Part shown: positions 1 to 64,000 of the stretch, piece by piece
How the letters are laid out: each line of letters starts with the position of its first letter
Numbering within the stretch: the stretch's first letter is position 1
Program-made: the position numbers and the translations under genes
Notes under the pieces: generated by a model
What the model was told of the DNA's origin: nothing
Databases searched by the model: none
What the model saw: the letters and a program-made list of their open reading frames with translations, nothing else
Virus record (IMG/VR): IMGVR_UViG_3300045996_002337
Coordinates: 285,661-349,660 of that record
Length of the DNA: 64,000 bases
Strand: one strand, 5' to 3'

Positions 1-197
1 CGTTCATCCTTCGAGTAGTGTGCGCCAATCCAGATACCACCGGCTTGGAACAGCGTGCCGATCGTAAGACGATCAACCTTGAGACTTGATATCATGGGCG
101 AGATGCCGTGCGCCTTCTGGGCACCATGAACGAGAGCTTCCTGCGAGACGTCCCCAAGACGAGGACCTCCTTCAATCACCTTGAGGTTCGTCATCAT
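1..197 (-). CDS. Hypothetical protein, runs off window edge (MMTNLKVIEGGPRLGDVSQEALVHG...)
   Basis: Manual translation; ATGA overlap with the stop of 194..469; open to position 1. Confidence 0.5.
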   Translation of the reverse strand, partial: MMTNLKVIEGGPRLGDVSQEALVHGAQKAHGISPMISSLKVDRLTIGTLFQAGGIWIGAHYSKDE

Positions 198-469
198 TCG
201 ACCTTGCAACCGATAGGATGGCCTTCAGCATCAAGATCGATCACGTAGCCGGCACCGTTCGAACGCCCAACGATCTCGACTAACACCTTGCCGTCCATGC
301 AGTGACGGCGGAAGTTAAGCACATCGCGGTTGGCTGTCTTGCCTTCCACGCCCACGCGCCGGCTTTCCGTAGACACAGAGAATACGATGAGCGCGATGAA
401 CGCTACGGCGAACGCGATGAACCCTATGACGTTGAGAGCTTGCTTGAGGAATTTCATTGTTTGTTCCAA
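194..469 (-). CDS. Small membrane-anchored hypothetical protein
   Basis: One hydrophobic helix (ALNVIGFIAFAVAFIALIVFSV); packed in operon. Confidence 0.6.
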   Translation of the reverse strand: MEQTMKFLKQALNVIGFIAFAVAFIALIVFSVSTESRRVGVEGKTANRDVLNFRRHCMDGKVLVEIVGRSNGAGYVIDLDAEGHPIGCKVE

Positions 470-800
470 GAACGCAGGAAGTTGGCGCCGACATCAAGGC
501 TGACATAGTTGAAGCCCTGCATCCCCTGTTCGGAGTAGGCTACGTCAGAGGCATCGTACCCCGCCCGGGTTAGATAGTCGCGAAGCTCGTCCATGAAGCC
601 CTTGTCGGTGTAGATGAGACCGTGCTGATCCACATCCCACGAGTCCATGGCGAAGTAGACGCGAAGCTCGCCGAACGAGGGTTCCGTTTCGCCGTCTTCC
701 AGTTCTGCGACATACGCAACTACAAGACCGGTGCAGGCGACTGCACGTTGTTCGTCCGTCCAGTAACCGACGCCGTTCGTGCTGAGAGATTCGTTCATTG
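454..800 (-). CDS. Hypothetical phage protein
   Basis: Acidic globular ORF; likely start MNESLST coupled to the upstream stop. Confidence 0.65.
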
Positions 801-959
801 AGCGCATTGTGCGTCCTGCTTTGTCTTCTCGCGGGCAAGCGTTGCTTCAACCTCCTTCTCAACAGCAAACTTATGACCGGCAACGATATGCGAGGTCACA
901 CTGTTCACTGTGATGCCCAGGATAAAAACCGCAAGAACGTAAGCTGTGCTGTTCGGCAT
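795..959 (-). CDS. 54-aa membrane-anchored hypothetical protein (MPNSTAYVLAVFILGITV...), below the ORF-track cutoff
   Basis: Manual translation; SD GGAG; directly downstream of the early promoter at 985-1013; stop overlaps next ATG. Confidence 0.6.
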   Translation of the reverse strand: MPNSTAYVLAVFILGITVNSVTSHIVAGHKFAVEKEVEATLAREKTKQDAQCAQ

Positions 960-984
960 GAAGTCTCCAAGAGTTTATAGATGA

Positions 985-1013
985 ATTATATCCAACCTGC
1001 GCCCAATGTACAC
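985..1013 (-). promoter_or_regulatory. Early (sigma70-type) promoter, CGCAGGTTG family
   Basis: GTGTACA-ttgggCGCAGGTTGga-TATAAT. Confidence 0.75.
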
Positions 1014-1023
1014 AACCTGACGG

Positions 1024-1029
1024 TAAATA
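1024..1029 (+). promoter_or_regulatory. T4-type late promoter TAAATA
   Basis: TAAATA ~30 nt upstream of the only plus-strand gene. Confidence 0.55.
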
Positions 1030-1057
1030 TGTGTAACGTTCTTCTTAAGGATTTCTA

Positions 1058-1519
1058 GTGGCAAAAAAACGCATCCCAAGCTTGGTGGTTGAACGAGCTG
1101 AAGACCAGGGCAATTACTTCTATTTGAGCGTGCTCGAATATCGGCGCGAGAATTATCTCGTCATCATCGATAACATTACAGAAGATGGCATCGGGGCCTA
1201 CGTACTTGATTACGCGCAGCAAGAAGGTCTTGATCTTCGCCAACTTATGAGCGTCGTGACCGAGTGGTTCTATCGCGGCTCATATCGTTACCCGCTCTCA
1301 TTTGAGTTTTCACGTCGTGGCATGGCGCACATGACGAACAGGATTCACAAGAATTTTGAACTTGCGCACGTCACCCGATTGATCGGAAACGACTTTAGGT
1401 TTGACCTCACAGCCCCACCTAAAGTTCGTCGTCGTCGCGTTTCAATGATCCCGGCTGGAGTTGAGATCAAGCTCAGAAAATCAAGCGAGCGCGTAGAGGT
1501 TCTGAAGTTTCCGAAGTAG
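1058..1519 (+). CDS. Hypothetical protein (only plus-strand gene)
   Basis: 153 aa, protein-like composition, occupies otherwise empty sequence, has its own promoter and AAGGA SD. Confidence 0.75.
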   Translation: MAKKRIPSLVVERAEDQGNYFYLSVLEYRRENYLVIIDNITEDGIGAYVLDYAQQEGLDLRQLMSVVTEWFYRGSYRYPLSFEFSRRGMAHMTNRIHKNFELAHVTRLIGNDFRFDLTAPPKVRRRRVSMIPAGVEIKLRKSSERVEVLKFPK

Positions 1520-2503
1520 CCATTCTTCAGCGGCCGCCTCCAGTTCGGGGGTCCGCTTTTGCAGGGTGGTCTCCTTGAGCTTGCGCTGGACAGTGTCGTC
1601 CAGTTCACGTAGGTGGGCTTCGATCACCGGCATGTCAACAAGGCCCTTCTTCACAGAAAGAAGGTACTCGGCATTGCTGCGCGGGAATGTGATCGCTCCA
1701 GTGTCCAATAGCTCGATGGCCTGCTCATAAACGCGGATGGCGTGGGACATCGACTTGTAATCCACCGCTTTTTCAGCAGCTCCAGTCGTGCGTTCGCCAT
1801 ACCCTGCGATAAGCTTCTTCACAGCGGTGTTCAGCGTCTGCAGAGAAGAGGTCTCCAAGTAGCTACGTCCATTCAACTCAAGCGTACGAAGCACCCGGTT
1901 GTTGTTCGGCGTTTCAGAGGTGAGCAGCTCGGCTTCGCGTGCGATCACATCGATCACCTTTTCACCATCGATCAAGTCATCGAGCCGATACTCAGCTTTC
2001 TTTTCCTGCAAGGAAAGCTTAAGCTCTACAGCAGAGATAGCAGCGAGGACCTTGCGAGCTGCATTCAGACGCTCACCGCGTCGAACGTAGTCAAACGTCT
2101 GCTTCATCGCAAACCCGACCATCGAATAGACTTCGGCGTTCGTGAACTTTGCGATCAGTTCCTGAAGAAGCTCTTGCATCTCAGGAGGGGTGCTGGTATT
2201 CTTCACCCCGCCGAAGGCGATTTCAAGTGCGTAAGTTTGCCCTGCCACGAAGTCGCGAACGAACGTTTGAAGTGGGAAGTACTCCGTCTCGACACCATTA
2301 TCAGGCATCGATTTATCGACTGCAACAGGTTCACCGTCAGCGTCAACCCGCGTCTTGAAGATGCGAGGAGCTTTGCCTAGCAGCAAACTGTCGAGTGAGG
2401 GGAGGTACACGACCTTGTTGTCGGTATCAGAAGTAGGCGTTGAGGTACCGTACAGCTTCGAGCCATATGTCACCTCAAAAAGATTCGTGGTTTGATCTGT
2501 CAA
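1481..2503 (-). CDS. Pol-beta superfamily nucleotidyltransferase (RlaP/Nuc-transf-like) with C-terminal helical domain
   Basis: YGSKLYGTSTPTSDTD = GS-x-x-YG...SDxD motif; C-terminal YKSMSHAIRV...ELLDTG; TTG start after AGGAG. Confidence 0.8.
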   Translation of the reverse strand: MTDQTTNLFEVTYGSKLYGTSTPTSDTDNKVVYLPSLDSLLLGKAPRIFKTRVDADGEPVAVDKSMPDNGVETEYFPLQTFVRDFVAGQTYALEIAFGGVKNTSTPPEMQELLQELIAKFTNAEVYSMVGFAMKQTFDYVRRGERLNAARKVLAAISAVELKLSLQEKKAEYRLDDLIDGEKVIDVIAREAELLTSETPNNNRVLRTLELNGRSYLETSSLQTLNTAVKKLIAGYGERTTGAAEKAVDYKSMSHAIRVYEQAIELLDTGAITFPRSNAEYLLSVKKGLVDMPVIEAHLRELDDTVQRKLKETTLQKRTPELEAAAEEWLLRKLQNLYALA

Positions 2504-2547
2504 CAGAAACTCCTAAATTAAGTGCAGCGAAACGTTGCAAGGCTTTT

Positions 2548-3048
2548 TCATTCGACCTCGAGCTCCTCGACGCGGTATGAGTTGTCACGTCTGCGTGAGT
2601 AGTCGTAGACGTAGTACGGTGCGGAGGCGTAGTGATTACGCTCTTCCACCGGCACGTTCAGCGCGTCGAAGACCTTTGTCGCTGCTTTGCCCAGGTCTTC
2701 GAAGTAGACCTGAAGCTTTGCCTCGTATTCGAAATGTACCGCCTTGTTGTACATCTCAACGCGCTCCTTCTCGTCCCAGTAGGTCTGCGGCCACAGATCT
2801 TTCTTCAAACCCTTCGGCTGCTTAGGTTGCAGTAACAGGTCTGGCCGTGGGGGTGGGCGGACGGCCACACTAATTGTGCTGAACATGACCGCGAACTTGT
2901 CGCGGATTTCCCAGTAGGCACGATCCGCCTCCTTGAGCATGAGGATGGCGTACTCAGCTTTGGCATGGTCAAGGTAGCCTTTTATCAGCTCCTCACCAGC
3001 GTCCTCGTACTCTCCCCAGGATTCAATCACAACATAAATTTTGTTCAT
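2548..3048 (-). CDS. Hypothetical protein
   Basis: 166-aa ORF; TGnTATAAT 6 nt upstream of ATG. Confidence 0.65.
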   Translation of the reverse strand: MNKIYVVIESWGEYEDAGEELIKGYLDHAKAEYAILMLKEADRAYWEIRDKFAVMFSTISVAVRPPPRPDLLLQPKQPKGLKKDLWPQTYWDEKERVEMYNKAVHFEYEAKLQVYFEDLGKAATKVFDALNVPVEERNHYASAPYYVYDYSRRRDNSYRVEELEVE

Positions 3049-3067
3049 GCTGTGATTATATCACAAA

Positions 3068-3559
3068 TCAACTAACAGCGACTTCTTCGATCACACGATT
3101 GAACAGCTCATCCATGATGGCGATGAAGCGGGTCTTGATACGCATTTCGTTCTTGATGCCGCGGAAGCCAGCCTCAAAATCAGTGATGGCTGCATCATCA
3201 CCAAACTCTTGACGAATCTTCGCAATACCAACGGTGTAGAGCGGGGTCATCGTGGTGCCGGTGTTTGAGCGGGCGCCGTGATAGCCGATCGTATCGAGGA
3301 ACTGCTGAGTGGCAATTGACATCATGCGGCCAAGCAGCTCCGGGCTCATGTGCTCCGGGCGATTGTAAAGCGTGGCGTCGTGAATGTACCCTTGAAACTT
3401 CGGGTTCTTGGTCTGCGCCGTGCGAGCACGGGCGCAGTGACCACCCTGCGAAAGGGTTCCATCTTCACGAAGAATGGATGATGCAAAGAATTGCTTTTGC
3501 TCAGCAAGACCATTGCGTTCGAAATCGGCAGCGGAAACGGGGTTGACTTTAACGGACAT
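3068..3559 (-). CDS. Hypothetical protein
   Basis: 163-aa ORF with GGAGA SD; preceded by a ~110-nt leader. Confidence 0.7.
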   Translation of the reverse strand: MSVKVNPVSAADFERNGLAEQKQFFASSILREDGTLSQGGHCARARTAQTKNPKFQGYIHDATLYNRPEHMSPELLGRMMSIATQQFLDTIGYHGARSNTGTTMTPLYTVGIAKIRQEFGDDAAITDFEAGFRGIKNEMRIKTRFIAIMDELFNRVIEEVAVS

Positions 3560-3670
3560 AGATTTCTCCAGGATAGCAGGTGGAAGATGCCAGCACTTTG
3601 GTATTCCCTAGGGGAAGTTCCTACTCATGTGGCGGTTTGATATCGGTTACTCTTTGCAACCGATGAAGCT

Positions 3671-3691
3671 ATTATAAGCTCCGGGTATTTA
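3671..3691 (-). promoter_or_regulatory. Tandem TAAATA (late) and TATAAT (-10) promoter elements
   Basis: Minus strand gaTAAATAcccggagctTATAAT. Confidence 0.5.
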
Positions 3692-3711
3692 TCGTGTTCA
3701 GCACGTTTAGG

Positions 3712-4284
3712 TTACACTCTACCTTGCTCGATCAAGTGTAACTGAAGCCAGACGACGTACGAGTAGGCCAAGGCGTGTGACTTCTTGAAGGAGTAACCGG
3801 ACTCATCCTTCGCGTACAGAATCCTTCGTGCAGCTTCGCGGTCCTTCTTGTAGAGGCCGATGAAGTTCTTCTTGCCAGGTCGAATGAGGGCCATGATGTC
3901 AGCAACCTCCATGATCGACGTTGGCTTCAGATCGCAGAGAAGATCGCCATGCTTGGCCAGCTGAAAAATCTTGTCATGGTTAGACGGAACGAGCAGCAGC
4001 TTCCAATCGGGTTCTTTCTTCAGCAGCTCGTCAATCTCGGCTCTGCTTGTAAAGTGCTTGTACACAGTGAGGTGGAGAAAGTCAACCTTCAGGTAGCCCA
4101 GGTCCTCTGCCTCTTCATATGGGATTGCCGCTAGGCCGGTCACCGGGTCCTTTGCAATTTTTTGTGGATACACTCCACATGGATGTGGAGTCAGCTTGCC
4201 GTCTTTCAGCAAACTGGCCCGCACCCACGTTTTAAAGAGGGTGGTTGGCTTGAAATCGGGGGTGATGTCAATATCGACGTCCAA
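3712..4284 (-). CDS. dnaE: Split minimal DNA polymerase III alpha (DnaE), C-terminal catalytic fragment
   Basis: DVDID (D401/D403 equivalent), HPCGVY, KVDFLHL (D555 equivalent), LIRPG, GYSFKKSHALAY; TTG start. Confidence 0.85.
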   Translation of the reverse strand: MDVDIDITPDFKPTTLFKTWVRASLLKDGKLTPHPCGVYPQKIAKDPVTGLAAIPYEEAEDLGYLKVDFLHLTVYKHFTSRAEIDELLKKEPDWKLLLVPSNHDKIFQLAKHGDLLCDLKPTSIMEVADIMALIRPGKKNFIGLYKKDREAARRILYAKDESGYSFKKSHALAYSYVVWLQLHLIEQGRV

Positions 4285-4285
4285 A

Positions 4286-4501
4286 TTAAATGTCCCTCAT
4301 GTTGTCAAGCTTAATCATCATTACGATCTGTGGTACCGCTTCTCGCCATCTTAACATGATCAGTGGGTCATCAGACTCACAAATCAGGATGTCAAAATAT
4401 CCACGACGGACAGCATGGAGGTTCAGTAGCGCAGTATTGAACACACGTGAATAGAAAGCCTTTGAATGCCCATCCATGCCCTCGAAGATCTTTCGAGTCA
4501 T
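4286..4501 (-). CDS. Small hypothetical protein
   Basis: ATGA overlap with upstream gene; fills the gap before the dnaE fragment. Confidence 0.5.
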   Translation of the reverse strand: MTRKIFEGMDGHSKAFYSRVFNTALLNLHAVRRGYFDILICESDDPLIMLRWREAVPQIVMMIKLDNMRDI

Positions 4502-5262
4502 AGACCCAATTCCTTCGTCGCCTTGCAAAAATCGGTAAACATGTCGCGTGTCTTTTCAGACTGGTTGATCCGCGAGATCATTGCACCAACCTGAACGGCA
4601 TCTTCAAGCCGCAGCGAATCATCAGGAGTTTGGTTCTTAAGCCACTCTCTAAACGCTGTTGATGCTACTAGAAACCACGCAGAGAGCTTTCTTCGTTGCA
4701 CCAGGTCGAGCACCTTGTTCACACCAACCGCCGTAAAAACATCACGCAACGGGACCTCATGACTTTGTGAGAGCTCAGTCACCAAATCAATGCTATCAAT
4801 GAACTGCTTCGTCGGTGGAACAACCTTGTCATACCCCTGCAGGTACAGGGCGTACACGTTGTCGCGACACCACAATGATGGCTGCACGTTACCATTGTCC
4901 ACCATTGCCTTAACGAAAGCCATTGGCGTCGGCATGTTCACGCGAAGAACGTGGTTAGCAAACTTGATGAACGTAGAAAAATACGACGAGGCGCTAAACG
5001 TTTCGATTGGTGGGACTGACCTTCTGTTGAGGCGCATCCACTCGCTGTAATAGGCGTAAGCGGCTTGACCAATTGGGCTTCGTAGCTCGTCAAGCTTCTC
5101 ACGTTCACGACAACGGTGATTCATGAACGTACGCTCACTCACGAAGTCATGATTGCAAAACGTGCAGCCCCACTTCACCTTACGTTGCAGCGGAGCTTCG
5201 GCCTCAACGGTTTGGTTTCTTCTTGCTGCTGCTTGGTTTCTCAGTGCTTCCCGATCCATCAC
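4498..5262 (-). CDS. Zinc-finger-containing hypothetical protein
   Basis: WGCTFCNHDFVSERTFMNHRC (CxxC...HxC) followed by a helical domain. Confidence 0.7.
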   Translation of the reverse strand: MMDREALRNQAAARRNQTVEAEAPLQRKVKWGCTFCNHDFVSERTFMNHRCREREKLDELRSPIGQAAYAYYSEWMRLNRRSVPPIETFSASSYFSTFIKFANHVLRVNMPTPMAFVKAMVDNGNVQPSLWCRDNVYALYLQGYDKVVPPTKQFIDSIDLVTELSQSHEVPLRDVFTAVGVNKVLDLVQRRKLSAWFLVASTAFREWLKNQTPDDSLRLEDAVQVGAMISRINQSEKTRDMFTDFCKATKELGL

Positions 5263-5707
5263 CCACCTCTTTCTTGAGTTTCGTCAGTTCCTCTTTCTCC
5301 CACCCAAGTTCCTCCGCCATCTGCATGATCGTTTCACCATCGATGTTAATCGCATAGAGGGTAGCTTCACGCGTGGACACGTCGTAATACTGCTTGATGG
5401 CTTCTAACCGCAGCTTGGTCGCGCTCTTGGCACCAGGGGCCTTCAGCCATTGATACCTACGACTCTTGCCCGTGGCCGCCGCGGCCAACAGCTTAAACAG
5501 CAGTGCCTTCTCTTGTCCCAGAGAAAACCCATAGGGGTTAACAAACGTATTTAGCCGAATCAGCTGGGCGTGATCAGAAGTTCCAGTCATCCACCTCGCG
5601 ATTACGAATGGTGAAGCTGCCTTCTTGTCCTCAGGGCTGAGGCGATCATACCACGTCATGTCCCGCCCGGAGATCTTTTCCAATCCGTCGAATAGATCAA
5701 ACGCCAC
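5204..5707 (-). CDS. Clamp loader small subunit (T4 gp62-like)
   Basis: SPFVIARWMTG...NTF...LFKLL...RYQWLK pattern; next to gp44 homolog; GTG start after GGAG. Confidence 0.65.
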   Translation of the reverse strand: MAFDLFDGLEKISGRDMTWYDRLSPEDKKAASPFVIARWMTGTSDHAQLIRLNTFVNPYGFSLGQEKALLFKLLAAAATGKSRRYQWLKAPGAKSATKLRLEAIKQYYDVSTREATLYAINIDGETIMQMAEELGWEKEELTKLKKEVGDGSGSTEKPSSSKKKPNR

Positions 5708-5821
5708 GTGTAATTCTCCAACCTGTAGTCCAAAGATCAACGCGAAAGAACCACTTGCCATCATGCTTTCCGAGACCAACCCGTATCATGCGGTTATTTT
5801 TATCAAGTGGTAGCTTTGTAA

Positions 5822-6049
5822 TCATGCGAGCTCAACGATGTACGTAGTTGGTGATGTTTCAGTAATTTTAGCACGAACCTTCCACCCCGCGAAGCTGATG
5901 TAAGGACCCTCGGTTGCAGTGAAGTGAATCTTCAAATCTTCAGTTGCCTCAACAGCGCCATCAATGACGTGCTCCATGAGCGCGCTCTGAATTCCAGCAG
6001 GGAGCTGAGTGAAGAAGCAGGTGCCAATTGGCCATGTATCGGTAATCAT
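5822..6049 (-). CDS. Small hypothetical protein
   Basis: Likely start MITDTWP after AGGA; annotated longer ORF 5822..6169. Confidence 0.45.
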   Translation of the reverse strand: MITDTWPIGTCFFTQLPAGIQSALMEHVIDGAVEATEDLKIHFTATEGPYISFAGWKVRAKITETSPTTYIVELA

Positions 6050-6193
6050 AGTTGTTTTTCCTGTAGTTTTAGGCACCGCTGACAGCGACGCCGCGTAAAC
6101 CAAAAAGAGCGTCTTCGCTTCTGAAAAGGATTCGACCATGGCGTCCACAAGTGAAAGCCGAGGCGACACCTCCAGTTCATGTCATCGTCTCAA

Positions 6194-7108
6194 TCACAGA
6201 AGCGCAGCAATCTCAATGAAGAGTGCGGCGATCTGCAGTTCAGGATCTGACACGAATGAGTGTTGATACTGATACTGTGCAATGAGGACGACGGCTTCAT
6301 CTTGCGCCTTCAGCTTCTTGCAGCGGTGAAGATTGTCGTAGAGAAAGCGATAGACCTCCAACAGCTCTTCCTTCGTGGCGGTTTCACACACGAGTTTACG
6401 GCACGCGCGGATGTCTCCAGCTTCAAGTAGGGGTAGGAGCTGGAGCTTCCAGTCGTGTGCGGCCCCACCACCGTCGATCTGCAGTTTGCCACCAATAGAA
6501 CCGCTCTCAAGGAGCTGGATGATCTTGCGGAAGTCTGGATAACCGGCGGCGACAACCTTCTCGAGGTCTTCAACTTCAAACGTGATGTCCTCAGCAACAA
6601 GGATGTCGGCAGCCTTGAGCAGCACGTCATCTTTTGACGGAGCCGCGAACACGAACTCTTGAAACCGTGAACGAAGCGCCGGTGTGATCTTGTTGATGTA
6701 ATTACACGTCGCGATGTAGCGGCAGGATGTTGAAGTAGATTCAATGAGGTCACGGAGCAGGGCTTGTGCGTCATGACCAAGGTAATCAAACTCCTCTAGG
6801 CGGACCACCTTGAACTTACCAATCGCCATGGTCATGGCGAAGTTCTTCACCTTGTCCCGCATTGCATCAATTTTTTCGTCTGAGCAGTTGACCTTCAGGA
6901 CATCACTTCGATCGACACCGAGGGACCTGATCAACGCCAGTGACATGGAACTTTTGCCAGTCCCTGGGCCCCCCTGCAGAAGCAGGTTTGGAATTTGGCC
7001 TTCTGACACATAGCTGTCAAATTTCTGACGGTCACGTTCATTAGTAACGATGACATCACTGACCTCTTTAGGCCGATATTTTTCACACCAAAGTTTTTTC
7101 ACAGTCAT
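6194..7108 (-). CDS. Clamp loader AAA+ subunit (T4 gp44/RFC small subunit family)
   Basis: LWCEKYRP, PNLLLQGGPGTGKS, KVVRLEEFDYL, ALRSRF (SRC motif). Confidence 0.92.
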   Translation of the reverse strand: MTVKKLWCEKYRPKEVSDVIVTNERDRQKFDSYVSEGQIPNLLLQGGPGTGKSSMSLALIRSLGVDRSDVLKVNCSDEKIDAMRDKVKNFAMTMAIGKFKVVRLEEFDYLGHDAQALLRDLIESTSTSCRYIATCNYINKITPALRSRFQEFVFAAPSKDDVLLKAADILVAEDITFEVEDLEKVVAAGYPDFRKIIQLLESGSIGGKLQIDGGGAAHDWKLQLLPLLEAGDIRACRKLVCETATKEELLEVYRFLYDNLHRCKKLKAQDEAVVLIAQYQYQHSFVSDPELQIAALFIEIAALL

Positions 7109-7173
7109 GGTTCCAGATAAAACAAGGCACGACACCTTCTATGGTGTCATTTTAACATGTAAGACGCGAGGTC

Positions 7174-8388
7174 TTACTTCTTTTCAGGGGTCGTAATTGA
7201 CGAGGCTCGCTTGAACCCCGTTGTGGTGCGCGCGTCAACCACAGTGTTCGGATCAGGCTTAATAAGACCTAATGAAGATTTCGTGATCTGCTCCCGAACC
7301 GGTGGGGCATCAACGCTCACCACGCTTGTTAAGCCAGTCTGTGGCGCTGGCTCTTCGGCCGGCGTAGGAAGGTCAACGTTATCCATTACCTGAACGTCTT
7401 CACGTTTTACCTCTGGCACTTCCGAGACCTCTAGAAACTCGTCCTCGGGTTCTGGCTGAGGAGGTTCTTCCTTTGATGACTCGACAGGAAAAACCACAGG
7501 TGGAAGAGAGTCCCCTTCTTTCACAGAAGGATAGAGACGTTCGAAAATTGGAGGCTGCGGGTCTTCATTCAGCTTTCGCTGTTGCTCCGCATGAAAGGCT
7601 TCTTCCTCTGGATCTGGAACGTAGTGCTGCGGGCCCAAAGGCTCCTCGACCACGCTGTGCTTCACGGGATCGTAGGCAGCCAGCTTCTCCTGAAGAGGGG
7701 TTTCCTTTTGAGACTTGCGATGGGCCCAGAGGAAGTTGCCAGCGATGATCAGGAAGATGGCCAACGGGTCGAACACGAAGATGATCATGAGGATCACCCA
7801 CTTCACTGCCTGCTCTACTGGCACGTCAAAGGCCTTCGCAACGTAGAGAATCGGGCCGGCTTTTGCTTCAGTGCCAATCTGGGTGATCTGCAAAGCGGGC
7901 AATTCCCGATCAATGGTCGCGAGTTGTTCAGTGACCGCCTTTTGCTCACCTTCAAACTGCTTCATCAGGGTGATTCGCGAACGAGAGTAGTTTGAAGGCA
8001 GCTTTGCGATCTGATCGTCAATCTGTTTCTTACGTTCAAGCAGTCGTGTTTGCTGTTCCTTCAACACGCTCACCTTCAGCTCACCTTCCTTCGTTCCAAG
8101 GATCGCCTTCTGAAACTCACCGGACAAATATCCGGCGGCGCCCGCAGAAGTAATCGTCATTGTCACCGCCGCGGCTACAAGAGCATACGACTTCATCAGC
8201 TTTGAAAGGTCCTTCCAGTAAGTGTATAGGAGGGACACAACCACGATCTTGCCAACGTCTAGTGCGATAGCGAGTGCGATGATGATTGGATTGGCACCGA
8301 AAAGTGCCGAGATGCCAATGACAGAAACGAGAGAACCGAGCCCTTCGATAAAGAGGGCTGCGGCAAAGGTGAGAATGATGAAGAACAT
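7174..8388 (-). CDS. Membrane protein with coiled coil and acidic/Pro-rich C-terminal tail
   Basis: 3 N-terminal TM helices, coiled coil, IIFVFDPLAIFLIIA helix. Confidence 0.75.
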   Translation of the reverse strand: MFFIILTFAAALFIEGLGSLVSVIGISALFGANPIIIALAIALDVGKIVVVSLLYTYWKDLSKLMKSYALVAAAVTMTITSAGAAGYLSGEFQKAILGTKEGELKVSVLKEQQTRLLERKKQIDDQIAKLPSNYSRSRITLMKQFEGEQKAVTEQLATIDRELPALQITQIGTEAKAGPILYVAKAFDVPVEQAVKWVILMIIFVFDPLAIFLIIAGNFLWAHRKSQKETPLQEKLAAYDPVKHSVVEEPLGPQHYVPDPEEEAFHAEQQRKLNEDPQPPIFERLYPSVKEGDSLPPVVFPVESSKEEPPQPEPEDEFLEVSEVPEVKREDVQVMDNVDLPTPAEEPAPQTGLTSVVSVDAPPVREQITKSSLGLIKPDPNTVVDARTTTGFKRASSITTPEKK

Positions 8389-8406
8389 TAGGGGTCTTTG
8401 TAAACT

Positions 8407-8967
8407 TTAGACGACGTGGGCGCCGAACTGCAGGGTGACAAAGGAACACTTCTCAATCATTTCAGCAGTCAACACGGTCGTGATACGACGGGGTTTCAAT
8501 GTTTCTAGATCGAAGATCGTACTAACGACTTGATCACCAATTGAGTAGTTTTCCAACACTTCACGGTGCGGCATCTCGAGCCGATACGGAAAAATTGTGA
8601 CGGTCGAAAAGCTGTTATATCCCATGTCAAGCACCTCTTTCAGCGCTTGCATATTTGGTTCACCGCGCTCAATTGATTCCAAAACTGAAAGCGAAATTTT
8701 CAAGCGCAGGTTCGCTGTTAATGTTGTCACCTGCTCCTCGAAAGGAATTTCAAAGTCGATTGGGAGAGCCTCAGCCGGAATAAAATTTGGTGGGTTTGAG
8801 AATGCCGAATCGTCTTCACTCTTGATAATCTTACTTCCACGAACAGTCTCGGCGGGCCCTCGCATCTGCTCACCAATTTGAATTTTTGGGTTGCACAGCT
8901 GAAGCCCACGGATGGATAGATCCATGAGGGCCTTATCCGTGTACTTGATAAGATTGGATTTTGACAT
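8407..8967 (-). CDS. Hypothetical protein
   Basis: Likely start MSKSNLIK immediately after the groES stop. Confidence 0.6.
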   Translation of the reverse strand: MSKSNLIKYTDKALMDLSIRGLQLCNPKIQIGEQMRGPAETVRGSKIIKSEDDSAFSNPPNFIPAEALPIDFEIPFEEQVTTLTANLRLKISLSVLESIERGEPNMQALKEVLDMGYNSFSTVTIFPYRLEMPHREVLENYSIGDQVVSTIFDLETLKPRRITTVLTAEMIEKCSFVTLQFGAHVV

Positions 8968-8968
8968 T

Positions 8969-9292
8969 TTAGAAGCTTGTCTTGTACGTTTCGGTGACGT
9001 CGTCCGTGACAAGCACAATCTTCGAGTCGTCGGTTTTCCACATCTTCTCACCGTCAACTTCGGTGCCAAAGGACCACATGAGGGCCTCGATCAGAATGTA
9101 TTCACCGACGGCGACTTGGGCGTCAGGTCCGACTGCGACGACCTTACCCCAACGTGGGAGCTTCTGGCTTGAATCAAGGGTGGGCAAGATGATGCCACCT
9201 TCGGTCTTGCGGTCAGTAAACTTTCCCTTGGACCCTGCGGTCTCATCGAGAAATTTGAACATGACGTTGTTCTTGAGGGGAAGGATGTTCAT
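8969..9292 (-). CDS. groES: GroES-like co-chaperonin
   Basis: ILPLKNNV...TEGGIILP...GKVVAVGPDA..VAVGEYIL. Confidence 0.88.
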   Translation of the reverse strand: MNILPLKNNVMFKFLDETAGSKGKFTDRKTEGGIILPTLDSSQKLPRWGKVVAVGPDAQVAVGEYILIEALMWSFGTEVDGEKMWKTDDSKIVLVTDDVTETYKTSF

Positions 9293-9315
9293 ATGAGTAT
9301 GGTTATGTTAACGGA

Positions 9316-9546
9316 TTATTTCCGCTTGAGTTGCTTGGCTTGACCAGACGTGTTCGCAGCCTCGACTGAGACCGCAAGAAAATCAACATCTGCGACGACG
9401 TCAGATTTAACGCCGTCTTTTACGTCGATTGCATGCTTCCGCTGCTCGACTGCCTTTGGAATTGGTGCTGAGGCAAGTTGCTGCTTGATTGCAAGCAGTT
9501 CAAAATCGATCAGTTCACCGCGTGCGCTGCGAATGAGTTGTCCCAT
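9316..9546 (-). CDS. Hypothetical protein
   Basis: 76 aa; GGAGA SD; late promoter upstream. Confidence 0.7.
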   Translation of the reverse strand: MGQLIRSARGELIDFELLAIKQQLASAPIPKAVEQRKHAIDVKDGVKSDVVADVDFLAVSVEAANTSGQAKQLKRK

Positions 9547-9597
9547 TGTATCGTTCTCCGGAGATTTTTAGGCGTGCGTCTATATATTGCACTTCTA

Positions 9598-9605
9598 TAT
9601 TTATA
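9598..9605 (-). promoter_or_regulatory. Late promoter TATAAATA
   Basis: Exact T4 gp55 consensus in intergenic gap. Confidence 0.75.
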
Positions 9606-9619
9606 GGCACCCGCGCAGC

Positions 9620-10171
9620 TTATTCGTGGAAAAATTCTTCAGCAGATACGTTCATCTTAACACAATCGACAACATGCAGCCCGATGATAAACAGGAGGTA
9701 ACATGCACAGGATGAACCTCGACCAACACCCCAGACGACATCATTTGCCCTGAGCTGATCCAGAATGTAAATGATGGTTCTCATGAACTCCACCATCCCG
9801 CGTTGGTTGACCTGATCCAGCTCAAAGGCGATGCGATCGATTGCTTCTTCAACCTGCTCGGGCGTGTAATCCGTGGGGCAGCGTTCCTCGAACTGTGAAG
9901 CGATGTATTCTTCAAGATCGAGAGTTTGATACTTTTCGGGCAGTTCCCACCCCATGTCGAGCGCAATTGGTTCCTGCCCGCCGACTTGAATTTGATCCTC
10001 GGCCGGCACCTGCGCATTGAAGGTTACGACATCGGGAGTTTCTTGAAGGACTCGAAGCTTTGAGGGAGGGACGCCCAAAAGCAGAAACCGGCCCAACTGG
10101 TCCGGTTCCACTTCAGAAACTCCGTCGAAACGGAGTTTTCGGTTCGTCAGTTCAGATTGAAGTGAACGCAT
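9620..10171 (-). CDS. dnaE: Split minimal DnaE, N-terminal fragment (pre-catalytic palm helices and GS motif)
   Basis: RIAFELDQVNQRGMVEF...WGVGRGSSCACYLLFIIGLHVVD...EEFF matches DnaE RLxxEL...GPGRGSxAGSLVAY...FERFL. Confidence 0.85.
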   Translation of the reverse strand: MRSLQSELTNRKLRFDGVSEVEPDQLGRFLLLGVPPSKLRVLQETPDVVTFNAQVPAEDQIQVGGQEPIALDMGWELPEKYQTLDLEEYIASQFEERCPTDYTPEQVEEAIDRIAFELDQVNQRGMVEFMRTIIYILDQLRANDVVWGVGRGSSCACYLLFIIGLHVVDCVKMNVSAEEFFHE

Positions 10172-10475
10172 GATTCTCGGGTTGAGCTGCCAGGGTGGCA
10201 GCTTCTTCTTTCGAAACGCCAAGCACACTCCGTTCACTGACCTGCAGTTGGTGACGTGCAAACTTCATCAGCACGGTCATCACGGCATCCGTGAACGGAA
10301 ACTCAGCGAAGAACATCGTGTTCTTGTCCCACATGCCCGTTTCGATGTACTTTTTCAACGAGGCCAGGTGGGCCTCGTTCGTCGGGTCGAAGAAGGAGCG
10401 GGCCGAGCCATGGCGGCGAAGAATCGAAGAACGCGACATGAAATCAGTAGAACCAACATCGACGAATTCAGGCAT
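10152..10475 (-). CDS. Hypothetical protein
   Basis: 107 aa; early promoter upstream; overlaps dnaE-N start. Confidence 0.65.
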   Translation of the reverse strand: MPEFVDVGSTDFMSRSSILRRHGSARSFFDPTNEAHLASLKKYIETGMWDKNTMFFAEFPFTDAVMTVLMKFARHQLQVSERSVLGVSKEEAATLAAQPENHAFTSI

Positions 10476-10504
10476 TTGATTTCCAGTGGAGTTGCAATAG
10501 AAGA

Positions 10505-10533
10505 ATTATACAATGAACCTGTGTTCTTGTACA
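10505..10533 (-). promoter_or_regulatory. Early promoter, divergent family member
   Basis: TGTACA-N17 (contains CAGGTT)-TATAAT. Confidence 0.65.
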
Positions 10534-10800
10534 TCACTTCTTGCGAGGATAGCAAGGACCTTGCGGTAGATGGGTGATGTCGCCATAACGTGGCAACCAA
10601 TTTGTCACGCCACACTTCACACACTCGTAGTCATACTCGCCGTTGTGGCCCCCGACTGCACGTGAAATGTCCTTCCACTCGTGCTGCTCAACCGCATCAG
10701 TCAAGGTTGGGATGACGTTAGCTTCGACCCACTTTTGGACGCCCGCAGGCGTTCCGTCACTTCGATTGTCGTGCTGTTCCCGCATCAACTTGCCAAGCAT
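10534..10800 (-). CDS. Hypothetical protein with CxxC motif
   Basis: Likely start MLGKLMRE; YECVKCG near C-terminus. Confidence 0.5.
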   Translation of the reverse strand: MLGKLMREQHDNRSDGTPAGVQKWVEANVIPTLTDAVEQHEWKDISRAVGGHNGEYDYECVKCGVTNWLPRYGDITHLPQGPCYPRKK

Positions 10801-10810
10801 CGAGGCACCA

Positions 10811-11368
10811 TCACCTTTGATCGTCACGCCTTCCAAAGTCGGGAAACGCTTCGGGCTGGACAGGTCCAAAAACGGGAGGCACCTCGACCTCACCGTGAGA
10901 ACCGTCCTGGACCAGTTGATGACACTTAACCCCACGCTTTTCGAGCCGCTCAACACCTTCAGGTAGACGGTAGTGCTTGCGGTACACTACACGGGAAATC
11001 TTGGCCTGCACGATCAGTTTCGCACATTCTGGGCAGGGAGAATAGGTGGTGTAGAGTGTCGCCCCGCGAGAGCTCACCCCACCATTGGCTGCAAGTTTGA
11101 GAATTGCGTTGGCCTCAGCGTGGAGAACTTCCTGCTTGGTTCGAACATTGCCATCTTCGTCATACATCTCGCATACATCGTCTTCACCTTCTGCACCCGC
11201 AGGCATGCCATTGTAGCCATCCGAGATGATCTGACCATCCTTCACGATGAGGGCCCCCACCTGGGCACGGGTGGCTTTGGAGCGCTTTGACCAAACCTCA
11301 GCCATTTGCATGTAGGCCTCATCGAGCTCGATGCGATTTGTGTTAACTTTGAGAATTGGTTTGTTCAT
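10811..11368 (-). CDS. dCMP deaminase
   Basis: QVGALIVKD..IISDGYNGMP, LHAEANAI, TYSPCPECAKLI. Confidence 0.93.
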   Translation of the reverse strand: MNKPILKVNTNRIELDEAYMQMAEVWSKRSKATRAQVGALIVKDGQIISDGYNGMPAGAEGEDDVCEMYDEDGNVRTKQEVLHAEANAILKLAANGGVSSRGATLYTTYSPCPECAKLIVQAKISRVVYRKHYRLPEGVERLEKRGVKCHQLVQDGSHGEVEVPPVFGPVQPEAFPDFGRRDDQR

Positions 11369-11411
11369 GCTCCTATTTTAACACAGGAACATGAACGCAA
11401 CATTTTCGTCT

Positions 11412-12641
11412 TCAGGTCGTTTTTGGCTTCTGATACACACGAACCCAATCAACCTTCAGGGCCTGAGGAAAGACTGAATCATCAATCCCATGGCGACCTG
11501 CCCATTGTCCGCCCAAAGCAAGGTTCAAGATGATGTGGGCGGGCGCGCCAAGTGTACCATCAGAGTACTTCCAAGGTGATTTTCGGACGTAGATTGCTGT
11601 GCCATCTACGTAGACCTTTGCGTTGTCCCAGTCCCACTCTAGACCTACGGTATGCCACCCTTCAGTGAACTTGTAGTCTGCCGGCCAATAGGTCCACTGC
11701 TTGTTGAACTTTGGATGGGCCCAGTAGAATGGAGCTGGATGTTTAGCGGTTCCAACCACGCCCGAATGAAGCATGTGCGGCCGATCCTCTACTCCGTTAT
11801 TGACGAACTCGAAGATGTCGATTTCTGGAGGCCAGCTCAACTTGCCTTTATCCGAAACATCTGAGTTGAGCCAGAACGCCGCTGAGCATCCAACGCCAGG
11901 TGGCATCCAAACTCGGGCTTCGTAGTAGCCCCAGTAGAAGGTTGCATCTGAGCGAATTAACCCAGATTCATAGTTGACGCCATCGGGGTGATCGTTACGA
12001 ACCTTGTGAGCTGTTAGCTCGAGGGCCCCATCTTTAACGATGTGGTTATTGTTGTCACGGTAGCGCTGCACCTCGTCGTTGAGGTAATCACCGGTCCCAG
12101 CAGAATAAATCGTGCGAGTGTGCCACTTGCTTCGATCAAGCTCAGTTCCATTAAACTCATCGTTAAACACGAGTTCGTACCCTGCAGGCACGAATGAACC
12201 TTCAGTGCTGGTGATTGGTTGCGTGAGAGAAATTGCTTCACATTCCATGAGAGAAATGGAATCAACATGGCAGCGGCTGCCATTTGCGATAACTGCGACA
12301 ACGCCTTTGGTAAAGATCGGCGCGATGAAGCGAACTTCATAGTCCTTCCACTCAGTGCCCGTCATCTTCACTTCGTAGCTGCGGAATGTTTCATCGGCGG
12401 CTGTTTTGAATCTCACCATTCCAGTAGCAAAGCCAGTGGTGGCAGTCATTTTTGCGCGAATCTTCAGAACATATGACGCACGTGCCTTGAGCAGGCCATG
12501 ATTAAAAAGCTGCTTGGCGAGATAGCCAATGTTGAGCGCCTTACCACCTGGTCGCTCCGTGCTAGAAATTACAGTTGCGGTGCTTAACGTCCAGTTTGCA
12601 GCAACGTTTTCAAAAGTTCCGTCCTTGACCATTTCAACCAT
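11412..12641 (-). CDS. Glycoside hydrolase family 16 with N-terminal carbohydrate-binding (CBM4/9-like) domain
   Basis: LVFNDEFNG..LD..KW, WPPEIDIFE catalytic ExDxxE, FTEGWHTVGLEW, LNLALGG, VDWVRVYQ. Confidence 0.88.
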   Translation of the reverse strand: MVEMVKDGTFENVAANWTLSTATVISSTERPGGKALNIGYLAKQLFNHGLLKARASYVLKIRAKMTATTGFATGMVRFKTAADETFRSYEVKMTGTEWKDYEVRFIAPIFTKGVVAVIANGSRCHVDSISLMECEAISLTQPITSTEGSFVPAGYELVFNDEFNGTELDRSKWHTRTIYSAGTGDYLNDEVQRYRDNNNHIVKDGALELTAHKVRNDHPDGVNYESGLIRSDATFYWGYYEARVWMPPGVGCSAAFWLNSDVSDKGKLSWPPEIDIFEFVNNGVEDRPHMLHSGVVGTAKHPAPFYWAHPKFNKQWTYWPADYKFTEGWHTVGLEWDWDNAKVYVDGTAIYVRKSPWKYSDGTLGAPAHIILNLALGGQWAGRHGIDDSVFPQALKVDWVRVYQKPKTT

Positions 12642-12670
12642 TTCGTCTCCTTGAGGGGCTTCACAGCCAA

Positions 12671-12676
12671 TATTTA
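12671..12676 (-). promoter_or_regulatory. Late promoter TAAATA upstream of GH16
   Basis: Intergenic, 30 nt upstream of ATG, AAGGAG SD follows. Confidence 0.6.
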
Positions 12677-12734
12677 AGAGACGATGACTGGGTGTCTGGT
12701 TTTTGATTACACTTTGGTCACTTTCTGTACTTGG

Positions 12735-13346
12735 TTAAAAACTGTAGTTGGCGGCCGCGATACGGCATTTTACCTGCCACGTCTTGTTGCTGTCCGGCTT
12801 CAAGCAGGCTTTCAGAGTGGCGTTCGGGTCCTTGAGCACGAGACCTTCATCTTCAGCGCTAAGAGTGTCGAAGAGAGCCGTGAAACCACCGGTGAAGCAC
12901 TTTGCCAGCGTGATGCGATCGGCGATGCGGTACTGATCGGACTCTGCTTCACCGCCGAATTTTTGGCGCATTGCAAGAACGCGCGATGCGAAGGTAGTTC
13001 CAACGAGGGAAACGCCATCACGAACGAGCTGATCGAAGATGAAGAGCTCATTCTTCGGCCCGCCGGTGACCTTGCTGTGGAGCAGCTCAGCCGTGTAGAC
13101 GTTCCAGCCTTCGGAGCCAGAGAAGAACTTGATGTGGTCAGCTTGTGGGGTCCACAGCTTGTGATCGTCGTTGTGGCGGGTCTTGAAGATGACTTGGTCA
13201 CCCTTCGCGAAGATCACCGTGCACGTGCCGTTCTTCTTTTTCTGCGCAACGAAGCCACGCTTCTGGTAAAAGCCAAGCATCGGTTTAGCGATTTTTTGTT
13301 CCGGACGAGGTGGCCACCAATACTGGTACTCGTTGTAATCCATCAC
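12735..13346 (-). CDS. ATP-dependent ligase-like nucleotidyltransferase domain, no OB fold
   Basis: Motif I QKKKNG, III TAELL, IIIa FIFDQL, IV EGLVLK, V WQVKCR, then stop. Confidence 0.72.
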   Translation of the reverse strand: MMDYNEYQYWWPPRPEQKIAKPMLGFYQKRGFVAQKKKNGTCTVIFAKGDQVIFKTRHNDDHKLWTPQADHIKFFSGSEGWNVYTAELLHSKVTGGPKNELFIFDQLVRDGVSLVGTTFASRVLAMRQKFGGEAESDQYRIADRITLAKCFTGGFTALFDTLSAEDEGLVLKDPNATLKACLKPDSNKTWQVKCRIAAANYSF

Positions 13347-13528
13347 AGACCCTTCTTGAAGATTTCCGTGGCGAGTTCCATGACGAAATCATCCACGAGT
13401 TTCCGCTGCTCCATCATCTTCTCGATGCGTTCGGAAAGATTGGAAGTGGATGCGCTCTCTACTCGCTTGATTGCGAGGTCAAGAGCAGTCCACATTTCAA
13501 GAAGTTGGTTGGCTTGTTCGGTGTGCAT
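13343..13528 (-). CDS. Small helical hypothetical protein
   Basis: Immediately downstream of an early promoter; ATGA overlap with ligase-like gene. Confidence 0.55.
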   Translation of the reverse strand: MHTEQANQLLEMWTALDLAIKRVESASTSNLSERIEKMMEQRKLVDDFVMELATEIFKKGL

Positions 13529-13533
13529 GATGC

Positions 13534-13563
13534 ATTATACTCCAACCTGCGGAGCGTGTACAC
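13534..13563 (-). promoter_or_regulatory. Early promoter, CGCAGGTTG family
   Basis: GTGTACA-cgctcCGCAGGTTGgag-TATAAT. Confidence 0.75.
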
Positions 13564-13566
13564 TGA

Positions 13567-13749
13567 TTATTTCTGTTTGCGCCGTTCCCACATCAGTACG
13601 TTGTGTAGGATATCTGACGCGCGCTGCCAGGGTTTTCGATGATCTTGGCGCGTGAGTGTGCACTCAATCCATTCAAGAATTTCTTCATGCGTTAGCTGCT
13701 CGACAGTCTTCTCTTCCCAAGGTTTGAGCTTATCGATTTCGTTGGTCAT
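13567..13749 (-). CDS. Small hypothetical protein
   Basis: ATGA overlap with upstream ORF. Confidence 0.5.
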   Translation of the reverse strand: MTNEIDKLKPWEEKTVEQLTHEEILEWIECTLTRQDHRKPWQRASDILHNVLMWERRKQK

Positions 13750-14207
13750 TTCTGTTCGTCCATGTACTTCCAGGAGGCCACCAAGGAATCACCAAGTCGG
13801 TTCATGAAGACCTTGTCAAAGGACCAGAACACGTGGTTGTCAATGTCCCACCAGAGGTCCGTCACATGATACTTTGAAGGTCGACGACCCGCTTCAAAGT
13901 GTGAAGATTCCTTCAGTCGCAATTTGTTGGCACGCATGGCCACAAGGTGCTGGAAGTACTCCTCAAACTCTGCCTCATCAAAGGTATGAAGAACACGGAG
14001 CGATTTCTCACCTTCGAGGATGCGGTTGTCAACCGTCAGTTTGATCTTGTCGACGTTTGCCTGCAGCTGACGAAGCGACTGAGGGAGAGCACCGAATTCA
14101 AATTCGGCGCTGCCCATGTAATCGAGGTTTGCGACTTGAGAGAATCGACCTTCCGTCAGAGGACGGCGAATCTCGCAACGTTGAATGAGGTAGGGGGTCT
14201 TGATCAT
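13746..14207 (-). CDS. Phage hypothetical protein
   Basis: LDYMGSAEFEFGALP motif; AGGAAAG SD. Confidence 0.7.
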   Translation of the reverse strand: MIKTPYLIQRCEIRRPLTEGRFSQVANLDYMGSAEFEFGALPQSLRQLQANVDKIKLTVDNRILEGEKSLRVLHTFDEAEFEEYFQHLVAMRANKLRLKESSHFEAGRRPSKYHVTDLWWDIDNHVFWSFDKVFMNRLGDSLVASWKYMDEQK

Positions 14208-14218
14208 TTTCTTTCCTT

Positions 14219-14629
14219 TCAGTAGCCGCGAACACGCTTCTGCAGTTCAGCAGAAACCAGGGTGGTGAGCACCGCGTGGGCGTTGAGCAGCACTTCCAGT
14301 TGTTCCTTTGTGAAGCTTGCCACGACTGCTTGCGCTGCTTCGCGCTTGCGCCGCTCTTCTTCGAAATGGGCCAACGCGGAGGTGAGGTTCTCGAGGAAGC
14401 TCTCGAATTCCCATGGCTCGCAGGCTTCGCCGACGGATTGATCCACGTCGTATCGGTGGCCCGTGTAAGCGGGCATCGTGAGCCGTAGGGAGTCCGTGAG
14501 AGAAAGTTCGGCGTACATACCGTGCTTCTTCAGCTGACCAACCAGACGCATGGCCTTCACGGCGCACTCATCGAATGTCAGGGGCGCCTCTTCAACAGTG
14601 ACTTCAACTTGAGCTTTTGCTTTTGCCAT
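14219..14629 (-). CDS. Hypothetical protein
   Basis: AAGGAG SD; typical codon usage. Confidence 0.65.
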   Translation of the reverse strand: MAKAKAQVEVTVEEAPLTFDECAVKAMRLVGQLKKHGMYAELSLTDSLRLTMPAYTGHRYDVDQSVGEACEPWEFESFLENLTSALAHFEEERRKREAAQAVVASFTKEQLEVLLNAHAVLTTLVSAELQKRVRGY

Positions 14630-14643
14630 TTTTCAGTTCTCCT

Positions 14644-14835
14644 TCAGCAATTGTCTTGAAAGTACTCGCGCACGACTTCAACAGCTTCTTCCATCCACGC
14701 TTCATCGATTCCCTTGGTCGCGAGGAAGGCGCGGATTCGGGAGTCGAGCTCTTCATCTTCGAAGCTTTCGTCGTCATTTTCGTCGTAGTTGGCGTCGAGG
14801 AAGTCGTCAGCGTATTCTTGAAATTTGTTGTTCAT
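14644..14835 (-). CDS. Small acidic hypothetical protein
   Basis: MNNKFQEYADDFLD...; very D/E rich. Confidence 0.55.
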   Translation of the reverse strand: MNNKFQEYADDFLDANYDENDDESFEDEELDSRIRAFLATKGIDEAWMEEAVEVVREYFQDNC

Positions 14836-14840
14836 GCTCT

Positions 14841-15020
14841 TCACCGGCGGATCACGATGGTGAAGGTTTCGCCGTCGAGCGACTTCGGAGGATCAACTTC
14901 GAAACCGAGCATCGTGAAAACATCGGCTTGTTCGTACGCCTTGTAAGCATCGTCGAACGTCATTTCGGTTTCCTTGTTAACGTGTTGAAGGCAGGAAACG
15001 GTAACTGCGTTGAATTCCAT
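14841..15020 (-). CDS. 59-aa hypothetical protein (MEFNAVTVSCLQHVNKE...), below the ORF-track cutoff
   Basis: Manual translation; first gene after the promoter at 15050-15078. Confidence 0.6.
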   Translation of the reverse strand: MEFNAVTVSCLQHVNKETEMTFDDAYKAYEQADVFTMLGFEVDPPKSLDGETFTIVIRR

Positions 15021-15049
15021 GATCGTTCCAGTTTGGTTGGTATGATGCT

Positions 15050-15078
15050 ATTATATCCAACCTGCGCTAGATGTACAC
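15050..15078 (-). promoter_or_regulatory. Early promoter, CGCAGGTTG family
   Basis: GTGTACA-tctagCGCAGGTTGga-TATAAT followed by ACCAACCAAAC leader. Confidence 0.8.
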
Positions 15079-15118
15079 TACTTTTTAGCGCGACAGGAAC
15101 TCACGGTAGGTGAATGAA

Positions 15119-15295
15119 TCATTTGCCTCCATCATCTTCCTTTTCGAGAGCATCCAGAAAGATCTTCTTGTACGAGTTAACGCTGCCAACAAAGTTGGTG
15201 TGTGGCTCAACCTTGTCCTTCTTGCCAAGTGGTTGAACCTCGTGGAGATGGGAGATGAACTTCTCCCAGAGTTCCCCAGCCTCTTCTCGCTTCAC
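15119..15295 (-). CDS. 58-aa hypothetical protein (MKREEAGELWEKF...)
   Basis: Manual translation; GTGA overlap with the upstream stop. Confidence 0.45.
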   Translation of the reverse strand: MKREEAGELWEKFISHLHEVQPLGKKDKVEPHTNFVGSVNSYKKIFLDALEKEDDGGK

Positions 15296-15483
15296 GCAAT
15301 CACCAGCGAAGCGCGCTTTTGGCGGATGGCCTTGGCGACAAGTTCCTCAGCGACTTCGCGGGTCACTCCCTGGGCCACGATGGCCGAGTCCTTGCGCCGC
15401 ATCACCGAGTACAGCTTGATGGCGACAGCCTTGGGTGCGGGGCGGCGAGCGAAGAGGGCGAGCTTGATTTGACGAATCTTCAT
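15292..15483 (-). CDS. Small basic hypothetical protein
   Basis: AAAGGA SD. Confidence 0.6.
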   Translation of the reverse strand: MKIRQIKLALFARRPAPKAVAIKLYSVMRRKDSAIVAQGVTREVAEELVAKAIRQKRASLVIA

Positions 15484-15507
15484 GATGTTTCCTTTCGTTA
15501 TGTGAGA

Positions 15508-16218
15508 TTAGGCGGCGACCTTCTTGGATTTGGCGATTTCTGCCACGCCTTCAGCTTCCAGTTCAGCGACTTCGTCGGTTTCCGGGACAAGGTAGCTTGC
15601 GACGTTCGTCTGGAGAGCTTCCATCGGGTATTCGGCGTTGAGCTTCGGCTTCAGCGCCATCGTGGTGACGATGCGGAGAGCGGTTTGACGTGCTTCACCT
15701 TCGAGCTTGAAGGCTGCGTCCATGAGTTCATCGCTGACAACCATCTTGGAAACTTCTTCTTGCAGAACGATGAAGTCTTCGGGAACGATCTTCTCGAGGG
15801 CCTTCGAAACCTTTTCCATGAGCTTCTCATCACCTGCGTACTTCGGGTTGATGCCGAACATTTCGGTGGTTACCACTTGCTTGAAAGCGGTAAGGCCGAG
15901 ACTTTCGAGAACTTCGAGCTCGTCGGCGTTCAGCGCGGAATTGGTGCCGCGCTTGCGCATTTCAACAGAGCAGGTTGCCATGCCATCGACACCCTTGAAG
16001 GATTCCGGACGAACGTTGGTTTCCATCGCGAGGAACTCGGAGAAACCGGCTTCCTTGATCTCGGTTGCGAGAGTGGACTTCACAGCCTCGAGGTTCTTGA
16101 TCATCGCTTCGACTTCAGCGAGAGATTGGATACCAGCCAGAGCAATTTCCTGCTTCGTGGCCTTGGCCTTGGCGGTGGGCTTTGCGGAAACCTTGGCAGC
16201 TTTTGCGAAAATGCTCAT
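15508..16218 (-). CDS. Hypothetical early protein
   Basis: 236 aa; strong codon bias; first gene after early promoter. Confidence 0.75.
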   Translation of the reverse strand: MSIFAKAAKVSAKPTAKAKATKQEIALAGIQSLAEVEAMIKNLEAVKSTLATEIKEAGFSEFLAMETNVRPESFKGVDGMATCSVEMRKRGTNSALNADELEVLESLGLTAFKQVVTTEMFGINPKYAGDEKLMEKVSKALEKIVPEDFIVLQEEVSKMVVSDELMDAAFKLEGEARQTALRIVTTMALKPKLNAEYPMEALQTNVASYLVPETDEVAELEAEGVAEIAKSKKVAA

Positions 16219-16251
16219 TTGAATTCCTTCAAGTTTGGTTGGTATAGATGA

Positions 16252-16280
16252 ATTATATTCAACCTGCGGTTTCTGTACAC
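16252..16280 (-). promoter_or_regulatory. Early promoter, CGCAGGTTG family
   Basis: GTGTACA-gaaacCGCAGGTTGaa-TATAAT followed by ACCAACCAAAC leader. Confidence 0.8.
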
Positions 16281-16310
16281 ATCTAAAGTGTAACAGTTAG
16301 ACATGCCCTT

Positions 16311-16562
16311 TCATTTGGCGCTCGAGTTGACAAGCTTGTAGCCCCTATCCGCGAGGTGGAGCACCAGCTCTTGATGGAAACCCTCGGCACGGTCGATGTG
16401 CGCGAACGTTTTCAAGTCACTTGCGTACCGCACCTTACCTTTCTTGAGAATGATTAGGCGGACCACGTACGATGGCCAAGTTTCGTGATGTACGTACCTT
16501 GAATGAACTGTGACATCGCGCCCAGTTTTTTCAAGTTTAGAAAATGAATAGTGGGTAGCCAT
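16311..16562 (-). CDS. Hypothetical protein
   Basis: Likely start MATHYSF, 6 nt after TACAAT; TGTACA-N17-TACAAT at 16569-16597. Confidence 0.55.
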   Translation of the reverse strand: MATHYSFSKLEKTGRDVTVHSRYVHHETWPSYVVRLIILKKGKVRYASDLKTFAHIDRAEGFHQELVLHLADRGYKLVNSSAK

Positions 16563-16617
16563 GTGTCTATTGTAGCTCGAGTTCTTCAACCTGTACAACG
16601 TTGAAGTGTAACACCCC

Positions 16618-16641
16618 ACAAAGGACCCGCAGGTCCTTTGT
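16618..16641 (-). terminator. Intrinsic terminator ending the fibre block
   Basis: ACAAAGGACC-CGCA-GGTCCTTTGT hairpin right after the 16642 stop. Confidence 0.7.
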
Positions 16642-18738
16642 TTAACTTACTCCGTGACCGAAGCTTGTGAGTCGCATTCGCGTTGCGTCTCCACCTACGT
16701 ACATCGCGAGACCTGGTGAACCACCGGTGAGAGGCGTTCCATCAGTATAATCAATAGCTGCTGTCGTGCTACCGTTTAGATAGACTCGAATCCGTCCGTT
16801 CAAGCTAGTGATCTTAACCGTGTTTGGCCCAGTGAATGTCAAGCCGTGGGCCGTCGTGTCACTTACCTGTGCGCTTGCTCTGTAAAGCAAGATCGACGAA
16901 GAATTAAGGCGCACGTGGTATCCCTCACCTGCACCGCTCCGATGAATGTACAAGTATAAGGTTTCACCGTTAGCCGTGAACGTCGTACCACCAGCAAGCG
17001 TAGCTTGAGCTGCTTGGTTTGTGCCCGTCACTGAGCTTAGATATGGAGGATCGTTATGCTCAACATAGCCGTTGCCAGTTACCTGCAGCGCCGAGTTTGT
17101 TACCGCGTAGCGAGCGTCGCCACTCCAGTTTGAATCAATCTGCTCAAGTGTTGTGCCATTAGCTTGATTGAAGAGGATGGATGTGCCGATGGTCGGTTCA
17201 GTTCCATTTGGTTCCCCACCACCAGGTTCCCCACCACCAGGTTCCCCACCACCAGGTTCCTCTACTGGTGTGACTCCTGTTTCACCGAGCGCCCAAGATG
17301 GCAACGCAATCATGTACGATGATTTATCTGAGCGACTGCCTCCTTGGGTCAGTGGCATGTCAGATGCAAACAACACACGCGTAAAGTCGTTGTTTACAGT
17401 GCCGTGCGGTTCAGAGAAGTAATCCTCCTCGTCGGGCCGAACCTCAGTGTACGTGTATGCAAGGCGCTTTGGCGTTTCTGGCGTAGGAGTAAGCTTAGCT
17501 GCCATGATAACGCCATCTTTCCAAATCATTCCGGTGTTGTTTGGAAGATACCAATCTTTGGTGTAAGAACCAACTAAAACCCAGCCAGGGCGTTTAGTAG
17601 CAGTCCCACACATGTGCCACGCATAATCAGTACCGCCATAACCAGAGAACATTGGATATGCAACGCCATTGTCGAGGCGACGGTAGAAGAGATATCCATC
17701 GGGAACATCAGGCATATTACCGTCATTATAGTTCACGGATACATACACCTCGTTACCTTCAGCATCAATTGCCGTATCGGCGTGCTCGCCGTAGTAGCTA
17801 AGCTGGGTGAAGTTGCCGGTGTCCTTGTCGTAAGCTCGCGTTCCATCTGTAGTGTTGATGCCTTGTGCAGCTGCTTGCGCCATGGTGTAGCCTGATGCAT
17901 TTGACCAAGACACGATGGCGTACTTGCCCTTAGGGCTCGTAGAAATGTTGTTTGGCTTATTGGTAGTTGGCCAGCTTCTAGCAATTGTGTTTGTTTGACG
18001 ATCATACATGATAAAGCCAATCATGTTGAACTGTTCATCTTGACACGCAAGAGCCCACCAACGACCATCGTCACTCGGCCGACCTTCACCCTGAAATGAA
18101 ATTCGAGTTACGTTGTTCCAACCAAGAGCCGCCATGTGAGACGTAAAATCAAATGCTATCGTGCGAACTTTTGTTGACACATTGAAATCGTAAAAAACTA
18201 ACCCGCCATTGATATCGGTGCATGTGATGATGTTTGGATCTGTTGGATGCCACATCGGCTCACAGTCACCTGTTAGCTGCCATGTGTTGCTTGGAAGACC
18301 GAGCGCATTGGCTGCTGGTGAGGCGGTGCGCCCTCCGGGCAAGCGCACGAATGTGTTCGCATCGTAAAGATACCAAGCGCCACGTGACGACTGCGAAATG
18401 AATAGGGTGTTATTGCAGTTGAATGCCTGCCGGCGACTGTACTCATGGCGATTATGGGTAGCATCTCCGTCAACATCTGCTAAGGAAGTAGCTCTGAAAA
18501 TCTTTGTTCCAAAGGTGGGTTCAGTGAAACTTGGAACCGTGATGGAGCTTGCCTTCGATGCTGGCTTTAGCACCTGCTGTCGCGTGAGATACGTCTGATT
18601 CTGAACAGGGCGCCAAGAAGTATCATAGAGCGCGTCGAAGGTTTTAGCCACATTGCCACGAACCACGGGGGGTGCAACTCGCGGCAACGCATTTCTTACC
18701 GCGCGTTGGATCTGAGAAAACATGAAGCGCTTTGTCAT
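16642..18738 (-). CDS. Beta-propeller (oligogalacturonate-lyase/TolB-like) protein with C-terminal ConA-like lectin domain; paralog 1
   Basis: FTEPTFGTKIFRAT...RHEYSRRQAFN, WHPTDP, EGRPSDDGRWW; GGGEP linker; C-terminal domain shared with paralogs 2 and 3. Confidence 0.6.
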   Translation of the reverse strand: MTKRFMFSQIQRAVRNALPRVAPPVVRGNVAKTFDALYDTSWRPVQNQTYLTRQQVLKPASKASSITVPSFTEPTFGTKIFRATSLADVDGDATHNRHEYSRRQAFNCNNTLFISQSSRGAWYLYDANTFVRLPGGRTASPAANALGLPSNTWQLTGDCEPMWHPTDPNIITCTDINGGLVFYDFNVSTKVRTIAFDFTSHMAALGWNNVTRISFQGEGRPSDDGRWWALACQDEQFNMIGFIMYDRQTNTIARSWPTTNKPNNISTSPKGKYAIVSWSNASGYTMAQAAAQGINTTDGTRAYDKDTGNFTQLSYYGEHADTAIDAEGNEVYVSVNYNDGNMPDVPDGYLFYRRLDNGVAYPMFSGYGGTDYAWHMCGTATKRPGWVLVGSYTKDWYLPNNTGMIWKDGVIMAAKLTPTPETPKRLAYTYTEVRPDEEDYFSEPHGTVNNDFTRVLFASDMPLTQGGSRSDKSSYMIALPSWALGETGVTPVEEPGGGEPGGGEPGGGEPNGTEPTIGTSILFNQANGTTLEQIDSNWSGDARYAVTNSALQVTGNGYVEHNDPPYLSSVTGTNQAAQATLAGGTTFTANGETLYLYIHRSGAGEGYHVRLNSSSILLYRASAQVSDTTAHGLTFTGPNTVKITSLNGRIRVYLNGSTTAAIDYTDGTPLTGGSPGLAMYVGGDATRMRLTSFGHGVS
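17210..17260. repeat. 15-bp tandem repeat x3 encoding (GGGEP)3 linker
   Basis: ggttccccaccacca at 17210, 17225, 17240. Confidence 0.9.
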
Positions 18739-20177
18739 ACGTTCTTACCTTTGATTGCGAAGGCAATGCCACCCACGGGGGTTCCGTTATTACTTTGACC
18801 CGTGAATGCTGGTGTATATGTTCCGGTAGATGTTACTTGTTTGCCAACCACGATGATTTGATTCTGCATGTTAGAACCGTTGTTGCTGTTTGGCGCACCC
18901 GTACCTTCAATGAGCGGCCATGCTGCGTCATACACCATCATGTCTGCACTTTCGTACCAGCTGCCAAAGTAAAGAATCAGATCATGGGAATATGTGGTCG
19001 GCTCAAGAGCAACAGAGACGGGTAGACTATCCCCGTTGTAATACGTGTCTACAAATCCTGGGGTTCCATCAAAAATGGCCGCGTCGTAGTTCTGCACGCG
19101 CATTGCCACAAGCCCTTTGTAATCACCTGAAGAGCCAGTGATCGTAATAGAGCCTGCTTGCGTCGCAACACCGGTAAAGCAGTTGAATGCGAGATCTGCA
19201 TCAATGCCAACATCGGTGGCAATCGCCTTGTTGAATGTGATACCTGGGGCCGTAATCGCTGTCGTTGGCATGTTGCCCGCCGCGTATGTGCTAAAGCCCG
19301 CAACGATCAAATCGCCAACTTGAACATCAGCGAGGGTTACGGTTGCTGGCGTGCCAACTCCATTCACATAGTTAACTTGAGGCGTGCCTACGATAGAAGG
19401 GGCCGTTGGGGCTGTAGCTGGTGGTTCAGCAACTGGTGCAACGGGGATTGGACGGACGCGCTTCACTGCCTCTGCCGCCATACCACCAATAACAGCGTAA
19501 CCTGCATTTCCCGGGTGGGTGTAATCATCTGCTGTACCATCCGAGCGCGCCCAAAGACCAGTCGCAATGAAAGCCTCAGGCGTCCATACGTTTGCAGCGA
19601 ACATGTTTGCAAACACCGGATACGCCGCCACATCACAGAGAATGTCTGCGTACTCTGCCCAATGTGTACGCATTAGATTATTTGCTTGGATAATTGCTGC
19701 ATTGCGACTATCAGCCCACGCCTGACCTTCGCCTGCAGGAACAGCACCAGCAGGCGTGGTTGTCATCGTGATGATGGTCAGCTTTGCGCCCTTTGTTTTG
19801 GCAGCAGCTTTTCTAGCAAGGCAGTAGTTTGCCCACGCTGTATGTGATGCCGTTGCATTGAAGTTGTTTGCCTTGAGGTCATTAATGAACTCGTGAACAA
19901 TCAGAATGTTGTGCTTCGTCGCGTCTACATCTGCGTCAATTGTTGCTGCTTGCGCCAGCATAGTACCAGCGCCTGCATTAGTGGCGATGCTCATGCCCGC
20001 CACCGCTCTATTAACAAGGGTGATCCCCTTGCCGTTGAGCGGCTGCTTGGTCTGCATAACGCCTTGCCAGCGGGTTGAGGTACCGCTCGCACCAACTCCA
20101 GCACCAAGGCTGTTGCCAGCCGTGACGATCTTGAAGTCGGTGGAAGAGAGCTTAGCTCTCGGAAAAAGGCGTCTCAT
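18735..20177 (-). CDS. SGNH/GDSL-family esterase with C-terminal beta-sandwich; putative fibre-associated
   Basis: Block I KIVTAGNSLG, block II NRAVAG, block III HEFIND, block V DYTHPGNAGY. Confidence 0.75.
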   Translation of the reverse strand: MRRLFPRAKLSSTDFKIVTAGNSLGAGVGASGTSTRWQGVMQTKQPLNGKGITLVNRAVAGMSIATNAGAGTMLAQAATIDADVDATKHNILIVHEFINDLKANNFNATASHTAWANYCLARKAAAKTKGAKLTIITMTTTPAGAVPAGEGQAWADSRNAAIIQANNLMRTHWAEYADILCDVAAYPVFANMFAANVWTPEAFIATGLWARSDGTADDYTHPGNAGYAVIGGMAAEAVKRVRPIPVAPVAEPPATAPTAPSIVGTPQVNYVNGVGTPATVTLADVQVGDLIVAGFSTYAAGNMPTTAITAPGITFNKAIATDVGIDADLAFNCFTGVATQAGSITITGSSGDYKGLVAMRVQNYDAAIFDGTPGFVDTYYNGDSLPVSVALEPTTYSHDLILYFGSWYESADMMVYDAAWPLIEGTGAPNSNNGSNMQNQIIVVGKQVTSTGTYTPAFTGQSNNGTPVGGIAFAIKGKNV

Positions 20178-20178
20178 A

Positions 20179-22179
20179 TTATGCGAATCCAGTTACACGT
20201 GGCTGGCAGACGCGGCGTGCAGTTGTGCTGTACGTGGTGTGGAAGTTGAGCGACAAGGTTGCAGCAGTGGTGGTGCCAAACGTGTGACGCACGGTGCTTG
20301 TTGCCCAGTCGTCAGTGGTTGTCTCAATTGTGAGCGTACTGCCAACTCGACGAACACCAACTCGTGTTGTTGGGCTGGCTGTTAGAGTAGTGAGCGCAGC
20401 GCTCATGGTGATACTGTTCTGAGCCCATGTAACGGTGCCAGTGCTTCCAAGTTGAACAAGGAAGTCAGCTTGACCATAAGGACGAGATGCCGGTGCGGTT
20501 GCATCAAGGGCAAGCATCGAGCTCGTGCTTGTTGCTTCAGGGAACTGCATTTCGGCGAAGAAGTCACCTGCCGCGGTACCAGTAACGACACCCAGCGCGG
20601 TGTTGCTTGTACCTGCTGAAGTCGCCGCGTAAATTTCATCACCCAATGAGGTCATGTTGACCATCGATGAGAATACTACTGGAGTTCCCGTAGTGCTGCC
20701 GCCGGCCGCTGCGGCTGTTGAGACGTTCAGCAGGTCAGCATAAGGGCCAGTGCCGGCCGAATTAACTGCGGCCACGCGAACGTCATACGCCGTTGAAGCA
20801 GTAAGACCCGTGATTGTTGCCGTTGTGGCCGTGCTTGTGCCATCTGCGAACGTTGTCGGGCTGGCAAAAGAAGTGCCCGCGGTTGCGTATTGAATAACGT
20901 AGTCAGTCATCGTTCCAGCTGGTGCTGTCCACGATAGAGAGATGGTGTTCGCGGTCGTACCGGTTGAAGCCAGGTTCGTTACTGCGTCAGGAGCTGTCGC
21001 TGGAGCGGGTGCGGGCGGTGTTGGGGCCGGGGCTGGTGGTGCAGGAGTTGGGGCGACAGCATCTTGAGCTTGCGACCAAGCAAAGTGATTTGCGTCGCCA
21101 TTATGCCAGAAATCCAACTGGTTTCGAACGCCTGCAGTGTTAAGGTATCCAGCGTTGCTATCCCACGCGGTCGCGCCCACGATCGTCGGAATATTGACAC
21201 CATCGGCAATCACAAGCATTTCAGATTTTGCACCAAGCGCTCCGCCGGAAATTGTCAGCGTTGTGGGCCCTGTTACAGTGAACGGCGCGTAAACTGTTGA
21301 TTGCGCAAGTGAGAGAGAAGTTCCTGCTGCCGCCGTAGCAAATGGTGTGGCAGCAATAGTGAGTGTGTTACCAGCATCATTATATGTGAGCGTGATGTTC
21401 GCACCCGCCTGCAAGAGCGCGGCGATGCGGTCGTCAATCGTCTCTGACTTGACTGTCCAGGTTGCTCCAGAGGCCGAAACAATAACATCGCCCTTGTCAC
21501 CATCCGTTACGCCAGCACCGCCCCCACCAGCTTCCACGTTTGGTTGAAGCCAGACTGCAGCACCACCGACTGGATTTGAAAGCACAAACAGCTTGCTGTT
21601 CGCAGTATTCAACCAAATAGATCCAAGAGCATAGCCTTTTGTTTCATCGTCGGTAACTGTCGGATCAGTTGTTGCGCTGAAGTTGTTAAGCGCCTGCGTC
21701 TCTCCAACTACCCAGTAATCAGTGCCGTCAAAGATAAACGAAATTTTCAAGCGGGCATTGGGCAGCAGCTTAAATGAAGTGATGGACGCGTTCTGCGCCA
21801 ATGAAATGCATGGAGGAATTGTAATGGTGCGAATTGTAGCACCACCGTTCGTGATCGTCCAATTGAACTGTTGGCCCGGCGAGGGAGTTCCACCAAACGT
21901 GAACTCGGTATCTGCTGCAACGTCGAGTGTTTGATTCTCACCAACTGCAACTTGAATAACGTTGCCGGCAGTGTTCACCGGAGCACTAACAGTTGCGCCT
22001 GGCATCGTCACAACACCAGTGAACTGTGGCGAGGCCGAGTTGGCCTTTAGCGCCAACGCTGCAGTGACTGCTGTACTGACTGGTTTATTTGCGTCAGATG
22101 TGTTATCAACGTTGGCAAGACCCACAGCGGCCTTAGTAGCAACTGTGGTCTCAATTGGAAATGATGTAATGGTAGCCAA
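20179..22179 (-). CDS. Tail/head fibre protein with fibronectin type III domain
   Basis: KAAVGLANVDNTSDANKPVS and DGDKGDV fibre motifs; FN3 (ISLSWTAP...YVIQY...GLTASTAYDVRVAAVN); Pro-rich linker. Confidence 0.75.
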   Translation of the reverse strand: MATITSFPIETTVATKAAVGLANVDNTSDANKPVSTAVTAALALKANSASPQFTGVVTMPGATVSAPVNTAGNVIQVAVGENQTLDVAADTEFTFGGTPSPGQQFNWTITNGGATIRTITIPPCISLAQNASITSFKLLPNARLKISFIFDGTDYWVVGETQALNNFSATTDPTVTDDETKGYALGSIWLNTANSKLFVLSNPVGGAAVWLQPNVEAGGGGAGVTDGDKGDVIVSASGATWTVKSETIDDRIAALLQAGANITLTYNDAGNTLTIAATPFATAAAGTSLSLAQSTVYAPFTVTGPTTLTISGGALGAKSEMLVIADGVNIPTIVGATAWDSNAGYLNTAGVRNQLDFWHNGDANHFAWSQAQDAVAPTPAPPAPAPTPPAPAPATAPDAVTNLASTGTTANTISLSWTAPAGTMTDYVIQYATAGTSFASPTTFADGTSTATTATITGLTASTAYDVRVAAVNSAGTGPYADLLNVSTAAAAGGSTTGTPVVFSSMVNMTSLGDEIYAATSAGTSNTALGVVTGTAAGDFFAEMQFPEATSTSSMLALDATAPASRPYGQADFLVQLGSTGTVTWAQNSITMSAALTTLTASPTTRVGVRRVGSTLTIETTTDDWATSTVRHTFGTTTAATLSLNFHTTYSTTARRVCQPRVTGFA

Positions 22180-22200
22180 ATTATTCTCCTGAGAACGCTC

Positions 22201-22206
22201 TATTTA
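22201..22206 (-). promoter_or_regulatory. Late promoter TAAATA
   Basis: Intergenic, upstream of fibre gene. Confidence 0.6.
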
Positions 22207-22209
22207 AGG

Positions 22210-25200
22210 TTACTGCTGTGTGGTCAAGAAGTTTCCGTTTGAATCAGTTAGGAAGTTTCCGTTTGAATCTGTCAAGAAGACTTCATCACTCGGCGCTCCT
22301 GTGCTTGCTTCACCATTATGGCGGAAGTCTGAAATTGTTACGTTCGCTGGTACGCCGTTTGCAAAGATTCCAAAACCCGGATATCCACCAGTTAATGGTG
22401 TCGTATCAGTATAGTCAATGCTCGGCGTGCTAGATCCATTGAGATAAACGCGAACACGGCCAGCGAAGGTAGTCATACGAACGGTGATGCCAGACGCGGG
22501 GATATCAAAGCCGTGTGATTGAGAGCCTGAGAGTGTGGTTCCACGGTAAAGCTGAATGGAACCTGGGAGCACACGAACTTGATAAAAGTTATTGCCACCT
22601 GAGTTGTTAGCATACAAATATGCTTGCTCTCCACCTTCCGCCCAAGCACCACCACCAGCTGCCAGTGTAAACTGCGCAGCTTGATTATTGCCGATAGTTT
22701 TTCCAAGCAGGACGGTTCCTTCGGTGTACCCGTTTCCAGCGGCCCGCATTGTCGAATCTGTTACCGCATAGGATGTAGAGTCGCCAAACCAATCGGCGTC
22801 AATTGCTTCAAGCGTAGTTCCATTTGCTTGGTTAAACGTTACGATGGTCGTTGGCGTTGGCTCTGAGGCTGGAAGCTCGACGGTAGAAGTGTTTGAGTAC
22901 GCAACAACATCAGGCCCTTGGTTGTTGGAACCAGTGACCCGTAAACGCCACTCACCTGCAACATCGAGTGTTGGACTAAGCACCGTAAAGCTGCTGTCGG
23001 TCCAAGTGCCAGAGACATTTCGCTGCCACATGAAGGCGAGAGTTGGCGCCGGGTTTCCAGTCCAAGTTCCTGCATCACCAACCATTGCAGTGCCGACGTT
23101 TCCAGTTGGATTAATCGACGGGGCGACAGTGTTTGCGGTGGCTGACAACGGCGCGGTTACGATAACATTCGACGCGGTGCTGAGTGTTCCACCAACGTTT
23201 GTCGCGCTTTCAAACCAACGATAATAAACGCCGTTCGGCGTGCCGCTCGGGATAACGTATGTTGACCCAGTTGCTGCTGGTGCAATCGCTGTCCAAGTCG
23301 TTCCATCGGCTGAAGTTTCCCATGCCCCGCTAACTATTGGAGTCGGCACGCCGACATAGGATCCAAGAACTCGTGAAATGGTTCCATCAGCGGCGTAAGT
23401 GCCAGATACACTCGGTGAAGCGGTGCGCTGTGGCGCAGAGCTTCCAGCCACAGGGAATGCGTCTGACGGCAGGATAAGGGCGTATGAAACTAGCTCGTTA
23501 GACCCATCAAAGTTGCTGGCAAAAACGATGCGTGTCAAGTCTTGGTTTGGCGTTGCATGAGGTTCGGCTTCATATGGCGAACCAGTGGAGCGGTGATGGG
23601 CAAGACGATAGAGCTTAGCTGGACGCTCCATTGTAGGTGGTTGAATTTCAGCAACAACGATTTGACCGTCATATGAACCGTTACCAACGCCGGAGTATTT
23701 GGAAAGAACAACAAAGCCTGGGCGCGAGGTGCAGGTACCGGAAATGTGGAAGCCGTCGCCTGTTCCACCGTTAAACGGTAGGAACGGAATTTCCCAAGTG
23801 CCACCACCATCAAGACGGCGCACAAAAATAGTGTCGCGCGTTAGACCATCTGCGGTTCCATGAAGCGAAATGGCAACAAGAACTTCAACAATCTCGTCAT
23901 TTTCATCGATATAATAAGCAAGGTCGCTATGTTCACCTAGAACGCTCAGCGCGGTGAACGAAGAAAAATCTGCAGTATACGCTCTTGCGCCTCGGGCCTG
24001 TGTAATCGGTGCTGCTTGTTCATCTGCCATGTTGGCAGCTGCGCTCGTGTACCACGATGGCACCGCATATTCGCCAGTAAATGACGTGCTAATGTGGTCA
24101 GGTGGGTTAGTTCCGCCAACAACAACGCTGCCAATGATTTGGTCAAGACCAAGATCATACATGATCAGGCCAATGTGAATATCATTCTGGTCATTGACCA
24201 TCAGCGCCCAACGATTCCAATCATGTGAAGGGCGCCCTTCACCTTTGAAATAGGCCTTTCGCGCATTTAACCAGACGCCGCCCATTTCTTGAAATTTTGG
24301 CGTAAGATCAAAAAGCACGGACGTTGTGTGGGTGAAGACGTCACGCACATACCAGATCAATCCACCATTTCTCGCAGTGTACGCAAGCTTTGCGCGATCC
24401 GTTGGATGCCAAATTGGATCACAGCCGCCCGCCAATCCAGGAATCGCTCCGTTTCCTGGAGGTCCAATACGGCCAGAATAAATTAACTCGAGTGAAATCG
24501 CGTCAAATTGGTACCAGAAACCATTTGACGCCTTCATCAACATGCGAGACCCATCAGCATTGTATACCTGACGCCGGGAATAATCATGCCGGAAATTGGT
24601 AACGGTTGCATCGGGGGCGTCGACGATAGAAACTAGCTTACGGACCTCGACATTAAATGCTGGATCTGTGTAACCGCCCACAAACAGGTTTTCACTTTTA
24701 GCAGGTGCCGTCACCGCGGGTTGGGTGACCGCTGCAGTGCCCTCATCAGCTACCCAGCTCACGTCATAGAGGTGGTCAAAAATTGGAGAGCCAAGGCCCC
24801 GGGCCGGGTTAGTCACCTGCAAATGAAAATATGAGGTCGACATCAACGCGCCGTCTGACAACGTGTAAGGTACCGTGAAATCACCAACGAAGTCAAGCGT
24901 TGGCATAAATGTGAAGCTTTGGTTAGCGTTTAACGTCAACGAGCCATTGGCCAGCGTAATTGATTCGCCGACAGAAATACCAATACCATTCACCTCTACA
25001 ATTGAAATACTTGAGCCAGCATCAATATCTGAATCGTTTTCTAGTGGCCAAAATACTACCGGGGTATTGATGATCGTTGTCGCAAAGTCGCCAATTGATC
25101 GAGGCGCGTCATTGACTGCGATGATTGTGATTGTCAGAGTTGATTGCTTTACGTCTGTGCCGTTTGTCGCTTGATAGGTGATCAGCGGCACCTCACCATT

Positions 25201-25518
25201 CCAGTCAGGAGATGGGGTGAACGTCCATGCCCCCGTTGCGGCCAACGTAAAACGGCCGGTGCTTGGAATGTCACATGGCTGCCCCACCGCAAAAATGCCA
25301 GTCACGCCGGCCACGGTAAACTGCGTGGCCGTCAGTGTGCCAGTTGTTGCAATGTCGTTTTGAAGTACATTTCCTGAAAGAGCGTTGTCTTCGAAACCAG
25401 AGGCGACGTCGGGGTTCAAAGTTAGACTTGATGGAGGCGTTAGATTATATGCATCTAAAACCGTCGTTGCACCGTAATGAATTTTACCCTCACGGTTGTT
25501 AAATCTAAAACCTGGCAT
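22210..25518 (-). CDS. Large adhesin-like virion protein: 2 cadherin/VCBS-like Ig domains, beta-propeller, 2 Ig-like domains, ConA-like domain; paralog 2
   Basis: EDNALSGNVLQND, AVNDAP..GDF, RHDYSRRQVYN, WHPTD, GEGRPSHD; C-terminal FLTDSNGN repeat. Confidence 0.7.
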   Translation of the reverse strand: MPGFRFNNREGKIHYGATTVLDAYNLTPPSSLTLNPDVASGFEDNALSGNVLQNDIATTGTLTATQFTVAGVTGIFAVGQPCDIPSTGRFTLAATGAWTFTPSPDWNGEVPLITYQATNGTDVKQSTLTITIIAVNDAPRSIGDFATTIINTPVVFWPLENDSDIDAGSSISIVEVNGIGISVGESITLANGSLTLNANQSFTFMPTLDFVGDFTVPYTLSDGALMSTSYFHLQVTNPARGLGSPIFDHLYDVSWVADEGTAAVTQPAVTAPAKSENLFVGGYTDPAFNVEVRKLVSIVDAPDATVTNFRHDYSRRQVYNADGSRMLMKASNGFWYQFDAISLELIYSGRIGPPGNGAIPGLAGGCDPIWHPTDRAKLAYTARNGGLIWYVRDVFTHTTSVLFDLTPKFQEMGGVWLNARKAYFKGEGRPSHDWNRWALMVNDQNDIHIGLIMYDLGLDQIIGSVVVGGTNPPDHISTSFTGEYAVPSWYTSAAANMADEQAAPITQARGARAYTADFSSFTALSVLGEHSDLAYYIDENDEIVEVLVAISLHGTADGLTRDTIFVRRLDGGGTWEIPFLPFNGGTGDGFHISGTCTSRPGFVVLSKYSGVGNGSYDGQIVVAEIQPPTMERPAKLYRLAHHRSTGSPYEAEPHATPNQDLTRIVFASNFDGSNELVSYALILPSDAFPVAGSSAPQRTASPSVSGTYAADGTISRVLGSYVGVPTPIVSGAWETSADGTTWTAIAPAATGSTYVIPSGTPNGVYYRWFESATNVGGTLSTASNVIVTAPLSATANTVAPSINPTGNVGTAMVGDAGTWTGNPAPTLAFMWQRNVSGTWTDSSFTVLSPTLDVAGEWRLRVTGSNNQGPDVVAYSNTSTVELPASEPTPTTIVTFNQANGTTLEAIDADWFGDSTSYAVTDSTMRAAGNGYTEGTVLLGKTIGNNQAAQFTLAAGGGAWAEGGEQAYLYANNSGGNNFYQVRVLPGSIQLYRGTTLSGSQSHGFDIPASGITVRMTTFAGRVRVYLNGSSTPSIDYTDTTPLTGGYPGFGIFANGVPANVTISDFRHNGEASTGAPSDEVFLTDSNGNFLTDSNGNFLTTQQ
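22224..22279. repeat. Imperfect 24-bp tandem repeat encoding FLTDSNGN-FLTDSNGN-FLT
   Basis: gaagtttccgtttgaatc occurs twice. Confidence 0.8.
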
Positions 25519-25545
25519 CAGAAGTTCCCTGTTATTTTCAGTGTG

Positions 25546-25551
25546 TATTTA
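25546..25551 (-). promoter_or_regulatory. Late promoter TAAATA
   Basis: Between the terminator hairpin and paralog 2 start. Confidence 0.65.
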
Positions 25552-25553
25552 GG

Positions 25554-25581
25554 ATTCTGAACGGCTTTCGCCGTTCAGAAT
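25554..25581. terminator. Terminator hairpin after paralog 3
   Basis: ATTCTGAACGG-CTTTCG-CCGTTCAGAAT. Confidence 0.7.
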
Positions 25582-25582
25582 T

Positions 25583-28500
25583 TTAGGATACGCCGTGCGC
25601 GATGTGACTGATTCTGACTCTGCTTGAATCCGCACCAGGGTACGAGAACAGGCCAACATATCCGCCAGTGATTGGATCTGCATCTGTGTAATCAATGATC
25701 GGTGTTGCGGAACCATTGATGTACGCCCTGATTCTACCGTAATAACTCGTCATGCGAAGAGTCATGTCTGTGGTGAGCAGGTCTACGTTGTGAGCAAGTG
25801 GGCCAACAGCCGGCTCTCCAAAATTGTCCGCGCGGTAGAGACGCAGCTGGGTGTCACGAATTTCAATCTTGTATCCAGTTGTAGACACACCTGTCGTGTG
25901 AATCATAATCGTCAAGTGGTTGCCACCCGGTCCAATGTTTGCTGGCGCAGCAAGCGTAACTTCAAACGCTTGATTGTTTCCTCCGGACGTTGTGAGCCAG
26001 ATAGGACCGGTGTTATAGCCCTCCGTTGTGCCGTTACGAAGCATGTTGTCGACGATGACATAGTTGCTTGTAATGCCGTCCCAGTTAGGATCAATCATCT
26101 CAATTGACGTGTCATTGGCGGCGGTCAAGTTCACAACGTTTGTTGGAATAGGCTCAAAAACCGGCTCAGAAATTGTTGCGTTGTTTGAGAATGCAACAAT
26201 CGGCCCACCCTCGCTATTCGAAGCTGAAACGCGAAGGCGCCAAACGCCCGCCGGTGAAAGCAACGCGCTCCTCGTTGTGAACGCCGTGTCAGTCCATGAT
26301 GCGGCGACGTCACGCTGCCACATGTATGTGAATGTCGGTGTTGGGTTTGCAGACCATGATCCGCGATTACCAACGCTAAGAACGTCCGTCCGTCCATTGG
26401 TGATAGACGGTGCAACTAGGTTCACTGGGGCAGAAATTGGTGCAACTGTTAGCGCGTTTGAGAGGGCGGCTGCAAAGCCGTTGGCATTCGCTGCCATTTC
26501 ACGCCAACGATACATAGTGCCGTTCGTGATGCCACCAGGAATTACATACGTTTCAGAGCTCGCGCCGGTGATGTCAGTCCATGAAGAACCGGAGTTTGTA
26601 GAAATTTGCCATTTACCCGTGACTGTTGCCACAGGCGTCGAATCGTACGTACCCGCAGTACGCGTGAGTGTGCCACCGGGCGAAACTAGACCTCCAATTT
26701 CTGGATCTGTAAGCTTCGTCGGTGGGTATGTGCCAGCGGTTGGAACTGCCCATGAAGGTAGCCCAATCATAAGCTGCGGGTACGGCATGCCTGAATTGTG
26801 GAAATCACTACCAAAGAGAATACGTGTCAGATCACGGTTTGCGGTCGCAAATGGTGTTGCCCAATATTCACCGCTGTCTGTTCTATGGTGAACGAGTCGG
26901 TATGCACGGGGTGATTCAGTAGTGAGCTCAATCAGCATGATCGTGCCGTTGCGCCAGGAAGCAGGTGTACCACCAGCGTTGTAGCTGATAAGCGCCCAAC
27001 CCGGCTTTCCATAATGGCATCCGCTAAAGTGCATGGCGTTGTTGCCGCCCGGAGCATACGCGCTCAGACCCTCATAGATGTAAGGAACGCCCGTTTCAAT
27101 GTCGCGGAAGTATAGATCACCGTCTAGCATGTCCATAAATGGACTGTAAGATGCGCTAACCCAAACATCTCTACCATTCACATCGACTGCCAAGTCTCCG
27201 TGCTGGCCACTTTGGTCAAGAACCGTAAAGACGCTGCCAGAGATAGCGTCAATTGGATATGCTCTGGTGCCGGCAAACTGTGTGATATCGCGGCCCGCTT
27301 CCAGCTCCATTGTGTTGCCCGCGATGCCGCCCTTACCACCAAGTACAGCCCATGCACCGCTGTGGCTAACACCAGCCCAGTCAATTGCACGGTTAGTAAC
27401 GACGTAGTCAAGGATGGTATCTGTCTCGCGGTCATAGGTAATTACGCCAATGTAAGAATCATCCGAGCCGCGGGCCTGCAGGCACCAAAAGCGACCATCC
27501 GCGGATGGTCGACCCTCACCACCCATGTTTAGACGTGTGGCATTTTGAAAACCTGGTGGCATGCGTCCTTCAAATGAGAACAGCGGTGAGATTTCACCTG
27601 TTCTAATATCAATCTCTTGGAAGAACAGATTCAAGCCACGGTTGTTGAACCAAAACTTGTGTGGATCCGTAGGGTGCCAAACAATTTCAGCATCAGCGGC
27701 GACAGTTGGCATGCGTCCGTTCACCCCACCTGGTACGTCAATGTGCGCGAAGGTGTTGGCGTCGTAGAGGTGCCACCAGCTGTTTTGCGCAGTTGCAACA
27801 AATCTAGTTGAATCACAGTTGAAACATTGACGCTTCGAGTAGTCGTTTCGAATGTAGCCAACGGTGTCAGCGGTGTCAGTTACATCCGTGACCATGAATA
27901 CCTTGGTGCCAAATGCCGGATCTGTGTACTTGAAATCCGATGTGCTCGTTGATTTAACTGTAGGTTTAACCAAGACCTCGCGCGTGATTACATCTTGCGT
28001 TGAGTTCAGCGCAAAAGTTTCTTCATAGATGCTGTCAAAGGTGGTTGCCGAACCATTCGCCGCCAGGGTCGGAAGCACTGTGATAGTGATCGTGGAGCTT
28101 GCTTGCCCAACGCCATCAGTGATGGAATATGGAAATGAGAATGTGCCGCTATAGCCCGGTGTCGGCGTAAACGTAAGTACGTTATTTGCGCCGATAGTCA
28201 CCGTTCCGTTTGGCACGTTGATAACATTACCCTCAACTGGTGCTTCACCGTTGACTTCATAAAGCGTGAGAACATCGGCGTCAGGATCAACGTCGTTTAG
28301 AATTGGTGAAAAGGTAACCGGCGAATTAAAGGATGCCGTCACCGAATCAGTGGATGCGGTAGGCGCATCCTGCACCGGAGTGATTGTGATTGATAGCGTT
28401 GTTTGGTTCACCGCGTCGCCATTGGTCGCCTGATACGTGACCAATGGAACGTTGCCGCGGTAGTTCGGCGCCGGTGAAAACGTCCAAGCGCCCGTCGCCA

Positions 28501-28774
28501 AAATTCGAAGACTACCGACACCGGTAATAGTTGCAAGCGCGCCAGCGGCGAAGATGCCAACAACTCCAGCAACTGTGAATTGACTAACAACGAGATTACC
28601 AACCGCGGTAAAGTCGTTTGTTAGCACGTTGCCAGTAAGGACTTGATCTTCAGGTCCAGTTACTGCATCGGCGACCAGGGTAATTTGATCACCAGGAAGG
28701 TGGTTAACGTCCAGTACGGTGATATCACCGAATTGAATTTTACCCTCCCGGTTGTTGAATCTAAATCCGCTCAT
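25583..28774 (-). CDS. Large adhesin-like virion protein with the same architecture as 22210..25518; paralog 3
   Basis: Near-identical N-terminus M(S/P)GFRFNNREGKI, EDQVLTGNVLTND, RNDYSKRQCFN, WHPTDP, GEGRPSADGRFW. Confidence 0.7.
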   Translation of the reverse strand: MSGFRFNNREGKIQFGDITVLDVNHLPGDQITLVADAVTGPEDQVLTGNVLTNDFTAVGNLVVSQFTVAGVVGIFAAGALATITGVGSLRILATGAWTFSPAPNYRGNVPLVTYQATNGDAVNQTTLSITITPVQDAPTASTDSVTASFNSPVTFSPILNDVDPDADVLTLYEVNGEAPVEGNVINVPNGTVTIGANNVLTFTPTPGYSGTFSFPYSITDGVGQASSTITITVLPTLAANGSATTFDSIYEETFALNSTQDVITREVLVKPTVKSTSTSDFKYTDPAFGTKVFMVTDVTDTADTVGYIRNDYSKRQCFNCDSTRFVATAQNSWWHLYDANTFAHIDVPGGVNGRMPTVAADAEIVWHPTDPHKFWFNNRGLNLFFQEIDIRTGEISPLFSFEGRMPPGFQNATRLNMGGEGRPSADGRFWCLQARGSDDSYIGVITYDRETDTILDYVVTNRAIDWAGVSHSGAWAVLGGKGGIAGNTMELEAGRDITQFAGTRAYPIDAISGSVFTVLDQSGQHGDLAVDVNGRDVWVSASYSPFMDMLDGDLYFRDIETGVPYIYEGLSAYAPGGNNAMHFSGCHYGKPGWALISYNAGGTPASWRNGTIMLIELTTESPRAYRLVHHRTDSGEYWATPFATANRDLTRILFGSDFHNSGMPYPQLMIGLPSWAVPTAGTYPPTKLTDPEIGGLVSPGGTLTRTAGTYDSTPVATVTGKWQISTNSGSSWTDITGASSETYVIPGGITNGTMYRWREMAANANGFAAALSNALTVAPISAPVNLVAPSITNGRTDVLSVGNRGSWSANPTPTFTYMWQRDVAASWTDTAFTTRSALLSPAGVWRLRVSASNSEGGPIVAFSNNATISEPVFEPIPTNVVNLTAANDTSIEMIDPNWDGITSNYVIVDNMLRNGTTEGYNTGPIWLTTSGGNNQAFEVTLAAPANIGPGGNHLTIMIHTTGVSTTGYKIEIRDTQLRLYRADNFGEPAVGPLAHNVDLLTTDMTLRMTSYYGRIRAYINGSATPIIDYTDADPITGGYVGLFSYPGADSSRVRISHIAHGVS

Positions 28775-28798
28775 TTTTATCCTTCAGGTATGGTAACG

Positions 28799-31700
28799 TT
28801 ACGCAACAAGAGCCACTGCAGTCCAACCAATTGTTTTGCCCAATTCGCCGGTCACCTGAAGTACAACTGAATCTACTCCTTCTAGGGGAGTTACCGTCCA
28901 TGTATCAGAAGCAACTTCTTTAATTTCATCTGTTTGTGAAGTGGCAGAAATAATTGTAACCGTGCCACCGACATTTTTTGCTGCAAAGAAAATTCTGGCT
29001 GAGTATGCCGCACCGCTTGCAAGTTCAAATCCATTAACTTGCGCGGTGACACTAACGACCCTGTTCAGTGGCACGTCAAATGTGAGTGCTGTTGTGGGGG
29101 TCGCATCGCCGGTTGAGGCCGTTCCTGTCTTGACGGGATTATTAATCCATGTCGTGGCAAAATCGCTGTCCGTCTGTTTAACCAAGAGTTGACCAGTAGA
29201 CCCGCCAGCAGCAATACCTGGACCCGGTGGACCCTCTTCACCATCTGCACCAGCAGGACCTTGGATACCCTGAATGCCTTGGATACCCTGAATACCTTGA
29301 GGACCTGGATCGCCCTGTTCACCTTGGATACCTGGGATACCCTGAGGACCTTGCTCACCCTGTGGGCCAGTGATACCAGTAGATGCAATCCATGAAACAC
29401 CGTTAAACAGCAGAAGCGAGTTAGTTTCGGGTGATGGGACAGAAACATCAGTGAGGGCATCAAGTGTTGTTGCGCCTCCACCCCCAGAACCACCAGTTGG
29501 TGCCGCTGCGATCCACAGACCATTGTCGTATGTCAGAACGTGGCCATTTGCCGGAGTCGTTGTGAACACAACGTCATCAAGATCCACCAGATCAAGGGCG
29601 CCACCGCCTTGGGCCGCTTGAGCGACCCATGAAGTACCATTAAATGTGAGAACATCACCGAAGGTTGGGCCTACGATGCTAACATCAGTGAGCTCAGTGA
29701 GAGCATCTGGTACAGTTCGCGCGATCCATTGTCCGCCGGTATAACCGAGAAAGTTACCTTCCGCTGGTGCACCGACCGCGACGTCAGTAAGATCATTTAG
29801 CGTCTGAGCTACAATTCCTGGAACCCATGTTCCATTGTTGAAAACCAGCGCGGCACCATTTGTAGGAGCTGTCGTGGTTAGGTCAACGTCCTGCAGAGTT
29901 TCGAGGTAAAAATCTGGAAGCGGGGTGGCGGCCCAGCCTGCTTCACCATAGGCCAGGAAGGATCCAGGGCCTGGATTCGGAGCAAAGACGTCTGACAGAT
30001 CATCAAGCGACGAAGGAACAGAAACTTCAATGTGACCAGGTTCAAGTTCATTTACGACGGGGCCGGTGAACGAAAGTGTGTGCGTTGTGACAGGTGTCGC
30101 ATCATCCAGAAGAACTGTAAGACCGGCACCGCCCACCCATGAGGTGCCGTTAAATCTAAGCACGTCGCCTAGTGCAGGAGCTGAAGCATCTACGTCTGAC
30201 AGCTCATCAAGCGCCAGCGTAAATCCAGTGTTCAGCTTACCATCTAGAGCCCCTTGAAGTCCAGTGACATCTGCAATGATGTGAGTATGGGTAGTTAGCG
30301 CACGCCCATCAAGTTCACTCTGAAGATTGATAACTTCATCGATGGCATGGGTGTGACCGACGTTCGACTTACCAGCGAGAACCTGGGTAAGTGAATCACC
30401 TGTCGCAATATCACTGAGGGCCGTTTGATCTACAGAGACAAAGATCCGATCAAATGCCAACAGGCCAGTGTCACGATCAAATTTGTCGTTCAGCGCGTCC
30501 TGAAGTCCAGTTACCTCAGGGATGACGTGGTCATGATTGATAAGCGCGTAACGATCATCATGGTTGTGATTGACGAGCGCGTAGCGATCATCAAAGTTTG
30601 CATCTACATCCAACTTTCCATCAAGCAGGCCCTGTAAATCAGTGATGTCGGCCGCTGCGTGGGTGTGGCCGACATTGGACTTGCCTGTTTGGAGCGCCGA
30701 GATCAGGCCGTTGATCGTCGTGATCTGGCCAGGCACCGCTGCCACTGTAACGGCTTGGGCAGTGGTCATGTGGCCAGGTCCGGTGGCGGTTGCCGGTGGC
30801 ATGGAAATTGTTACAACACGCTCACCAATGCCGTTCAACGAATCTGTCGTTTGGACTGGCACTGAACCGGAAATAATGACGGCTTCGGCCTCGGCGGAAT
30901 AAACTTGTGGCTGTGTCTCAGCGTCGACATCAAAGACGATGGTGTTTCTGTTCTTGATGAAACCTACACGATAGGCAAGTAGACCACCAGGGCGAGATGT
31001 GGTAAGCTGGCCAGCGCTATTCGAGTACACGGCCTTACCAATGTGGCCAGACCAATCCCACTGGTCATACGTAATGTCACCACTTTGGGTTAGTACGCCA
31101 ATCTCGTTGGTTGAGAGCGCCTCTTGAATAACACCAACTGGGGTGCGTTCAAACAGGAGCGCAGGGTCTGAGCTAGCAAGCGAAACCGTATCTTCGCCTG
31201 AAAAGTAGACGAGCGACATTGCCGGAATGTTCTCGCCCGCCCGAACCGGGATAAAGGCATTTGGTGGAACAGCAAGAACGCCGGCGGTACCGACAGTTGT
31301 GCGAATTCTAACTGGAGTATCCGTGGTTAGAAATTCACCAACAGACGTACGCAGCGGACGAAGTTGCGAATCGACCATGATAAAGCCAGGATTCGAGGGC
31401 GCATTAACCCAGACCTGAGATCCAGCTGTACGAGGGAAGATCTGGCCCGCGCTACCGTTTTCAACTCGACCAGCAAACACACGAACGCGATCAATCCACT
31501 TGTTCGAAGATGTTCTCCAAACCCGCATCTTGTTTGTGTTAAGATCAAACCAGTGGAGATCATTCACCGGTGAGGTCGGTTCAACTGATGAGGTGACTGG
31601 CTCGACGGTCGTAATGCCATAAGAAACCGCCGCGGTTAGAAGGTCAATGTCCCAGTAGAGATAGTTGTCCTTGTTGGCAATGAGCGGACCCCAAGCATTC

Positions 31701-31882
31701 GGCACCGTTACATCAAACACCTGCAGGTAATCAGAACCGCCATGGGCAAAGGCTACGGTGGTGGGCGTTGGTGCTACGTTTAGAGAAACATAGCCCGATG
31801 TCGAAGAGGGCAAAAGGAACTGTGGCAGTCCGTTGACGTCTTTTTGATATGATACGAGGCCCTGACGAAAAGTGATTCTCAT
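28799..31882 (-). CDS. Long tail fibre protein with HxH repeats, LxDLxDV repeats and collagen segment
   Basis: HTHAAADITDL, HTHAIDEV, HTHIIADV; multiple LDDLSDV-type repeats; ~17 Gly-X-Y triplets. Confidence 0.8.
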   Translation of the reverse strand: MRITFRQGLVSYQKDVNGLPQFLLPSSTSGYVSLNVAPTPTTVAFAHGGSDYLQVFDVTVPNAWGPLIANKDNYLYWDIDLLTAAVSYGITTVEPVTSSVEPTSPVNDLHWFDLNTNKMRVWRTSSNKWIDRVRVFAGRVENGSAGQIFPRTAGSQVWVNAPSNPGFIMVDSQLRPLRTSVGEFLTTDTPVRIRTTVGTAGVLAVPPNAFIPVRAGENIPAMSLVYFSGEDTVSLASSDPALLFERTPVGVIQEALSTNEIGVLTQSGDITYDQWDWSGHIGKAVYSNSAGQLTTSRPGGLLAYRVGFIKNRNTIVFDVDAETQPQVYSAEAEAVIISGSVPVQTTDSLNGIGERVVTISMPPATATGPGHMTTAQAVTVAAVPGQITTINGLISALQTGKSNVGHTHAAADITDLQGLLDGKLDVDANFDDRYALVNHNHDDRYALINHDHVIPEVTGLQDALNDKFDRDTGLLAFDRIFVSVDQTALSDIATGDSLTQVLAGKSNVGHTHAIDEVINLQSELDGRALTTHTHIIADVTGLQGALDGKLNTGFTLALDELSDVDASAPALGDVLRFNGTSWVGGAGLTVLLDDATPVTTHTLSFTGPVVNELEPGHIEVSVPSSLDDLSDVFAPNPGPGSFLAYGEAGWAATPLPDFYLETLQDVDLTTTAPTNGAALVFNNGTWVPGIVAQTLNDLTDVAVGAPAEGNFLGYTGGQWIARTVPDALTELTDVSIVGPTFGDVLTFNGTSWVAQAAQGGGALDLVDLDDVVFTTTPANGHVLTYDNGLWIAAAPTGGSGGGGATTLDALTDVSVPSPETNSLLLFNGVSWIASTGITGPQGEQGPQGIPGIQGEQGDPGPQGIQGIQGIQGIQGPAGADGEEGPPGPGIAAGGSTGQLLVKQTDSDFATTWINNPVKTGTASTGDATPTTALTFDVPLNRVVSVTAQVNGFELASGAAYSARIFFAAKNVGGTVTIISATSQTDEIKEVASDTWTVTPLEGVDSVVLQVTGELGKTIGWTAVALVA
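29219..29372 (-). repeat. Collagen-like (Gly-X-Y)n repeat
   Basis: GPQGEQGPQGIPGIQGEQGDPGPQGIQGIQGIQGIQGPAGADGEEGPPGPG. Confidence 0.9.
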
Positions 31883-31907
31883 GTCTAATCCTGTGTTTGC
31901 GTACTGC

Positions 31908-31913
31908 TATTTA
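31908..31913 (-). promoter_or_regulatory. Late promoter TAAATA
   Basis: 26 nt upstream of the long fibre ATG; hairpin 31924-31946 just upstream. Confidence 0.65.
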
Positions 31914-31975
31914 GGGAAAGTGGCGCGGCCCTGTAGAAGGGCCGCGACTCCGCTGTCATCAAGTGACATGATGAC

Positions 31976-32518
31976 TTAATCTTGGCCTTTTTTGACAGTC
32001 TTCTGTTCAAAGATGGAGACGTCTGGAGTTTCCGTGGTTGTCACGGTCGTTTCATAGATCGACCCATCAGTTGCCTGGCCTGAAGCATCCTTGATAGAGG
32101 TTTCATTGTAGTTGTACTTAGCAGCGATAAACTTGCTGAAGCCTTCAATAGAACCCATGTAGATCAAATAAATGCTAAAGATTTCAGAGGTGAGCGTGCC
32201 GGCAAGCCCAGTCTTGACAATAACCCAGGTTGAAGCGATGCCAGCCACGAACTGCAGCACCTTGGTCGATGACACTTTTCGACCATCCTTGGTAAACATG
32301 TCAGCAAAATCTAGGCGTGCAGAGGTTTGGATCCGGTAAAACATGACCAGAATGCCAATGATGATGCCGAGGATCAGGATGGTCATCAGGTTGAACTGAT
32401 AACCAAAGGCGGTAATTAGGAAGGCGTTGGTGTTTACTGCGTCACTGATTGCGGCGTTTGTGACGATGGCCTCAGCCACTTTTTCTGCGGCTTGTGCTAC
32501 TTGTTCTGTTGTTTCCAT
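31976..32518 (-). CDS. Membrane protein, holin candidate
   Basis: 3 predicted TM segments; late promoter at 32547-32552; start METTEQ. Holin function is inference. Confidence 0.5.
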   Translation of the reverse strand: METTEQVAQAAEKVAEAIVTNAAISDAVNTNAFLITAFGYQFNLMTILILGIIIGILVMFYRIQTSARLDFADMFTKDGRKVSSTKVLQFVAGIASTWVIVKTGLAGTLTSEIFSIYLIYMGSIEGFSKFIAAKYNYNETSIKDASGQATDGSIYETTVTTTETPDVSIFEQKTVKKGQD

Positions 32519-32574
32519 TTGGGGGCTTTCTGATGAGTGGACCTGATATTTATGAGGTCCACGCCCCGGGCAAC

Positions 32575-32595
32575 AAAAAGCCGCCCGAAGGCGGC
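32575..32595 (-). terminator. Intrinsic terminator with UUCG tetraloop
   Basis: GCCGCC-TTCG-GGCGGC-TTTTT on minus strand. Confidence 0.85.
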
Positions 32596-32633
32596 GGCTA
32601 TCTAGCAACTAATGCTATAATTGTTGCGCGCGT

Positions 32634-32948
32634 TTAGTCTTGAGTCCAATCATTGCTGAGGTAAGCGGTCTTGACACCAACTTTTGCGCGGTCGAGAGTT
32701 CCATCAGGATGGACCCAAGCCACACATTCGTTTGCGTACAACGAGATTGCAACCTTACCAGCAGTGGTGTTCCACACGATCTTGTTTGCTTTCCAGCCGA
32801 ACTTTGCGGCTTTGGTCAGCGTTTCGATCTGCTTGTCAGTGACATAGAGGGTGAACATCTGCAGGTACGCATGGTTGCGGCCGAAGTCCATATCGACAAC
32901 ACCGAGGGACTTGAGGAGCGGCTTGGTGATGAGGGTGTTTTGTTGCAT
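32634..32948 (-). CDS. Hypothetical protein
   Basis: Likely start MQQNTL 6 nt after TATAAT; promoter GTGTAC-N18-TATAAT at 32955-32984. Confidence 0.6.
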   Translation of the reverse strand: MQQNTLITKPLLKSLGVVDMDFGRNHAYLQMFTLYVTDKQIETLTKAAKFGWKANKIVWNTTAGKVAISLYANECVAWVHPDGTLDRAKVGVKTAYLSNDWTQD

Positions 32949-32988
32949 GAATGTATTATACACTTGATTTCAGGTCAAGTACACAATT

Positions 32989-33240
32989 TCATTCAGCAGC
33001 ATCACGTTCCTCATGACGAAGCTTCTTCATGTACTTCTCGGTCGAGACCTTCCAGCTCACCATCTGCGCGAGGGTTGCCTTCTCTTCAGCCAGCCGCATT
33101 TCGTAGCTCGAAGCGATATCGTAGATGTGACCAAACGCGCGGAGATTTTTCTCCGCCTCGGTGACGTTGACACGCTGAGCCTTGATCTGCTCTTCCATCC
33201 ACTTCACGACGTCCTTGACGCCTTCAGATTTGGTGTTCAT
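32989..33240 (-). CDS. Coiled-coil hypothetical protein
   Basis: 83 aa; AAGGA SD. Confidence 0.55.
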   Translation of the reverse strand: MNTKSEGVKDVVKWMEEQIKAQRVNVTEAEKNLRAFGHIYDIASSYEMRLAEEKATLAQMVSWKVSTEKYMKKLRHEERDAAE

Positions 33241-33302
33241 GATCAGACGTTTCCTTGGCTCATGAGTTCATCCTGAAGTTGTTAGATGTATTTTAACACA
33301 GG

Positions 33303-33773
33303 TCACTTAGGAATGACACTGTATTTTCCATCTCTTTCAACTCGCATCTCTTTAACTTCATCCACTCCGGTTAAGCCGTTCTTGCGAATCTCGCTGAGGA
33401 GGTCATCTTCCTTCAGGTGCTCTCGACGCAGGTTTCGCTGGATGAATTTACCGTTCTTAACGAGCAGCACCTCCGGTGGCTCATTTAACCAATCGAAGAA
33501 CTTGAACTTCAAGGAGAGACGGTCTACGATAAAGTTCCAGAAGAATAGGGTGCCGACCACTATGATGCCTGATGTGATGCTCTCGTATTGGTCCGTCATT
33601 CCATTTGACGCCGCATCCGCCACCAGAACCAGCAGCAGTACGTCAGCCGCACCAACTTCCCCTAAGGCCCGCTTTAGAATGAAGCGCATGGTTAGCACAA
33701 TGAACCAATACATGCACGTCACTCTAATGAAAAGCTCTAGCGGGTTTTTATCAAGCTCAAAAATCTCCATCAT
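33303..33773 (-). CDS. DUF421 (YetF/YcaP-like) membrane protein
   Basis: KRALGEVGAADVLLLVLVADA, EPPEVLLVKNGKF...NLRREHL..DDLLSEIRKNG...EV....ERDGK.SVIPK. Confidence 0.8.
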   Translation of the reverse strand: MMEIFELDKNPLELFIRVTCMYWFIVLTMRFILKRALGEVGAADVLLLVLVADAASNGMTDQYESITSGIIVVGTLFFWNFIVDRLSLKFKFFDWLNEPPEVLLVKNGKFIQRNLRREHLKEDDLLSEIRKNGLTGVDEVKEMRVERDGKYSVIPK

Positions 33774-34185
33774 CTAGCACCTCAGCGTATTCGTTGCAGA
33801 ACGTAAGGGCGAAGTTGGGCAAAGACAGACCACTTAGGCTTTCCTTACCCTTCACCAACGTAACGTGTGGATTGTATTTAGGAAAGTCATGTGTCCCACC
33901 TGCTTGAATGAACTGATCGTGTCGCCTCTGAAGATCTTCACTTTCAAGAACCAGCACCAAACAATTACCATCAAACGTATCAAACTTTAATGGTGTGGCG
34001 TGATAATCTACGTCCTTCTTTGGCGAAACTGAAATTGAGTTTCGCGAATACAGCAGCGTGACATGAAGGTCGTCGACTAGCTGGATGCCGCTATCCAAGG
34101 CCCACTCTTGGAGTAGAGCCTTGGTAGCAAGATTGGGAACTGCGGCAACGTATGTGCCAGTTCCTAAAATCTCCTTAAGCAGCAA
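33757..34185 (-). CDS. acb1: 2H phosphodiesterase, anti-CBASS Acb1 (T4 gp57B)-like
   Basis: TYVAA, LHVTLLYSR, CLVLVLESEDLQRRH, GGTHDFPKYNPHVTL, EYAEVL parallel the T4 Acb1 sequence as I recall it. Confidence 0.82.
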   Translation of the reverse strand: MLLKEILGTGTYVAAVPNLATKALLQEWALDSGIQLVDDLHVTLLYSRNSISVSPKKDVDYHATPLKFDTFDGNCLVLVLESEDLQRRHDQFIQAGGTHDFPKYNPHVTLVKGKESLSGLSLPNFALTFCNEYAEVLDDGDF

Positions 34186-34396
34186 GCTGGGCCTTCAATT
34201 CCATGAAGCCCCCAATCAACTGATCGCCCTTCATGATCTGTGGCATGGTGCGGGCGGTCGGGATCTTCGCTAGGAGTTCATCTCGGCTGATGCCTTCACC
34301 GAGCTTGACGGTTTGAAATGGGAGGCCCTTTGACTGCAGCAGGCTTTTCGCCTGCTCACAGTACGTGCAATTGTCTTTTGTGTAAACTGTGAACAT
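34175..34396 (-). CDS. Glutaredoxin
   Basis: VYTKDNCTYC, ARTMPQI, IGGF; next to nrdB. Confidence 0.92.
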   Translation of the reverse strand: MFTVYTKDNCTYCEQAKSLLQSKGLPFQTVKLGEGISRDELLAKIPTARTMPQIMKGDQLIGGFMELKAQLAA

Positions 34397-34413
34397 TTTT
34401 CTCCTTAGAAGGG

Positions 34414-35514
34414 TTAAAAGTCAACGTCGAAATCAGCGCCGTCATCATCGCGAACAATCGTTCCAACCTTGTATTGGTTGTTGTCTTGCTCTTGTGGTGC
34501 TGCTTGTGATTTCCCGATGTTGATCCAATCTTCAAGATGGGGCATCGGGTTGGTCTTAGGGAACTTGTAATCGGATTCGATATCCATGAACTCGTAGATG
34601 TCACGAGCACTGAAGAGAACCCATTGCTTCACGATCTTCTCATTTGTGCCAACCAGCTCGCGGCCCTCGCTGAACAGATTTTCAGTCCACGTGAACTCAT
34701 TGCCAACCACCGTGTCGAAGAGCACCTTGATACGAGGCTTAAGCCGCTTGTACGCTTCCTGCCCTCTGGCAGTACCAAGCTCTACACGAAGAACTTCCTT
34801 GTCGAGCTCAACGTGAACTTCAAGTTCATCTTGGGCAATCTTCTGAACCGCTTTACCGATCGATTGGAAAACGTTAGACGAGCAGATTGTGAAGGTGATG
34901 GCAAACGAGGCCATGAACTGCACACGTTCGAGGGCGAGTAGCGCGCAAACGCCCATGAACAAGTAGTCATAGGCTTCGTCACTGGACATTTCACCCAAGG
35001 CGTACTTGTGCGATGCGTACTGTAGGTCCTTGAAGACCGCAGCGACTGGGCCCAGTCGCTCAAGGCTTTCCTTGACCGCGAGAACTTCGCTCAGCACCTC
35101 GCTAGGATCATCAAATGACATCCGCACGATTTCCGAGTACGTTGCGGCGTGAACCACTTCGTTGTCAGAGATACGTTGCCACGCCGCCCAAAGACTGGAG
35201 TCAGTGATAAACGGGGCAAGAAGCGGTGCGATGGCGCGGGAAGCAACAGAGTCTGCCTCCCACTGCCAGGCCAATGTACGGATCATCATGTCGTACATTG
35301 GCTTTGGGCAGTTCTTAAAGTCAAGATTACACTGCGTGTAATCAAACTCATCCTCAGACCAGTCCAACGATTTCATGGTCTTATACAGCGACCAAATCTT
35401 TGGGTAGTGCTTGTTGAGGGTGTCAAACAAACCAGGATCCGCACCAAAGAACAGGGGTGCCTGTTCTCGGTATTGTGCTGGTGTCTTGTCAATATTAAAA
35501 ACTTGGTTGCTCAT
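34414..35514 (-). CDS. nrdB: Ribonucleotide reductase class Ia beta subunit
   Basis: WSEDE, WEADS, NEVVHAATYS, LERVQFMASF, IAQDELEVH. Confidence 0.95.
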   Translation of the reverse strand: MSNQVFNIDKTPAQYREQAPLFFGADPGLFDTLNKHYPKIWSLYKTMKSLDWSEDEFDYTQCNLDFKNCPKPMYDMMIRTLAWQWEADSVASRAIAPLLAPFITDSSLWAAWQRISDNEVVHAATYSEIVRMSFDDPSEVLSEVLAVKESLERLGPVAAVFKDLQYASHKYALGEMSSDEAYDYLFMGVCALLALERVQFMASFAITFTICSSNVFQSIGKAVQKIAQDELEVHVELDKEVLRVELGTARGQEAYKRLKPRIKVLFDTVVGNEFTWTENLFSEGRELVGTNEKIVKQWVLFSARDIYEFMDIESDYKFPKTNPMPHLEDWINIGKSQAAPQEQDNNQYKVGTIVRDDDGADFDVDF

Positions 35515-37802
35515 AGGGCGCAGGATTCGCAGTAATCGTCACCCTCTTCGGTGACTGTGGGTTCTGGGGTTGGTGTTTCTTTCATGACGGCAGATTCGCT
35601 CTTCGTCAAATCAACGCCCGCGCTTGTCAGGCTGTTGACGTAGTAACGTGTCTTCATTCCATACTTCACCATATCGAGGTAGTCCTGAATAATGGCCGAG
35701 CTAGGAACCTTTTTGTCACCTTGCAGATTAACAAATAGGTCGGCACTAATAGCTTGATCTGTCCACTTTTGCATGATCGAGTAGACCTTGATCATGTCAG
35801 TAGTGCTAACATCCCACGCGCTTTGATACTTGTTCTTCAGCTTGGTGCCTTCTGGGGCAGCCCAGTGGTTCACGCTCGTGTCGTTCGTCTTCATGATGTA
35901 CAGCTCACGAATCGGGTATGGACCGTTCGTCGTACCAGCGGCAATCGTAGAGGACTCACCTGGCATATGCGCAATCAGGACTGAATTACGAATACCACCA
36001 TTTTCAATGATTTTACCACGAATGGTCTCCCAATCCCGCTTGTTGTCGATTGTGACGAGTTCATCTACCTTCTTTTGATACGTATCAATTGGCAGCCAAC
36101 CCGTGGGCCACAGCGTCTTGTGCATCCACGGCGCATTTCCGAGTTCCTTACCGAGACGGAGCGATGCGTTGATAAGGTGCCAAGCATGCGTTTCGCCGAG
36201 CTCATGAATAAAGTCACGGCCATCTTGTGTGTCGTACTTCTTGCCCTCTTTTGCCATCAGGTGAGCAAGACCCAGAATACCAACACCTGCTGACAAGCGC
36301 GATTTGGCGGTATGCTCAAGATTAGGGAAAACGTAATCCGACTTGTGAATGCAAACGTCAATCATCTTCAGGGCGTAGTAGGCAACTTCTGCGTACTGCT
36401 CATCTGATTCAATGTTCGACACGATGATGCCGGCTAGTGAGCAAAGCCCGATCTCGCCATCACCTTCACGATATTCGCGGTACAAGTCTTGAACAGACGT
36501 GAACGGCTTGGTTGGCAGGCCAATTTCAGCACATAGGTTTGAGGAGTAAATCGGCTCCTTGAAGGGGGTGTGCCGGTTCATTTCATCCGTCATGTGCATG
36601 TACTGCACACCTGTTTCATAGGCCTGGGTTACTGCACCAAGAAGCACATCGCGGGCGTTCAGCTTCTTAGATGCTGCCTTTGCATGAACATTATACAGCT
36701 TGTCAAAGTTTGCTTGATCCTTGCTGTATTGTGCCTCGTACAATGACGGGTTGTTGCCATACGAGAACGGTGCGTACTCTTCATTCTTGGCAACCATCCG
36801 TGCAAACGTCTTGTTTGATCCGAAGTTGTAGTGGCAACCGGCAACCTTCTTAGCCAGCGGTGTCAGCGGGTGGCGAAGCTTCTGAATAACCTCGACCTCG
36901 GGGTCGTATGCGGTGTAGTACACCGTGGAAGCACCACCTCGACCATTCTGCAGGTTTGCGCCGATTGCACCAACCATTGCGCGGTAGTACGGGAGCTTGC
37001 CTTGGTGCTGGATCAGCCCGCCGCGAATCGGATCACCGATCGAACGCGTCTTGATGTGCGTGCCAATGCCAGCGCTCATGACGGTCATCATGTATGCGAT
37101 GTGATCGCCTGCTGCAAGCGATGGAGCGGTGTCGTCAGTCGTGTAGAGGCAGCATGAAGCATATCCGTTCAAGCGCGTACCGAGGTTGACGAAGTTTGGA
37201 GTTGGCGGGTTCAGACGGTTGTGGCTGAAGTGGCTGTACCACTTGGCGATGTGAGTCAAGCGCTCAGCCTTTGGTTCATTTTCAGCGAGGGCCATGGCCA
37301 TTCGCATGTAGACGAACTGTGGCGTTTCATATTCTTTACCAGTTCCTTTGTGGCGCAGCGCGTACTTGAACCGGATTTGATTAATTTGGTAGTGTGGGTA
37401 CTTCAGATCAAGCTTATGATCGATGATTTTTTCAACCTCCGCGTATTCTTCATCGCTGTAGTTGAGCTTAACCATGATCTCTGCATCAAGCAGTTCGGAG
37501 TGGAGCTGCTTGACCGTTGGGCGCCCTGTTGGGTAAATGACGCGCTCGAGGAGAGCCGAATACAGGCGGCCTGCCATGCGGTTGTATTCCCAAGTCTTCT
37601 TGCTTAAGCAGACCTTGATGAGCGTTTCCTGGAGCTCAAGGCTCGAGCAACCGTCTTGACATTGATTAACGGCTTCGAGTACGACGCTCGCCCAATCAAA
37701 GTTCGTACCAAGCGTCTTCGCTGCCCAAATGCCCCAACCGTTGATCTTTGTTGGCGAAAATTCTTGGCGTGAACCATCACGTTTAATTAGATAAGTGATC
37801 AT
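35511..37802 (-). CDS. nrdA: Ribonucleotide reductase class Ia alpha subunit with ATP cone
   Basis: IKRDG, ETPQFVY, PTP, YASCCL, SSNLCAEI, GLCSLA, HMPGESST, C-terminal CESCAL; real start MITYLIKRDG. Confidence 0.95.
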   Translation of the reverse strand: MITYLIKRDGSRQEFSPTKINGWGIWAAKTLGTNFDWASVVLEAVNQCQDGCSSLELQETLIKVCLSKKTWEYNRMAGRLYSALLERVIYPTGRPTVKQLHSELLDAEIMVKLNYSDEEYAEVEKIIDHKLDLKYPHYQINQIRFKYALRHKGTGKEYETPQFVYMRMAMALAENEPKAERLTHIAKWYSHFSHNRLNPPTPNFVNLGTRLNGYASCCLYTTDDTAPSLAAGDHIAYMMTVMSAGIGTHIKTRSIGDPIRGGLIQHQGKLPYYRAMVGAIGANLQNGRGGASTVYYTAYDPEVEVIQKLRHPLTPLAKKVAGCHYNFGSNKTFARMVAKNEEYAPFSYGNNPSLYEAQYSKDQANFDKLYNVHAKAASKKLNARDVLLGAVTQAYETGVQYMHMTDEMNRHTPFKEPIYSSNLCAEIGLPTKPFTSVQDLYREYREGDGEIGLCSLAGIIVSNIESDEQYAEVAYYALKMIDVCIHKSDYVFPNLEHTAKSRLSAGVGILGLAHLMAKEGKKYDTQDGRDFIHELGETHAWHLINASLRLGKELGNAPWMHKTLWPTGWLPIDTYQKKVDELVTIDNKRDWETIRGKIIENGGIRNSVLIAHMPGESSTIAAGTTNGPYPIRELYIMKTNDTSVNHWAAPEGTKLKNKYQSAWDVSTTDMIKVYSIMQKWTDQAISADLFVNLQGDKKVPSSAIIQDYLDMVKYGMKTRYYVNSLTSAGVDLTKSESAVMKETPTPEPTVTEEGDDYCESCAL

Positions 37803-37911
37803 ATTCCTGTAATTTATTTTTAGTGTCAGTAGCGTATTGCTGTTACACATTTTAACACGTGAACAGCAAGTTCCGGAGGCAACAACAGGCTGTAGGTACA
37901 GCCTGTCAAGG

Positions 37912-38505
37912 TTAGAACGAGCGTTTTGGATCTGTCGAAAAGACGCGCATCTCGTTGATGCGACGAAGCCACCCATTCAGGTACTTCGCCTGCGAAGAAT
38001 TGTTCTGAACGATTTGACGATAGAACTGTTCACGCTGATTGCAGATGCTTTGGCAAAGCGTAATCGGGTTAAGTTGCTTTACCTTAGCGATGGTGACAGG
38101 ACCAACGATTCCGTCAGGAGAAACCCCGGCGGCACGTTGAAGGAACATGTTCGCGCGCTTGATGCCGTGGTTAACACAGCCGTCAAAGTGTAGCACCGCG
38201 ACACGTCCTGGTAGCTGTTCACACTTGCCTGCCAACCAGTAGCGGACATAGTAAACGGCTTTAGCTTGGTCCCAGGTTAAGCGGGTGATGTTCAGATCTG
38301 GGTTGGCATTTCGCGCCACGCCAAACTTTGTCTCACCGCCTCTATCATCAGGATCATTCACATAACCGACTGCTCTGCGGTTCGCCGTTGTGTTGATCAA
38401 CCCCTGCTCAACTGCAGGGTGCGCTCGATTCCAAAAACCACCGACCTCATAAAGCATGGCGTGGTTAATGGCTTCTTCAAAAGCATGGGGGTATTGGGCC
38501 ATCAT
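37912..38505 (-). CDS. Endolysin, glycoside hydrolase family 108 with C-terminal peptidoglycan-binding domain
   Basis: EVGG...YVNDPDDRGGETKFGV, FDGCVNHG, LQRAAGVSPDGIVGP, YLNGWLRR; late promoter at 38525-38530. Confidence 0.9.
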   Translation of the reverse strand: MMAQYPHAFEEAINHAMLYEVGGFWNRAHPAVEQGLINTTANRRAVGYVNDPDDRGGETKFGVARNANPDLNITRLTWDQAKAVYYVRYWLAGKCEQLPGRVAVLHFDGCVNHGIKRANMFLQRAAGVSPDGIVGPVTIAKVKQLNPITLCQSICNQREQFYRQIVQNNSSQAKYLNGWLRRINEMRVFSTDPKRSF

Positions 38506-38704
38506 AGTCTCCTTTTACGAGGACTATTTATGATGGCCTGCCCATACGTTCAATTCCGGACTAGCACCGGCCATTGACTAAAACCGGCTTCAAAATCTGA
38601 AGAAAGATAAGCGGTATCAATCTGCCAGTGCGAATTTCATCACGATCTGCGACTAGCTGGAAACAGGTGGAATCGCACCATGCGGGCACCCCAACGCTAG
38701 GTCC

Positions 38705-39214
38705 TTAGCCTAGAATGTCACCTACAGTTTTACCACCAACATACCTGTGCAGGTCATGGGGGCCACACACGATTCCGTAAAAAATACTACGACCATGTGA
38801 GAGCTCAGGACCCGTTGGGTGAATCATCGCTGATCCTTTAGGGATCATTGGGTGAATACAGGATTTCTTTTCAGAAAAATCAACGACGTTTAGCTTCGCC
38901 GTTACGAGCTTGCTGTCATCTGGCGAGAACAGCAGAATGTCATGCTCAAAGGTGGCGCATGCAGTAACGGGGATCGTGTCGATAGTGTACGTTTCCTTAT
39001 CGACCGCGATGATGGACCAACTGGTTGGCATCTCGATTTCAAGGTTCTGAACCCTGATCTTAATCGTGGGCCCAATCGTCTCCTCAAGATAGTCAAGCCC
39101 CTCAAGCTTGAAGTCCATCATGTGGCCAGAGAACGTCCAGAAGTGGGTGACGCCCATTGGGGAGCTGATAGAATCAACGATGTACGGCTTTCCAGCCTCA
39201 TGGAGAATTTGCAT
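38705..39214 (-). CDS. Hypothetical all-beta protein, possibly degenerate Hint fold
   Basis: 169 aa beta-rich ORF downstream of uvsW; fold call is inference. Confidence 0.6.
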   Translation of the reverse strand: MQILHEAGKPYIVDSISSPMGVTHFWTFSGHMMDFKLEGLDYLEETIGPTIKIRVQNLEIEMPTSWSIIAVDKETYTIDTIPVTACATFEHDILLFSPDDSKLVTAKLNVVDFSEKKSCIHPMIPKGSAMIHPTGPELSHGRSIFYGIVCGPHDLHRYVGGKTVGDILG

Positions 39215-39224
39215 GTAAATCCAA

Positions 39225-39518
39225 TCAAACGTTTCGTGTCACCAGCTGCTCAATCTTCGCAATGATTTCATTGTATTGCTGAGTCAGGTGATGTGTATTT
39301 TCTGAGACCTCGTCTTCCATCATGACGATTTTCGTGATGCCTTCATCCATCATTTTTCGGATAGTGAGGAAGGCGCCGGCCAGACCTTCTCGATCAGGAA
39401 ATGCATAGAGCAGGGCGAAGACGGCGCAGTTGACGGCCATCATGTTTCCCACATTCTGCATGATGCGAACCTCAAGTTCACTGTCCCTCTTAGCCAGGAT
39501 GCGGATAATTTCTTCCAT
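39225..39518 (-). CDS. Hypothetical protein
   Basis: Likely start MEEII after AAGGA. Confidence 0.5.
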   Translation of the reverse strand: MEEIIRILAKRDSELEVRIMQNVGNMMAVNCAVFALLYAFPDREGLAGAFLTIRKMMDEGITKIVMMEDEVSENTHHLTQQYNEIIAKIEQLVTRNV

Positions 39519-39594
39519 GGCGTCTTCCTTTGGTGGTTGTTCTAGGTTCATTGTACCATCAATTGTAACAAAGCTGGATTGAAATTCAGGAAGC

Positions 39595-41004
39595 TCAAAG
39601 CTTGTACTTAACCAGCTTCGCTGTGTTGTACTTTGCTTCCTTGTAGTACTTGTTTCGCTCTCTAAAGTGCTTCTTTGACCACTTGAGCTTCGAGTGAACA
39701 TCGACGCAGTGCACTCTTTCTTTATCGTGTCCTTTTCTCAGTCCACGACCAATCGATTGGATGCAACGAACAAACGCTTTACCTGCATCAACCATCATGA
39801 GACAAAATACACGGTCGATAGAAATACCGGTCGATGCAATACCAAAGGTAGCGATCACAATCAAGTCATCGCGATTTTCGAACATTGAATACCACTCGGC
39901 TCGAACGTCAGTGTCATCAGCGCCGTGAAGAAACACGGAATTTTTGATTAGCTTTTGGAGCGCCTTGCCCTGCTTAATCGAGTTGACAAGCACGAGGGTG
40001 TTGCCATACTGTTCAGACTTTGCGATAATCAGGTCCGCTAGAAAATCTAGCCGGGCTGGCGACTTAGAAAGGAACGTCTTCTCAGAAGTGTAGTCTGGGA
40101 AATCCTCAGTCACGTCTTCTTCAGTTTCTACCGGCTCAATTTCGAGCTGCGCAAGAACTCCACGCTCCATTAGCTCAGACGCAGTAATCGTGAACAGCAC
40201 CTCACCAATTGATCCCTTGAGGGTCGTTCTATCGATTTCTGGTTTTGGCATCGTGCCGGTGAAACCGAAACGGTAAGCGATGTGTTTGCCGTGGGCATTG
40301 ATGAGCTCACCAACAACCTTTGCCTTGGCGCCGTGAGCCTCGTCAACAACGAGAACCTGGAACTCATTCATCAGGGACGGGTTGTTTTGAAGGGCCTGCC
40401 ACGTCGCAACGACGACCATGTGGTAGATGTCCTTCGTCGAGCCTGAATAAATGCCGACGTCAAGCTTACCGAGTCGGAACGTAGCGGCCGTCTGCTTCAC
40501 CAGGTCATCAGACGGCACGATAACAATCGTGCGCATCTCATTTGCAGCGAAGACGTCTGTCAACGCTGCAACCATCCATGTCTTGCCTGAGCCGGTCGCC
40601 GCTTGAATGAAGCCAGACTGATTCTCAAGGCAGGCGTTTACCGCTTCAACCTGATAGTCGCGCAGCTTGACCTTGAGCTCCATCCCTTCCTTGTTTAGAA
40701 ACCACGATTCATCCACACGTGTTTCAACGTGCGCGACTGGAAGACGCGAATCAACTAAATTGATGTCGTATCCCCATTTTTCAATGTACGGAAGAACATC
40801 AGGAAGAAGACGGGTGTAGATCTTCCCTGCCTTATCAAAGAACCGAACCTTACCGTCCCAGCGCCCGAGCTTGTAGAGCGGCATGAAGAAGGCGCCATCA
40901 ACCATGAATGCAAACTTGTTGTCCAAGTATTCGTGGTCTTGCGGCTCAAGACCGGTGACGTTGCAATAAACTTCGTCACGAACGGTGATATTACATTTTT
41001 TCAT
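39595..41004 (-). CDS. uvsW: SF2 DNA helicase, UvsW-like
   Basis: LRDYQ, QAATGSGKT, VVDEAH, GFTGT, FGIASTGISI, QSIGRGLR. Confidence 0.92.
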   Translation of the reverse strand: MKKCNITVRDEVYCNVTGLEPQDHEYLDNKFAFMVDGAFFMPLYKLGRWDGKVRFFDKAGKIYTRLLPDVLPYIEKWGYDINLVDSRLPVAHVETRVDESWFLNKEGMELKVKLRDYQVEAVNACLENQSGFIQAATGSGKTWMVAALTDVFAANEMRTIVIVPSDDLVKQTAATFRLGKLDVGIYSGSTKDIYHMVVVATWQALQNNPSLMNEFQVLVVDEAHGAKAKVVGELINAHGKHIAYRFGFTGTMPKPEIDRTTLKGSIGEVLFTITASELMERGVLAQLEIEPVETEEDVTEDFPDYTSEKTFLSKSPARLDFLADLIIAKSEQYGNTLVLVNSIKQGKALQKLIKNSVFLHGADDTDVRAEWYSMFENRDDLIVIATFGIASTGISIDRVFCLMMVDAGKAFVRCIQSIGRGLRKGHDKERVHCVDVHSKLKWSKKHFRERNKYYKEAKYNTAKLVKYKL

Positions 41005-41309
41005 TGTGCTGCTTGTGTGGTACGTGTTCCATTATACGCCGCACCCTTCTCTTTCATTCGCAGATAAATGATCAGACCGATCCAAACCGAGTTCGCGGCA
41101 AGTACCGCAAGCCCGCCGTAAAAGCTCATCATTTGACCGATGTGCGGATAGTAAAAGACGTTCCAAAGTCCCCAAAGACCAAAGAAGATCGTGGAGACCA
41201 AGGAGATCCCATAGGCCTGCTTTGATTTCCACAGCGCCCAGGCATGGTTCAAGATGAATGCCGAAGCAAACAGCTCAAACCCTCCATTGATGGTGTCAGC
41301 GATGCTCAT
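41001..41309 (-). CDS. Small 3-TM protein, PQ-loop/SemiSWEET-like
   Basis: WALWKSKQAYGISLVSTIFFGLWGLWNVFYY...N..W pattern; canonical PQ absent. Confidence 0.5.
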   Translation of the reverse strand: MSIADTINGGFELFASAFILNHAWALWKSKQAYGISLVSTIFFGLWGLWNVFYYPHIGQMMSFYGGLAVLAANSVWIGLIIYLRMKEKGAAYNGTRTTQAAQ

Positions 41310-41761
41310 GAGTACGTGAAATGACGCTCAAGCCCTTGCTTCTTAACATGGGCAAGTGCGTTGAAGAGCGATGGTGATTGTGCTGCAGCGATGAGCAGCA
41401 TGACCAGTCGAAGTGTTTCGTGTGGGCCAATACCATGCTCTGGCTTAAGAGTCATTCTCACTGGATTGCAGTGTTCATCCTCAGTGTTGATCACGATTGG
41501 CGGCAGATCGGGTGAATGCGAGCGTAGCGCCATTCCTGACGACACGAGGGACGTGTCTACACCATTCACGGGGATGTATGTTCCTTTTGGGCCTGGGCTC
41601 CAATGCTGCTGAGACGAATATACGTTGCCGTTCGACGTATATGTGCTGTTGCTATTTGGCGAGGTGCCAGGATATCCGCCGTGCGCGGGAGCACTGACGC
41701 CCTTGATTCCTGCGAGCTGGCGCATCTGTTCTTGAAACTCTGATTTGGAAATGTTGTTCAC
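41306..41761 (-). CDS. Hypothetical protein with low-complexity N-terminal half
   Basis: GTG start after GAGG. Confidence 0.55.
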   Translation of the reverse strand: MNNISKSEFQEQMRQLAGIKGVSAPAHGGYPGTSPNSNSTYTSNGNVYSSQQHWSPGPKGTYIPVNGVDTSLVSSGMALRSHSPDLPPIVINTEDEHCNPVRMTLKPEHGIGPHETLRLVMLLIAAAQSPSLFNALAHVKKQGLERHFTYS

Positions 41762-42219
41762 AGTGTTACCTCTTGAAGTTCGGCTACGCGAAGCTTCGTG
41801 ATGTTGCCAATCATCCACCCCATTTGGCGAAAGCCTTCGACGATGTCGTCTAGTTGCGAATAAAGCAGCGTTGCCTCAATGATCAGTTGATTGAGCTCGA
41901 CAATGTCTTGCTCACCACCGATAAACGTTGTCACCTCTCGGGCGGCCAAGGCGCGTTGTCCTTGTGCATAGTTCTTCGTAAACCGTGACTCGAGCTTGGC
42001 CTTATAGTTTTCCAACCACTTGATGACTTGCTTCATCTCGGCTGCGCGATTCGCGTAGAACGTTTGATGATGCGGAAGATTTCGAGCGAGAAGCTCTAGC
42101 CGAACCCCCTCTAGCTCGAAAAGGGGTTCAGCGTTGGTAATGTGCTTCTCGTAGTTCTCAAAGATGGCAGGTAGCTGTTCAGCCAGCTTGCCTTCTTCAA
42201 GAGTGAAGAGAAAGCTCAT
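41758..42219 (-). CDS. uvsY: Recombination mediator UvsY-like
   Basis: Helical bundle ending DDIVEGFRQMGWMIGNITKLRVAE; in the uvsX-uvsY-uvsW cluster. Confidence 0.75.
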   Translation of the reverse strand: MSFLFTLEEGKLAEQLPAIFENYEKHITNAEPLFELEGVRLELLARNLPHHQTFYANRAAEMKQVIKWLENYKAKLESRFTKNYAQGQRALAAREVTTFIGGEQDIVELNQLIIEATLLYSQLDDIVEGFRQMGWMIGNITKLRVAELQEVTL

Positions 42220-42407
42220 TCATCATCTCCAAAATCCAGATCTTCATCGGCTTCCTCATCTTCGAGAAGCTCGACATCGATCAGTGTTTGGTCTGATGCC
42301 ATGTTTTCTTGGACTACATATTCGCCGATGCGCTCTGCTAGCGAGTAGGCCTTCTCGTGATCCTTGGCGGTCACGGTAAATGAGATTGAGATGGCGAAGG
42401 TTGCCAT
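42216..42407 (-). CDS. Small acidic hypothetical protein
   Basis: Translationally coupled on both sides. Confidence 0.55.
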   Translation of the reverse strand: MATFAISISFTVTAKDHEKAYSLAERIGEYVVQENMASDQTLIDVELLEDEEADEDLDFGDDE

Positions 42408-42673
42408 TATTCTTTTCCTCTGTTTGAGATTATGAACTCACCCGTGTTGTAATCAAAGTCGATGTACTGACCGGCCAATAGGGTTGCGGTTTGCAGATCG
42501 ACAACAACACGAGGAACAATTGATATTGTACTATCCATTGAGGTAACATCGACATTAGGTATCAGGTCGACGTGTGCCCCAGCTTCAGCGGATCCAGTAG
42601 CCTGAACCCGAAATGCCTTACCCGTATCCGTCAATTGTAGAATTTTGGACCGAGCGCAGAGTGTGATTTGCAT
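42407..42673 (-). CDS. Possible small hypothetical protein; start uncertain
   Basis: Fills gap, but no SD before MQITL. Confidence 0.35.
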   Translation of the reverse strand: MQITLCARSKILQLTDTGKAFRVQATGSAEAGAHVDLIPNVDVTSMDSTISIVPRVVVDLQTATLLAGQYIDFDYNTGEFIISNRGKE

Positions 42674-42680
42674 AGGAGAA

Positions 42681-42700
42681 GGGGAGCCGATCGGCTCCCC
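42681..42700. terminator. Perfect 20-bp palindrome, probable terminator
   Basis: GGGGAGCCGATCGGCTCCCC after the 42708 stop. Confidence 0.65.
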
Positions 42701-42707
42701 CTTAGTT

Positions 42708-42896
42708 TTAGCCAGCGATCTCGCTGTCGTCCTTCGACTTAGCAACGAGCGACTGTTCTTCAACTACCGTGCGCACCGCCTTCAGCAGTTTGCCAGGCGA
42801 GGTAAAAACTTCCGTACGGCTGTCTTCGGACGAGAACGTCTGGAGGATGAAACCTCCGTGTACGAGTTGAATTTGAATAGTGCTTCCGTGTCCCAT
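42708..42896 (-). CDS. Small hypothetical protein
   Basis: GAGGAG SD after the uvsX stop. Confidence 0.55.
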   Translation of the reverse strand: MGHGSTIQIQLVHGGFILQTFSSEDSRTEVFTSPGKLLKAVRTVVEEQSLVAKSKDDSEIAG

Positions 42897-42899
42897 ATT

Positions 42900-44033
42900 T
42901 TACTCCTCAAGTTGCAATGTGTGTTTCCTTTTGGCGCTGTCTACATCAATCTCACGATCTGTAGAATTGTCCAGCGCCTCAAGGTCGATTTCGGGTTCAT
43001 CGCGTGCGAGCATAGGCGCGCACTTTGGGTGGCCTTTGAGGATCTTGAGAGCAATCTCATCCGTCAGGTCACGTTCTTTGAAGGTTACCCGTTGATCACC
43101 TCCAGCATCAGTCCACTCTGCAACCCACAGCAGCTTTTCACCAGGACGTGTGCCCTTAGCGATAACGCCGTCAGCCTCAAGCATTTCAAGCAGACCAGAG
43201 GTCGATGACATGCCTTTGTTGTACGGGACTTCCAATTCTACCTTCGTGCCAAGACGTGCGAAGCGGGACTTGTAGGTCTCAAAACGCATGCGAACACCGG
43301 TAACGAGACCGTCCTCCTTGAGCTTCAGCTTCGTGATGATGCCGATGATCGAGGATGAGAACTTTGTCGAGTTGGTGATTGCCCAAGCACCGTCACCCAT
43401 CATGATATCTTGAGGATACACGTGGTCAGTGACGAGCATGCCAACCGGCAAACGGCTCAGCTTACCAACTGCCAGACGCAGCATGGCCTTGCGGCGCTTT
43501 GCGAGCTGACCTTGGTCACCCTTGATAACGCCCTTGTCATAGTTCTCCATTTCAGTGGAGGATGACAGCATAGCGAGCGAGTCAAGAATGATGAGGGTCT
43601 TCGGGGCCTCTGCGTTGTCCTTGCCGTATTCCTTCTGATAGCTCGAGAAGAAGTCAGAAAGAACGCCGTTAACGTCTTCGATCGTTGCAAGGGAGATGTA
43701 CGTGAGCGCATCTTCACCAGTGTCAACGCCGATCTTGCGGAGGTAATCCACGTCGATTGCGTTTTCAGTGTCGATGACCATCACGTGATAGCCTTCTCTT
43801 TGCGCTTGAAGCGCAATGTTAGACGTGATGAACGACTTGCCTGAGCCAGAAGGACCAGCAAAGAGGCAGATACGATTCAGGGGAACGCCCTTCAAGTAGT
43901 CGCCAGAGAGGGCGCGGTTCAGGGCGTAGTTGCCCGTCGTCAGCCATTCTTCGACGCTCTTGATGCCAACCCCGACTGTGTCGAGCTTGGCTACTTCCTT
44001 CTTGAACTTGTCAAGAAATTTCAGTTTAGCCAT
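42900..44033 (-). CDS. uvsX: RecA-like recombinase UvsX
   Basis: WLTTGNYALNRALSG, FAGPSGSGKS, VIDTENA, IILDSL, VTDHVY. Confidence 0.93.
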   Translation of the reverse strand: MAKLKFLDKFKKEVAKLDTVGVGIKSVEEWLTTGNYALNRALSGDYLKGVPLNRICLFAGPSGSGKSFITSNIALQAQREGYHVMVIDTENAIDVDYLRKIGVDTGEDALTYISLATIEDVNGVLSDFFSSYQKEYGKDNAEAPKTLIILDSLAMLSSSTEMENYDKGVIKGDQGQLAKRRKAMLRLAVGKLSRLPVGMLVTDHVYPQDIMMGDGAWAITNSTKFSSSIIGIITKLKLKEDGLVTGVRMRFETYKSRFARLGTKVELEVPYNKGMSSTSGLLEMLEADGVIAKGTRPGEKLLWVAEWTDAGGDQRVTFKERDLTDEIALKILKGHPKCAPMLARDEPEIDLEALDNSTDREIDVDSAKRKHTLQLEE

Positions 44034-44047
44034 TGATACTCCTTAGA

Positions 44048-44069
44048 GAAAGGGCACTTAGGCCCTTTC
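44048..44069. terminator. Hairpin after gp32 gene
   Basis: GAAAGGGC-acttag-GCCCTTTC. Confidence 0.55.
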
Positions 44070-44071
44070 GA

Positions 44072-44974
44072 TTATTCTGCGTCAGCCTTGGCCTTCTGTG
44101 CAGCAGCGCGAGCGCGGAGCTGTTCAACCACAGAGAGCTTCTTTTCACCGGCAGGTGCCGGAGCTGGGGCAGCTTCAGGAGTTTCATCATCCTCAGCTGG
44201 AGCTGGAGCCGCCTTCGGTGCTGCGGCTGGCTTAGCCTTAGGAGCCGGAGCTTCTTCCTTGTCGCCAGCGAAAGAACCGCCGGTTTGGTCGGCCAGAAGC
44301 ATTGCTTCCAGCACGTCACGCGACATCTTAGGCGTGCGGTAGTCAGCCAGGTTGTACAGCTCCATCGATTCGATGATGTCATCGGCGACGTCCGTCTGCT
44401 TCGGTGAGAAGCTTGAAGTGCCGTAGTCAGCGTATTCGCCAGACTTCGTCTTCTTGATGCGGAAGTTGTAGCCGCCCTTCAGTTCGTAAGGAGGCTCATC
44501 CATGTCACCCGATTGGAATGCCGATTGGATCTGCTTGAAGATCTTCGGGCCGAATTCGATCAGCTTGACGAGCTGCTCTTGATCGTGCTCGATCGGGGTG
44601 TCAGTCACAAGAACTTGACCGATGTACGACTTCTTGCGGTAGTACTTCTTGCCGAGTTGTTCGTTGTGCTCAGGATCCTTCTCGTCGTAGTACTTTTGCG
44701 AGAGGGCGCAGATCGGGCAATCTTGATCGTACATCTTCAAGCAAGGCACTTTTTCGCGCTTGCCATTGATCACGAGTTCGTGGGCCAGGTTTTCAACCAG
44801 GAAGCCCATTGGGTTTTCTTCGTCTGCGTCGGGGAGGAATCGAACAGTAGAAACGCTGTCGACTGGTGCTTTCCAGAAGTTGAAGAACAGCTTCCATGTT
44901 TGGTTGCTGGAGCTTTCGCCTGTGTTCTTGGAAGCAAATGCGGAAGCGAGGTCCGCGAGAGATTTCTTAGCCAT
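44072..44974 (-). CDS. Single-stranded DNA-binding protein (T4 gp32-like)
   Basis: VRFLPD, PCLKMYDQDCPIC, IEFGPKIF, GGYNFRIK, YGTSSF. Confidence 0.88.
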   Translation of the reverse strand: MAKKSLADLASAFASKNTGESSSNQTWKLFFNFWKAPVDSVSTVRFLPDADEENPMGFLVENLAHELVINGKREKVPCLKMYDQDCPICALSQKYYDEKDPEHNEQLGKKYYRKKSYIGQVLVTDTPIEHDQEQLVKLIEFGPKIFKQIQSAFQSGDMDEPPYELKGGYNFRIKKTKSGEYADYGTSSFSPKQTDVADDIIESMELYNLADYRTPKMSRDVLEAMLLADQTGGSFAGDKEEAPAPKAKPAAAPKAAPAPAEDDETPEAAPAPAPAGEKKLSVVEQLRARAAAQKAKADAE

Positions 44975-45035
44975 GAGTCAAACCTTTCAAAGTTACAAAA
45001 TAATCGTAAAAGCACCGTCTCTTTCGACGGCTTGG

Positions 45036-45043
45036 TATTTATA
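45036..45043 (-). promoter_or_regulatory. Late promoter TATAAATA upstream of gp32
   Basis: Exact T4 late consensus. Confidence 0.65.
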
Positions 45044-45145
45044 GCAAAACACCAGCTCTTACAACCTTCGCGGTTAATTGCTTAACCGGAGATATAATTG
45101 TAACATGGAAAAGAGTGTAACCGACCTGAAGTGTGGTTGAAGAAA

Positions 45146-45805
45146 CTAGTTCAACCAATGGAGCAAAACTTGTGACTTTACAACATCGAAGAACATTTTG
45201 ACACGGGCGAAGAAACCAAGAAGAATACCGTACTTCTTCTCTTTGATCGTCTGAGAGAGCCCCTTAAAAACCTTGTACTTGTAGCCACGCCCAACATGGT
45301 AGGCGTAGAAGTTCAAAGCCGCCTCGATCATGAACCTGCTCTTGTAACGATCAGGTATGGAGTTCCAGAAAGATCGCGTTACTGCTCGCTCACCGCCCAA
45401 CAGTGGAATGACACGAAGAAGAAACCGCAGCATGTAGATCGCGCGGTTGCGCATAGCGATCATCATGTCAACCTCGCCGTCAACAACAGGGCCAAGTGTC
45501 TGTGTGATGATCGTGTGGGTTAAACCGTGAACGTCCGCATCACAGAAGAAAATGAACTCTGCTTCGGACTCGCGCACCCCTCGATCCATTGCTTGACCTT
45601 TCCCAAGGTTCAATGGTTGCTGAATGACACGAACTGGAAATTGATTGGCTACTGCGACTGTATCGTCGGTCGAGCCGTCATCTACAACGATGATCTCATC
45701 AAATGGAAATGAACACAAAACACGAAGGACCTCAGCGATTCGAGGTCCTTCGTTGTGGGCGGCAACTACAGCCGCAACCTTACGGTGCGATGATTTTGAA
45801 CCCAT
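45146..45805 (-). CDS. Glycosyltransferase family 2
   Basis: VVAAHNEG, IIVVDDGSTDDT, NLGKGQAM, FFCDAD, LGGERA; likely start MGSKSS. Confidence 0.88.
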   Translation of the reverse strand: MGSKSSHRKVAAVVAAHNEGPRIAEVLRVLCSFPFDEIIVVDDGSTDDTVAVANQFPVRVIQQPLNLGKGQAMDRGVRESEAEFIFFCDADVHGLTHTIITQTLGPVVDGEVDMMIAMRNRAIYMLRFLLRVIPLLGGERAVTRSFWNSIPDRYKSRFMIEAALNFYAYHVGRGYKYKVFKGLSQTIKEKKYGILLGFFARVKMFFDVVKSQVLLHWLN

Positions 45806-47024
45806 CCACTTCAGGCCCCAGCCACGGGGTTTCCTGCTGCATGTAGATCTGGTGGACACGGAAAGCCGGCAGCTCCTTGTCTCCACGCGTCTTCTGACGG
45901 GACTTCGCCGTTTCTTCCGAAACGTAGAACTCGATGGAGACAACCTTGTAACCACGCTGCTTCGCGGCTTCGATCCATGGCGAGCGGCCCTTTCGACCCT
46001 GGTTCATTCGATCCAAGATGATGTCGTCGCTCGAGTCCAACGCCTGCTGGTACCTCATCTTCGCGTACGCGTCGTATTTCGACCCCGGGTTCAAGTGGCA
46101 GAACTTCCATGCGGCGTCGTACTTCTCCGCAGCCGTCTGAACTTCGTACGTCTTTTCCATGAGCAGCCCTGCGTATTCCATGCGGTACGCATCTTCAGAG
46201 ACCACCGTGGTCCGGCTCATCTCACCTTGGTTCTTGATCCACGTGGACTTGCCCGCACCAGACACACCGCACAGCACAAACAGCGTACGCTGCCGTTCAC
46301 GCAACAGACGTTCGCCGGTTTCTTTACTGTAATCGGCAACGCCATTAACGATCTCAAACGGGGGCGCCCGCTTCTTGCTAAACATACGAGCACCAGCGTC
46401 GATTTGCTTGTACGGCAAATGGCGGAACTCGGCGATCCAGTCCTCGACGTTCTTCAGCTTCGTTTCGTGGTCGTCACTGATCCGACCTGCGGCATCCGAG
46501 CGCAGCATGTCCCAGTACGATTCCTCATCATCGCCCATAGTCAAACCAACCGCCTGACGCAGGTTGTTGCGCTTCGTCGGGTTCTTCAGTCCATACGGCA
46601 GGTGATGCTCGATCATGAACTTGATGGTGCGAACGTCGTTCCAGCCGTAGCCTTGCGCAAAGAACATCTCACGCAACTCCGCTTGATCGCACATGAATGA
46701 GAGAAACTCGTTGGCAGAAACAGGCTCATGCCCGGCATAACGCCGGTACATCACGCCAGGCTCGTCCTTCTTCTCGAGCACCTCTTCAGCTTCAGGCTTG
46801 CCAAAGTCATGAAAGAGCAGTGCCATCAGTGCCAGCATCCGCTCCCGCTCAGTGCGATGGGCGGAGAACTTGTTCATGTAGGCCTCAATCGTCATGAGGG
46901 TGTGGACAGCCACATTGGCTTCACGGTGCCAAGGAGAGTTCTCGACGACGGACTCCATCACCTTCCAGTGCGGGGTCTCCATCACCTTGATGAGGAATTC
47001 AGCAAAAAAATCGGTGGTTTTCAT
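45780..47024 (-). CDS. HD phosphohydrolase fused to P-loop polynucleotide-kinase-like (AAA_33) domain
   Basis: SPWHREANVAVHT, LLFHDFGKP, HH, RSDAAGR; LCGVSGAGKSTW, VSEDAYR, ILDRMN; start MKTTDFF. Confidence 0.82.
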   Translation of the reverse strand: MKTTDFFAEFLIKVMETPHWKVMESVVENSPWHREANVAVHTLMTIEAYMNKFSAHRTERERMLALMALLFHDFGKPEAEEVLEKKDEPGVMYRRYAGHEPVSANEFLSFMCDQAELREMFFAQGYGWNDVRTIKFMIEHHLPYGLKNPTKRNNLRQAVGLTMGDDEESYWDMLRSDAAGRISDDHETKLKNVEDWIAEFRHLPYKQIDAGARMFSKKRAPPFEIVNGVADYSKETGERLLRERQRTLFVLCGVSGAGKSTWIKNQGEMSRTTVVSEDAYRMEYAGLLMEKTYEVQTAAEKYDAAWKFCHLNPGSKYDAYAKMRYQQALDSSDDIILDRMNQGRKGRSPWIEAAKQRGYKVVSIEFYVSEETAKSRQKTRGDKELPAFRVHQIYMQQETPWLGPEVDGFKIIAP

Positions 47025-47184
47025 AACCTGATTATAACCCCTTGGTGGCAAGCGTGTTAAATTTTTGCCAAGAAAATGGTAAGTGAGACACCAATGGTAA
47101 CTACAAGTGCCCAAAGAGCGAGCATCAGCCTGAACGCGGGCCAAATAGTTCGCTCACTTTGATATGGTAAGGAGTACGTCTGCC

Positions 47185-47439
47185 TCATTCCTTCTCCGGC
47201 GGATAAGGCCATTGCCAGATGGAATCACTGGTCGTTTGAGGTGGTTCAGGCAGGTTGGTGTGCGTCCCCTTCTTTTTGTCAAGCGAAATGACAGGCAACC
47301 CGAAAGGACCCGTATCGCCATCGATCGTGAAATATGTTCCGTCTTCACAGAGAATTTCCACCTCGTTGATCGCATTGGTGCGAACATCTTTGATGGTCTT
47401 GCCCTTCAACTTCTTAAAGCCGCGCGTTTTATCAGTCAT
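47185..47439 (-). CDS. Hypothetical protein
   Basis: GAGG SD; coupled to upstream stop. Confidence 0.55.
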   Translation of the reverse strand: MTDKTRGFKKLKGKTIKDVRTNAINEVEILCEDGTYFTIDGDTGPFGLPVISLDKKKGTHTNLPEPPQTTSDSIWQWPYPPEKE

Positions 47440-47783
47440 CAGTCGATCCTCGTTTTGGCTTCCGCCTTCAGACCATATTTACGGAGTTCTGCAGCGAACG
47501 CCTCGGCACCTGCAGCCTTCACCTCCATGTTCTGCGTACTGTGAGCAGATGGGTTGTAGATGTGCCAGCCGCCGTAGTAGGAGTCGAGTCGCCCCAAACC
47601 GATTTCCTTCATCACCGTGATCCACAGACCACGAGCCGGCTTGATGTTGACCCACGCGAAGCCACACGGGTATTGATTGTCGCCGTGTTGCTCAACATAG
47701 GCCCGTGCGTGGCGCGCAGCAACTTCTTGGGCTTCTTGAAGCGCCTTGAGAATGAAGGCGCGGTCATACTTTTGTTTTGTCAT
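47439..47783 (-). CDS. Phage hypothetical protein (CGFAWV motif)
   Basis: YPCGFAWVNIKP...STQNMEVKAAGAEAFA; GGAG SD. Confidence 0.7.
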   Translation of the reverse strand: MTKQKYDRAFILKALQEAQEVAARHARAYVEQHGDNQYPCGFAWVNIKPARGLWITVMKEIGLGRLDSYYGGWHIYNPSAHSTQNMEVKAAGAEAFAAELRKYGLKAEAKTRID

Positions 47784-48043
47784 CGCGGTTCTCCGTAGTA
47801 TGCACGATAGCGGGCCAAGCAATTATCACAAGTGCAGTCATCATTCTCAGCCTGCTGCACGCGCCAACCGAGATCGGTCAAAACTTCTGGCTTGACTTCA
47901 ACTGGTTTCGGTGGATTGGCGCGAGCGGCGTCCCAAGCTTCCTTCGCAGCCATGAGCGCAACATGCTTGATTGAACCGTATCGCGCAGTAAAGTCGGTGC
48001 TGGCAAGCCAGTCTTCGAAGGTCTTGTGTTTGTAGAAAGCCAT
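47780..48043 (-). CDS. Hypothetical protein with C-terminal CxCxxC
   Basis: DCTCDNC; coupled ORF. Confidence 0.55.
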   Translation of the reverse strand: MAFYKHKTFEDWLASTDFTARYGSIKHVALMAAKEAWDAARANPPKPVEVKPEVLTDLGWRVQQAENDDCTCDNCLARYRAYYGEPR

Positions 48044-48045
48044 TT

Positions 48046-48354
48046 TTACACCAGAAGGTCAACTTCTTCAGACGAGAGCTCAATCTGAAGCTCGTAGCCA
48101 GCGAGCTCTTGAATGCGCTTGAGGTGCTTCAGCCGGCGTTTTGCGAAGTGAAGGCTCCACGAAATATGGTCATCGCATGGCTCTGAGAAGGAGAAGAGGC
48201 GCTTGAAGAAGGGAAGGGCCTTGAACGCGGCGATCTTCCGGTCCATTTCCTCTTTCTCCTTTCGCAGCTCGACAAGGCGAGCTTCACTAGCGTGGATGGC
48301 CTTGTCGAGCAGAACGCAGAGAGCCTCGTGGTCGGCGTGAGAAACGATTTTCAT
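48046..48354 (-). CDS. Hypothetical protein
   Basis: 102 aa with coiled-coil segment. Confidence 0.6.
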   Translation of the reverse strand: MKIVSHADHEALCVLLDKAIHASEARLVELRKEKEEMDRKIAAFKALPFFKRLFSFSEPCDDHISWSLHFAKRRLKHLKRIQELAGYELQIELSSEEVDLLV

Positions 48355-48363
48355 GGCGTTCTT

Positions 48364-48855
48364 TCAGAAGTGCGGGTTGCGTTCGTCAACGATGCCCTTG
48401 ATCAGAGACCAGGTTCCACCGACCATCTTCCAACCAGAGGTCTTGCCCTTGCGGTTGAAGGTGCACTTTTGACGGTGGGCGCCATCCGACTTAGAGACAT
48501 CTTCTGTGTAGATGCGAAGGCCCTTGGTGATGCGAACGATCTTGCCGCAGGGGTAGTAGTCACCGTTGAAACCGTACGAAACGTCGTCGCCAACCTTCGG
48601 GAGTTCCATGACGCCGAATTGATCCGAGGTGCCAGAACCGTTGTCGTAGGCGATCCAGGTGACGCCGTAGATTTCAGTGAGTTGAGCGGCGATGTCTTCC
48701 GCTTCAGCGAACGTCTTGTAGTCCCAGCCGTTTTGCTTGGCTTGATCGTACGTGATGCCAGGAAACTCCTTCATCTTCGGCGTGCCCGTGTAGGGCTGCT
48801 CCGGCGCAACTGCAACGACCTTGCCTTTGTTGAGGAGAACGTAGGTGCTGGACAT
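48364..48855 (-). CDS. Hypothetical early protein
   Basis: First gene after early promoter; GDDVSYGFNGDYYPCG beta-rich domain. Confidence 0.7.
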   Translation of the reverse strand: MSSTYVLLNKGKVVAVAPEQPYTGTPKMKEFPGITYDQAKQNGWDYKTFAEAEDIAAQLTEIYGVTWIAYDNGSGTSDQFGVMELPKVGDDVSYGFNGDYYPCGKIVRITKGLRIYTEDVSKSDGAHRQKCTFNRKGKTSGWKMVGGTWSLIKGIVDERNPHF

Positions 48856-48885
48856 CTGGGATTCCTGTTTGGTTGGTATGATGCT

Positions 48886-48916
48886 ATTATACTCAACCTG
48901 CGGATTCTGTGTAAAG
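48886..48916 (-). promoter_or_regulatory. Early promoter, CGCAGGTTG family
   Basis: TTTACA-cagaatcCGCAGGTTGag-TATAAT followed by ACCAACCAAAC leader. Confidence 0.78.
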
Positions 48917-48918
48917 AG

Positions 48919-49179
48919 TTACACCTTACGTGGACCTGCGCCACGATGTTGTTTTGACCATTCGTAGTCGTGGCCGTCGGGGGTCTTGCCATCGGTCACG
49001 GCGTCAACACCGGGCTTGCCGATATTGTCAGCCAACTGGAGAGAGATGGAGACGTGCTGCTCGCCGAGCTTGCGAAGATCCGCAACGACTTTCATTGCGA
49101 GAGTGTACTCATCGTCTTTAAAACGCTCGCACCGCGGCTGATGCTCATCCTTTGATAGATAGAAAACAACAATAGACAT
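48919..49179 (-). CDS. Hypothetical protein
   Basis: 86-aa ORF in intergenic space. Confidence 0.55.
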   Translation of the reverse strand: MSIVVFYLSKDEHQPRCERFKDDEYTLAMKVVADLRKLGEQHVSISLQLADNIGKPGVDAVTDGKTPDGHDYEWSKQHRGAGPRKV

Positions 49180-49245
49180 TAAGCTCTTTCTTAGTTAATG
49201 AATTTTATCACAACCAAGAAAGCGGGTGTTCTATTTTTAGGTTAG

Positions 49246-49995
49246 TTAAGCGTTCAAAAATTGCCGGGTGGGTGGCGTGAAGGCCTCTGTGTAGCGTGCG
49301 AGTCCAAACGTGAAGCGAACATCATCAACGTAGCCAGCAAAGTTGCGCGAGTTTTGCCCGGCGGTGGAACCAACTCCGTTTAGAATTCTGAACTGCTGTG
49401 CTGGATAGTCAGTGGTGTCCGCGGCAGACCCTAAAAGATTTCCGTTGTAAAACGCATAAACGACGCTTGAACTTCTCACTAGAGCCAAATGTGTCCACGT
49501 GGTGTTTGGCGTTATGGCTGAAAGCCCCACTGGAATTTGCGTGGCTCCAGATGCCCCCGCGTAGAAGGCGACTCTACCAATGCCCGTAGTACCTGGGAAG
49601 CCACCACTGGCAACAGAGCTTGAGACAAAGAACCGAATGCCGGTGTCGCTTCCCATCAACTGCATGGAGATGTCATTGGCCGCCGTTTTATAGATCCACA
49701 TTTCAATGGTGAAATCGCCGGTGCCAATAGCTGGTAGCTGCGGCGATGAAATGATAAAAACGTTCGAGCTGCCGGTACCCGTACCGGCAGTGATTGAGCT
49801 TTTGCCAAACTTTTTGACTGATGCGCTAACGGTCGGGGTTCCGCTACGACTAACAGCGACCCCGTACTTAGAGGCATCACCGCCCCGCAACTCAGTTCCA
49901 GTGGGCGTGCCACTGCCTTGCATCAGTAGTCGCACTTTATCGAAGTGTGGATCACGCTCCACCGCAGGAGAAAGTGCTTGAGCGATGTTAAACAT
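49246..49995 (-). CDS. Laminin G/ConA-like domain virion protein
   Basis: DPHFDKVRLL, KKFGKSS, GTGDFTIEMW, WTHLALVR, FAGYVDDVRFT.GLARY. Confidence 0.8.
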   Translation of the reverse strand: MFNIAQALSPAVERDPHFDKVRLLMQGSGTPTGTELRGGDASKYGVAVSRSGTPTVSASVKKFGKSSITAGTGTGSSNVFIISSPQLPAIGTGDFTIEMWIYKTAANDISMQLMGSDTGIRFFVSSSVASGGFPGTTGIGRVAFYAGASGATQIPVGLSAITPNTTWTHLALVRSSSVVYAFYNGNLLGSAADTTDYPAQQFRILNGVGSTAGQNSRNFAGYVDDVRFTFGLARYTEAFTPPTRQFLNA

Positions 49996-51353
49996 TACGC
50001 GAAGCCTCTAGCAAGGGCGCAGATCAAGGCATTAAGCGTCGAGTCATAGTAACAAGAAAGCATGTTGACGCTGTTTGGTCCTGAGCCGACAGCGGGGGTA
50101 TCACCACCTGCAAATCGATACATGGTTCCATACGCTAGAGTGCGGCCGCCAGTAGCATCTTGAACAAGCAGTACGTTAATGGTTTGACCATCAATAAGTC
50201 CCGTTGGATTAGCAAGAGTTGCGTTTTCAGTTAGAGATAGGCGGAAGTTATTGGACAGCGTTGCGTCAATCGCCACCGATCCAGCAGAAATTGATAGGGC
50301 GACAGGGGCAATGACCTGCGCCTTTGTGAAGGTGTTGACGGTGTTTGTGCTTACACTTTGGCCAGAAGATGTTTGTTGCCAGGTAGGCGGCGCATTACCA
50401 TTTGACGTAAGCACCCAACCAACTTGCCCGTACCCGCTTGCCGTGGCGCCGGTTCCACCAAATGCGAGGCCGCCCTGTGGTGTGATCATCAAGCGATCTT
50501 CAATGGCGCCACCAACACCAGTTTGAATTTTCACAGTTCCACTGTTAGCAATGCCGTTGTTGGCCGACCCACCTGCAGCACCACCACGGATGATCACATC
50601 ACCGCCGTTTACTGGTGTCGCTGCAAATGCCGAGTCTGCTGAGCCGCCGCCCTGGAGAATAAGGTCACCGCCAGCACCGCCCTTGTTATCTGACGAGAAG
50701 AAGAGCGTTGCAGTTCCACCGCGAACTGTTACATCTGGAGCATCAGCATTTGCCGTGCTCTGTGAGCCTGCACCAATTAGAAAGCCGCCACCAGAAGTTG
50801 TGCCCAATGTGAGTGTAGTAGAACCGTTGAACGTGAGGCCACCGCTTCCAGCAAAGATGCCGGCGTTATTGTACTGCACCTGACCAGTTGAGCCGGCGGG
50901 GGTTGTCGCTGGTGTAGAAGTGGTGGCAAGCTCTTGCCAGTTACCTAACGTTCCTGCACCTTCTGCGCGCAGAATAAATGTCTTGCTGAGGTCGGTGCGT
51001 ACCGCGACATCACCTACTTCTGCTGTCAGCGCTAGCATCGCAGCTTGTGATCCAACCACAAACGTATCAGTGATGGCAACAGCTGGCAGCTGCGACGTAA
51101 GCAGCTTACTTGTCCCATCCAACGCTGCCGGTGTGTAGCCTAAGGCGGTAATGATGTCAGCACTGGTAATGCCGCCGCCGGCACCAACCACGCCCCAATC
51201 GGTGCCGGTAAACACGTGAAGCGCGGGGGTGGGCGTCGTTAGAAAGAAGAGCTCGCCAGTGTTGTTGCCAACTGTTGGCAGGGCCGTACCGCTAGCAACC
51301 GTGAAATTCACGGCTGACGAGGCGCCCATAAGTTCAATACCGTCCAAAAGCAT
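49995..51353 (-). CDS. Fibre protein
   Basis: DIITALGYTP, DTFVV.SQAAMLAL..EVGDVAVRTD, GQVQYN..G, C-terminal ATLANPT domain; late promoter at 51378-51383. Confidence 0.75.
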   Translation of the reverse strand: MLLDGIELMGASSAVNFTVASGTALPTVGNNTGELFFLTTPTPALHVFTGTDWGVVGAGGGITSADIITALGYTPAALDGTSKLLTSQLPAVAITDTFVVGSQAAMLALTAEVGDVAVRTDLSKTFILRAEGAGTLGNWQELATTSTPATTPAGSTGQVQYNNAGIFAGSGGLTFNGSTTLTLGTTSGGGFLIGAGSQSTANADAPDVTVRGGTATLFFSSDNKGGAGGDLILQGGGSADSAFAATPVNGGDVIIRGGAAGGSANNGIANSGTVKIQTGVGGAIEDRLMITPQGGLAFGGTGATASGYGQVGWVLTSNGNAPPTWQQTSSGQSVSTNTVNTFTKAQVIAPVALSISAGSVAIDATLSNNFRLSLTENATLANPTGLIDGQTINVLLVQDATGGRTLAYGTMYRFAGGDTPAVGSGPNSVNMLSCYYDSTLNALICALARGFA

Positions 51354-51394
51354 GTTTGATCCTTTAACTGTGTGAACTATTTATGAGCAAGTCC

Positions 51395-52927
51395 TCACAT
51401 CATGAACGGTACCGGCTCGTCTCCATACTGGTCACCCTCATTGGGTGCCACGTACTCGTTCACCTGCTTAAACGCGGTGTCGTTGTACTCAGAGAGACGC
51501 TTGAGCAAACGAATGACAATGATGGTTGCCATCACGCAGTCAGAAGTTGCTCCCGGCTTGTGATCATAAGAACCACCTCGAGCCACAAAGTTCTTCAGTT
51601 CGTCGAGTAAGACCGTTGATTTGATCTGAAGGCCACCATTGATTTTTTCAACCAGTGATTTGAGCTGCAAGCAGGCAAGCACCTTTGTTTTACCTGACGT
51701 GAAGACTCCAAGCTTATCTGAAGATGGTTGATCACAATAGAGCTCGGCGTGTTCAGGTTGCTTTTCATCATTTTGGTAGAGTGCTGACATGGCCTCACCA
51801 ATACCGTTTCGCTCGAATGTCCAAAGAACTTCGGCGCGTCCTCTACCAATTGGCGCCGAAAGTTTCTCGAGTATCCACTTTAGCTTTGCGTAGAGCAGGG
51901 GGATGTTGATATCGTTTGATCGCCACTCAGCCACCTGCTCGAGTGATGGAAACTCAAAGACCTCAATGACTGAGAAGTCATTGCCTGAGCCTGTGGCCGG
52001 GTCAACCCCAACCAGATATGTACGGCCTTGACCACCTAGCTCTTCTTCAGGTTTCCAAAACTTAAACCCGAGGTCCTCATAGAGATGATGCGTGGGCGCA
52101 ATTTGGATCAGCTTCATTGAGTTGATCAGCAACGCATCTGATGATAAGAATTCGCACCCGACTTCTTGCCGCGTAGCAAGGGGCCCGATCTGTCCAACCA
52201 TGTCATCCCAGTACTGATCATCCCGCTCGGGGTGTTCTTTCCAGTGCACTTGAAATGGCTTGTACACATTTGTGCCAGACATTGCTCCACGCCACAACGA
52301 GGCAAAGAGATCCGTGTCTCCGTTTGGGGTTGAGGAAATGATAGCAGAACCACCAGTAGACAGGGTAGGCGACAGCGAGTTCCACATCTGCTGCTGAATG
52401 CGTGGGTTAATAAACGCCAACTCGTCAAGATACAGCTTCGAGATGGACAGGCCTCGACCAGTCTTGTCAGTCGTTGCTTCACAAACAACTCGTGATCCGT
52501 TGTCAAGGTCAATCTTGTGCATGTTGTAGTACTTCAAACCTGGCTTGATCCAGCTTGGAAGTTCTTCATACGCGAGCTTAACGCGACCGGCAATTTCAAG
52601 GGCGTGAGAACCGTTCTTCGAGGCGATCAGCACGGTGGCATCGTCGTTGAAGAGCGCGTACCAAAGCAGGTACATGGCAGCCGTGACCGTCTTACCGCAC
52701 TGACGCGGTTGCAGCGTGATCGTAAAACGGTTGGAGTGAATGTGACGAACGAACCGTTCCTGGTAGTCAAACATGTTGAAGGGAACGATACCGCGGGTTG
52801 GGTGGTTCACCTTCACATAGGTTCGAATGAAGTACACTGGATCCCGCTTGCAACGCGCAAGCTCTTGGATCATGAACGGCGTATACTCGTCTGTTGCGTA
52901 CGCCTTCTTAAGCTGCGGGTTCTTCAT
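51395..52927 (-). CDS. terL: Terminase large subunit (T4 gp17-like)
   Basis: PRQCGKT, LYLDELAF, SSTPNG, GCEFL, nuclease YLVGVDPATG, SDCVMA. Confidence 0.95.
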   Translation of the reverse strand: MKNPQLKKAYATDEYTPFMIQELARCKRDPVYFIRTYVKVNHPTRGIVPFNMFDYQERFVRHIHSNRFTITLQPRQCGKTVTAAMYLLWYALFNDDATVLIASKNGSHALEIAGRVKLAYEELPSWIKPGLKYYNMHKIDLDNGSRVVCEATTDKTGRGLSISKLYLDELAFINPRIQQQMWNSLSPTLSTGGSAIISSTPNGDTDLFASLWRGAMSGTNVYKPFQVHWKEHPERDDQYWDDMVGQIGPLATRQEVGCEFLSSDALLINSMKLIQIAPTHHLYEDLGFKFWKPEEELGGQGRTYLVGVDPATGSGNDFSVIEVFEFPSLEQVAEWRSNDINIPLLYAKLKWILEKLSAPIGRGRAEVLWTFERNGIGEAMSALYQNDEKQPEHAELYCDQPSSDKLGVFTSGKTKVLACLQLKSLVEKINGGLQIKSTVLLDELKNFVARGGSYDHKPGATSDCVMATIIVIRLLKRLSEYNDTAFKQVNEYVAPNEGDQYGDEPVPFMM

Positions 52928-53706
52928 AGAAATTCACACTGATATTGTTCGCGCCACGCGTAGTCGCTAATAGACTGCTTGATTAAATCCTTGACTGCTT
53001 GATCCCACTGCACGTCGGCAAAGTCAACTTTAAATGGCGCAAACAGATTGGCGCCTTTGTTAGCTTCTGTCCAAATCTTTGCAAACATGTTATGCTTCCC
53101 ATTGGGCGTTGAGTGGATGGAAAATGCGACACCACATGACGTGAGGACTGGAAGCATCAACATTGCAATATTCTGCTGATCGCTTGGTGACAAAAAAGCA
53201 AAATTATCAAGATGCAACCGTGAAATTGCCATGCCCCTAACGGCCCTCGTGCTGGCAGCCCTAAAGAGAATTCGCGAACTATTTTCAAAGACGATTTCAT
53301 CTTTAGAGGAATAGCGAACCTTAGGCATGAGAAAAGTTGGCAACTTACTTACAGCAAAGTTTGCGATTTCAGAGGCCGAGGCGGCCATTGAATTGGTAAC
53401 TGTACCAAAAACCTCACTTTTACAATCATGGAAGATTGCTTCCCATAGCATAAATGCAATTGCTACGGTCGTCATGCCCACCTGTCTTGGCGCCATTGAA
53501 ACAACCATATCATTGCGCAGCATGTGGCGAATGTAGTCTTCTTGGTATGGGTGCAATGGGAGCGGCATGGCACCCATCTTTGGGTGCAAGTACTGAAAGT
53601 AGTTCTTTATGAAGTAGATTGGATCTTTGGCACAGCGAAAAATTTCTTCAACTTGCTCACGCGACTGGTCAGGGGCGCGGCCCCGCTTGGAGATAATGGT
53701 CTTCAT
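52924..53706 (-). CDS. TerL ATPase-domain paralog with degenerate Walker motifs, no nuclease domain
   Basis: PRQVGMTT (K to M), LHLDNFAF (E to N), HSTPNG, ends QYQCEFL. Confidence 0.85.
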   Translation of the reverse strand: MKTIISKRGRAPDQSREQVEEIFRCAKDPIYFIKNYFQYLHPKMGAMPLPLHPYQEDYIRHMLRNDMVVSMAPRQVGMTTVAIAFMLWEAIFHDCKSEVFGTVTNSMAASASEIANFAVSKLPTFLMPKVRYSSKDEIVFENSSRILFRAASTRAVRGMAISRLHLDNFAFLSPSDQQNIAMLMLPVLTSCGVAFSIHSTPNGKHNMFAKIWTEANKGANLFAPFKVDFADVQWDQAVKDLIKQSISDYAWREQYQCEFL

Positions 53707-54284
53707 TGATTGTCCTCGAAGATGAAGTTCTTAATTGCGCCCACAGTGTGTTCATGTAAGAGAACTTCGAAGTGATTGGCTTTGACTTCTACCTTCTTCC
53801 CGAATTTTAGTGCGCGTTGACTTGATACAGCAACGACGCTGTCATTCGGTTCCGGTGATGTGGGCAGGTGCCCTCCAGTAGAAATGATACTGAGAGTCGG
53901 AGTAGTCAACATGAGATCACAGCATCGTCTAACATGCGGGCCGCGTGGAATGATATCTCCCAGCACGGCTAAGCTGCCCGGGATCCAGCGCAAAGCTGCA
54001 GCGGCCCGTGATCCATTTAGTGGAGATGATATCGTTACAAGCTTTGTGATTCGTTCAGGTTCATCAGCTGCCACTAAGGTCGCGATAACCCCGCCAAGTG
54101 AATGACCGACGAGGATCAATTCGCCAGCTGGTAACTGCGCGCGAACCTGTTCTATCGAAACTGATAGGGGCTGATGCGACAAATAATCCACCATGATCGG
54201 TGAATGCTGGGGCAGCTTGTTGACGATGTATCCAAAGGAACGGTGACTGGAATTCAATCCATGCACGAAGACAATTTGTTTCAT
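53703..54284 (-). CDS. Alpha/beta hydrolase (lipase/esterase)
   Basis: VFVHGL, LVGHSLGG, ISSPLNGS, NDSVV, ANHFEVL; late promoter at 54303-54308. Confidence 0.85.
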   Translation of the reverse strand: MKQIVFVHGLNSSHRSFGYIVNKLPQHSPIMVDYLSHQPLSVSIEQVRAQLPAGELILVGHSLGGVIATLVAADEPERITKLVTISSPLNGSRAAAALRWIPGSLAVLGDIIPRGPHVRRCCDLMLTTPTLSIISTGGHLPTSPEPNDSVVAVSSQRALKFGKKVEVKANHFEVLLHEHTVGAIKNFIFEDNQ

Positions 54285-54311
54285 AGAACCTCTCAGGTTC
54301 TATATTTACAG

Positions 54312-54911
54312 TCACCCGGCGATCAAATCTTCGTAATCCACGTCCTTGCGTACAGGAACGATAATAACGGAGTCACACAGCAGCGCGATTTCGGCGCCAG
54401 AGGAAATGGCTTTTGCAAGGTTGTCGTCATGCCAGGTGATCTCGTCAAGCACCTTCGCGGCCACACCTTCAGCCTCTTCCTCTTTACTAACTCGCATCAA
54501 GTTCTCAATGGTGCGGGCCCAACGCATGGTATCATAGATGGCTTCACCGTTGTGTTCACCCCACACAAATTTGAAGTCACCGACCGGAAAGACGTAGTGA
54601 AGCTGCCCGTAAAGACGGGCAGCGTTTTTATCGCCCGTCGCGAACAGGCCTTCAGATCGAACCTTGACGCCAAACTTCTTTTGAAAGTATGTGTCAAGAA
54701 GCCCATGAACGAACGGAGTAGAATCGCGTGGTTTGCGGTCCTTGCGAACTGTCACCTCACGGGCTCCTTTTACTAGAGAGGCAAAAGGGCCGCCGTAACC
54801 ACGATAGAGTGGTCGATTACCTGCTTGCTCAAGAAAAGGGGCGCATTTCTGACGGATATCCAGCTTTGAATCACCCGTGAGAAAATCCTTAAACGTTCGT
54901 AGACTCGTCAC
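54312..54911 (-). CDS. Putative capsid-internal protein, ADP-ribosyltransferase-like paralog A
   Basis: N-terminal TFKDFL; PLYRG, R..RxS, RSEGLFAT, YG..YVFP, late AEIAL; ART fold is inference. Confidence 0.55.
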   Translation of the reverse strand: MTSLRTFKDFLTGDSKLDIRQKCAPFLEQAGNRPLYRGYGGPFASLVKGAREVTVRKDRKPRDSTPFVHGLLDTYFQKKFGVKVRSEGLFATGDKNAARLYGQLHYVFPVGDFKFVWGEHNGEAIYDTMRWARTIENLMRVSKEEEAEGVAAKVLDEITWHDDNLAKAISSGAEIALLCDSVIIVPVRKDVDYEDLIAG

Positions 54912-55033
54912 TTTTTCTTTGTCCTGTAGCGGGTCTCAAGCACTCCAGCCCATTCAAGGAACTTGTTGCCTAAGTATGTTGTTGCGGCTGCCGCTGCCGC
55001 GCCCGCAATGATCTTTCCAATGAGGCGCAGCAT
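54908..55033 (-). CDS. 41-aa membrane peptide (MLRLIGKIIAGAAAAAATTYLG...)
   Basis: Manual translation; GTGA overlap with next gene. Confidence 0.45.
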   Translation of the reverse strand: MLRLIGKIIAGAAAAAATTYLGNKFLEWAGVLETRYRTKKK

Positions 55034-55036
55034 GGC

Positions 55037-55252
55037 TTACTTCTTTTCGTTTTGTTCTTTGAGGAGGGCGTTAATCCTGCCAATCAGGTCATTAACACGA
55101 ACCTCAGTTGTATTTTTAAGGCCTTGAGCCATTTGTTTAGCATCGTTCACACGAACATCAAGTGGCTTTTGCTCAAGAGCGCGTTTAACATGCTTGGTTG
55201 CAAAGTAACCAGCAACTGCTGCGCCAGCAGCGATCAACATTTTCTTCATCAT
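55037..55252 (-). CDS. Small membrane-anchored protein
   Basis: LIAAGAAVAGYFA anchor; AAGGAG SD. Confidence 0.6.
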   Translation of the reverse strand: MMKKMLIAAGAAVAGYFATKHVKRALEQKPLDVRVNDAKQMAQGLKNTTEVRVNDLIGRINALLKEQNEKK

Positions 55253-55313
55253 CGTTTCTCCTTAAGAGAGGTTAACTTCCGCGTTGTGCAGAATGTGCAT
55301 CTTCGTTATATCT

Positions 55314-56099
55314 TCAAGCCTTGAACATCTTATGGTTGCCATCAGGTGCTTCAACGCGAACATATTTAACGTTCTCGTTGGTATAAAAGATGACTACCCA
55401 TTGTGCATCAGCGGCTTTAATAAGTTCACGCTTTAGCTGCTTGCCCTTCTGGATTACATTTTCTGCTTCGGTAGTACCAACAAGCTTGAGTCGATCGACT
55501 GGCACCTGAAGAAGTTCAGCAGCTTGCCCCATCGCGCGCGTTTCAGTGGCACTCACCCGCTCTGAAAGCAGGTCGATGCCCACGAGCTGCTTTTGAAACT
55601 CAAGTGCAAAAGCTTCATTCCACATCTTGATGATTGGCTTTGGTGGCGACTGTGTGGTCCAAACTGGAATGCGATACGCAGTGGCACCTGGATTTGAAAG
55701 AAGAAGCTTAACGTGCTTGGCTGCAATCTTTTGAGCCAATTTGATTCGTTTGGCACCCTCGCCCTTGATGCCTAATTCCTTCATTCGCTTTGCGATATTT
55801 GTCGTAATCGCAAGATTCTTTAGAGTGGAATAGAGCTGGCCAATCCAGTGATTGCCGTTCATACCCATGCCACCTGGCCTGAAAGGACCAGGACGGTACC
55901 ACCCACTTCCAACTGGGGGTGGCGTGACAGGTGGAATTTCGGGCACGTCAGTTGGAGTTCCACCATCACCAGGCGATGACTCGCCACCATCGCCACCATC
56001 CTCTTCTGAGATCAGTAGGAGCGGCAAAAGGGCCTCGTAAACTTCAAGGTTTTTGCCCTCGAGAAGTGGCTTAGCAGTCAGCAGTTCTTGTACCAGCAT
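55314..56099 (-). CDS. Hypothetical protein, possible internal head protein
   Basis: MLVQELL...LLEG N-terminus; acidic Gly/Pro linker; late promoter at 56123-56128. Confidence 0.6.
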   Translation of the reverse strand: MLVQELLTAKPLLEGKNLEVYEALLPLLLISEEDGGDGGESSPGDGGTPTDVPEIPPVTPPPVGSGWYRPGPFRPGGMGMNGNHWIGQLYSTLKNLAITTNIAKRMKELGIKGEGAKRIKLAQKIAAKHVKLLLSNPGATAYRIPVWTTQSPPKPIIKMWNEAFALEFQKQLVGIDLLSERVSATETRAMGQAAELLQVPVDRLKLVGTTEAENVIQKGKQLKRELIKAADAQWVVIFYTNENVKYVRVEAPDGNHKMFKA

Positions 56100-56129
56100 G
56101 TTGTTATCCGTTGTTAAGGATCTATTTAC

Positions 56130-56864
56130 TTAGGTTTTGTACCAACCCTCAACCTTTTTGTTGAGGGTTTCCATGTCAAAAATTTCTGGCACGAGATACT
56201 TTTCTTTGGTATCTTCAAGGTGCTTTAGCATGCGTTGGCCAACAGGGTTCTGCACAGGAGAGTCATAGAAGTTTGTAACTTCCTTGAAGATCTTCAGCAT
56301 TGCAGCGTCGTCAAGTTCGCCCGGGTTGTTGTTCACTTCCTTGAAGAACTCAAATTTGCCTTTAAAGTACGCCTTATTGGCCCGAGAAACTTCATGCACC
56401 TTGTCAATGAACTCAGGGTTCACTTCACGGCCAATCTCTTCACCGCGCTTCTTTGCGCGGGCCTGGGCTACTTCAAGCTCTGTATCAACAAATACCATGC
56501 CGACGTCATAGCCAAGTGATTCAAGAATGCCTGCCCGGCCGAGGATGTTTGATGCATCGTTGGACGTACCATCGACGAACAGCGGCAGCATGCCGTTCAA
56601 ATAACCAGCGAGCGCGTTCTTTGTTAGGGGGCGGGTGCGGTCGCGGAAGAACGACTTCCATGTTTCGTCATTCGATGGCATGTCGAATTTCTTTGAAAGA
56701 AACTCAGTTGCCTTATCGGTGTTGACAACCTTCGGTGAAATTGGCCCTTGCAGCTTTGAGACAGTGTATGACTTACCTGCGCCCGGAATGCCAACAACGA
56801 AAACCGCTTTCAAAATGCCGCGGTCGTTGATGCTTTCGTCTAGAAATTGTTTGAACGTAATCAT
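56130..56864 (-). CDS. P-loop kinase (zeta-toxin/AAA_33-like) with capsid-targeting-like N-terminus
   Basis: MITFKQFLDES; AVFVVGIPGAGKS, VNTD, LFVDGT, ARAKKR. Confidence 0.75.
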   Translation of the reverse strand: MITFKQFLDESINDRGILKAVFVVGIPGAGKSYTVSKLQGPISPKVVNTDKATEFLSKKFDMPSNDETWKSFFRDRTRPLTKNALAGYLNGMLPLFVDGTSNDASNILGRAGILESLGYDVGMVFVDTELEVAQARAKKRGEEIGREVNPEFIDKVHEVSRANKAYFKGKFEFFKEVNNNPGELDDAAMLKIFKEVTNFYDSPVQNPVGQRMLKHLEDTKEKYLVPEIFDMETLNKKVEGWYKT

Positions 56865-57643
56865 GATAGTGGTTTGATAAATTCGCTGAATTGAATTGCA
56901 GGCACTGAAAGGTATTTACCGCTAAACCAGACCTCGTGCTGCTTTCCATCAAACTTGAAAGAGGATGGTGTCTCGAGCGCGACGCCCATACGATCGGGCT
57001 GAAAGATGTCAGGATATTCAGCGTGAAAATCAAGTAACCAGGCACCGCTAATTTTGCCAATGCGCTTGAATTCGGGCTTCGTTTGGTCAATCTTTCCATC
57101 GACCTCCAGACTGTTGAGAATCTGTTCCCACAGATTCTTCAAGTCTGCTGACAATGTTTGGGGCCCGTCTATGTGGAGAACGTCTTCAGCAATTGTTCGA
57201 ATGTAATAGGAAATGGTGCCGAGATTATTTGTTCGGTGTTCCGCAGCTTTAAATGGTCTAATGAAGTTAAAATCTACCTCTTTGGTAATCGCAAGCTTCG
57301 TCCCATTCACCGGAAAGATGGCATAAGTGTTATCTTCTGTCATTTCTGTGACTTCTGTGTCCATCGTAGTAGAGCAGAAGATTGACCTGTCGCGCTCTGG
57401 AAAATCGTTCCATGCTGGGAACGAGAAGATCCATTTGTGCATGGCGCCATTGCCAGACCGGCTGCGCGGGCGCACGCGCTCTGAAGAGTCGCGAACTCTA
57501 ATTGGTTCGTTCTTGCTAGCCGCCCGCCATAATGGGCGTGTCGGGGTCTTCCAATCGGAGCAGTGCTTCTTAAAGAACTCAAGCGCCTCCTCAGCAGAAA
57601 GGGTCCGATCTTCTTCAAGTAAAAATTCCTTGAATGTGATCAC
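56861..57643 (-). CDS. Putative capsid-internal protein, ADP-ribosyltransferase-like paralog B
   Basis: MITFKEFLLEE; PLWRA, RSRS, RDRSIFCST, YAIFP, HEVW. Confidence 0.55.
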   Translation of the reverse strand: MITFKEFLLEEDRTLSAEEALEFFKKHCSDWKTPTRPLWRAASKNEPIRVRDSSERVRPRSRSGNGAMHKWIFSFPAWNDFPERDRSIFCSTTMDTEVTEMTEDNTYAIFPVNGTKLAITKEVDFNFIRPFKAAEHRTNNLGTISYYIRTIAEDVLHIDGPQTLSADLKNLWEQILNSLEVDGKIDQTKPEFKRIGKISGAWLLDFHAEYPDIFQPDRMGVALETPSSFKFDGKQHEVWFSGKYLSVPAIQFSEFIKPLS

Positions 57644-58359
57644 TTCATTTCACCCATAAGTTGCTTCCACACATCCAGACGAAGCGCGACACACTTTCCT
57701 GAAACCCAGCACTCATGCGGTCCGTTCGGTGGGCGAGCGGTTGTAGTCAAGCGTAGGCGCATGTTTGTCTCAGAGTAGGCTTCTTGCAGTGCCTTTGCGA
57801 CGTCTAGCCCGCCAAATATATGAGAGAACAGCTCGCTATTAGGGTCTTCATAGTCTTGCATTGTTTCTTCAATGCCATTGACCATGTCCTCAAATGAGTA
57901 GTCTGGAATGTCAGCATCGCTAAAAATTTCATTCCATGATGAAAGTGATTGACTCGTGCTTTTGCCAATTTTAATTCGAGTGTGCCAAATATCTTCATCA
58001 GAAGTCACGCCAATCTTGACACCATCAAAAGGGATGATCGCGTAAACCTTACCATAGCTTAGTGCGTAGTCTTGATTGTCTGGGCTAGCCATGATGATGG
58101 ATTTGCTTCGAGCTGGGTAACCCTGTGATGGCAAAAATTCATCCATCACAACAGTGTAATGGTTCGTTGTGTTTGCAGAGCTGCGCCCACCCAACTCGCC
58201 CTGGATAATGTACGCCTCTTCTTCGGTCTTTCGGGAGCCACGCCAGAATGGACGCCTAATGTCCATGTCCTTGCAGTTCGCCTCAATGAGCTCGCGCGCC
58301 TTTTCGACGCTGATGTCTTGACGGTGTTTGGCTTCTCTTAAGAAGTCTTTGAATCTCAT
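57640..58359 (-). CDS. Putative capsid-internal protein, ADP-ribosyltransferase-like paralog C
   Basis: Real start MRFKDFLREA; PFWRG, RSS, RSKSIIMAS, YGKVYAIIP, HECW. Confidence 0.55.
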   Translation of the reverse strand: MRFKDFLREAKHRQDISVEKARELIEANCKDMDIRRPFWRGSRKTEEEAYIIQGELGGRSSANTTNHYTVVMDEFLPSQGYPARSKSIIMASPDNQDYALSYGKVYAIIPFDGVKIGVTSDEDIWHTRIKIGKSTSQSLSSWNEIFSDADIPDYSFEDMVNGIEETMQDYEDPNSELFSHIFGGLDVAKALQEAYSETNMRLRLTTTARPPNGPHECWVSGKCVALRLDVWKQLMGEMK

Positions 58360-58360
58360 A

Positions 58361-58627
58361 TTAGCTCGGCATGCTATAGCCTGCAGGAAGCAGGCTAGGG
58401 TTGTTGTTGGCAGCTGCGATGGCAACCTTCTTAGCGGCTGTTAGGGTTCTAGTAATTCTTCGGCCCTTTGATTTCATCCGCAGATCAAATCCCCCGCCTT
58501 TTGACGTAAGCTTGGAGATAGACCCAACTTGTTGATCGCCCGATTTGACGAACCACTTGAACTGATCATCAGGATCGGGCACAAATGTGAGCTTGGCCTC
58601 GCTCTCAAACAATTCTTGAACTCTCAT
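58361..58627 (-). CDS. Small putative internal head protein
   Basis: MRVQELFESE N-terminus. Confidence 0.55.
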   Translation of the reverse strand: MRVQELFESEAKLTFVPDPDDQFKWFVKSGDQQVGSISKLTSKGGGFDLRMKSKGRRITRTLTAAKKVAIAAANNNPSLLPAGYSMPS

Positions 58628-59097
58628 TTAACTTCCTTGACTTCAGCGTCAATGCTGATCATTCTCATGATTTCATCGCGGCTGGCAACCACGACGTTGT
58701 TTTGCGTTTTATTTGCAAATGGTACAAAGGCAGCGTTGCGCTTGCGTTCGCCTTTGACCTTTGCGCGAGTTGCTGCGGCGCTGAGGGCAATGTTCAGGTA
58801 GTTAGCTGCCACTTCGGCGTTTCTAGCTGCATACCGTGGCTCAATGATCTCGGTGTAGGCGGTCTGCTGGTTGAAGGCGTCGATCGCAGCTTGATAGACG
58901 GTATCAATCTTACCGTCAATCTCCTTGTCTTCCTCATCCTTCTCAGGCGGAGCTTCTTCACCTGACGCCATTTCAGCAAGTTCACCTTCAGTGATCTGCT
59001 CGTACTCATCTTTGTCTTCGTCGAGGCGAGTAGCCGGTGTATTGAACAGCTCGTCAAGAGGATTCGAAAGCATTGGGTTGTTTGATTTGATCGTCAT
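58624..59097 (-). CDS. Probable terminase small subunit (T4 gp16-like)
   Basis: Acidic N-terminus, EPR....EVAANYL helix pair, C-terminal QNNVVVASRDEIMRMI; sits in the packaging block. Confidence 0.5.
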   Translation of the reverse strand: MTIKSNNPMLSNPLDELFNTPATRLDEDKDEYEQITEGELAEMASGEEAPPEKDEEDKEIDGKIDTVYQAAIDAFNQQTAYTEIIEPRYAARNAEVAANYLNIALSAAATRAKVKGERKRNAAFVPFANKTQNNVVVASRDEIMRMISIDAEVKEVK

Positions 59098-59555
59098 TTT
59101 TTCTTACTCCTCTTTGGAACTTGTCGGAACATGCTCTTCTCCGTGATTACGCGGAACACGGCTCCTTGAGATTCTGCGAAGATGCTTGCCGCCTTCCACT
59201 TCGCTTGGTTTACGGCATACGCCATTTTGTCTCGCTCTGAGGAACCTGCCGTTAAAACAGATTCCTTCATAGGTTTAACCTCTACGATTTCCTTCTTGAG
59301 GTTTCCTAGATTGTCACGGTACATGATAATGAAGTCGGGAAAGTACCGTGAAATTTTAGGGCGACCATTTTCATCAATCTTGATTGGGTTGACGTATGGA
59401 ATGGCAAGCTCTTCAGAGCCCCAGCGCAGCACCGCGTTGTTCGTATCTAGCCACTGCATGAACCGTAATTCCCAAGATGAACGGAACATTATCTTGTTGA
59501 CATTGCCAACATACTTCTGGGGGTTCTTGGGAATGAATCTGCCGCCGTGCGCCAT
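59094..59555 (-). CDS. Head completion nuclease (T4 gp4-like, TnsA-type)
   Basis: GRFIPKNPQKYVG, FRSSWELRFM, WGSEELAIPY, RYFPDF, VEVKP, NQAKW. Confidence 0.9.
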   Translation of the reverse strand: MAHGGRFIPKNPQKYVGNVNKIMFRSSWELRFMQWLDTNNAVLRWGSEELAIPYVNPIKIDENGRPKISRYFPDFIIMYRDNLGNLKKEIVEVKPMKESVLTAGSSERDKMAYAVNQAKWKAASIFAESQGAVFRVITEKSMFRQVPKRSKKK

Positions 59556-59556
59556 G

Positions 59557-60960
59557 TTAATCCTCACCCCAAGCCGGTTTGGAATCTGGCACCCATGTTA
59601 CATGTCCCGTAGAACTTGTGACAAGTTGACCTGTTTCCTCTGCTGCTTCTGCGTGTCGGTTATTTACTACCGGCGGGGCTGATGGAAGATCAGCCGATCG
59701 AGTTACGCCAGAAACTGCGGTTGGACCACCTTCAGCGCTGTCAATGACGGTCGCGCTGTACGCGCGCACGGCCCCTTGATTGACCGCTGTCGACATACCA
59801 GAGGCCAGGTCGCGTGCGGCTGCGCCAATCACACCACCTAAAATGTTTGATGCCTGTGAGCCAATAAGCGAAGCAAAGCGGCCCTTACCTGCAACTGATT
59901 GCACGGCGCGGCTAATTGCGGTAGATGAAATTGACTGTGCCGCCCGGCCCACTTGATTTGTGATGATGTTAGCGAAGGGGCTTCCGCCACCAGCTTGCGT
60001 CTGCGCACTTTGATTTACACTCATGTCAACAGGGGCTCCGCCAACTCCAGGGACCGCGATGCTATAGGCTGGTCCATCCATTGTTGTCATTGCACCGACA
60101 TCGACAATTTCCATCCAGTCGTAGTCGAACTGCATGGTCATCAAGGAAACATCAGATGTTTCATGGTTAAGGTCATCAAGATCGAAGGACACAATGCGGG
60201 CATTCAAGAAGTCATAAATGACTTCCTTTGCAGAACCGCCTAATTGTGAACCCGGGTCAACGAACATCTGTTTCACGCGAATGGCGGAGATGACATTACC
60301 AACTTGACTGTCTGTTACCCCACGAATGGCGTTGTCGCCAGCTTTTGGATCATTTGGCGCCGAGAACATCATACCGTTGCCGGTTGAGAGGGTGTTAGGG
60401 TCTGGTGGTCTGGTGGTGCCTTCACGCAGAAGCTGACGTCGGGTAATTGGTGACTGCAGCATCATCAAGGCGCGGAAGAAGTTCAGCACTCGGTTGCCAG
60501 TATCATCCATGAACGTGATTGTCAATTCGCGGTGGCGAATACGCTTTAGCACCTTCGTGCGAAAGTTGTACATGTTGACGTCGTCTTCATACTCGAAGTC
60601 AATCTTGGGACGGTCAACTGACTTGACCATGAATGTAAAGTCGTTGGCCTTGGCACCACCGAAGATCGTAGGGAAGGCAGCCACTGCTTCAGGCGTAAAG
60701 ACAAATTCCACCTTGAATAGAAATTTGAGCTTTGGTCTGTAACTTGTTCCGCCTGCTAAAGCGTGTGCATACGAGCTGGCGTAAAAGGAACCATCACCGC
60801 GATTAAATGGTACTTGACCACCGGGTAGGGGCTGAGGTTGACCTAGAGCAGGTCCTAGTACTCCGCGGCTGAATGTTTCAACCGCAGCACCAAATTTGTC
60901 TGATGCTTCTTTTTCAAGAGCGATCTTTGTGCTGTCGAGGAAGGGTTTTAGGTTTGCCAT
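59557..60960 (-). CDS. Tail-tube-fold baseplate protein (gp48/gp54/gp19-like)
   Basis: PKLKFLFKVEF, VKSVDRPKIDFE, NMYN, ELTITFMDD, FDLDDLNHE; late promoter at 60985-60990. Confidence 0.7.
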   Translation of the reverse strand: MANLKPFLDSTKIALEKEASDKFGAAVETFSRGVLGPALGQPQPLPGGQVPFNRGDGSFYASSYAHALAGGTSYRPKLKFLFKVEFVFTPEAVAAFPTIFGGAKANDFTFMVKSVDRPKIDFEYEDDVNMYNFRTKVLKRIRHRELTITFMDDTGNRVLNFFRALMMLQSPITRRQLLREGTTRPPDPNTLSTGNGMMFSAPNDPKAGDNAIRGVTDSQVGNVISAIRVKQMFVDPGSQLGGSAKEVIYDFLNARIVSFDLDDLNHETSDVSLMTMQFDYDWMEIVDVGAMTTMDGPAYSIAVPGVGGAPVDMSVNQSAQTQAGGGSPFANIITNQVGRAAQSISSTAISRAVQSVAGKGRFASLIGSQASNILGGVIGAAARDLASGMSTAVNQGAVRAYSATVIDSAEGGPTAVSGVTRSADLPSAPPVVNNRHAEAAEETGQLVTSSTGHVTWVPDSKPAWGED

Positions 60961-61007
60961 GAAGGCCCCACAATGCTGATGCTTTATTTATGGGACCTGG
61001 AAATAAG

Positions 61008-61031
61008 AAGGGGATCCAGCTGGATCCCCTT
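61008..61031. terminator. Perfect 24-bp palindrome, probable terminator
   Basis: AAGGGGATCCAGCTGGATCCCCTT. Confidence 0.7.
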
Positions 61032-61051
61032 TCTATTATGCTATGAGCTTA

Positions 61052-62509
61052 TCAGTACGCGAAGAGGCGAACTTGATATGCGTTGATGTCAGCATATGTT
61101 GTACCACCCCATGACGAGGTGAACGCGACACGGGTGCCATCACGGCTGATTGAGCCAACTGGTGAGAAGAAGTAGTAATCTTCTTCAGGGAAGGCGGTGC
61201 GGTGCCAAGCGACGTTGAGGATTCGGCCATTCGGCTTCAGTTCAACGAGAGTCAGCTTGCGGTCCATCCAACGGGTGGTTTTTCCTGGTGTTTCGTGCTG
61301 AGCACTGACAAGGATCCAACCTGGCTTGTTGAAGGACTTTCCAGAGAAGTGGAATGCACGACCAGATCCGTCACCGAAGTAGGTTGCCGAGATCTTTGTA
61401 CGAACGCCAGTTTCAATGTTCGTGAAGAACAGATCACCTTCGTTTGCTGCGTAGTCGACTGAAACGTAAACGTCTTGACCTTCTGCGTTAAGCGCGACGT
61501 CACTGTGTTGCGAACCATTCAGAAGCTTACGGCTAGACGTGAAATCACGTGTCCATGCAGCTGTGCCGTTGGTTGCGTCTTCATGGCTGGTAACGCAGTA
61601 CTTGCCTGAAGGCGACATGCTCACGTGGTCAGGACGATTGCCATTGGTGTTTTTGTAACCAAGAATGGTGTTGGTCTGCATGTCCCAAGTGAATACGCCG
61701 AGTGAGTTCCAATTTGCATCGTCTACCATGAAGCACCAGTAACGGCCATCTGCAGATGGCGAACCTTCAGAACGGGTCCATGCAGCGTTTGCAGTTGGCC
61801 AACGTGCTTTAACACGAGCAGCCAAATCACCAACTACGCGTGAAACGCCAGTTGCAACGTTCAATTCATGGACGCGCATGCCGATACCAGTGATTGGTAG
61901 GTAGTAGATGAGATCTGGATCTGTTGGATGCCATTGTGGCTCAGCATCACCAGCGAGACCGGGCAGGCGCTTCTCATATGCGAGGGTGGTCGCATTGTAG
62001 GTGTGCCAGCTGCCGTCAAGGGCTGAGATTAGTTGACGCGTGTTGTTGGCGTTGAAAGCTTGACGACGTGAGTAGTCATTGCGCGCAAAGCCACTTGGTG
62101 GCTCGGAGCGGTCTGTCACACGATAAACCGGGTTACCGAATGTTGGATCTGGTGTCGCGACACCTTTTGCCGGCCGCGCTGTCGTTGGTGACGTAGCAGT
62201 CGAAGGTCCAATTACCCAGCTTCCCGAGGGTGTTGGAGTTGGAGTTGGTGTTGGAGTTGGTGTCGGGGTTGGTGTCGGGGTTGGTGTCACTTCAGGGGCG
62301 ACAACACGGAGTTTGCGGACGCAACCATATTCCGTTGTACCACCAGCTTTAGTGCCGAGACCTTTCGCGCCAGCTTCACAATATGCCAAGGTGGTGTATT
62401 CCTTGAAAAGCGTGCCATCTGGGAGGGTAAGTTCGTAAAATGGTGTTACGGTTTGGGCTTGAGCAGCCGCCGCAACCACCATCGATAGACCGATAATGAT
62501 TTTCTTCAT
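61052..62509 (-). CDS. Secreted beta-propeller protein (signal peptide, small Cys2 domain, PT linker, propeller); paralog 4
   Basis: MKKIIIGLSMVVAAAAQA signal; (PT)n; DPTFGNPVYRVTD, RNDYSRRQAFN, WHPTDP, EGSPSADGRYW; late promoter at 62564-62569. Confidence 0.7.
   Translation of the reverse strand: MKKIIIGLSMVVAAAAQAQTVTPFYELTLPDGTLFKEYTTLAYCEAGAKGLGTKAGGTTEYGCVRKLRVVAPEVTPTPTPTPTPTPTPTPTPTPSGSWVIGPSTATSPTTARPAKGVATPDPTFGNPVYRVTDRSEPPSGFARNDYSRRQAFNANNTRQLISALDGSWHTYNATTLAYEKRLPGLAGDAEPQWHPTDPDLIYYLPITGIGMRVHELNVATGVSRVVGDLAARVKARWPTANAAWTRSEGSPSADGRYWCFMVDDANWNSLGVFTWDMQTNTILGYKNTNGNRPDHVSMSPSGKYCVTSHEDATNGTAAWTRDFTSSRKLLNGSQHSDVALNAEGQDVYVSVDYAANEGDLFFTNIETGVRTKISATYFGDGSGRAFHFSGKSFNKPGWILVSAQHETPGKTTRWMDRKLTLVELKPNGRILNVAWHRTAFPEEDYYFFSPVGSISRDGTRVAFTSSWGGTTYADINAYQVRLFAY
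62229..62290 (-). repeat. (Pro-Thr)n linker, 6-bp tandem units
   Basis: About 10 PT units. Confidence 0.9.
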
Positions 62510-62628
62510 ACGTTCCTTTTGTTAATCAGGAGAGGGTTTACTACAACTACGGTACTGCGATGTTATTTAGCGAATATTGCACCAAGGAACCAAGGCCAAA
62601 ATGAGGTTCGTCTATTATTGGCTAAAAG

Positions 62629-62652
62629 AAAAGGGCCCCTAGGGGCCCTTTT
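62629..62652. terminator. Perfect 24-bp palindrome, terminator of the tail tube gene
   Basis: AAAAGGGCCCCTAGGGGCCCTTTT. Confidence 0.75.
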
Positions 62653-62671
62653 AAAGAAGTGAAACGATGTC

Positions 62672-63268
62672 TTAGACGGTAACGTTACCGCCCAGGGCTG
62701 AACCATAACCTGCTCCGGATTCGACCTTGCGAGCATGGTCAAAACGGATGGAGGTGGTGATTGTCGCGGATTCAGACGCTGAATAATCACGATCACCAAA
62801 GTCGACGTTAGTCAACCAGCAGCCTTCAAGGATCCATGAAGAGATAACTACCTCGTCACCGTCCAGTTGGTCGATACGAATGCCGAACTTGTAATCGGAA
62901 CCTGTTGCTGCGCTGTTTAGCCAACGACCATCAAGGTCAGAACCGATGATGCGCTGCTGGGTTTCCATTTGCGCTTCAATGACCTTTGTTGCGAGGCCAG
63001 TGATGTCATCCTCGAAGGTAACAGAGATCGGTTCCCACGAATGCTTACCTGCGACGTATGCAGTCGAGTTATAGCGATGCAGCACAACTTCTTCCCACGT
63101 AATGTTGGGCAGCGTGAGGTTAGTTGTTTGCATGGTCAAATTGCGCGAGTTCGCGCCAGGCACCAGTTGACCAATGTTTTGGAAGGTGATGCGGAATTTG
63201 AATTTCAGACGAGGTGCAAGAATGCCGGCGCCTGCTCCCGCAATACCCATGTTCGATAACGTTGCGAT
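62672..63268 (-). CDS. Tail tube protein (T4 gp19-like); start possibly ATC at 63268 rather than ATG at 63250
   Basis: PRLKFKFRITF, LPNITWEEV, YNS..YVAGK..WEPISVTFEDD, WILEGCW, IRFD; late promoter at 63318-63323. Confidence 0.88.
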   Translation of the reverse strand: MATLSNMGIAGAGAGILAPRLKFKFRITFQNIGQLVPGANSRNLTMQTTNLTLPNITWEEVVLHRYNSTAYVAGKHSWEPISVTFEDDITGLATKVIEAQMETQQRIIGSDLDGRWLNSAATGSDYKFGIRIDQLDGDEVVISSWILEGCWLTNVDFGDRDYSASESATITTSIRFDHARKVESGAGYGSALGGNVTV

Positions 63269-63337
63269 GATAGTCTCCTTGTGCGCGCGGGCGCGTTATG
63301 TTGAGTTTGCTTGGCTCTATTTATGAGATTTGCCTAA

Positions 63338-63730
63338 TCAAGCAGTGATTTCATGCCAGGGCTGGCCAGGCTTGTACCCAGAAATTTTGATCCACTGGTA
63401 TGGAAGTTCACCCCAAGACCTTACTCGTGTTTGGCGGTTGTCAAGAATCCAGCCTTCAGCTTCGCAGACCAAGTGACCTTCGCCTGTTTCAGTCACACAC
63501 ATTGCAATACGATTTGGCACACGGGCTTGGTTGAGAATGTAACGACAGGCAAGGGCGAAGTTGTCACAATCGCCCTTGATTGCACCTGCTTCAATCTGCT
63601 GTGCAATGTACTTTGGATCTTCCCACCGTTCTGGGTGGCCGTACCAGGTTTGATCGTCAACGTACTCAAAAATTGAGTGAACGTAGGCAAACGTTTCCTT
63701 GACCTTGGTGAATTCAGTTTCAGTTAGCAT
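63338..63730 (-). CDS. Transglutaminase-like cysteine protease (BTLCP/LapG-like), catalytic part
   Basis: YVDD..WYG..E.W..P, GDCDNFAL, TGEGHLVC, WILDNR (Cys-His-Asp triad). Confidence 0.82.
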   Translation of the reverse strand: MLTETEFTKVKETFAYVHSIFEYVDDQTWYGHPERWEDPKYIAQQIEAGAIKGDCDNFALACRYILNQARVPNRIAMCVTETGEGHLVCEAEGWILDNRQTRVRSWGELPYQWIKISGYKPGQPWHEITA

Positions 63731-63918
63731 TGTACACCTCTCACTCTTCCTTCAACACACCCAATGGGCGGTGCAGTTTCTCTACCCGTCGGAATTGACG
63801 TCGTTTGTGGAACTACAACAGTAGGCGGCGGCGTAGAAATAGGCGGGGTTTTTGGTAGGGGCTCAAAGCCAGCGCATCCACTTAACGCCATCACCATTGC
63901 GGCTATGATCATCTTCAT
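63724..63918 (-). CDS. Small lipoprotein; may be the N-terminal part of the BTLCP protease
   Basis: Lipobox LSGC; ends TAPPIGCVEGRVRGVQC; stop overlaps protease ATG. Confidence 0.65.
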   Translation of the reverse strand: MKMIIAAMVMALSGCAGFEPLPKTPPISTPPPTVVVPQTTSIPTGRETAPPIGCVEGRVRGVQC

Positions 63919-63941
63919 TCACATTCCTCCTCGGAGACCAG

Positions 63942-63970
63942 AAAAGCCAAGGAGAGAAACCCTCCTTGGC
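63942..63970 (-). terminator. Intrinsic terminator
   Basis: GCCAAGGAG...CTCCTTGGC followed by TTTT on minus strand. Confidence 0.7.
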
Positions 63971-64000
63971 GCACTCTATGCGATGGCGTATATTGTATTT

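Follow-up and report, generated by a model that had tools for sequence, protein, structure and literature searches.

Two halves of a minimal DNA polymerase III α core bracket the clamp-loader genes of an uncultured jumbo phage

In an uncultured jumbo phage of ~350 kb (IMG/VR record IMGVR_UViG_3300045996_002337, 349,660 bp), two small genes encode separate halves of the core of DNA polymerase III (Pol III) α. Both lie on the minus strand of the window analyzed here, a 64,000-nucleotide stretch spanning positions 285,661 to 349,660 of the record: an N-piece of 183 aa (9620..10171) and a C-piece of 190 aa (3712..4284), together 373 aa and referred to below as mini-Pol III. The observed gene pair is genuine, and its coordinates and open reading frames are correct. 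The ATG start of the N-piece is backed by 120 homologues of 181-188 aa at ~100% coverage, and the TTG start of the C-piece by an in-frame TGA 15 nt upstream, a GAGGGA Shine-Dalgarno sequence 8 nt upstream, and an MD[IV]D[IV]D start in 87 of 120 close homologues. A sequence-only reading of the region had ended the N-piece at the equivalent of the FERFL motif and begun the C-piece at the catalytic DxDxD; both boundaries stand, the former with the C-terminus AEEFFHE and the latter with Met-Asp-Val-Asp. Its spacing of ~5.3 kb with gp44 and gp62 genes inside is likewise borne out by a measured gap of 5,336 bp, which holds gp44-like, (weakly) gp62-like, GroES-like, membrane-protein, and Zn-finger genes, all on the minus strand.

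The gp44/RFC-small-subunit-like clamp-loader ATPase (6194..7135; PHROG 168, E 5.6e-74; Pfam AAA and Gp44_lid) also lies between the pieces in 121Q, XacN1, RsoM2USA, and most of 80 IMG/VR loci, and in the loci compared it is always followed by the gp62-like gene, here a probable clamp-loader small subunit (5204..5779; PHROG 225, weak at E 5e-7; PHROG 11758, E 9e-17). Between the gp62-like gene and the C-piece comes another conserved neighbor, a C2H2-type Zn-finger protein (4498..5262; PHROG 11058), which Pfam, PHROG, and Atlas place only in a family specific to phages and bearing a C2H2 finger, and which is a candidate partner of mini-Pol III. A GroES/gp31-like co-chaperonin (8969..9292; Pfam Cpn10, E 3e-7; PHROG 931 and 3188; synteny) is a conserved module member downstream of the N-piece, and a 404-aa membrane protein (7174..8388) is a member conserved in the XacN1/RsoM2USA-like clade. 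An 80-aa ORF on the same strand (4286..4528), which stops 1 nt short of the C-piece start, is kept in close relatives only. The products of these neighboring genes may help mini-Pol III.

By sequence criteria, each half can be shown to be homologous to Pol III α only. Residues 119-212 of the longest ORF for the N-piece match PF07733 positions 2-95 in Pfam (E 2e-8), at 34.6 bits against a curated cut-off of 23.9 and at 39 bits in the genome scan, and the N-piece also matches PHROG 11127 (E 6e-33); the C-piece matches PHROG 11778 (E 7e-59) and, weakly, PF17657. Profile searches of the PDB with either piece return only Pol III α chains, profiles being required in that single-sequence searches were only marginal (E about 0.4-0.7). 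Structure comparison is concordant: predicted alone, the pieces have AF2 pLDDT values of 89.7 (N) and 85.3 (C, with residues 1-7, the DxD strand, disordered), and with Foldseek and VIA every top match of both is Pol III α or PolC (Z 9.5-11). VIA superposes N-piece residues 81-183 on E. coli α 281-394 with Z 11.2 (next unrelated fold, 3.8) and C-piece residues 71-190 on α 560-782 with Z 9.5 (unrelated folds, at most 3.8). N-piece residues 75-183 thus represent the N-terminal half of the palm (E. coli 280-394), and residues 1-75 an additional small α/β domain, a family-specific extension; no convincing fold or feature match was found for residues 1-78. The equivalents of E. coli 401-430 and about 511-782 make up the C-piece, which has lost the thumb and most of the index finger. 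The Pol-β-like nucleotidyltransferase palm is thus itself divided: the break comes after the FERFL helix, next in order to the GS motif, and ahead of the DxD strand with its two metal-binding Asp. Together the pair carries the palm and shortened fingers.

The pair does not have the DnaE/PolC architecture of PHP, thumb, β-clamp-binding, (HhH)2, and OB domains; PHP (PF02811) and HHH_6 (PF14579) have no match anywhere in the 349,660-bp record, a search of the record for further Pol III fragments or PolA found none, and nothing in the genome matches PHROG 405 at positions 1-335, at 429-576, or past 807. The domain losses first proposed hold for PHP, thumb, clamp-binding, and OB, but not fully for the fingers, which are partly retained to about E. 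coli residue 782. The C-terminal QLHLIE of the C-piece was considered as a clamp-binding motif and rejected because it aligns with, and is modeled as, a conserved fingers helix. The absence of intein termini is upheld: the Pfam scan contains no intein/Hint family, and the genes offer no space for intein halves.

How, then, might two such fragments work together? The predicted complex of N-piece and C-piece reaches an ipSAE of 0.89 in three runs, against 0.00 for the best control, a score that may owe something to the model having learned intact Pol III α and that shows likeness, not binding. Of 80 solved complexes, 58 attained the 0.89 mark, as did 2 of 110 mismatched pairs; between runs at least 97% of contacts are shared, with a partner pLDDT of 91. 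In the model the halves bind through a very large predicted interface, in which N-piece strand V145-G150 would pair with C-piece strand D2-T8 to rebuild the catalytic sheet, and N-piece extension residues 6-38 and 71-77 would clasp the C-piece hairpin 39-55. Nature provides the joined form as well. Single-chain fusions in the order N then C occur in P0342, P0391, and P0392 (375-376 aa) and, as N-core then C, in P0380 (336 aa), while P0381 (398 aa) has the reverse order, C then N-core; in P0342 the PF07733 match continues unbroken over the junction. By a quick tree these fusions have arisen independently. Fused forms are found beside a ColE2-type AEP initiator primase and beside an AAA_25 helicase; scans of genome and viral contigs found no close relatives of the fused forms, and there are no N-pieces among the neighbors of two relatives of the fused forms (L103 and L104). 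Because of the complex score and the natural fusions, the pieces probably associate non-covalently, without an intein, in line with the two-subunit enzyme originally envisaged.

The split mini-Pol III is itself not new. Comparative genomics had already brought to light a split minimal Pol III α, beside a family B polymerase (PolB), in the jumbo phages of group 2.2 (Iyer et al., 2021, Viruses 13:63; PMC7824862), and the novelty implied by the sequence-only reading falls away; its mention of similar fragments in related jumbo phages proved right. Orthologues occur in 121Q, PBECO4, RaK2, GAP32, CBB, XacN1, RsoM2USA, PA5oct, and Atu_ph07, and both halves are found together in 96 and 97 phage records (~96 isolate genomes), strictly so in isolates. 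Compared with the isolate proteins, the present C-piece shows no more than 50% identity and the N-piece no more than 36%, and megablast of the region against GenBank phages gave no near relative. What is new here is the conserved gene module running from N-piece through clamp loader to C-piece, the fusions in both orders, and the predicted interface.

Another reading is that the genes are inactive leftovers of a broken dnaE, or ORFs each with an unrelated role of its own. All that speaks for it is the extreme reduction to 373 aa and the fact that the genes lie apart, by as much as ~220 kb in some phages. Debris would not, however, be expected to hold constant lengths across hundreds of clusters (about 183 and 190 aa) with invariant catalytic residues, to keep 34-77% protein identity while dS is saturated (dN 0.17-0.69; dN/dS mostly not computable because of that saturation), to co-occur strictly in isolate genomes, or to fuse independently. 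Given the fixed lengths, the conservation in hundreds of phages, and the saturated synonymous sites, the pieces are not decayed remnants; the record also contains no intact dnaE, and the idea of leftovers or unrelated roles, already contradicted, is extremely improbable.

A check of the genome's other replication genes places the pair in context. It encodes a family B polymerase that is complete and has an exonuclease domain, as well as a gp61-like primase and a helicase; as in the T4-like jumbo phages of group 2.2, both halves are accompanied here by PolB, an RFC-like loader, and gp32/gp41/gp61-type proteins. Mini-Pol III is therefore not the only polymerase, the earlier view that it is not the replicase is sustained, and an accessory role is plausible. 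Could it instead be an essential replisome polymerase sharing the fork with PolB, such as a dedicated lagging- or leading-strand enzyme on the sliding clamp? Its retention alongside PolB by essentially every jumbo phage of group 2.2, the conserved linkage to clamp-loader genes, and the location of the C-piece a few genes away from primase and helicase genes in 121Q and PA5oct all speak for this. However, linkage could be mere co-regulation, the pair has none of the elements that give replicative Pol III its processivity and proofreading, no clamp-binding domain or recognizable motif was found in it, and Pfam detects no clamp of the gp45 type in this genome; a fork-sharing replicase is consequently an unlikely identity for the pair.

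The chemistry of the pair can be read from residues with assigned roles in E. coli, namely R362, G363, S364, D401, D403, K553, D555, R639-P640, Y754, F756, and H760 (bioRxiv 10.64898/2026.06.29.735100; PMC8485763). All mappable catalytic or substrate-contacting residues are conserved in the pair, with the sole exception of Arg390. In the N-piece, which also carries R113, E117, and E179, the GxGRGS nucleotide-binding motif (G148-S153) is invariant, with G148, G150, R151, G152, and S153 unchanged in sequences down to 22-36% identity. The C-piece contains the DxDxD strand (D2, D4, D6), palm strands, K66-x-D68, R135-P136-G137-K138, and a helix-loop-helix (Y164-S-F166-K-K-S-H170); D2, D4, D68, K66, R135, P136, and H170 are invariant over the same identity range, Y164 is present in at least 90% of close homologues, and DxDx[DE] and KxD occur in 101 and 102, respectively, of 103 full-length 50%-cluster representatives. 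Aligned to solved structures, R151-G152-S153 equals E. coli R362-G363-S364, and D2/D4/D68 equal D401/D403/D555 (Taq D463, D465, and D618 in the PDB profile alignment), so that all three catalytic Asp are present as first claimed. Similarly, K66 is the primer-contacting K553, R135-P136 the template-contacting R639-P640, Y164 the base-stacking Y754, and H170 the steric-gate H760. The replacement of the FERFL Arg is also real, an invariant Glu (Glu179) standing at the Arg390 position in profile alignments; the R390A change costs the E. coli enzyme 27-fold in catalytic efficiency. Also deleted is the part of the index finger with the equivalents of R709, R710, K714, and K715, and triphosphate binding must therefore differ from that in E. 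coli.

These departures, together with a Pol-β-like fold found in many non-templated nucleotidyltransferases and the lack of a thumb to hold duplex DNA, could suggest some other nucleotidyltransferase chemistry: primase-like de novo synthesis, rNTP use, or template-independent tailing. Against this, the steric-gate His is invariant and the contacts to template, base, and primer phosphate are conserved, which points to templated dNTP polymerization and disfavors the primase-like, NTP-using activity that had been suggested. The genome already has a gp61-like primase, and one fused relative directly follows an AEP initiator primase, which fits a primer-extending polymerase better than a second primase. 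Other chemistry is thus improbable.

The best explanation, to which we assign a probability of about 0.7, is that the genes encode two halves of a minimal C-family core that pair non-covalently and probably serve as an accessory to PolB. The composite site would unite R151-G152-S153 from the N-piece with D2/D4/D68, K66, R135-P136, Y164/F166, and H170 from the C-piece, and would add dNTPs to a primer on a DNA template. Lacking thumb, PHP, clamp-binding, and OB domains, mini-Pol III should be distributive and unable to proofread alone. Gene context and analogy suggest that it most likely acts as an accessory polymerase beside the family B replicase, possibly in short primer extension after priming, gap filling, or repair. 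More broadly, and as a tentative and rather doubtful extension, mini-Pol III might be a free-standing, portable primer-extension module of ~340-400 aa that reaches beyond jumbo phages, tolerates splitting, re-fusion, and circular permutation, is paired with an AEP initiator primase or replicative helicase in small plasmid- or phage-like elements, and carries out the first synthesis on primers before PolB in jumbo phages.

If the pair is active, it would be the smallest known C-family DNA polymerase and a natural case of a polymerase whose active site is assembled from two chains with no splicing step; it would help to define the minimal requirements of Pol III catalysis, might provide a split-enzyme scaffold, and would endow T4-like jumbo phages with a two-polymerase replication system. 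It is also relevant to ideas on how bacterial replicases originated (Iyer et al., 2021). Literature searches found no biochemical or genetic data for any split mini-Pol III member, and the main value of the present work is that a published system was correctly recovered from sequence.

Compared with known systems, the pair most resembles that of Iyer et al. (2021), sharing the division into separate genes for an N-terminal half that binds NTP and a C-terminal half that binds metal and template, with no other Pol III domains and a family B polymerase alongside. The genes in that paper are distantly located, whereas here, as in RsoM2USA and most close environmental relatives, they are 4-6 kb apart, co-directional, and bracketing the clamp-loader block. 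With DnaE and PolC, mini-Pol III has in common the palm fold, GS motif, Asp triad, Lys553, Arg-Pro-Gly, and the Tyr754/Phe756/His760 helix-loop-helix; it differs in comprising 373 aa in two chains rather than at least 1,160 aa in one, in the change of Arg390 to Glu, and in being without the PHP, thumb, most of the index finger, little finger, β-binding, OB, and τ-binding domains. Cyanobacterial split DnaE is likewise a C-family polymerase from two separate genes, but is full length and made covalent by split-intein halves, whereas the phage pieces have no Hint domains or splice-junction residues and start and end within the polymerase core; the split lies near residue 775 in Synechocystis DnaE and at about 395-400 (E. 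coli numbering) in the phage pair. Finally, replisomes with two polymerases, the second extending primers, are known in Bacillus (DnaE beside PolC) and in eukaryotes (Pol α). What mini-Pol III may share with these, as a functional analogy only, is a reduced, non-proofreading second polymerase beside a proofreading replicase, an analogy echoed by the fused relative whose gene comes after that of an initiator primase.

Two minus-strand genes encode the halves of a minimal DNA polymerase III (Pol III) α core, an N-piece at 9620..10171 (-; 183 aa) and a C-piece at 3712..4284 (-; 190 aa, TTG start), both present as the sequence-only reading had described them. The longest N-piece ORF reaches 10261, and 120 homologues (181-188 aa) span the 183-aa form end to end; the C-piece start is preceded by a GAGGGA ribosome-binding site (8 nt upstream) and an in-frame TGA (15 nt upstream), and of its 120 close homologues 81 share the length of 190 aa exactly and 87 start MD[IV]D[IV]D. 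The N-piece, which carries an additional N-terminal domain of ~75 residues, matches PHROG 11127 and, above the curated cut-off, positions 2-95 of Pfam PF07733 (Pol III α palm); for the C-piece the matches are PHROG 11778 and, at a weak level, PF17657, a model of the Pol III fingers. A whole-genome scan with PHROG 405, the model of full-length phage DnaE, detects these two genes and no others; they cover model positions 336-428, 577-685 and 774-807, and the same scan returned no intact dnaE. Likewise, no match to PHP, HHH_6 or family A polymerase occurs anywhere in the genome, and the claim that a PHP domain is missing thus holds. Nothing intein-like is found at either piece and, since the N-piece terminates in the FERFL-equivalent helix and the C-piece starts one residue ahead of the first catalytic Asp, there is no space for intein halves, again in agreement with the initial description.

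The relationship to Pol III α is supported at the level of both profile and fold. PDB profile searches with both families recover Pol III α chains only (E about 1e-4 to 4e-5), AlphaFold2 models both pieces with confidence (pLDDT 89.7, N-piece; 85.3, C-piece), and the top Foldseek matches of both are all Pol III α, DnaE1 or PolC. In VIA-align, N-piece residues 81-183 superpose on E. coli α 281-394 with Z 11.2 (best unrelated fold, Z 3.8) and C-piece residues 71-190 on E. coli α 560-782 with Z 9.5 (best unrelated fold, Z 2.6); further, C-piece 2-30 aligns to the DxD strand region and 57-152 to Taq 608-716. From these alignment blocks it follows that the polymerase has lost its thumb (E. coli 433-510), as well as most of the index-finger segment that runs from Arg-Pro-Gly to the Tyr754 loop; the earlier statement that thumb and fingers are largely missing therefore stands for these parts, and has to be amended in that the fingers domain is kept in part.

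Conservation, judged from alignments that took in isolates as low as 22-36% identity, is concentrated in a small set of residues: D2, D4, D6, K66, D68, R135, P136, K138, H170 and Y174 are invariant in the C-piece, and R113, E117, G148, G150, R151, G152, S153 and E179 in the N-piece. DxDx[DE] is present in 101, and KxD in 102, of the 103 full-length representatives of 50%-identity clusters, and the assertion that all three catalytic Asp are kept is borne out by the invariance of D2, D4 and D68. In E. coli α, R362-G363-S364 contact the dNTP sugar and phosphates, R362A being dead (cryo-EM and dnaE genetics), D401, D403 and D555 are metal ligands, K553 touches the primer-terminal phosphate (K553A is dead), R639-P640 touch the templating nucleotide, Y754 provides stacking for the incoming base, H760 acts as the steric gate that excludes rNTPs, and R390A lowers efficiency 27-fold (bioRxiv 10.64898/2026.06.29.735100, PMC8485763). 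Counterparts of R362-G363-S364, D401/D403/D555, K553, R639-P640, Y754 and H760 are all present, whereas the Arg390 position is occupied by the invariant Glu179 of the N-piece, as expected from the replaced Arg of FERFL noticed at the outset, and the segment bearing R709, R710, K714 and K715 is gone. Such a residue pattern favours a polymerase that copies a template and selects dNTPs, though it would handle the triphosphate differently, and it speaks against the primase-like enzyme first considered, with which the counterparts of R639-P640, Y754 and H760 would fit poorly.

Whether the halves work together was judged from complex prediction, co-occurrence, natural fusions and selection. Complex prediction of N- and C-piece, built on our own alignments, reached an ipSAE of 0.89 in all three runs, whereas none of three controls scored above 0.00. 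Among 80 solved complexes 58 attain that value, as do 2 among 110 mismatched pairs; at least 97% of contacts recur from run to run, with a partner pLDDT of 91. The two-subunit arrangement that had been proposed is thereby predicted, although the score may in part reflect recall of intact Pol III α by the model. The closest predicted contacts join N-piece 145-150 (the GS-motif strand) to C-piece 3-8 (the DxD strand), N-piece 165-180 is placed against C-piece helix 167-180, and the N-terminal extension (N-piece 6-38 and 71-77) against C-piece 39-55; C-piece 1-7 is disordered when the C-piece is modelled alone. The active site would accordingly be composite, built across an intermolecular β-sheet between the two pieces. 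The halves also co-occur: a tblastn search of GenBank phages located the C-piece in 97 records and the N-piece in 96, numbers that agree host genus by host genus. Related jumbo phages do have similar fragments, as the sequence-only reading had stated; the pieces are always separate genes there, spaced 4 kb to about 220 kb apart. An alternative is that a former dnaE has decayed. In comparisons with seven environmental orthologue pairs, dN lies at 0.17-0.69 and dS is saturated, with dN/dS of 0.04-0.18 where computable; the genes are not remnants.

The predicted association is backed by natural fusions. An exhaustive profile search returned 595 matches, among them single-chain forms on short metagenomic contigs (L101:1516-4181; L100:871-3383; L099; L102). 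P0342 (375 aa) joins N to C through a linker of ~10 residues, and with P0391 and P0392, two more clusters from other samples that are 78-81% identical to it, the N-to-C fusion of 375-376 aa is present in three independent clusters; P0380 (336 aa) has the N-core then C, and P0381 (398 aa) is circularly permuted, C then N-core. The fusions were confirmed by hhalign (E 7e-25, 2e-12 and 3e-11) and checked on their own contigs. In a quick unrooted ML tree of low resolution the 375-aa fusions group together with 100% support, and this group is nested (SH-aLRT 96) within C-only proteins of ~206-218 aa; P0380 and P0381 are placed elsewhere on long branches, a pattern suggesting that the halves fused on at least three separate occasions, probably secondarily. 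The start of P0380 overlaps the stop codon of a gene for a 552-aa protein that carries a ColE2-type AEP initiator-primase domain (PF03090) plus HTH, and P0381 overlaps the start of an AAA_25 helicase-type ATPase gene; both are replication contexts. In one IMG/VR relative (L060:8068-10558) the N-piece, still a separate ORF, lies between the Zn-finger gene and the C-piece, ~760 bp upstream of the latter, an arrangement that could be intermediate toward the fused forms.

The source virus, a 349,660-bp IMG/VR record that is 97% complete by estimate, is a T4-like jumbo phage; the window covers its bases 285,661-349,660. A nucleotide search of the region found no near GenBank phage; by protein the closest isolates are Ralstonia phage RsoM2USA, Xanthomonas phages XacN1 and Xoo-sp13, and Stenotrophomonas phages, with Rak2/121Q-like coliphages, PA5oct and Atu_ph07 more remote. 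Among its genes is one for a family B polymerase of 909 aa that has an exonuclease as well as a polymerase domain, and the mini-Pol III is therefore not the sole polymerase; a gp61-like primase, gp41-like helicase, gp32-like SSB, and UvsX and UvsW homologues are also present. Pfam models PF02916 and PF09116 detect no T4 gp45-type sliding clamp in the whole record, though a gp44/62-like loader is encoded, which leaves a very divergent clamp, one supplied by the host, or none at all. The mini-Pol III is unlikely to be a processive replicase because its architecture lacks a thumb, a clamp-binding domain and a proofreading partner site. An intein-less, two-subunit accessory polymerase, the part of the original interpretation that survives, is the role we infer. 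Two stand-alone DnaQ/epsilon-like 3'-5' exonucleases (G000:C1:13331-13876 (-) and 107160-107672 (-) of the whole record) coexist with a mini-Pol III without PHP and a family B polymerase with its own exonuclease domain; bacterial epsilon binds the PHP domain of Pol III.

The gap between the pieces (5,336 bp) contains, as reported, a gp44-like clamp-loader ATPase gene (6194..7135) and a weakly matching gp62-like gene (5204..5779), together with genes for a GroES-like protein, a membrane protein and a C2H2 Zn-finger protein. Wherever contigs are long enough among 80 IMG/VR relatives, the same-strand order is N-piece, small ORF, GroES-like, membrane protein, gp44-like, gp62-like, Zn-finger, (small ORF), C-piece; RsoM2USA shares it, and in XacN1 the C-piece is displaced 12 kb. 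In 121Q, PA5oct and Atu_ph07 the N-piece remains with GroES and the clamp loader, and the C-piece with the Zn-finger homologue, close to primase and helicase genes. It may be conjectured that this co-directional bracket fits an old insertion of a gene block into a formerly continuous gene. The Zn-finger protein (4498..5262 (-); 254 aa, N-terminal C2H2-type finger; phage-only PHROG 11058), whose gene always follows the gp62-like gene and usually immediately precedes the C-piece, is a candidate for a third partner, of either the polymerase or the clamp loader. Flanking genes encode an RlaP-like Pol-beta-family nucleotidyltransferase of RNA-repair type (1481..2503 (-); PHROG 388), a dCMP deaminase (10811..11368 (-)) and a 409-aa protein with a glycoside hydrolase family 16 domain (11412..12641 (-)). 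The exact T4 late-promoter consensus TATAAATA occurs at 9598..9605 (-), 15 nt past the N-piece stop and ahead of the small ORF and GroES-like gene, and at 45036..45043 (-), ~70 nt upstream of the gp32-like SSB gene. Since two copies (0.37 expected) were also reached in 5 of 100 shuffles, they point only weakly to a T4-type late promoter; if real, it would put the N-piece and the genes downstream in different transcription units.

One or both pieces are labelled DNA polymerase (III alpha) in many GenBank records, and the CBB genome paper had already remarked a truncated Pol III α. In Atu_ph07 (MF403008.1, about 58.3-58.9 kb; L016:1432-2007) the deposited C-piece CDS AUZ94883 begins 27 codons downstream of the likely start MKNIPDIDIDF and so omits the catalytic DxD strand, apparently through a mistake in the deposited annotation. 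A full-text literature search found no biochemical or genetic follow-up of the split mini-Pol III. The keyword-matched passages of Iyer et al. 2021 (PMC7824862) describe this system from group 2.2 jumbo phages: a phage-specific minimal Pol III α, not recognised before, whose N-terminal part binds NTP and whose C-terminal part binds Mg and template, the two being proteins of distant genes that accompany a family B polymerase. Synthesis of one strand, or repair, is the role proposed there. Given this prior description, the split mini-Pol III is a correct rediscovery and an additional member of a kind so far defined purely by computation, of moderate interest that would be greater if the enzyme proves active. 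Those passages do not mention that the two genes bracket the clamp-loader block in a conserved way, that fused and permuted forms occur beside primase and helicase genes, or that Glu takes the place of Arg390; nor do they include the clasp-like extension at the N-terminus or the controlled complex prediction. In these respects the present analysis extends beyond them.

What the first reader, a model, noticed from the sequence alone, without database searches (positions are those of the whole stretch)
16642..28774. Expanded family of oligogalacturonate-lyase-like beta-propellers mounted on different scaffolds
Seen: a ~400-aa domain (TxPxFG..[IV]...; R[HN][DE]YS[RK]RQxFN; WHPTD; EGRPSxDG; H.S....PGW; AHH...Y...P.[AG]..N.D.TR..F.S) occurs in 16642..18738, 22210..25518, 25583..28774 and 61052..62509. 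The copies are highly diverged from each other. Three share a C-terminal ConA-like domain ending xHG. Two add cadherin/Ig stalks and a near-identical N-terminal anchor. Known: PL22 lyases and TolB are propellers with a similar DPxTG..VTRLT...R.Y..QKCF start. Inference: a set of alternative glycan-binding or glycan-cleaving appendages, a receptor-binding architecture unlike the usual beta-helix tailspikes.
Basis: partly seen in the sequence, partly recalled or inferred. Interest (0 to 1): 0.7.

Follow-up and report, generated by a model that had tools for sequence, protein, structure and literature searches.

The report
Lyase-like propeller phage tail fibres
A giant phage encodes four old, diverged copies of an unnamed seven-bladed propeller domain whose fold is closest to a pectin-fragment lyase: three sit in tail-fibre-like proteins with a sugar-binding tip and one is a secreted protein, so this is most likely a little-known kind of sugar-attacking phage appendage.

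Summary
Four ORFs share a ~400-aa domain at 30-38% identity (E 1e-39 to 1e-75). These are A 16642-18738, B 22210-25518, C 25583-28774 and D 61052-62509. The window is the last 64 kb of a 350-kb jumbo phage.

A, B and C end in a ConA-like sandwich. Its best structural match is the glycan-binding tip of mycobacteriophage Douge's central fibre. These three genes lie in a six-gene fibre cassette together with an SGNH esterase. D has a signal peptide and groups with secreted bacterial proteins, so it is probably not a virion part.

One conserved polar residue set per blade, including invariant His319 and His375, suggests a central catalytic or metal site. Neither activity nor virion association was tested.

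Propeller depolymerases are an established class, so this is a new variant of a known kind.

The parts
28799..31882 (-). First gene of the fibre cassette: a 1027-aa tail fibre with phage-tail-repeat (PTR) and collagen repeats. Context, not a propeller.
   Evidence: Pfam PTR 1.7e-22 and Collagen 1.4e-7. Many PHROG tail-fibre families match.
25583..28774 (-). Protein C, 1063 aa. Order of parts: N-terminal anchor, Big_9/cadherin stalk, propeller, two Ig-like domains, ConA-like tip.
26720..27973 (-). C propeller domain (aa 268-685).
   Evidence: Alignment A1. Profile hit E 1e-200.
25586..26158 (-). C ConA-like C-terminal domain (aa 873-1063).
   Evidence: Homologous to the A and B C-termini.
22210..25518 (-). 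Protein B, 1102 aa. Same architecture as C, plus a 35-aa C-terminal tail with a tandem LTDSNGNF repeat.
   Evidence: 38% identical to C over the full length.
25399..25518 (-). B N-terminal 40 aa, shared only with C (C: 28655-28774). Putative docking segment.
   Evidence: Own-genome search finds only B and C; 59% identity over 38 aa.
24814..25398 (-). B Big_9/cadherin-like stalk (aa ~41-235). The equivalent in C is 28070-28654.
   Evidence: Pfam Big_9 2e-15, Cadherin_4 1e-14, Cadherin_5 4e-13. NCBIfam tandem-95 repeat.
23434..24711 (-). B propeller domain (aa 270-695).
   Evidence: Alignment A1. Profile hit E 2e-198.
22879..23442 (-). B two Ig/FN3-like domains (aa 693-880). The equivalent in C is 26159-26722.
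   Evidence: AlphaFold model m71b6451bcc7c, pLDDT about 90. Foldseek matches to FN3/Ig tandems.
22306..22878 (-). B ConA-like beta-sandwich (aa 881-1071).
20179..22179 (-). 666-aa FN3-containing tail-fibre-like protein. Context.
   Evidence: Pfam fn3 7e-16. PHROG tail-fibre families match.
18735..20177 (-). 480-aa protein with an N-terminal SGNH/GDSL esterase domain. Its stop overlaps the start of A.
   Evidence: Pfam Lipase_GDSL_2, 37 bits against a cut-off of 32.9. The same domain is fused to propeller + Ig + ConA in metagenomic protein P0217.
16642..18738 (-). Protein A, 698 aa. Order of parts: short N-terminal helix, propeller, (EPGGG)x3 linker, ConA-like tip. No Ig stalk.
17275..18651 (-). 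A propeller domain (aa 30-488). Seven blades, PL22-like fold.
17191..17274 (-). A Gly/Glu/Pro-rich flexible linker (aa 489-516).
   Evidence: Sequence. pLDDT below 50.
16645..17190 (-). A ConA-like C-terminal domain (aa 517-698).
   Evidence: 46% identical to the B C-terminus. Language-model neighbours are ConA-like families.
61052..62509 (-). Protein D, 485 aa. Order of parts: signal peptide, ~50-aa Cys-containing domain, Pro/Thr linker, propeller. No ConA-like tip.
62453..62509 (-). D Sec-type signal peptide (MKKIIIGLSMVVAAAAQAQ).
   Evidence: Read from the sequence. The same feature is present in many close homologues.
61055..62197 (-). D propeller domain (aa 105-485).
   Evidence: Alignment A1. 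Up to 64% identical to metagenomic proteins and about 55% to Myxococcota and Burkholderiales proteins.
59557..60960 (-). Tail-tube-like protein flanking D. Context.
   Evidence: phrog_4542 tail tube 8e-15.
62672..63250 (-). Tail-tube protein flanking D on the other side. Context.
   Evidence: phrog_4542 4e-42.

Best explanation
**Proposed roles.** A, B and C are virion tail-fibre (receptor-binding) proteins of a jumbo myophage. Each carries two sugar-directed modules:
- A distal ConA-like lectin domain that binds a host surface polysaccharide.
- An internal seven-bladed propeller that processes that polysaccharide, most likely as a metal-assisted lyase or hydrolase.

**Proposed active site.** The propeller site would lie at the mouth of its central channel. 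It would be built from one conserved polar residue set per blade:
- Tyr100/Arg102
- Glu160/Trp163
- Glu218
- Asp263/His264
- His319/Asp321
- His375/Ser377
- Tyr440/Glu443/His445

**Scaffolds and partners.** B and C present these modules on an Ig/cadherin stalk with a shared N-terminal docking segment. A uses a short N-terminal helix and a flexible linker. The adjacent SGNH esterase probably removes acyl groups from the same polymer. Three diverged versions would give the phage three glycan specificities.

**D.** D is a separately descended, exported soluble copy. It would act on envelope or extracellular glycan during infection or after lysis.

**Shown:** homology, fold, domain order, neighbourhood, conservation.

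**Inferred:** virion location, sugar binding, catalysis, the position of the site, the substrate.
For: **Fold**
- PL22 lyases are the top match by Foldseek (E 2e-12).
- The same holds in a search of 48,161 chains that does not use Foldseek and in Swiss-Prot models.
- Language-model and Atlas neighbours carry PF14583 or PD40.

**Conservation**
- His319 is kept in 142 of 143 sequences, His375 in 140, Tyr100 in 140, Glu218 in 138, Asp321 in 138 and Tyr440 in 136.
- All four window copies keep these residues.
- In the model each lies at or just before a strand that is followed by the blade turn motif.

**Catalytic-module-plus-CBM logic**
- Relatives fuse the domain to CBM60, LamG, PKD, FN3, Big_5, InlB repeats, PG_binding_1 and F5/8-C.
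- 188 of 319 relatives have a signal-like N-terminus.

**Esterase link**
- P0217 fuses a GDSL esterase to propeller + Ig + ConA.

**Tip**
- That domain binds mycobacterial glycans on arrays (PMC13033339).

**Context**
- The cassette holds PTR/collagen and FN3 fibre genes.
- It sits at a position syntenic with Xanthomonas phage LucasX and a 310-kb contig.
- In smaller phages, relatives lie next to a beta-helix tailspike, fibre genes, portal or adaptor genes.
Against: - There is no sequence link to PL22 or to any CAZy-type family.
- A residue-by-residue comparison with the PL22 Mn2+/His site could not be made. No PL22 sequence or model coordinates were available.
- Several of the 'conserved' residues are only the repeated blade turn and may be structural.
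- Propellers are very often pure binding scaffolds.
- No virion proteomics exists, not even for LucasX.
- Ig stalks and propellers are usually monomeric, unlike classical trimeric fibres.
- PL22 Ogl itself is a cytoplasmic exo-acting enzyme (Abbott et al. 2010, title cited), a different setting from a virion or secreted protein.
Confidence: 0.45

Rival explanations
1. The propeller is a non-catalytic lectin or binding scaffold. A, B and C would then be fibres with two binding modules (propeller and ConA-like tip) and no depolymerase activity. The conserved ring would bind a structural metal or one common sugar.
For: - PD40/TolB-type families are the next neighbours.
- There is no sequence match to any enzyme family.
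- Peripheral ring positions 264, 443 and 445 differ among the four copies.
Against: - A binding site that defines different specificities should vary. Yet two His, two Tyr, Arg, two Glu and several Asp are held in 93-99% of 143 sequences that are only 25-50% identical to protein A.
- The domain is habitually fused to separate carbohydrate-binding modules.
- The specific best match is an enzyme, 6 Z units above the binding scaffolds.
Confidence: 0.3
2. The proteins are not virion parts at all. All four would be soluble or exported auxiliary enzymes (morons) that remodel the host surface or biofilm. They would merely sit beside fibre genes in a variable island.
For: - D has a signal peptide, as do many close homologues on phage-like contigs.
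- A D-like gene sits between DUF7940 and DUF2514 genes after the tail-tip gene in a 45-kb phage.
- Most bacterial relatives are secreted proteins or lipoproteins.
- The cassette follows ribonucleotide reductase genes, not the baseplate genes.
Against: - A, B and C and their clade lack signal peptides.
- B and C have a dedicated shared N-terminus plus stalk.
- Their tip resembles a solved fibre tip.
- Relatives recur inside structural modules of podo-, sipho- and myoviruses.
Confidence: 0.15
3. The propeller acts on peptidoglycan or another envelope component rather than on surface polysaccharide. It would be a virion-borne or secreted lytic factor.
For: - One relative (P0106) carries a PG_binding_1 domain.
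- The family is rich in predatory or bacteriolytic groups such as Myxococcota and Lysobacterales.
- The D-like gene in L088 lies where lysis genes are expected, and no endolysin was recognised nearby.
Against: - The window has its own endolysin at 37912-38505.
- Fusion partners are mostly polysaccharide-type CBMs and Ig domains.
- The nearest fold is a uronate lyase, and peptidoglycan has no uronic acid.
Confidence: 0.07

Closest known systems
PL22 oligogalacturonate lyase (Ogl; PDB 3PE7, 3C5M; Pfam PF14583)
   Different: - 11-13% identity and no PF14583 match at any threshold tried.
- Ogl is a stand-alone cytoplasmic enzyme. This domain is exported or fibre-borne and fused to stalks and CBMs.
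- Equivalence of the catalytic residues was not established.
Beta-propeller class of phage depolymerase/receptor-binding proteins (e.g. K1F endosialidase; the 'n-bladed beta-propeller' class of DepoScope, PMC11326577)
   Same: An enzymatic-fold propeller embedded in a tail fibre or spike between an N-terminal anchor and a C-terminal domain. It is one of several alternative receptor-binding proteins in one phage.
   Different: - A different propeller family: seven PD40-like blades rather than the six-bladed sialidase type (own knowledge).
- Ig/cadherin stalk and ConA-like tip.
- No experimental activity.
- In UniProt-derived viral models the only true relative is LucasX LUCX_246.
Mycobacteriophage Douge central fibre gp20, C-terminal tip domain (PDB 8ZDP)
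   Different: The rest of gp20 is unrelated and Douge has no propeller. The host and glycan differ.
TolB / PD40 / DPP-IV N-terminal propellers
   Same: The same per-blade turn motif (SPDG-like) and next-nearest neighbours by features and structure.
   Different: No PD40 Pfam hit. Structural scores are lower than for PL22. TolB is a periplasmic protein-binding scaffold.
Xanthomonas jumbo phage vB_XciM_LucasX LUCX_246 (hypothetical protein)
   Same: A true homologue: 44% identity over the propeller, followed by Ig-like domains. It sits at the same genomic position downstream of the ribonucleotide reductase genes.
   Different: LucasX has one copy, whereas the window has three in the cassette plus D. 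The LucasX protein is not characterised, and no tail fibres were visible by EM.

Membership tests
CAZy PL22 / Pfam PF14583 oligogalacturonate lyase | Seven-bladed beta-propeller fold superposable on Ogl. | tested here: met
CAZy PL22 / Pfam PF14583 oligogalacturonate lyase | Sequence match to the family model. | tested here: not met
   No PF14583 hit for any copy at E up to 10. None in the six-frame genome at E up to 1. Family profiles do not reach 3pe7 or 3c5m at E up to 10.
CAZy PL22 / Pfam PF14583 oligogalacturonate lyase | Mn2+ site of histidines plus a catalytic base in the central pocket. The residue identities are recalled from Abbott et al. 2010, which could not be read here. | tested here: inconclusive
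   Invariant His319 and His375, plus common His264, His164 and His/Gln445, lie one per blade near inner strands. No residue-level superposition was possible: the paper is not held, no PL22 sequence was obtained and no coordinates were available. The metal-complex job was not folded.
CAZy PL22 / Pfam PF14583 oligogalacturonate lyase | Beta-elimination of oligogalacturonides. | not testable with these tools
   Needs an enzyme assay.
CAZy PL22 / Pfam PF14583 oligogalacturonate lyase | Stand-alone cytoplasmic enzyme. | tested here: not met
   D has a signal peptide. 188 of 319 relatives look exported. A, B and C are multidomain fibre-like proteins.
PD40/TolB-type propeller | SPDG-like turn repeated in each blade. 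| tested here: met
   FNxDxT, HPTDP, PSxDG, SPxG, DxxG, PGW and NxDxTR occur once per blade, each before a strand in the model.
PD40/TolB-type propeller | Match to Pfam PD40 (PF07676). | tested here: not met
   No hit. It appears only as a neighbour by language-model features and structure.
Phage tail fibre / receptor-binding protein | Gene lies among tail or fibre genes. | tested here: met
   The cassette runs 16642-31882 and includes PTR/collagen and FN3 fibres. Relatives lie in structural modules of other phages.
Phage tail fibre / receptor-binding protein | Physical presence on the virion. | not testable with these tools
   No proteomics for this phage or for LucasX.
Phage tail fibre / receptor-binding protein | Distal domain with a receptor-binding fold. 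| tested here: met
Phage tail fibre / receptor-binding protein | No export signal (applies to D). | tested here: not met
   D begins MKKIIIGLSMVVAAAAQAQ, followed by a Pro/Thr linker. Homologues P0001, P0004, P0007 and others have the same feature.
ConA-like lectin/glucanase superfamily (C-terminal domain) | Beta-sandwich jelly-roll fold. | tested here: met
   Model pLDDT about 90. Matches to CBM66, GH16, ERGIC-53, legume lectins and the GH43 C-terminal domain.
ConA-like lectin/glucanase superfamily (C-terminal domain) | Match to a Pfam family of the clan. | tested here: not met
   No Pfam hit at E up to 10. Only language-model neighbours with PF06439 or GH43_C2.
SGNH/GDSL esterase (neighbour gene 18735-20177) | Match over the curated cut-off. 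| tested here: met
   Lipase_GDSL_2, 37 bits against a cut-off of 32.9, aa 21-229.

The most novel reading that the evidence does not exclude
The ~400-aa domain founds a new family of carbohydrate-active enzymes. It would be a metal-dependent lyase or hydrolase only distantly related to PL22. Phages would mount it on monomeric Ig-stalked fibres as a depolymerase that is not a beta-helix. Environmental and predatory bacteria (Myxococcota, Lysobacterales, Burkholderiales) would secrete it, sometimes in tandem arrays. The window would then show three specificities on fibres plus a soluble exported form in one genome.
Probability: 0.4. Interest if true: 0.7.

Novelty: new variant of a known kind. 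Interest (0 to 1): 0.55.

Why it matters
- **A large unnamed family.** At least 3,155 clusters at 50% identity have no Pfam, PHROG or NCBIfam name. This analysis gives the family a fold, a likely site and a setting in glycan attack. That makes it a concrete candidate for a new CAZy family.
- **Phage biology.** It adds a PL22-like seven-bladed propeller on Ig stalks, paired with a lectin tip and an esterase, to the known kinds of receptor-binding modules. It also shows how a jumbo phage stacks several of them in one variable island.
- **Practical use.** Such domains could be mined as depolymerases against EPS-forming bacteria once the host and substrate are known.

Tried and rejected
**Searches that found nothing**
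- Near-identical DNA in GenBank phages: none.
- Pfam, PHROG and NCBIfam on the domain: nothing.
- HMMER of single sequences and of profiles against PDB sequences: only chance blade-like hits.
- Sequencing runs holding the cassette: none listed.

**Attempts to fetch a PL22 sequence for a residue-level comparison**
- PF14583 in the phage genome: none.
- PF14583 in 301 genomes of the class of G001 (the genome holding locus L074, titled Pseudoxanthomonas kalamensis): none at E 1e-20.
- PF14583 in five genomes that hold the family: none.
- The Abbott 2010 paper is not held.

**Jobs that gave no usable evidence**
- Complex prediction with Mn was counted but not folded, so it is no evidence either way.
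- 'Relatives' cannot be drawn for a virus record.
- The Acidovorax genomic context of a CBM60 fusion was uninformative, with iron-related neighbours.
- The promoter and terminator scan of the cassette was not above chance.

**Idea rejected**
- A recent in-genome expansion. The tree puts each copy nearer to proteins from elsewhere than to its window paralogues.
Full report
**Setting.** The window is the last 64 kb (285,661-349,660) of a 349,660-bp IMG/VR virus record judged 97% complete. Its genes match PHROG families for:
- ribonucleotide reductase, helicase, UvsX-like recombinase and an ssDNA-binding protein;
- clamp loader, terminase and endolysin;
- baseplate wedge and tail tube.

It is therefore a jumbo phage with a tube- and baseplate-bearing tail. 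The only related isolate found is the Xanthomonas jumbo myophage vB_XciM_LucasX.

**The observation.** Four minus-strand ORFs are involved:

| Protein | Coordinates | Length |
|---|---|---|
| A | 16642-18738 | 698 aa |
| B | 22210-25518 | 1102 aa |
| C | 25583-28774 | 1063 aa |
| D | 61052-62509 | 485 aa |

- They share a ~400-aa domain at 30-38% identity, with pairwise E-values from 4e-39 to 1e-74.
- A profile of the four copies finds exactly these four places in the genome.
- A, B and C, and no other gene in the genome, share a ~185-aa C-terminal domain.
- B and C share Big_9/cadherin-like repeats.
- B and C also share an N-terminus found nowhere else. It is 59% identical over 38 aa, so it is better conserved than the rest of the protein but not 'near-identical'.

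**What the domain is.**
- No Pfam, PHROG or NCBIfam model matches it. That includes PF14583 (PL22) and PD40, even at E 10.
- An exhaustive profile search finds 3,155 representatives of 50%-identity clusters at E 1e-3 or better, and 523 at 1e-30. This is a large unnamed family.
- With 143 aligned sequences AlphaFold gives pLDDT above 90 for aa 30-488 of A, with about 28 strands arranged as seven four-stranded blades.
- Foldseek against the PDB puts the two PL22 oligogalacturonate lyases first (E 2e-12, TM 0.62-0.65 by target). Generic WD40 proteins follow at 5e-10.
- The same ranking appears in a search of 48,161 chains that does not use Foldseek and among Swiss-Prot models.
- Language-model features and Atlas structures also name PF14583 and PD40 families as the nearest annotated neighbours.

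Family membership by sequence fails.

**Conserved residues.** Part of the motif list is one turn motif repeated per blade: FNxDxT, HPTDP, PSxDG, SPxG, DxxG, PGW and NxDxTR. This is the PD40/TolB signature. Upstream of each turn, at or just before the preceding strand in the model, there is a conserved polar set:

| Blade position | Residues (sequences of 143) |
|---|---|
| 1 | Tyr100 (140), Arg102 (133) |
| 2 | Glu160 (131), Trp163 (141), His164 (105) |
| 3 | Glu218 (138) |
| 4 | Asp263 (107), His264 (94) |
| 5 | His319 (142), Asp321 (138) |
| 6 | His375 (140), Ser377 (136) |
| 7 | Tyr440 (136), Glu443 (116), His/Gln445 (79/44) |

- If these strands are the inner strands, as in PD40-type blades, the residues ring the mouth of the central channel. 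That is where propeller enzymes, PL22 included, keep their site. This placement is an inference, because no coordinates could be inspected.
- All four window copies keep the invariant core. They differ at positions 264, 443 and 445 (A: N, E, H; B: H, E, H; C: W, T, F; D: H, S, V).
- I could not align these residues with the PL22 Mn2+ ligands. The key paper is not held, no PL22 sequence could be fetched and the Mn complex job was not folded.

**The other domains.**
- A model of B 693-1102 (pLDDT 89) shows two Ig/FN3-like domains and a beta-sandwich.
- Next come the galactocerebrosidase lectin domain, CBM66, GH16 glucanases and L-type lectins. It is therefore ConA-like.
- The Douge tip domain binds mycobacterial arabinomannan and alpha-glucan fragments on arrays (PMC13033339).
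- A replaces the Ig pair with an (EPGGG)x3 linker and has only a short N-terminal helix. That helix recurs in A-like relatives.

**Neighbourhood.**
- Positions 16642-31882 hold six tightly packed co-oriented genes: PTR/collagen fibre, C, B, FN3 fibre, SGNH esterase and A.
- The island lies downstream of the ribonucleotide reductase genes. The same is true in LucasX and in a 310-kb metagenomic contig, each of which has one propeller protein.
- A metagenomic protein, P0217, fuses a GDSL esterase to propeller + Ig + ConA. This ties the esterase gene that overlaps the start of A to the same job.
- In smaller phages the A/B/C-type gene lies in several settings:
  - next to a beta-helix tailspike and the portal;
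  - after the portal and a fibre gene;
  - within a podovirus structural module;
  - beside fibre, adaptor and tail genes.
- This supports a virion role. It is neighbourhood evidence only.

**Descent.**
- In a tree of 143 domains, A, B and C fall in one well-supported clade of 45. They sit in three different sub-clades, each with closer relatives from other sources. B, for example, is 82% identical to P0191.
- D falls in the other clade of 98. Its wider relatives include named Myxococcota and Burkholderiales proteins.
- So this is not a recent expansion.

**D in particular.**
- D has a Sec signal peptide, a small Cys-containing domain and a Pro/Thr linker, as do many close homologues.
- It lies between two tail-tube-like genes.
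- A 60%-identical gene in a 45-kb phage sits after the tail-tip gene, between DUF7940 and DUF2514 genes.
- D is most simply an exported soluble form.

**The family in bacteria.**
- It is common in Lysobacterales, Burkholderiales and Myxococcota.
- Most members have signal-like or lipoprotein-like N-termini.
- Rhizobacter carries four copies in tandem.
- Fusion partners include CBM60, LamG, PKD, FN3, Big_5, InlB repeats and, once, PG_binding_1.
- That is the usual look of a catalytic module with binding modules attached.

**Prior knowledge.**
- Propeller folds are the second most frequent depolymerase fold in phage receptor-binding proteins (PMC11326577).
- A 2026 preprint notes unannotated viral clusters with PL22-like seven-bladed folds, without studying them.
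- In UniProt-derived viral models the only true homologue is LucasX LUCX_246, a hypothetical protein.

**Verdict.**
- The best reading is three glycan-targeting fibre proteins (lectin tip plus a probably catalytic PL22-like propeller, working with an esterase) and one exported copy.
- Enzyme versus lectin, virion location and substrate all remain open.
- I rate it a new variant of a known kind, of moderate interest.

Noticed in passing
window 51395-52927 and 52924-53706 (minus strand): Two adjacent, overlapping ORFs both match the ATPase part of the terminase large subunit (phrog_5989 positions 92-265 and 107-261). Only the longer one continues into the nuclease part. This could be a duplicated or split terminase gene.
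   Followed up: no
window 56130-58425 (minus strand): Three consecutive ~245-260-aa ORFs all match different stretches of phrog_12810, a 788-position family of unknown function. One also matches ATPase/kinase families. This looks like a gene in pieces or a tandem family.
   Followed up: no
window 59557-60960 and 62672-63250: Two tail-tube-like genes flank D. The first carries a ~280-aa Ala/Gly/Ser-rich C-terminal extension beyond the tube domain.
   Followed up: no
window 22213-22305 (B aa 1072-1102): B alone has a C-terminal tail after the ConA-like domain, with a tandem LTDSNGNF repeat. The model there has low confidence.
   Followed up: no
window 32579-32599 (minus strand): The strongest terminator-like hairpin of the region (GC-rich stem followed by a T run) lies just inside the listed TTG start of ORF 31976-32608, whose PHROG match begins at aa 100. 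The ORF's real start is probably further downstream, and a transcription unit may end here, just upstream of the fibre cassette.
   Followed up: no
G003:C1:3033212-3041773 (Rhizobacter sp. LjRoot28; locus L082 region): Four tandem paralogues of the propeller family lie within 8.6 kb of a root-associated bacterium's chromosome, with a fifth 150 kb away. One has an in-frame TGA.
   Followed up: no
P0217 (metagenomic protein, 1356 aa): A single protein joins a GDSL esterase (aa 35-225), the propeller (561-983), Ig-like domains and the ConA-like tip. It mirrors two adjacent genes of the window.
   Followed up: partly
L088 5739-8724 (45-kb phage contig): A D-like gene without a signal peptide lies between a DUF7940 gene and a DUF2514 gene just after the tail-tip gene. 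No recognisable endolysin is nearby. DUF7940 also occurs near a cell-wall hydrolase gene in L087.
   Followed up: no
L090 4868-8887, L104 7001-11251, L092 7544-11254: A recurring trio of genes appears in three unrelated smaller phages, near the portal, adaptor or capsid genes: a fibre-like protein, then a ~240-260-aa protein of unknown family, then the propeller protein.
   Followed up: partly
L008 (contig of 27,982 bp binned as Candidatus Peribacteria): The best genome-collection hit to the A/B/C-type domain (52% identity) is on a short contig of a CPR-bacterium bin. It may be a mis-binned phage contig.
   Followed up: no

Follow-up and report, generated by a model that had tools for sequence, protein, structure and literature searches.

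A catalytically degenerate copy of the terminase ATPase domain encoded beside terL in a jumbo phage

The large terminase (TerL) is the one near-universal enzyme of tailed phages and a main target of bacterial pattern-recognition immunity. A representative is gp17 of phage T4, whose N-terminal ATPase domain has been crystallised (PDB 2o0h/2o0j, 3cpe; the ATPase construct has 357-360 residues) and which also has an internal product, gp17', that starts at M88. The gene position directly upstream of terL is usually taken by the small terminase (TerS), which in T4 is gp16. Stand-alone proteins resembling the TerL ATPase domain also have a precedent: the uncharacterised T4 protein vs.8 coexists with a complete TerL, keeps both Walker motifs and lies far from gene 17 (PMC13601566). 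TerL ATPase domains are known immune triggers, and the ATPase domain alone, as well as vs.8, activates the defence protein EcAvs2. In particular, Avs2 and Avs3 recognise the ATP/Mg-bound active site and active-site residues (PMC13601566).

In this context, we analysed a terminase locus in a 64-kb stretch of DNA (hereafter the window, 64,000 nucleotides), which is the last part of a 349,660-bp jumbo-phage record estimated to be 97% complete. The original prediction, made from the sequence alone, was that a 260-aa open reading frame (ORF) directly upstream of terL aligns end to end with the TerL ATPase domain, lacks the Walker A Lys, the catalytic Glu and the whole nuclease domain, and does not look like decay, since its frame is intact and coupled to terL by an ATGA overlap. 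It was further proposed that the protein is either a decoy for terminase sensors or a pseudo-enzyme subunit or regulator of the packaging ring. The observation itself is confirmed by our analysis. The interpretation is supported only in part: the reading as an intact, selected, catalytically degenerate paralogue holds, whereas neither of the two proposed functions is shown.

A stand-alone TerL ATPase-domain paralogue coupled to terL

The features of the locus on which the analysis rests are as follows (positions are those of the window).

52924..53706 (-), stand-alone TerL ATPase-domain paralogue lacking the catalytic residues (260 aa, ATG start and TGA stop)
53470..53490 (-), degenerate Walker A motif PRQVGMT, in which the Lys is replaced by Met78 while Arg74 and Gly77 are kept
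53194..53217 (-), degenerate Walker B motif LHLDNFAF, in which the catalytic Glu is replaced by Asn168 while Asp167 is kept
53236..53238 (-), Arg157, aligned with the invariant Arg of the TerL TGRGLS motif, 10 residues before the catalytic position (putative trans-acting arginine finger, assigned by position and by analogy with P74-26 TerL R139)
53098..53112 (-), retained coupling (C) motif STPNG
53677..53706 (-), conserved basic N-terminal tail MKTIISKRGR, of low pLDDT and probably flexible
51395..52927 (-), complete TerL (510 aa) with an intact ATPase (PRQCGKT, LDE) and a nuclease domain
53703..54284 (-), alpha/beta-hydrolase (lipase_3-like, 193 aa), the conserved 5' neighbour
58624..59097 (-), probable T4-type small terminase TerS (157 aa)
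59094..59567 (-), gp4-like head-completion nuclease

BLASTP of the 260-aa protein against residues 20-261 of the adjacent TerL gives 34% identity over 244 columns (E 9e-56), and the Pfam family Terminase_6N (PF03237) is matched at 36.6 bits against a gathering cut-off of 22. The motif pairs HPKMG/HPTRG, PRQVGMT/PRQCGKT and LHLDNFAF/LYLDELAF are present (paralogue/TerL), together with STPNG and CEFL. The protein ends at CEFL, which is the border between the ATPase and nuclease domains, and thus has no RNase H-like nuclease domain. Within the whole genome only these two TerL-like places were found.

The paralogue shares ATGA overlaps with both of its neighbours: its stop overlaps the ATG of terL (52924-52927, tcat on the + strand), and its start overlaps the stop of the hydrolase gene (53703-53706). 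No Shine-Dalgarno sequence is evident for terL, while the paralogue has GAGGA 7 nt upstream. A scan for promoters and terminators found fewer sites than in shuffled sequences.

An AlphaFold2 model built with a 22-sequence family alignment is confident (pLDDT 92.9), and its best PDB matches are structures of the T4 gp17 ATPase domain (2o0h; TM 0.85, rmsd 2.2 A, 28% identity), followed by other large terminases. A complex prediction of TerL plus the paralogue, with an alignment from which three GenBank phage TerLs were left out, returned a score of 0.00 and no verdict, and counts neither for nor against binding.

A family that is conserved but accessory

The paralogue is not a one-off. A word-indexed protein search found two homologues at 34-36% identity, each lying directly upstream of a complete TerL with a 4-bp overlap. 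A scan of IMG/VR followed by ORF and profile analysis then revealed short ORFs covering only the TerL ATPase domain upstream of terL in about 20 further loci (loci fetched for comparison are numbered L003 to L099 below), downstream of terL in two (L053, L067) and as two tandem copies in one (L016). Contigs from ENA, JGI, Logan and IMG/VR show the same upstream position with a 4-bp overlap, and the independent ENA and Logan contigs show the same order of hydrolase, paralogue and TerL. An exhaustive profile search returned, among its best 150 hits (representatives of 50%-identity clusters), 70 short proteins of 340 aa or less, of which 46 lack both the Lys and the Glu; there are therefore at least 46 such clusters. 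All those checked are unnamed metagenomic proteins. In contrast, tblastn of the paralogue against 50,697 phage records found only TerLs, at 33-34% identity.

The loss of the catalytic residues is systematic. About 60 full-length TerLs in the fetched loci all have GK[ST] and DE, whereas nearly every short paralogue has M, T, I, V, L, G or F in place of the Lys and N, D, S, Q, C or G in place of the Glu; the three nearest paralogues all read LDNFA. A minority of short copies keep GKT and DE and still sit beside a complete TerL (L074:3325-3981 and L099:4001-4768, protein P0119), and are possible still-active members of the same family. This suggests that catalysis became dispensable for the role. 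Other odd terminases surfaced among the search hits. Four metagenomic TerL-like proteins of full length (429-684 aa) have Ile in place of the Walker A Lys; three of them (P0134, P0140, P0151) keep the catalytic Glu, while P0007 reads ED at the Walker B position. In addition, many long TerL relatives (e.g. P0040, P0043, P0051, P0090) have the Walker A region interrupted, most likely by inteins.

Retention was measured in 56 non-redundant paralogues that had been selected for lacking the Lys and the Glu (residues in TerL numbering). The P-loop Arg (R75) is kept in 100%, the P-loop Gly (G78) in 98%, the adenine-contacting Gln (Q56) in 89%, and W89 and N143 in 100% each. The position aligned with the invariant GRG arginine of TerL (R158) is Arg in 55% and Lys in 16%, against 99% Arg in TerL. 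The Walker B Asp (D168) is kept in 66% and T152 in 11%, while in the coupling motif the Ser is kept in 96%, the Thr in 61% and the Pro in 79%. Conservation stays close to that of TerL in four stretches (columns 21-40, 71-100, 141-150 and 251-260), namely the N-terminal C..DP.YF helix, the P-loop and its following helix, the NGS strand and the C-terminal R.EY.CEF element, and relaxes around Walker B and the coupling motif. The family also has its own basic N-terminal tail (ISKRGR, SKRAK and similar forms), which is related to the NPxLK(R/K)A tail of TerL.

Conservation and dN/dS across relatives had been named beforehand as the test of this reading, and both argue against decay. Since the window's own copy has no close relative and dS is saturated against all relatives, selection was measured on relatives only. 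The closest paralogue pair (L037/L041, 86% identical) has dN/dS 0.08-0.115 at dS 0.67-0.82, similar to their TerL ATPase domains (0.09-0.13). For L020 against these two, the paralogue gives 0.31-0.37 and TerL 0.05-0.09. Across other pairs, paralogue dN is 4-10 times that of the neighbouring TerL ATPase domain; for example, the L074/L075 paralogues are 31% identical against 88% for their TerL ATPase domains. In a tree of ATPase domains, all 73 TerLs lie on one side of a branch (SH-aLRT 97) and all 22 paralogues on the other, although the paralogue branches are long and long-branch attraction is possible. Paralogues are no closer to their own TerL than to others (median rank about 30 of 69). Together, this points to an old duplication followed by fast but constrained evolution.

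The gene is nevertheless accessory. On a TerL tree, 23 of 58 related metagenomic loci carry the paralogue, with at least 12 gains or losses; in the window's own clade (support 99) it is 15 of 21, with at least 6 changes. Several close relatives lack it (L011, L012, L013, L018, L019, L076 and L082), and in these the same hydrolase gene overlaps terL directly. The hydrolase, whose role next to the terminase is unexplained, is thus the conserved, translationally coupled 5' neighbour of terL across this phage group, with or without the paralogue between them (also L003, L096 and L097). Homing-endonuclease genes (GIY-YIG; NUMOD3-containing) are inserted at the same junction in two relatives (L003:5438-6004 and L040:2916-4001), making it a hot spot for insertions. 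The nearest cultured phages, RsoM2USA, XacN1 and PA5oct (TerL identity 37-47%), have no adjacent paralogue, and the gene is absent from RsoM2USA and PA5oct. In Xanthomonas phage XacN1, a 261-aa ORF about 5.5 kb from terL (L095:952-1734, -) aligns weakly with the family profile (hhalign E 2.4e-4, probability 44%); its P-loop is KRMHGITT and its Walker B is YIFDI, and it may be a remote member lacking the catalytic residues.

A probable TerS was found about 5 kb from terL, at 58624-59097. Its best PHROG is phrog_445 (TerS; T4 gp16 hits it at 5.5e-15), matched at E 0.007-0.017 over nearly the whole profile and also hit by 8 of 26 homologues (best 3e-4). In the ESM Atlas, 65 of the 100 nearest clusters carry PF11053 (score 0.94). 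There are 659 homologues, of which at least 120 are 62-78% identical, and the AlphaFold2 model shows a long helical hairpin, although it is weak (pLDDT 65). The assignment is probable and not proven, as direct comparisons with T4 gp16 (BLASTP, hhalign), with Pfam (HMMER, and member by member) and with PDB sequences gave nothing significant, and the TerS families PF11053, PF03592, PF16677 and PF05119, as well as phrog_735, had no match in the genome. The candidate lies directly after the gp4-like (TnsA-fold) nuclease (phrog_218, 4.3e-44), and a TnsA-like gene followed by a gene of about 154 aa recurs in L003 and L099. Between this pair and the hydrolase lie three tandem ORFs of 244-261 aa that share phrog_12810 (56130-56864, 56861-57643 and 57640-58425, all -). 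One of them (56130-56864) looks like a Zeta-toxin/AAA_33-like kinase, which is also conserved at this position in L003 and L096. A fourth ORF of similar size (55314-56099, -) had no PHROG hit.

Possible roles of the paralogue

What the analysis establishes is that the protein belongs to a large, old, unnamed family of stand-alone TerL ATPase-domain paralogues, most of which have lost the Walker A Lys and the catalytic Glu but keep the fold, the P-loop Arg and Gly, the adenine-contacting Gln, the N- and C-terminal elements that correspond to gp17 N-subdomain II, and a basic N-terminal tail. It is likewise established that the gene is intact, that the family is under selection, that it is accessory, and that by its overlaps it is made from the same late message just before TerL. 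Function, including any binding, is inferred. Our tentative preference, held with less than even confidence, is that the protein works by binding and not by hydrolysis, as a non-essential, non-catalytic partner or modulator of the packaging machinery. In this view it would occupy a site that the TerL ATPase domain normally uses on TerL itself, on TerS or on the portal, and so tune assembly, initiation or nuclease/ATPase control; it would not be a core motor part. The preserved parts are interaction-competent scaffolds shared with TerL, which is compatible with the 'subunit or regulator' half of the original prediction. On the other hand, no interaction is shown, packaging does not need the gene in the relatives that lack it, its fast evolution also fits an arms-race gene, and a dead subunit inside a coordinated ring could harm the motor.

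An anti-defence role is possible but less likely. Here the protein would be a TerL look-alike that blocks or soaks up TerL-sensing receptors (Avs1-3, Upx), or a bodyguard that binds nascent TerL and hides the surface those sensors read. The patchy distribution, the rapid divergence next to a slow TerL, the tandem copies in one locus and the production together with TerL all fit such a role, and loss of the ATP site could stop the protein from setting off the alarm itself. A simple Avs decoy is disfavoured, however, because the ATPase domain alone and vs.8 activate EcAvs2 rather than inhibit it, and because the protein lacks the ATP-bound active site that Avs2 and Avs3 read, making it a poor mimic of what is sensed (PMC13601566). 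The known anti-Avs proteins ORF55 and ORF83 are not TerL mimics. A shield or a non-triggering blocker remains possible. Less likely still is a weapon against competing phages or satellites, that is, a dominant-negative mimic that poisons the terminase or portal of a co-infecting relative while sparing its own. The accessory, fast-evolving pattern and the loss of catalytic residues in an otherwise intact scaffold would fit, but there is no direct evidence, and tight coupling to its own terL would expose its own motor first. Replacement of TerS, suggested by the coupled position in the usual terS slot and the absence of Pfam TerS families from the genome, is largely refuted by the probable TerS elsewhere (which is highly conserved in the group), by close relatives that lack the paralogue altogether and by an ASCE ATPase fold. 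A functionless leftover of a partial terL duplication, perhaps created by homing-endonuclease activity, would account for dispensability, yet it is contradicted by intact frames in more than 20 loci at 25-38% mutual identity, by dN/dS of 0.08-0.37 in relatives, by the family's own conserved motifs, by the confident model and by the fact that the paralogue is not nearest to its own TerL.

Either of the two leading readings would matter. A widespread, selected copy of the TerL motor domain without its catalytic residues, co-translated with the real enzyme, could be an unrecognised non-catalytic component or regulator of a viral packaging motor, or a new class of immune-evasion protein. In addition, the natural series from copies with intact motifs to those without them provides a ready set of proteins for asking what the TerL ATPase domain does apart from hydrolysis.

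Comparison with described terminase proteins

Literature searches for a terminase paralogue, a TerL decoy or a TerL-mimic anti-Avs protein found no description of such a family in the library searched. The closest precedent, T4 vs.8, is likewise a separate phage protein that resembles the TerL ATPase domain and coexists with a complete TerL. It differs in its intact Walker A and B motifs, in being unlinked to gene 17 and in its activation of EcAvs2; moreover, it has no detectable BLASTP similarity to the paralogue (E 0.7) and was not found by the family profile. Split terL genes in related contigs (L025, L026, L029, L038, L042, L043, L077) also give short ORFs that end near the ATPase/nuclease border, but those halves keep GK[ST] and DE and are followed by a nuclease-only ORF, whereas here the next gene is a complete 510-aa TerL. 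TerS of the T4 gp16 type shares the coupled position directly upstream of terL, but its fold is unrelated.

The ATPase domain of T4 gp17 has the same fold over the whole length of the paralogue, with the Q motif, the P-loop Arg and Gly and the TPNG coupling motif in common. The domain borders match as well: gp17 M88 aligns with residue 1 and gp17 F356 with the C-terminus. The TerL of this clade likewise starts exactly where gp17' does, and so lacks the first 87 residues of gp17. What sets the paralogue apart from the gp17 domain is the absence of the Walker A Lys, the catalytic Glu and the nuclease domain, and its existence as a separate gene beside a complete TerL.
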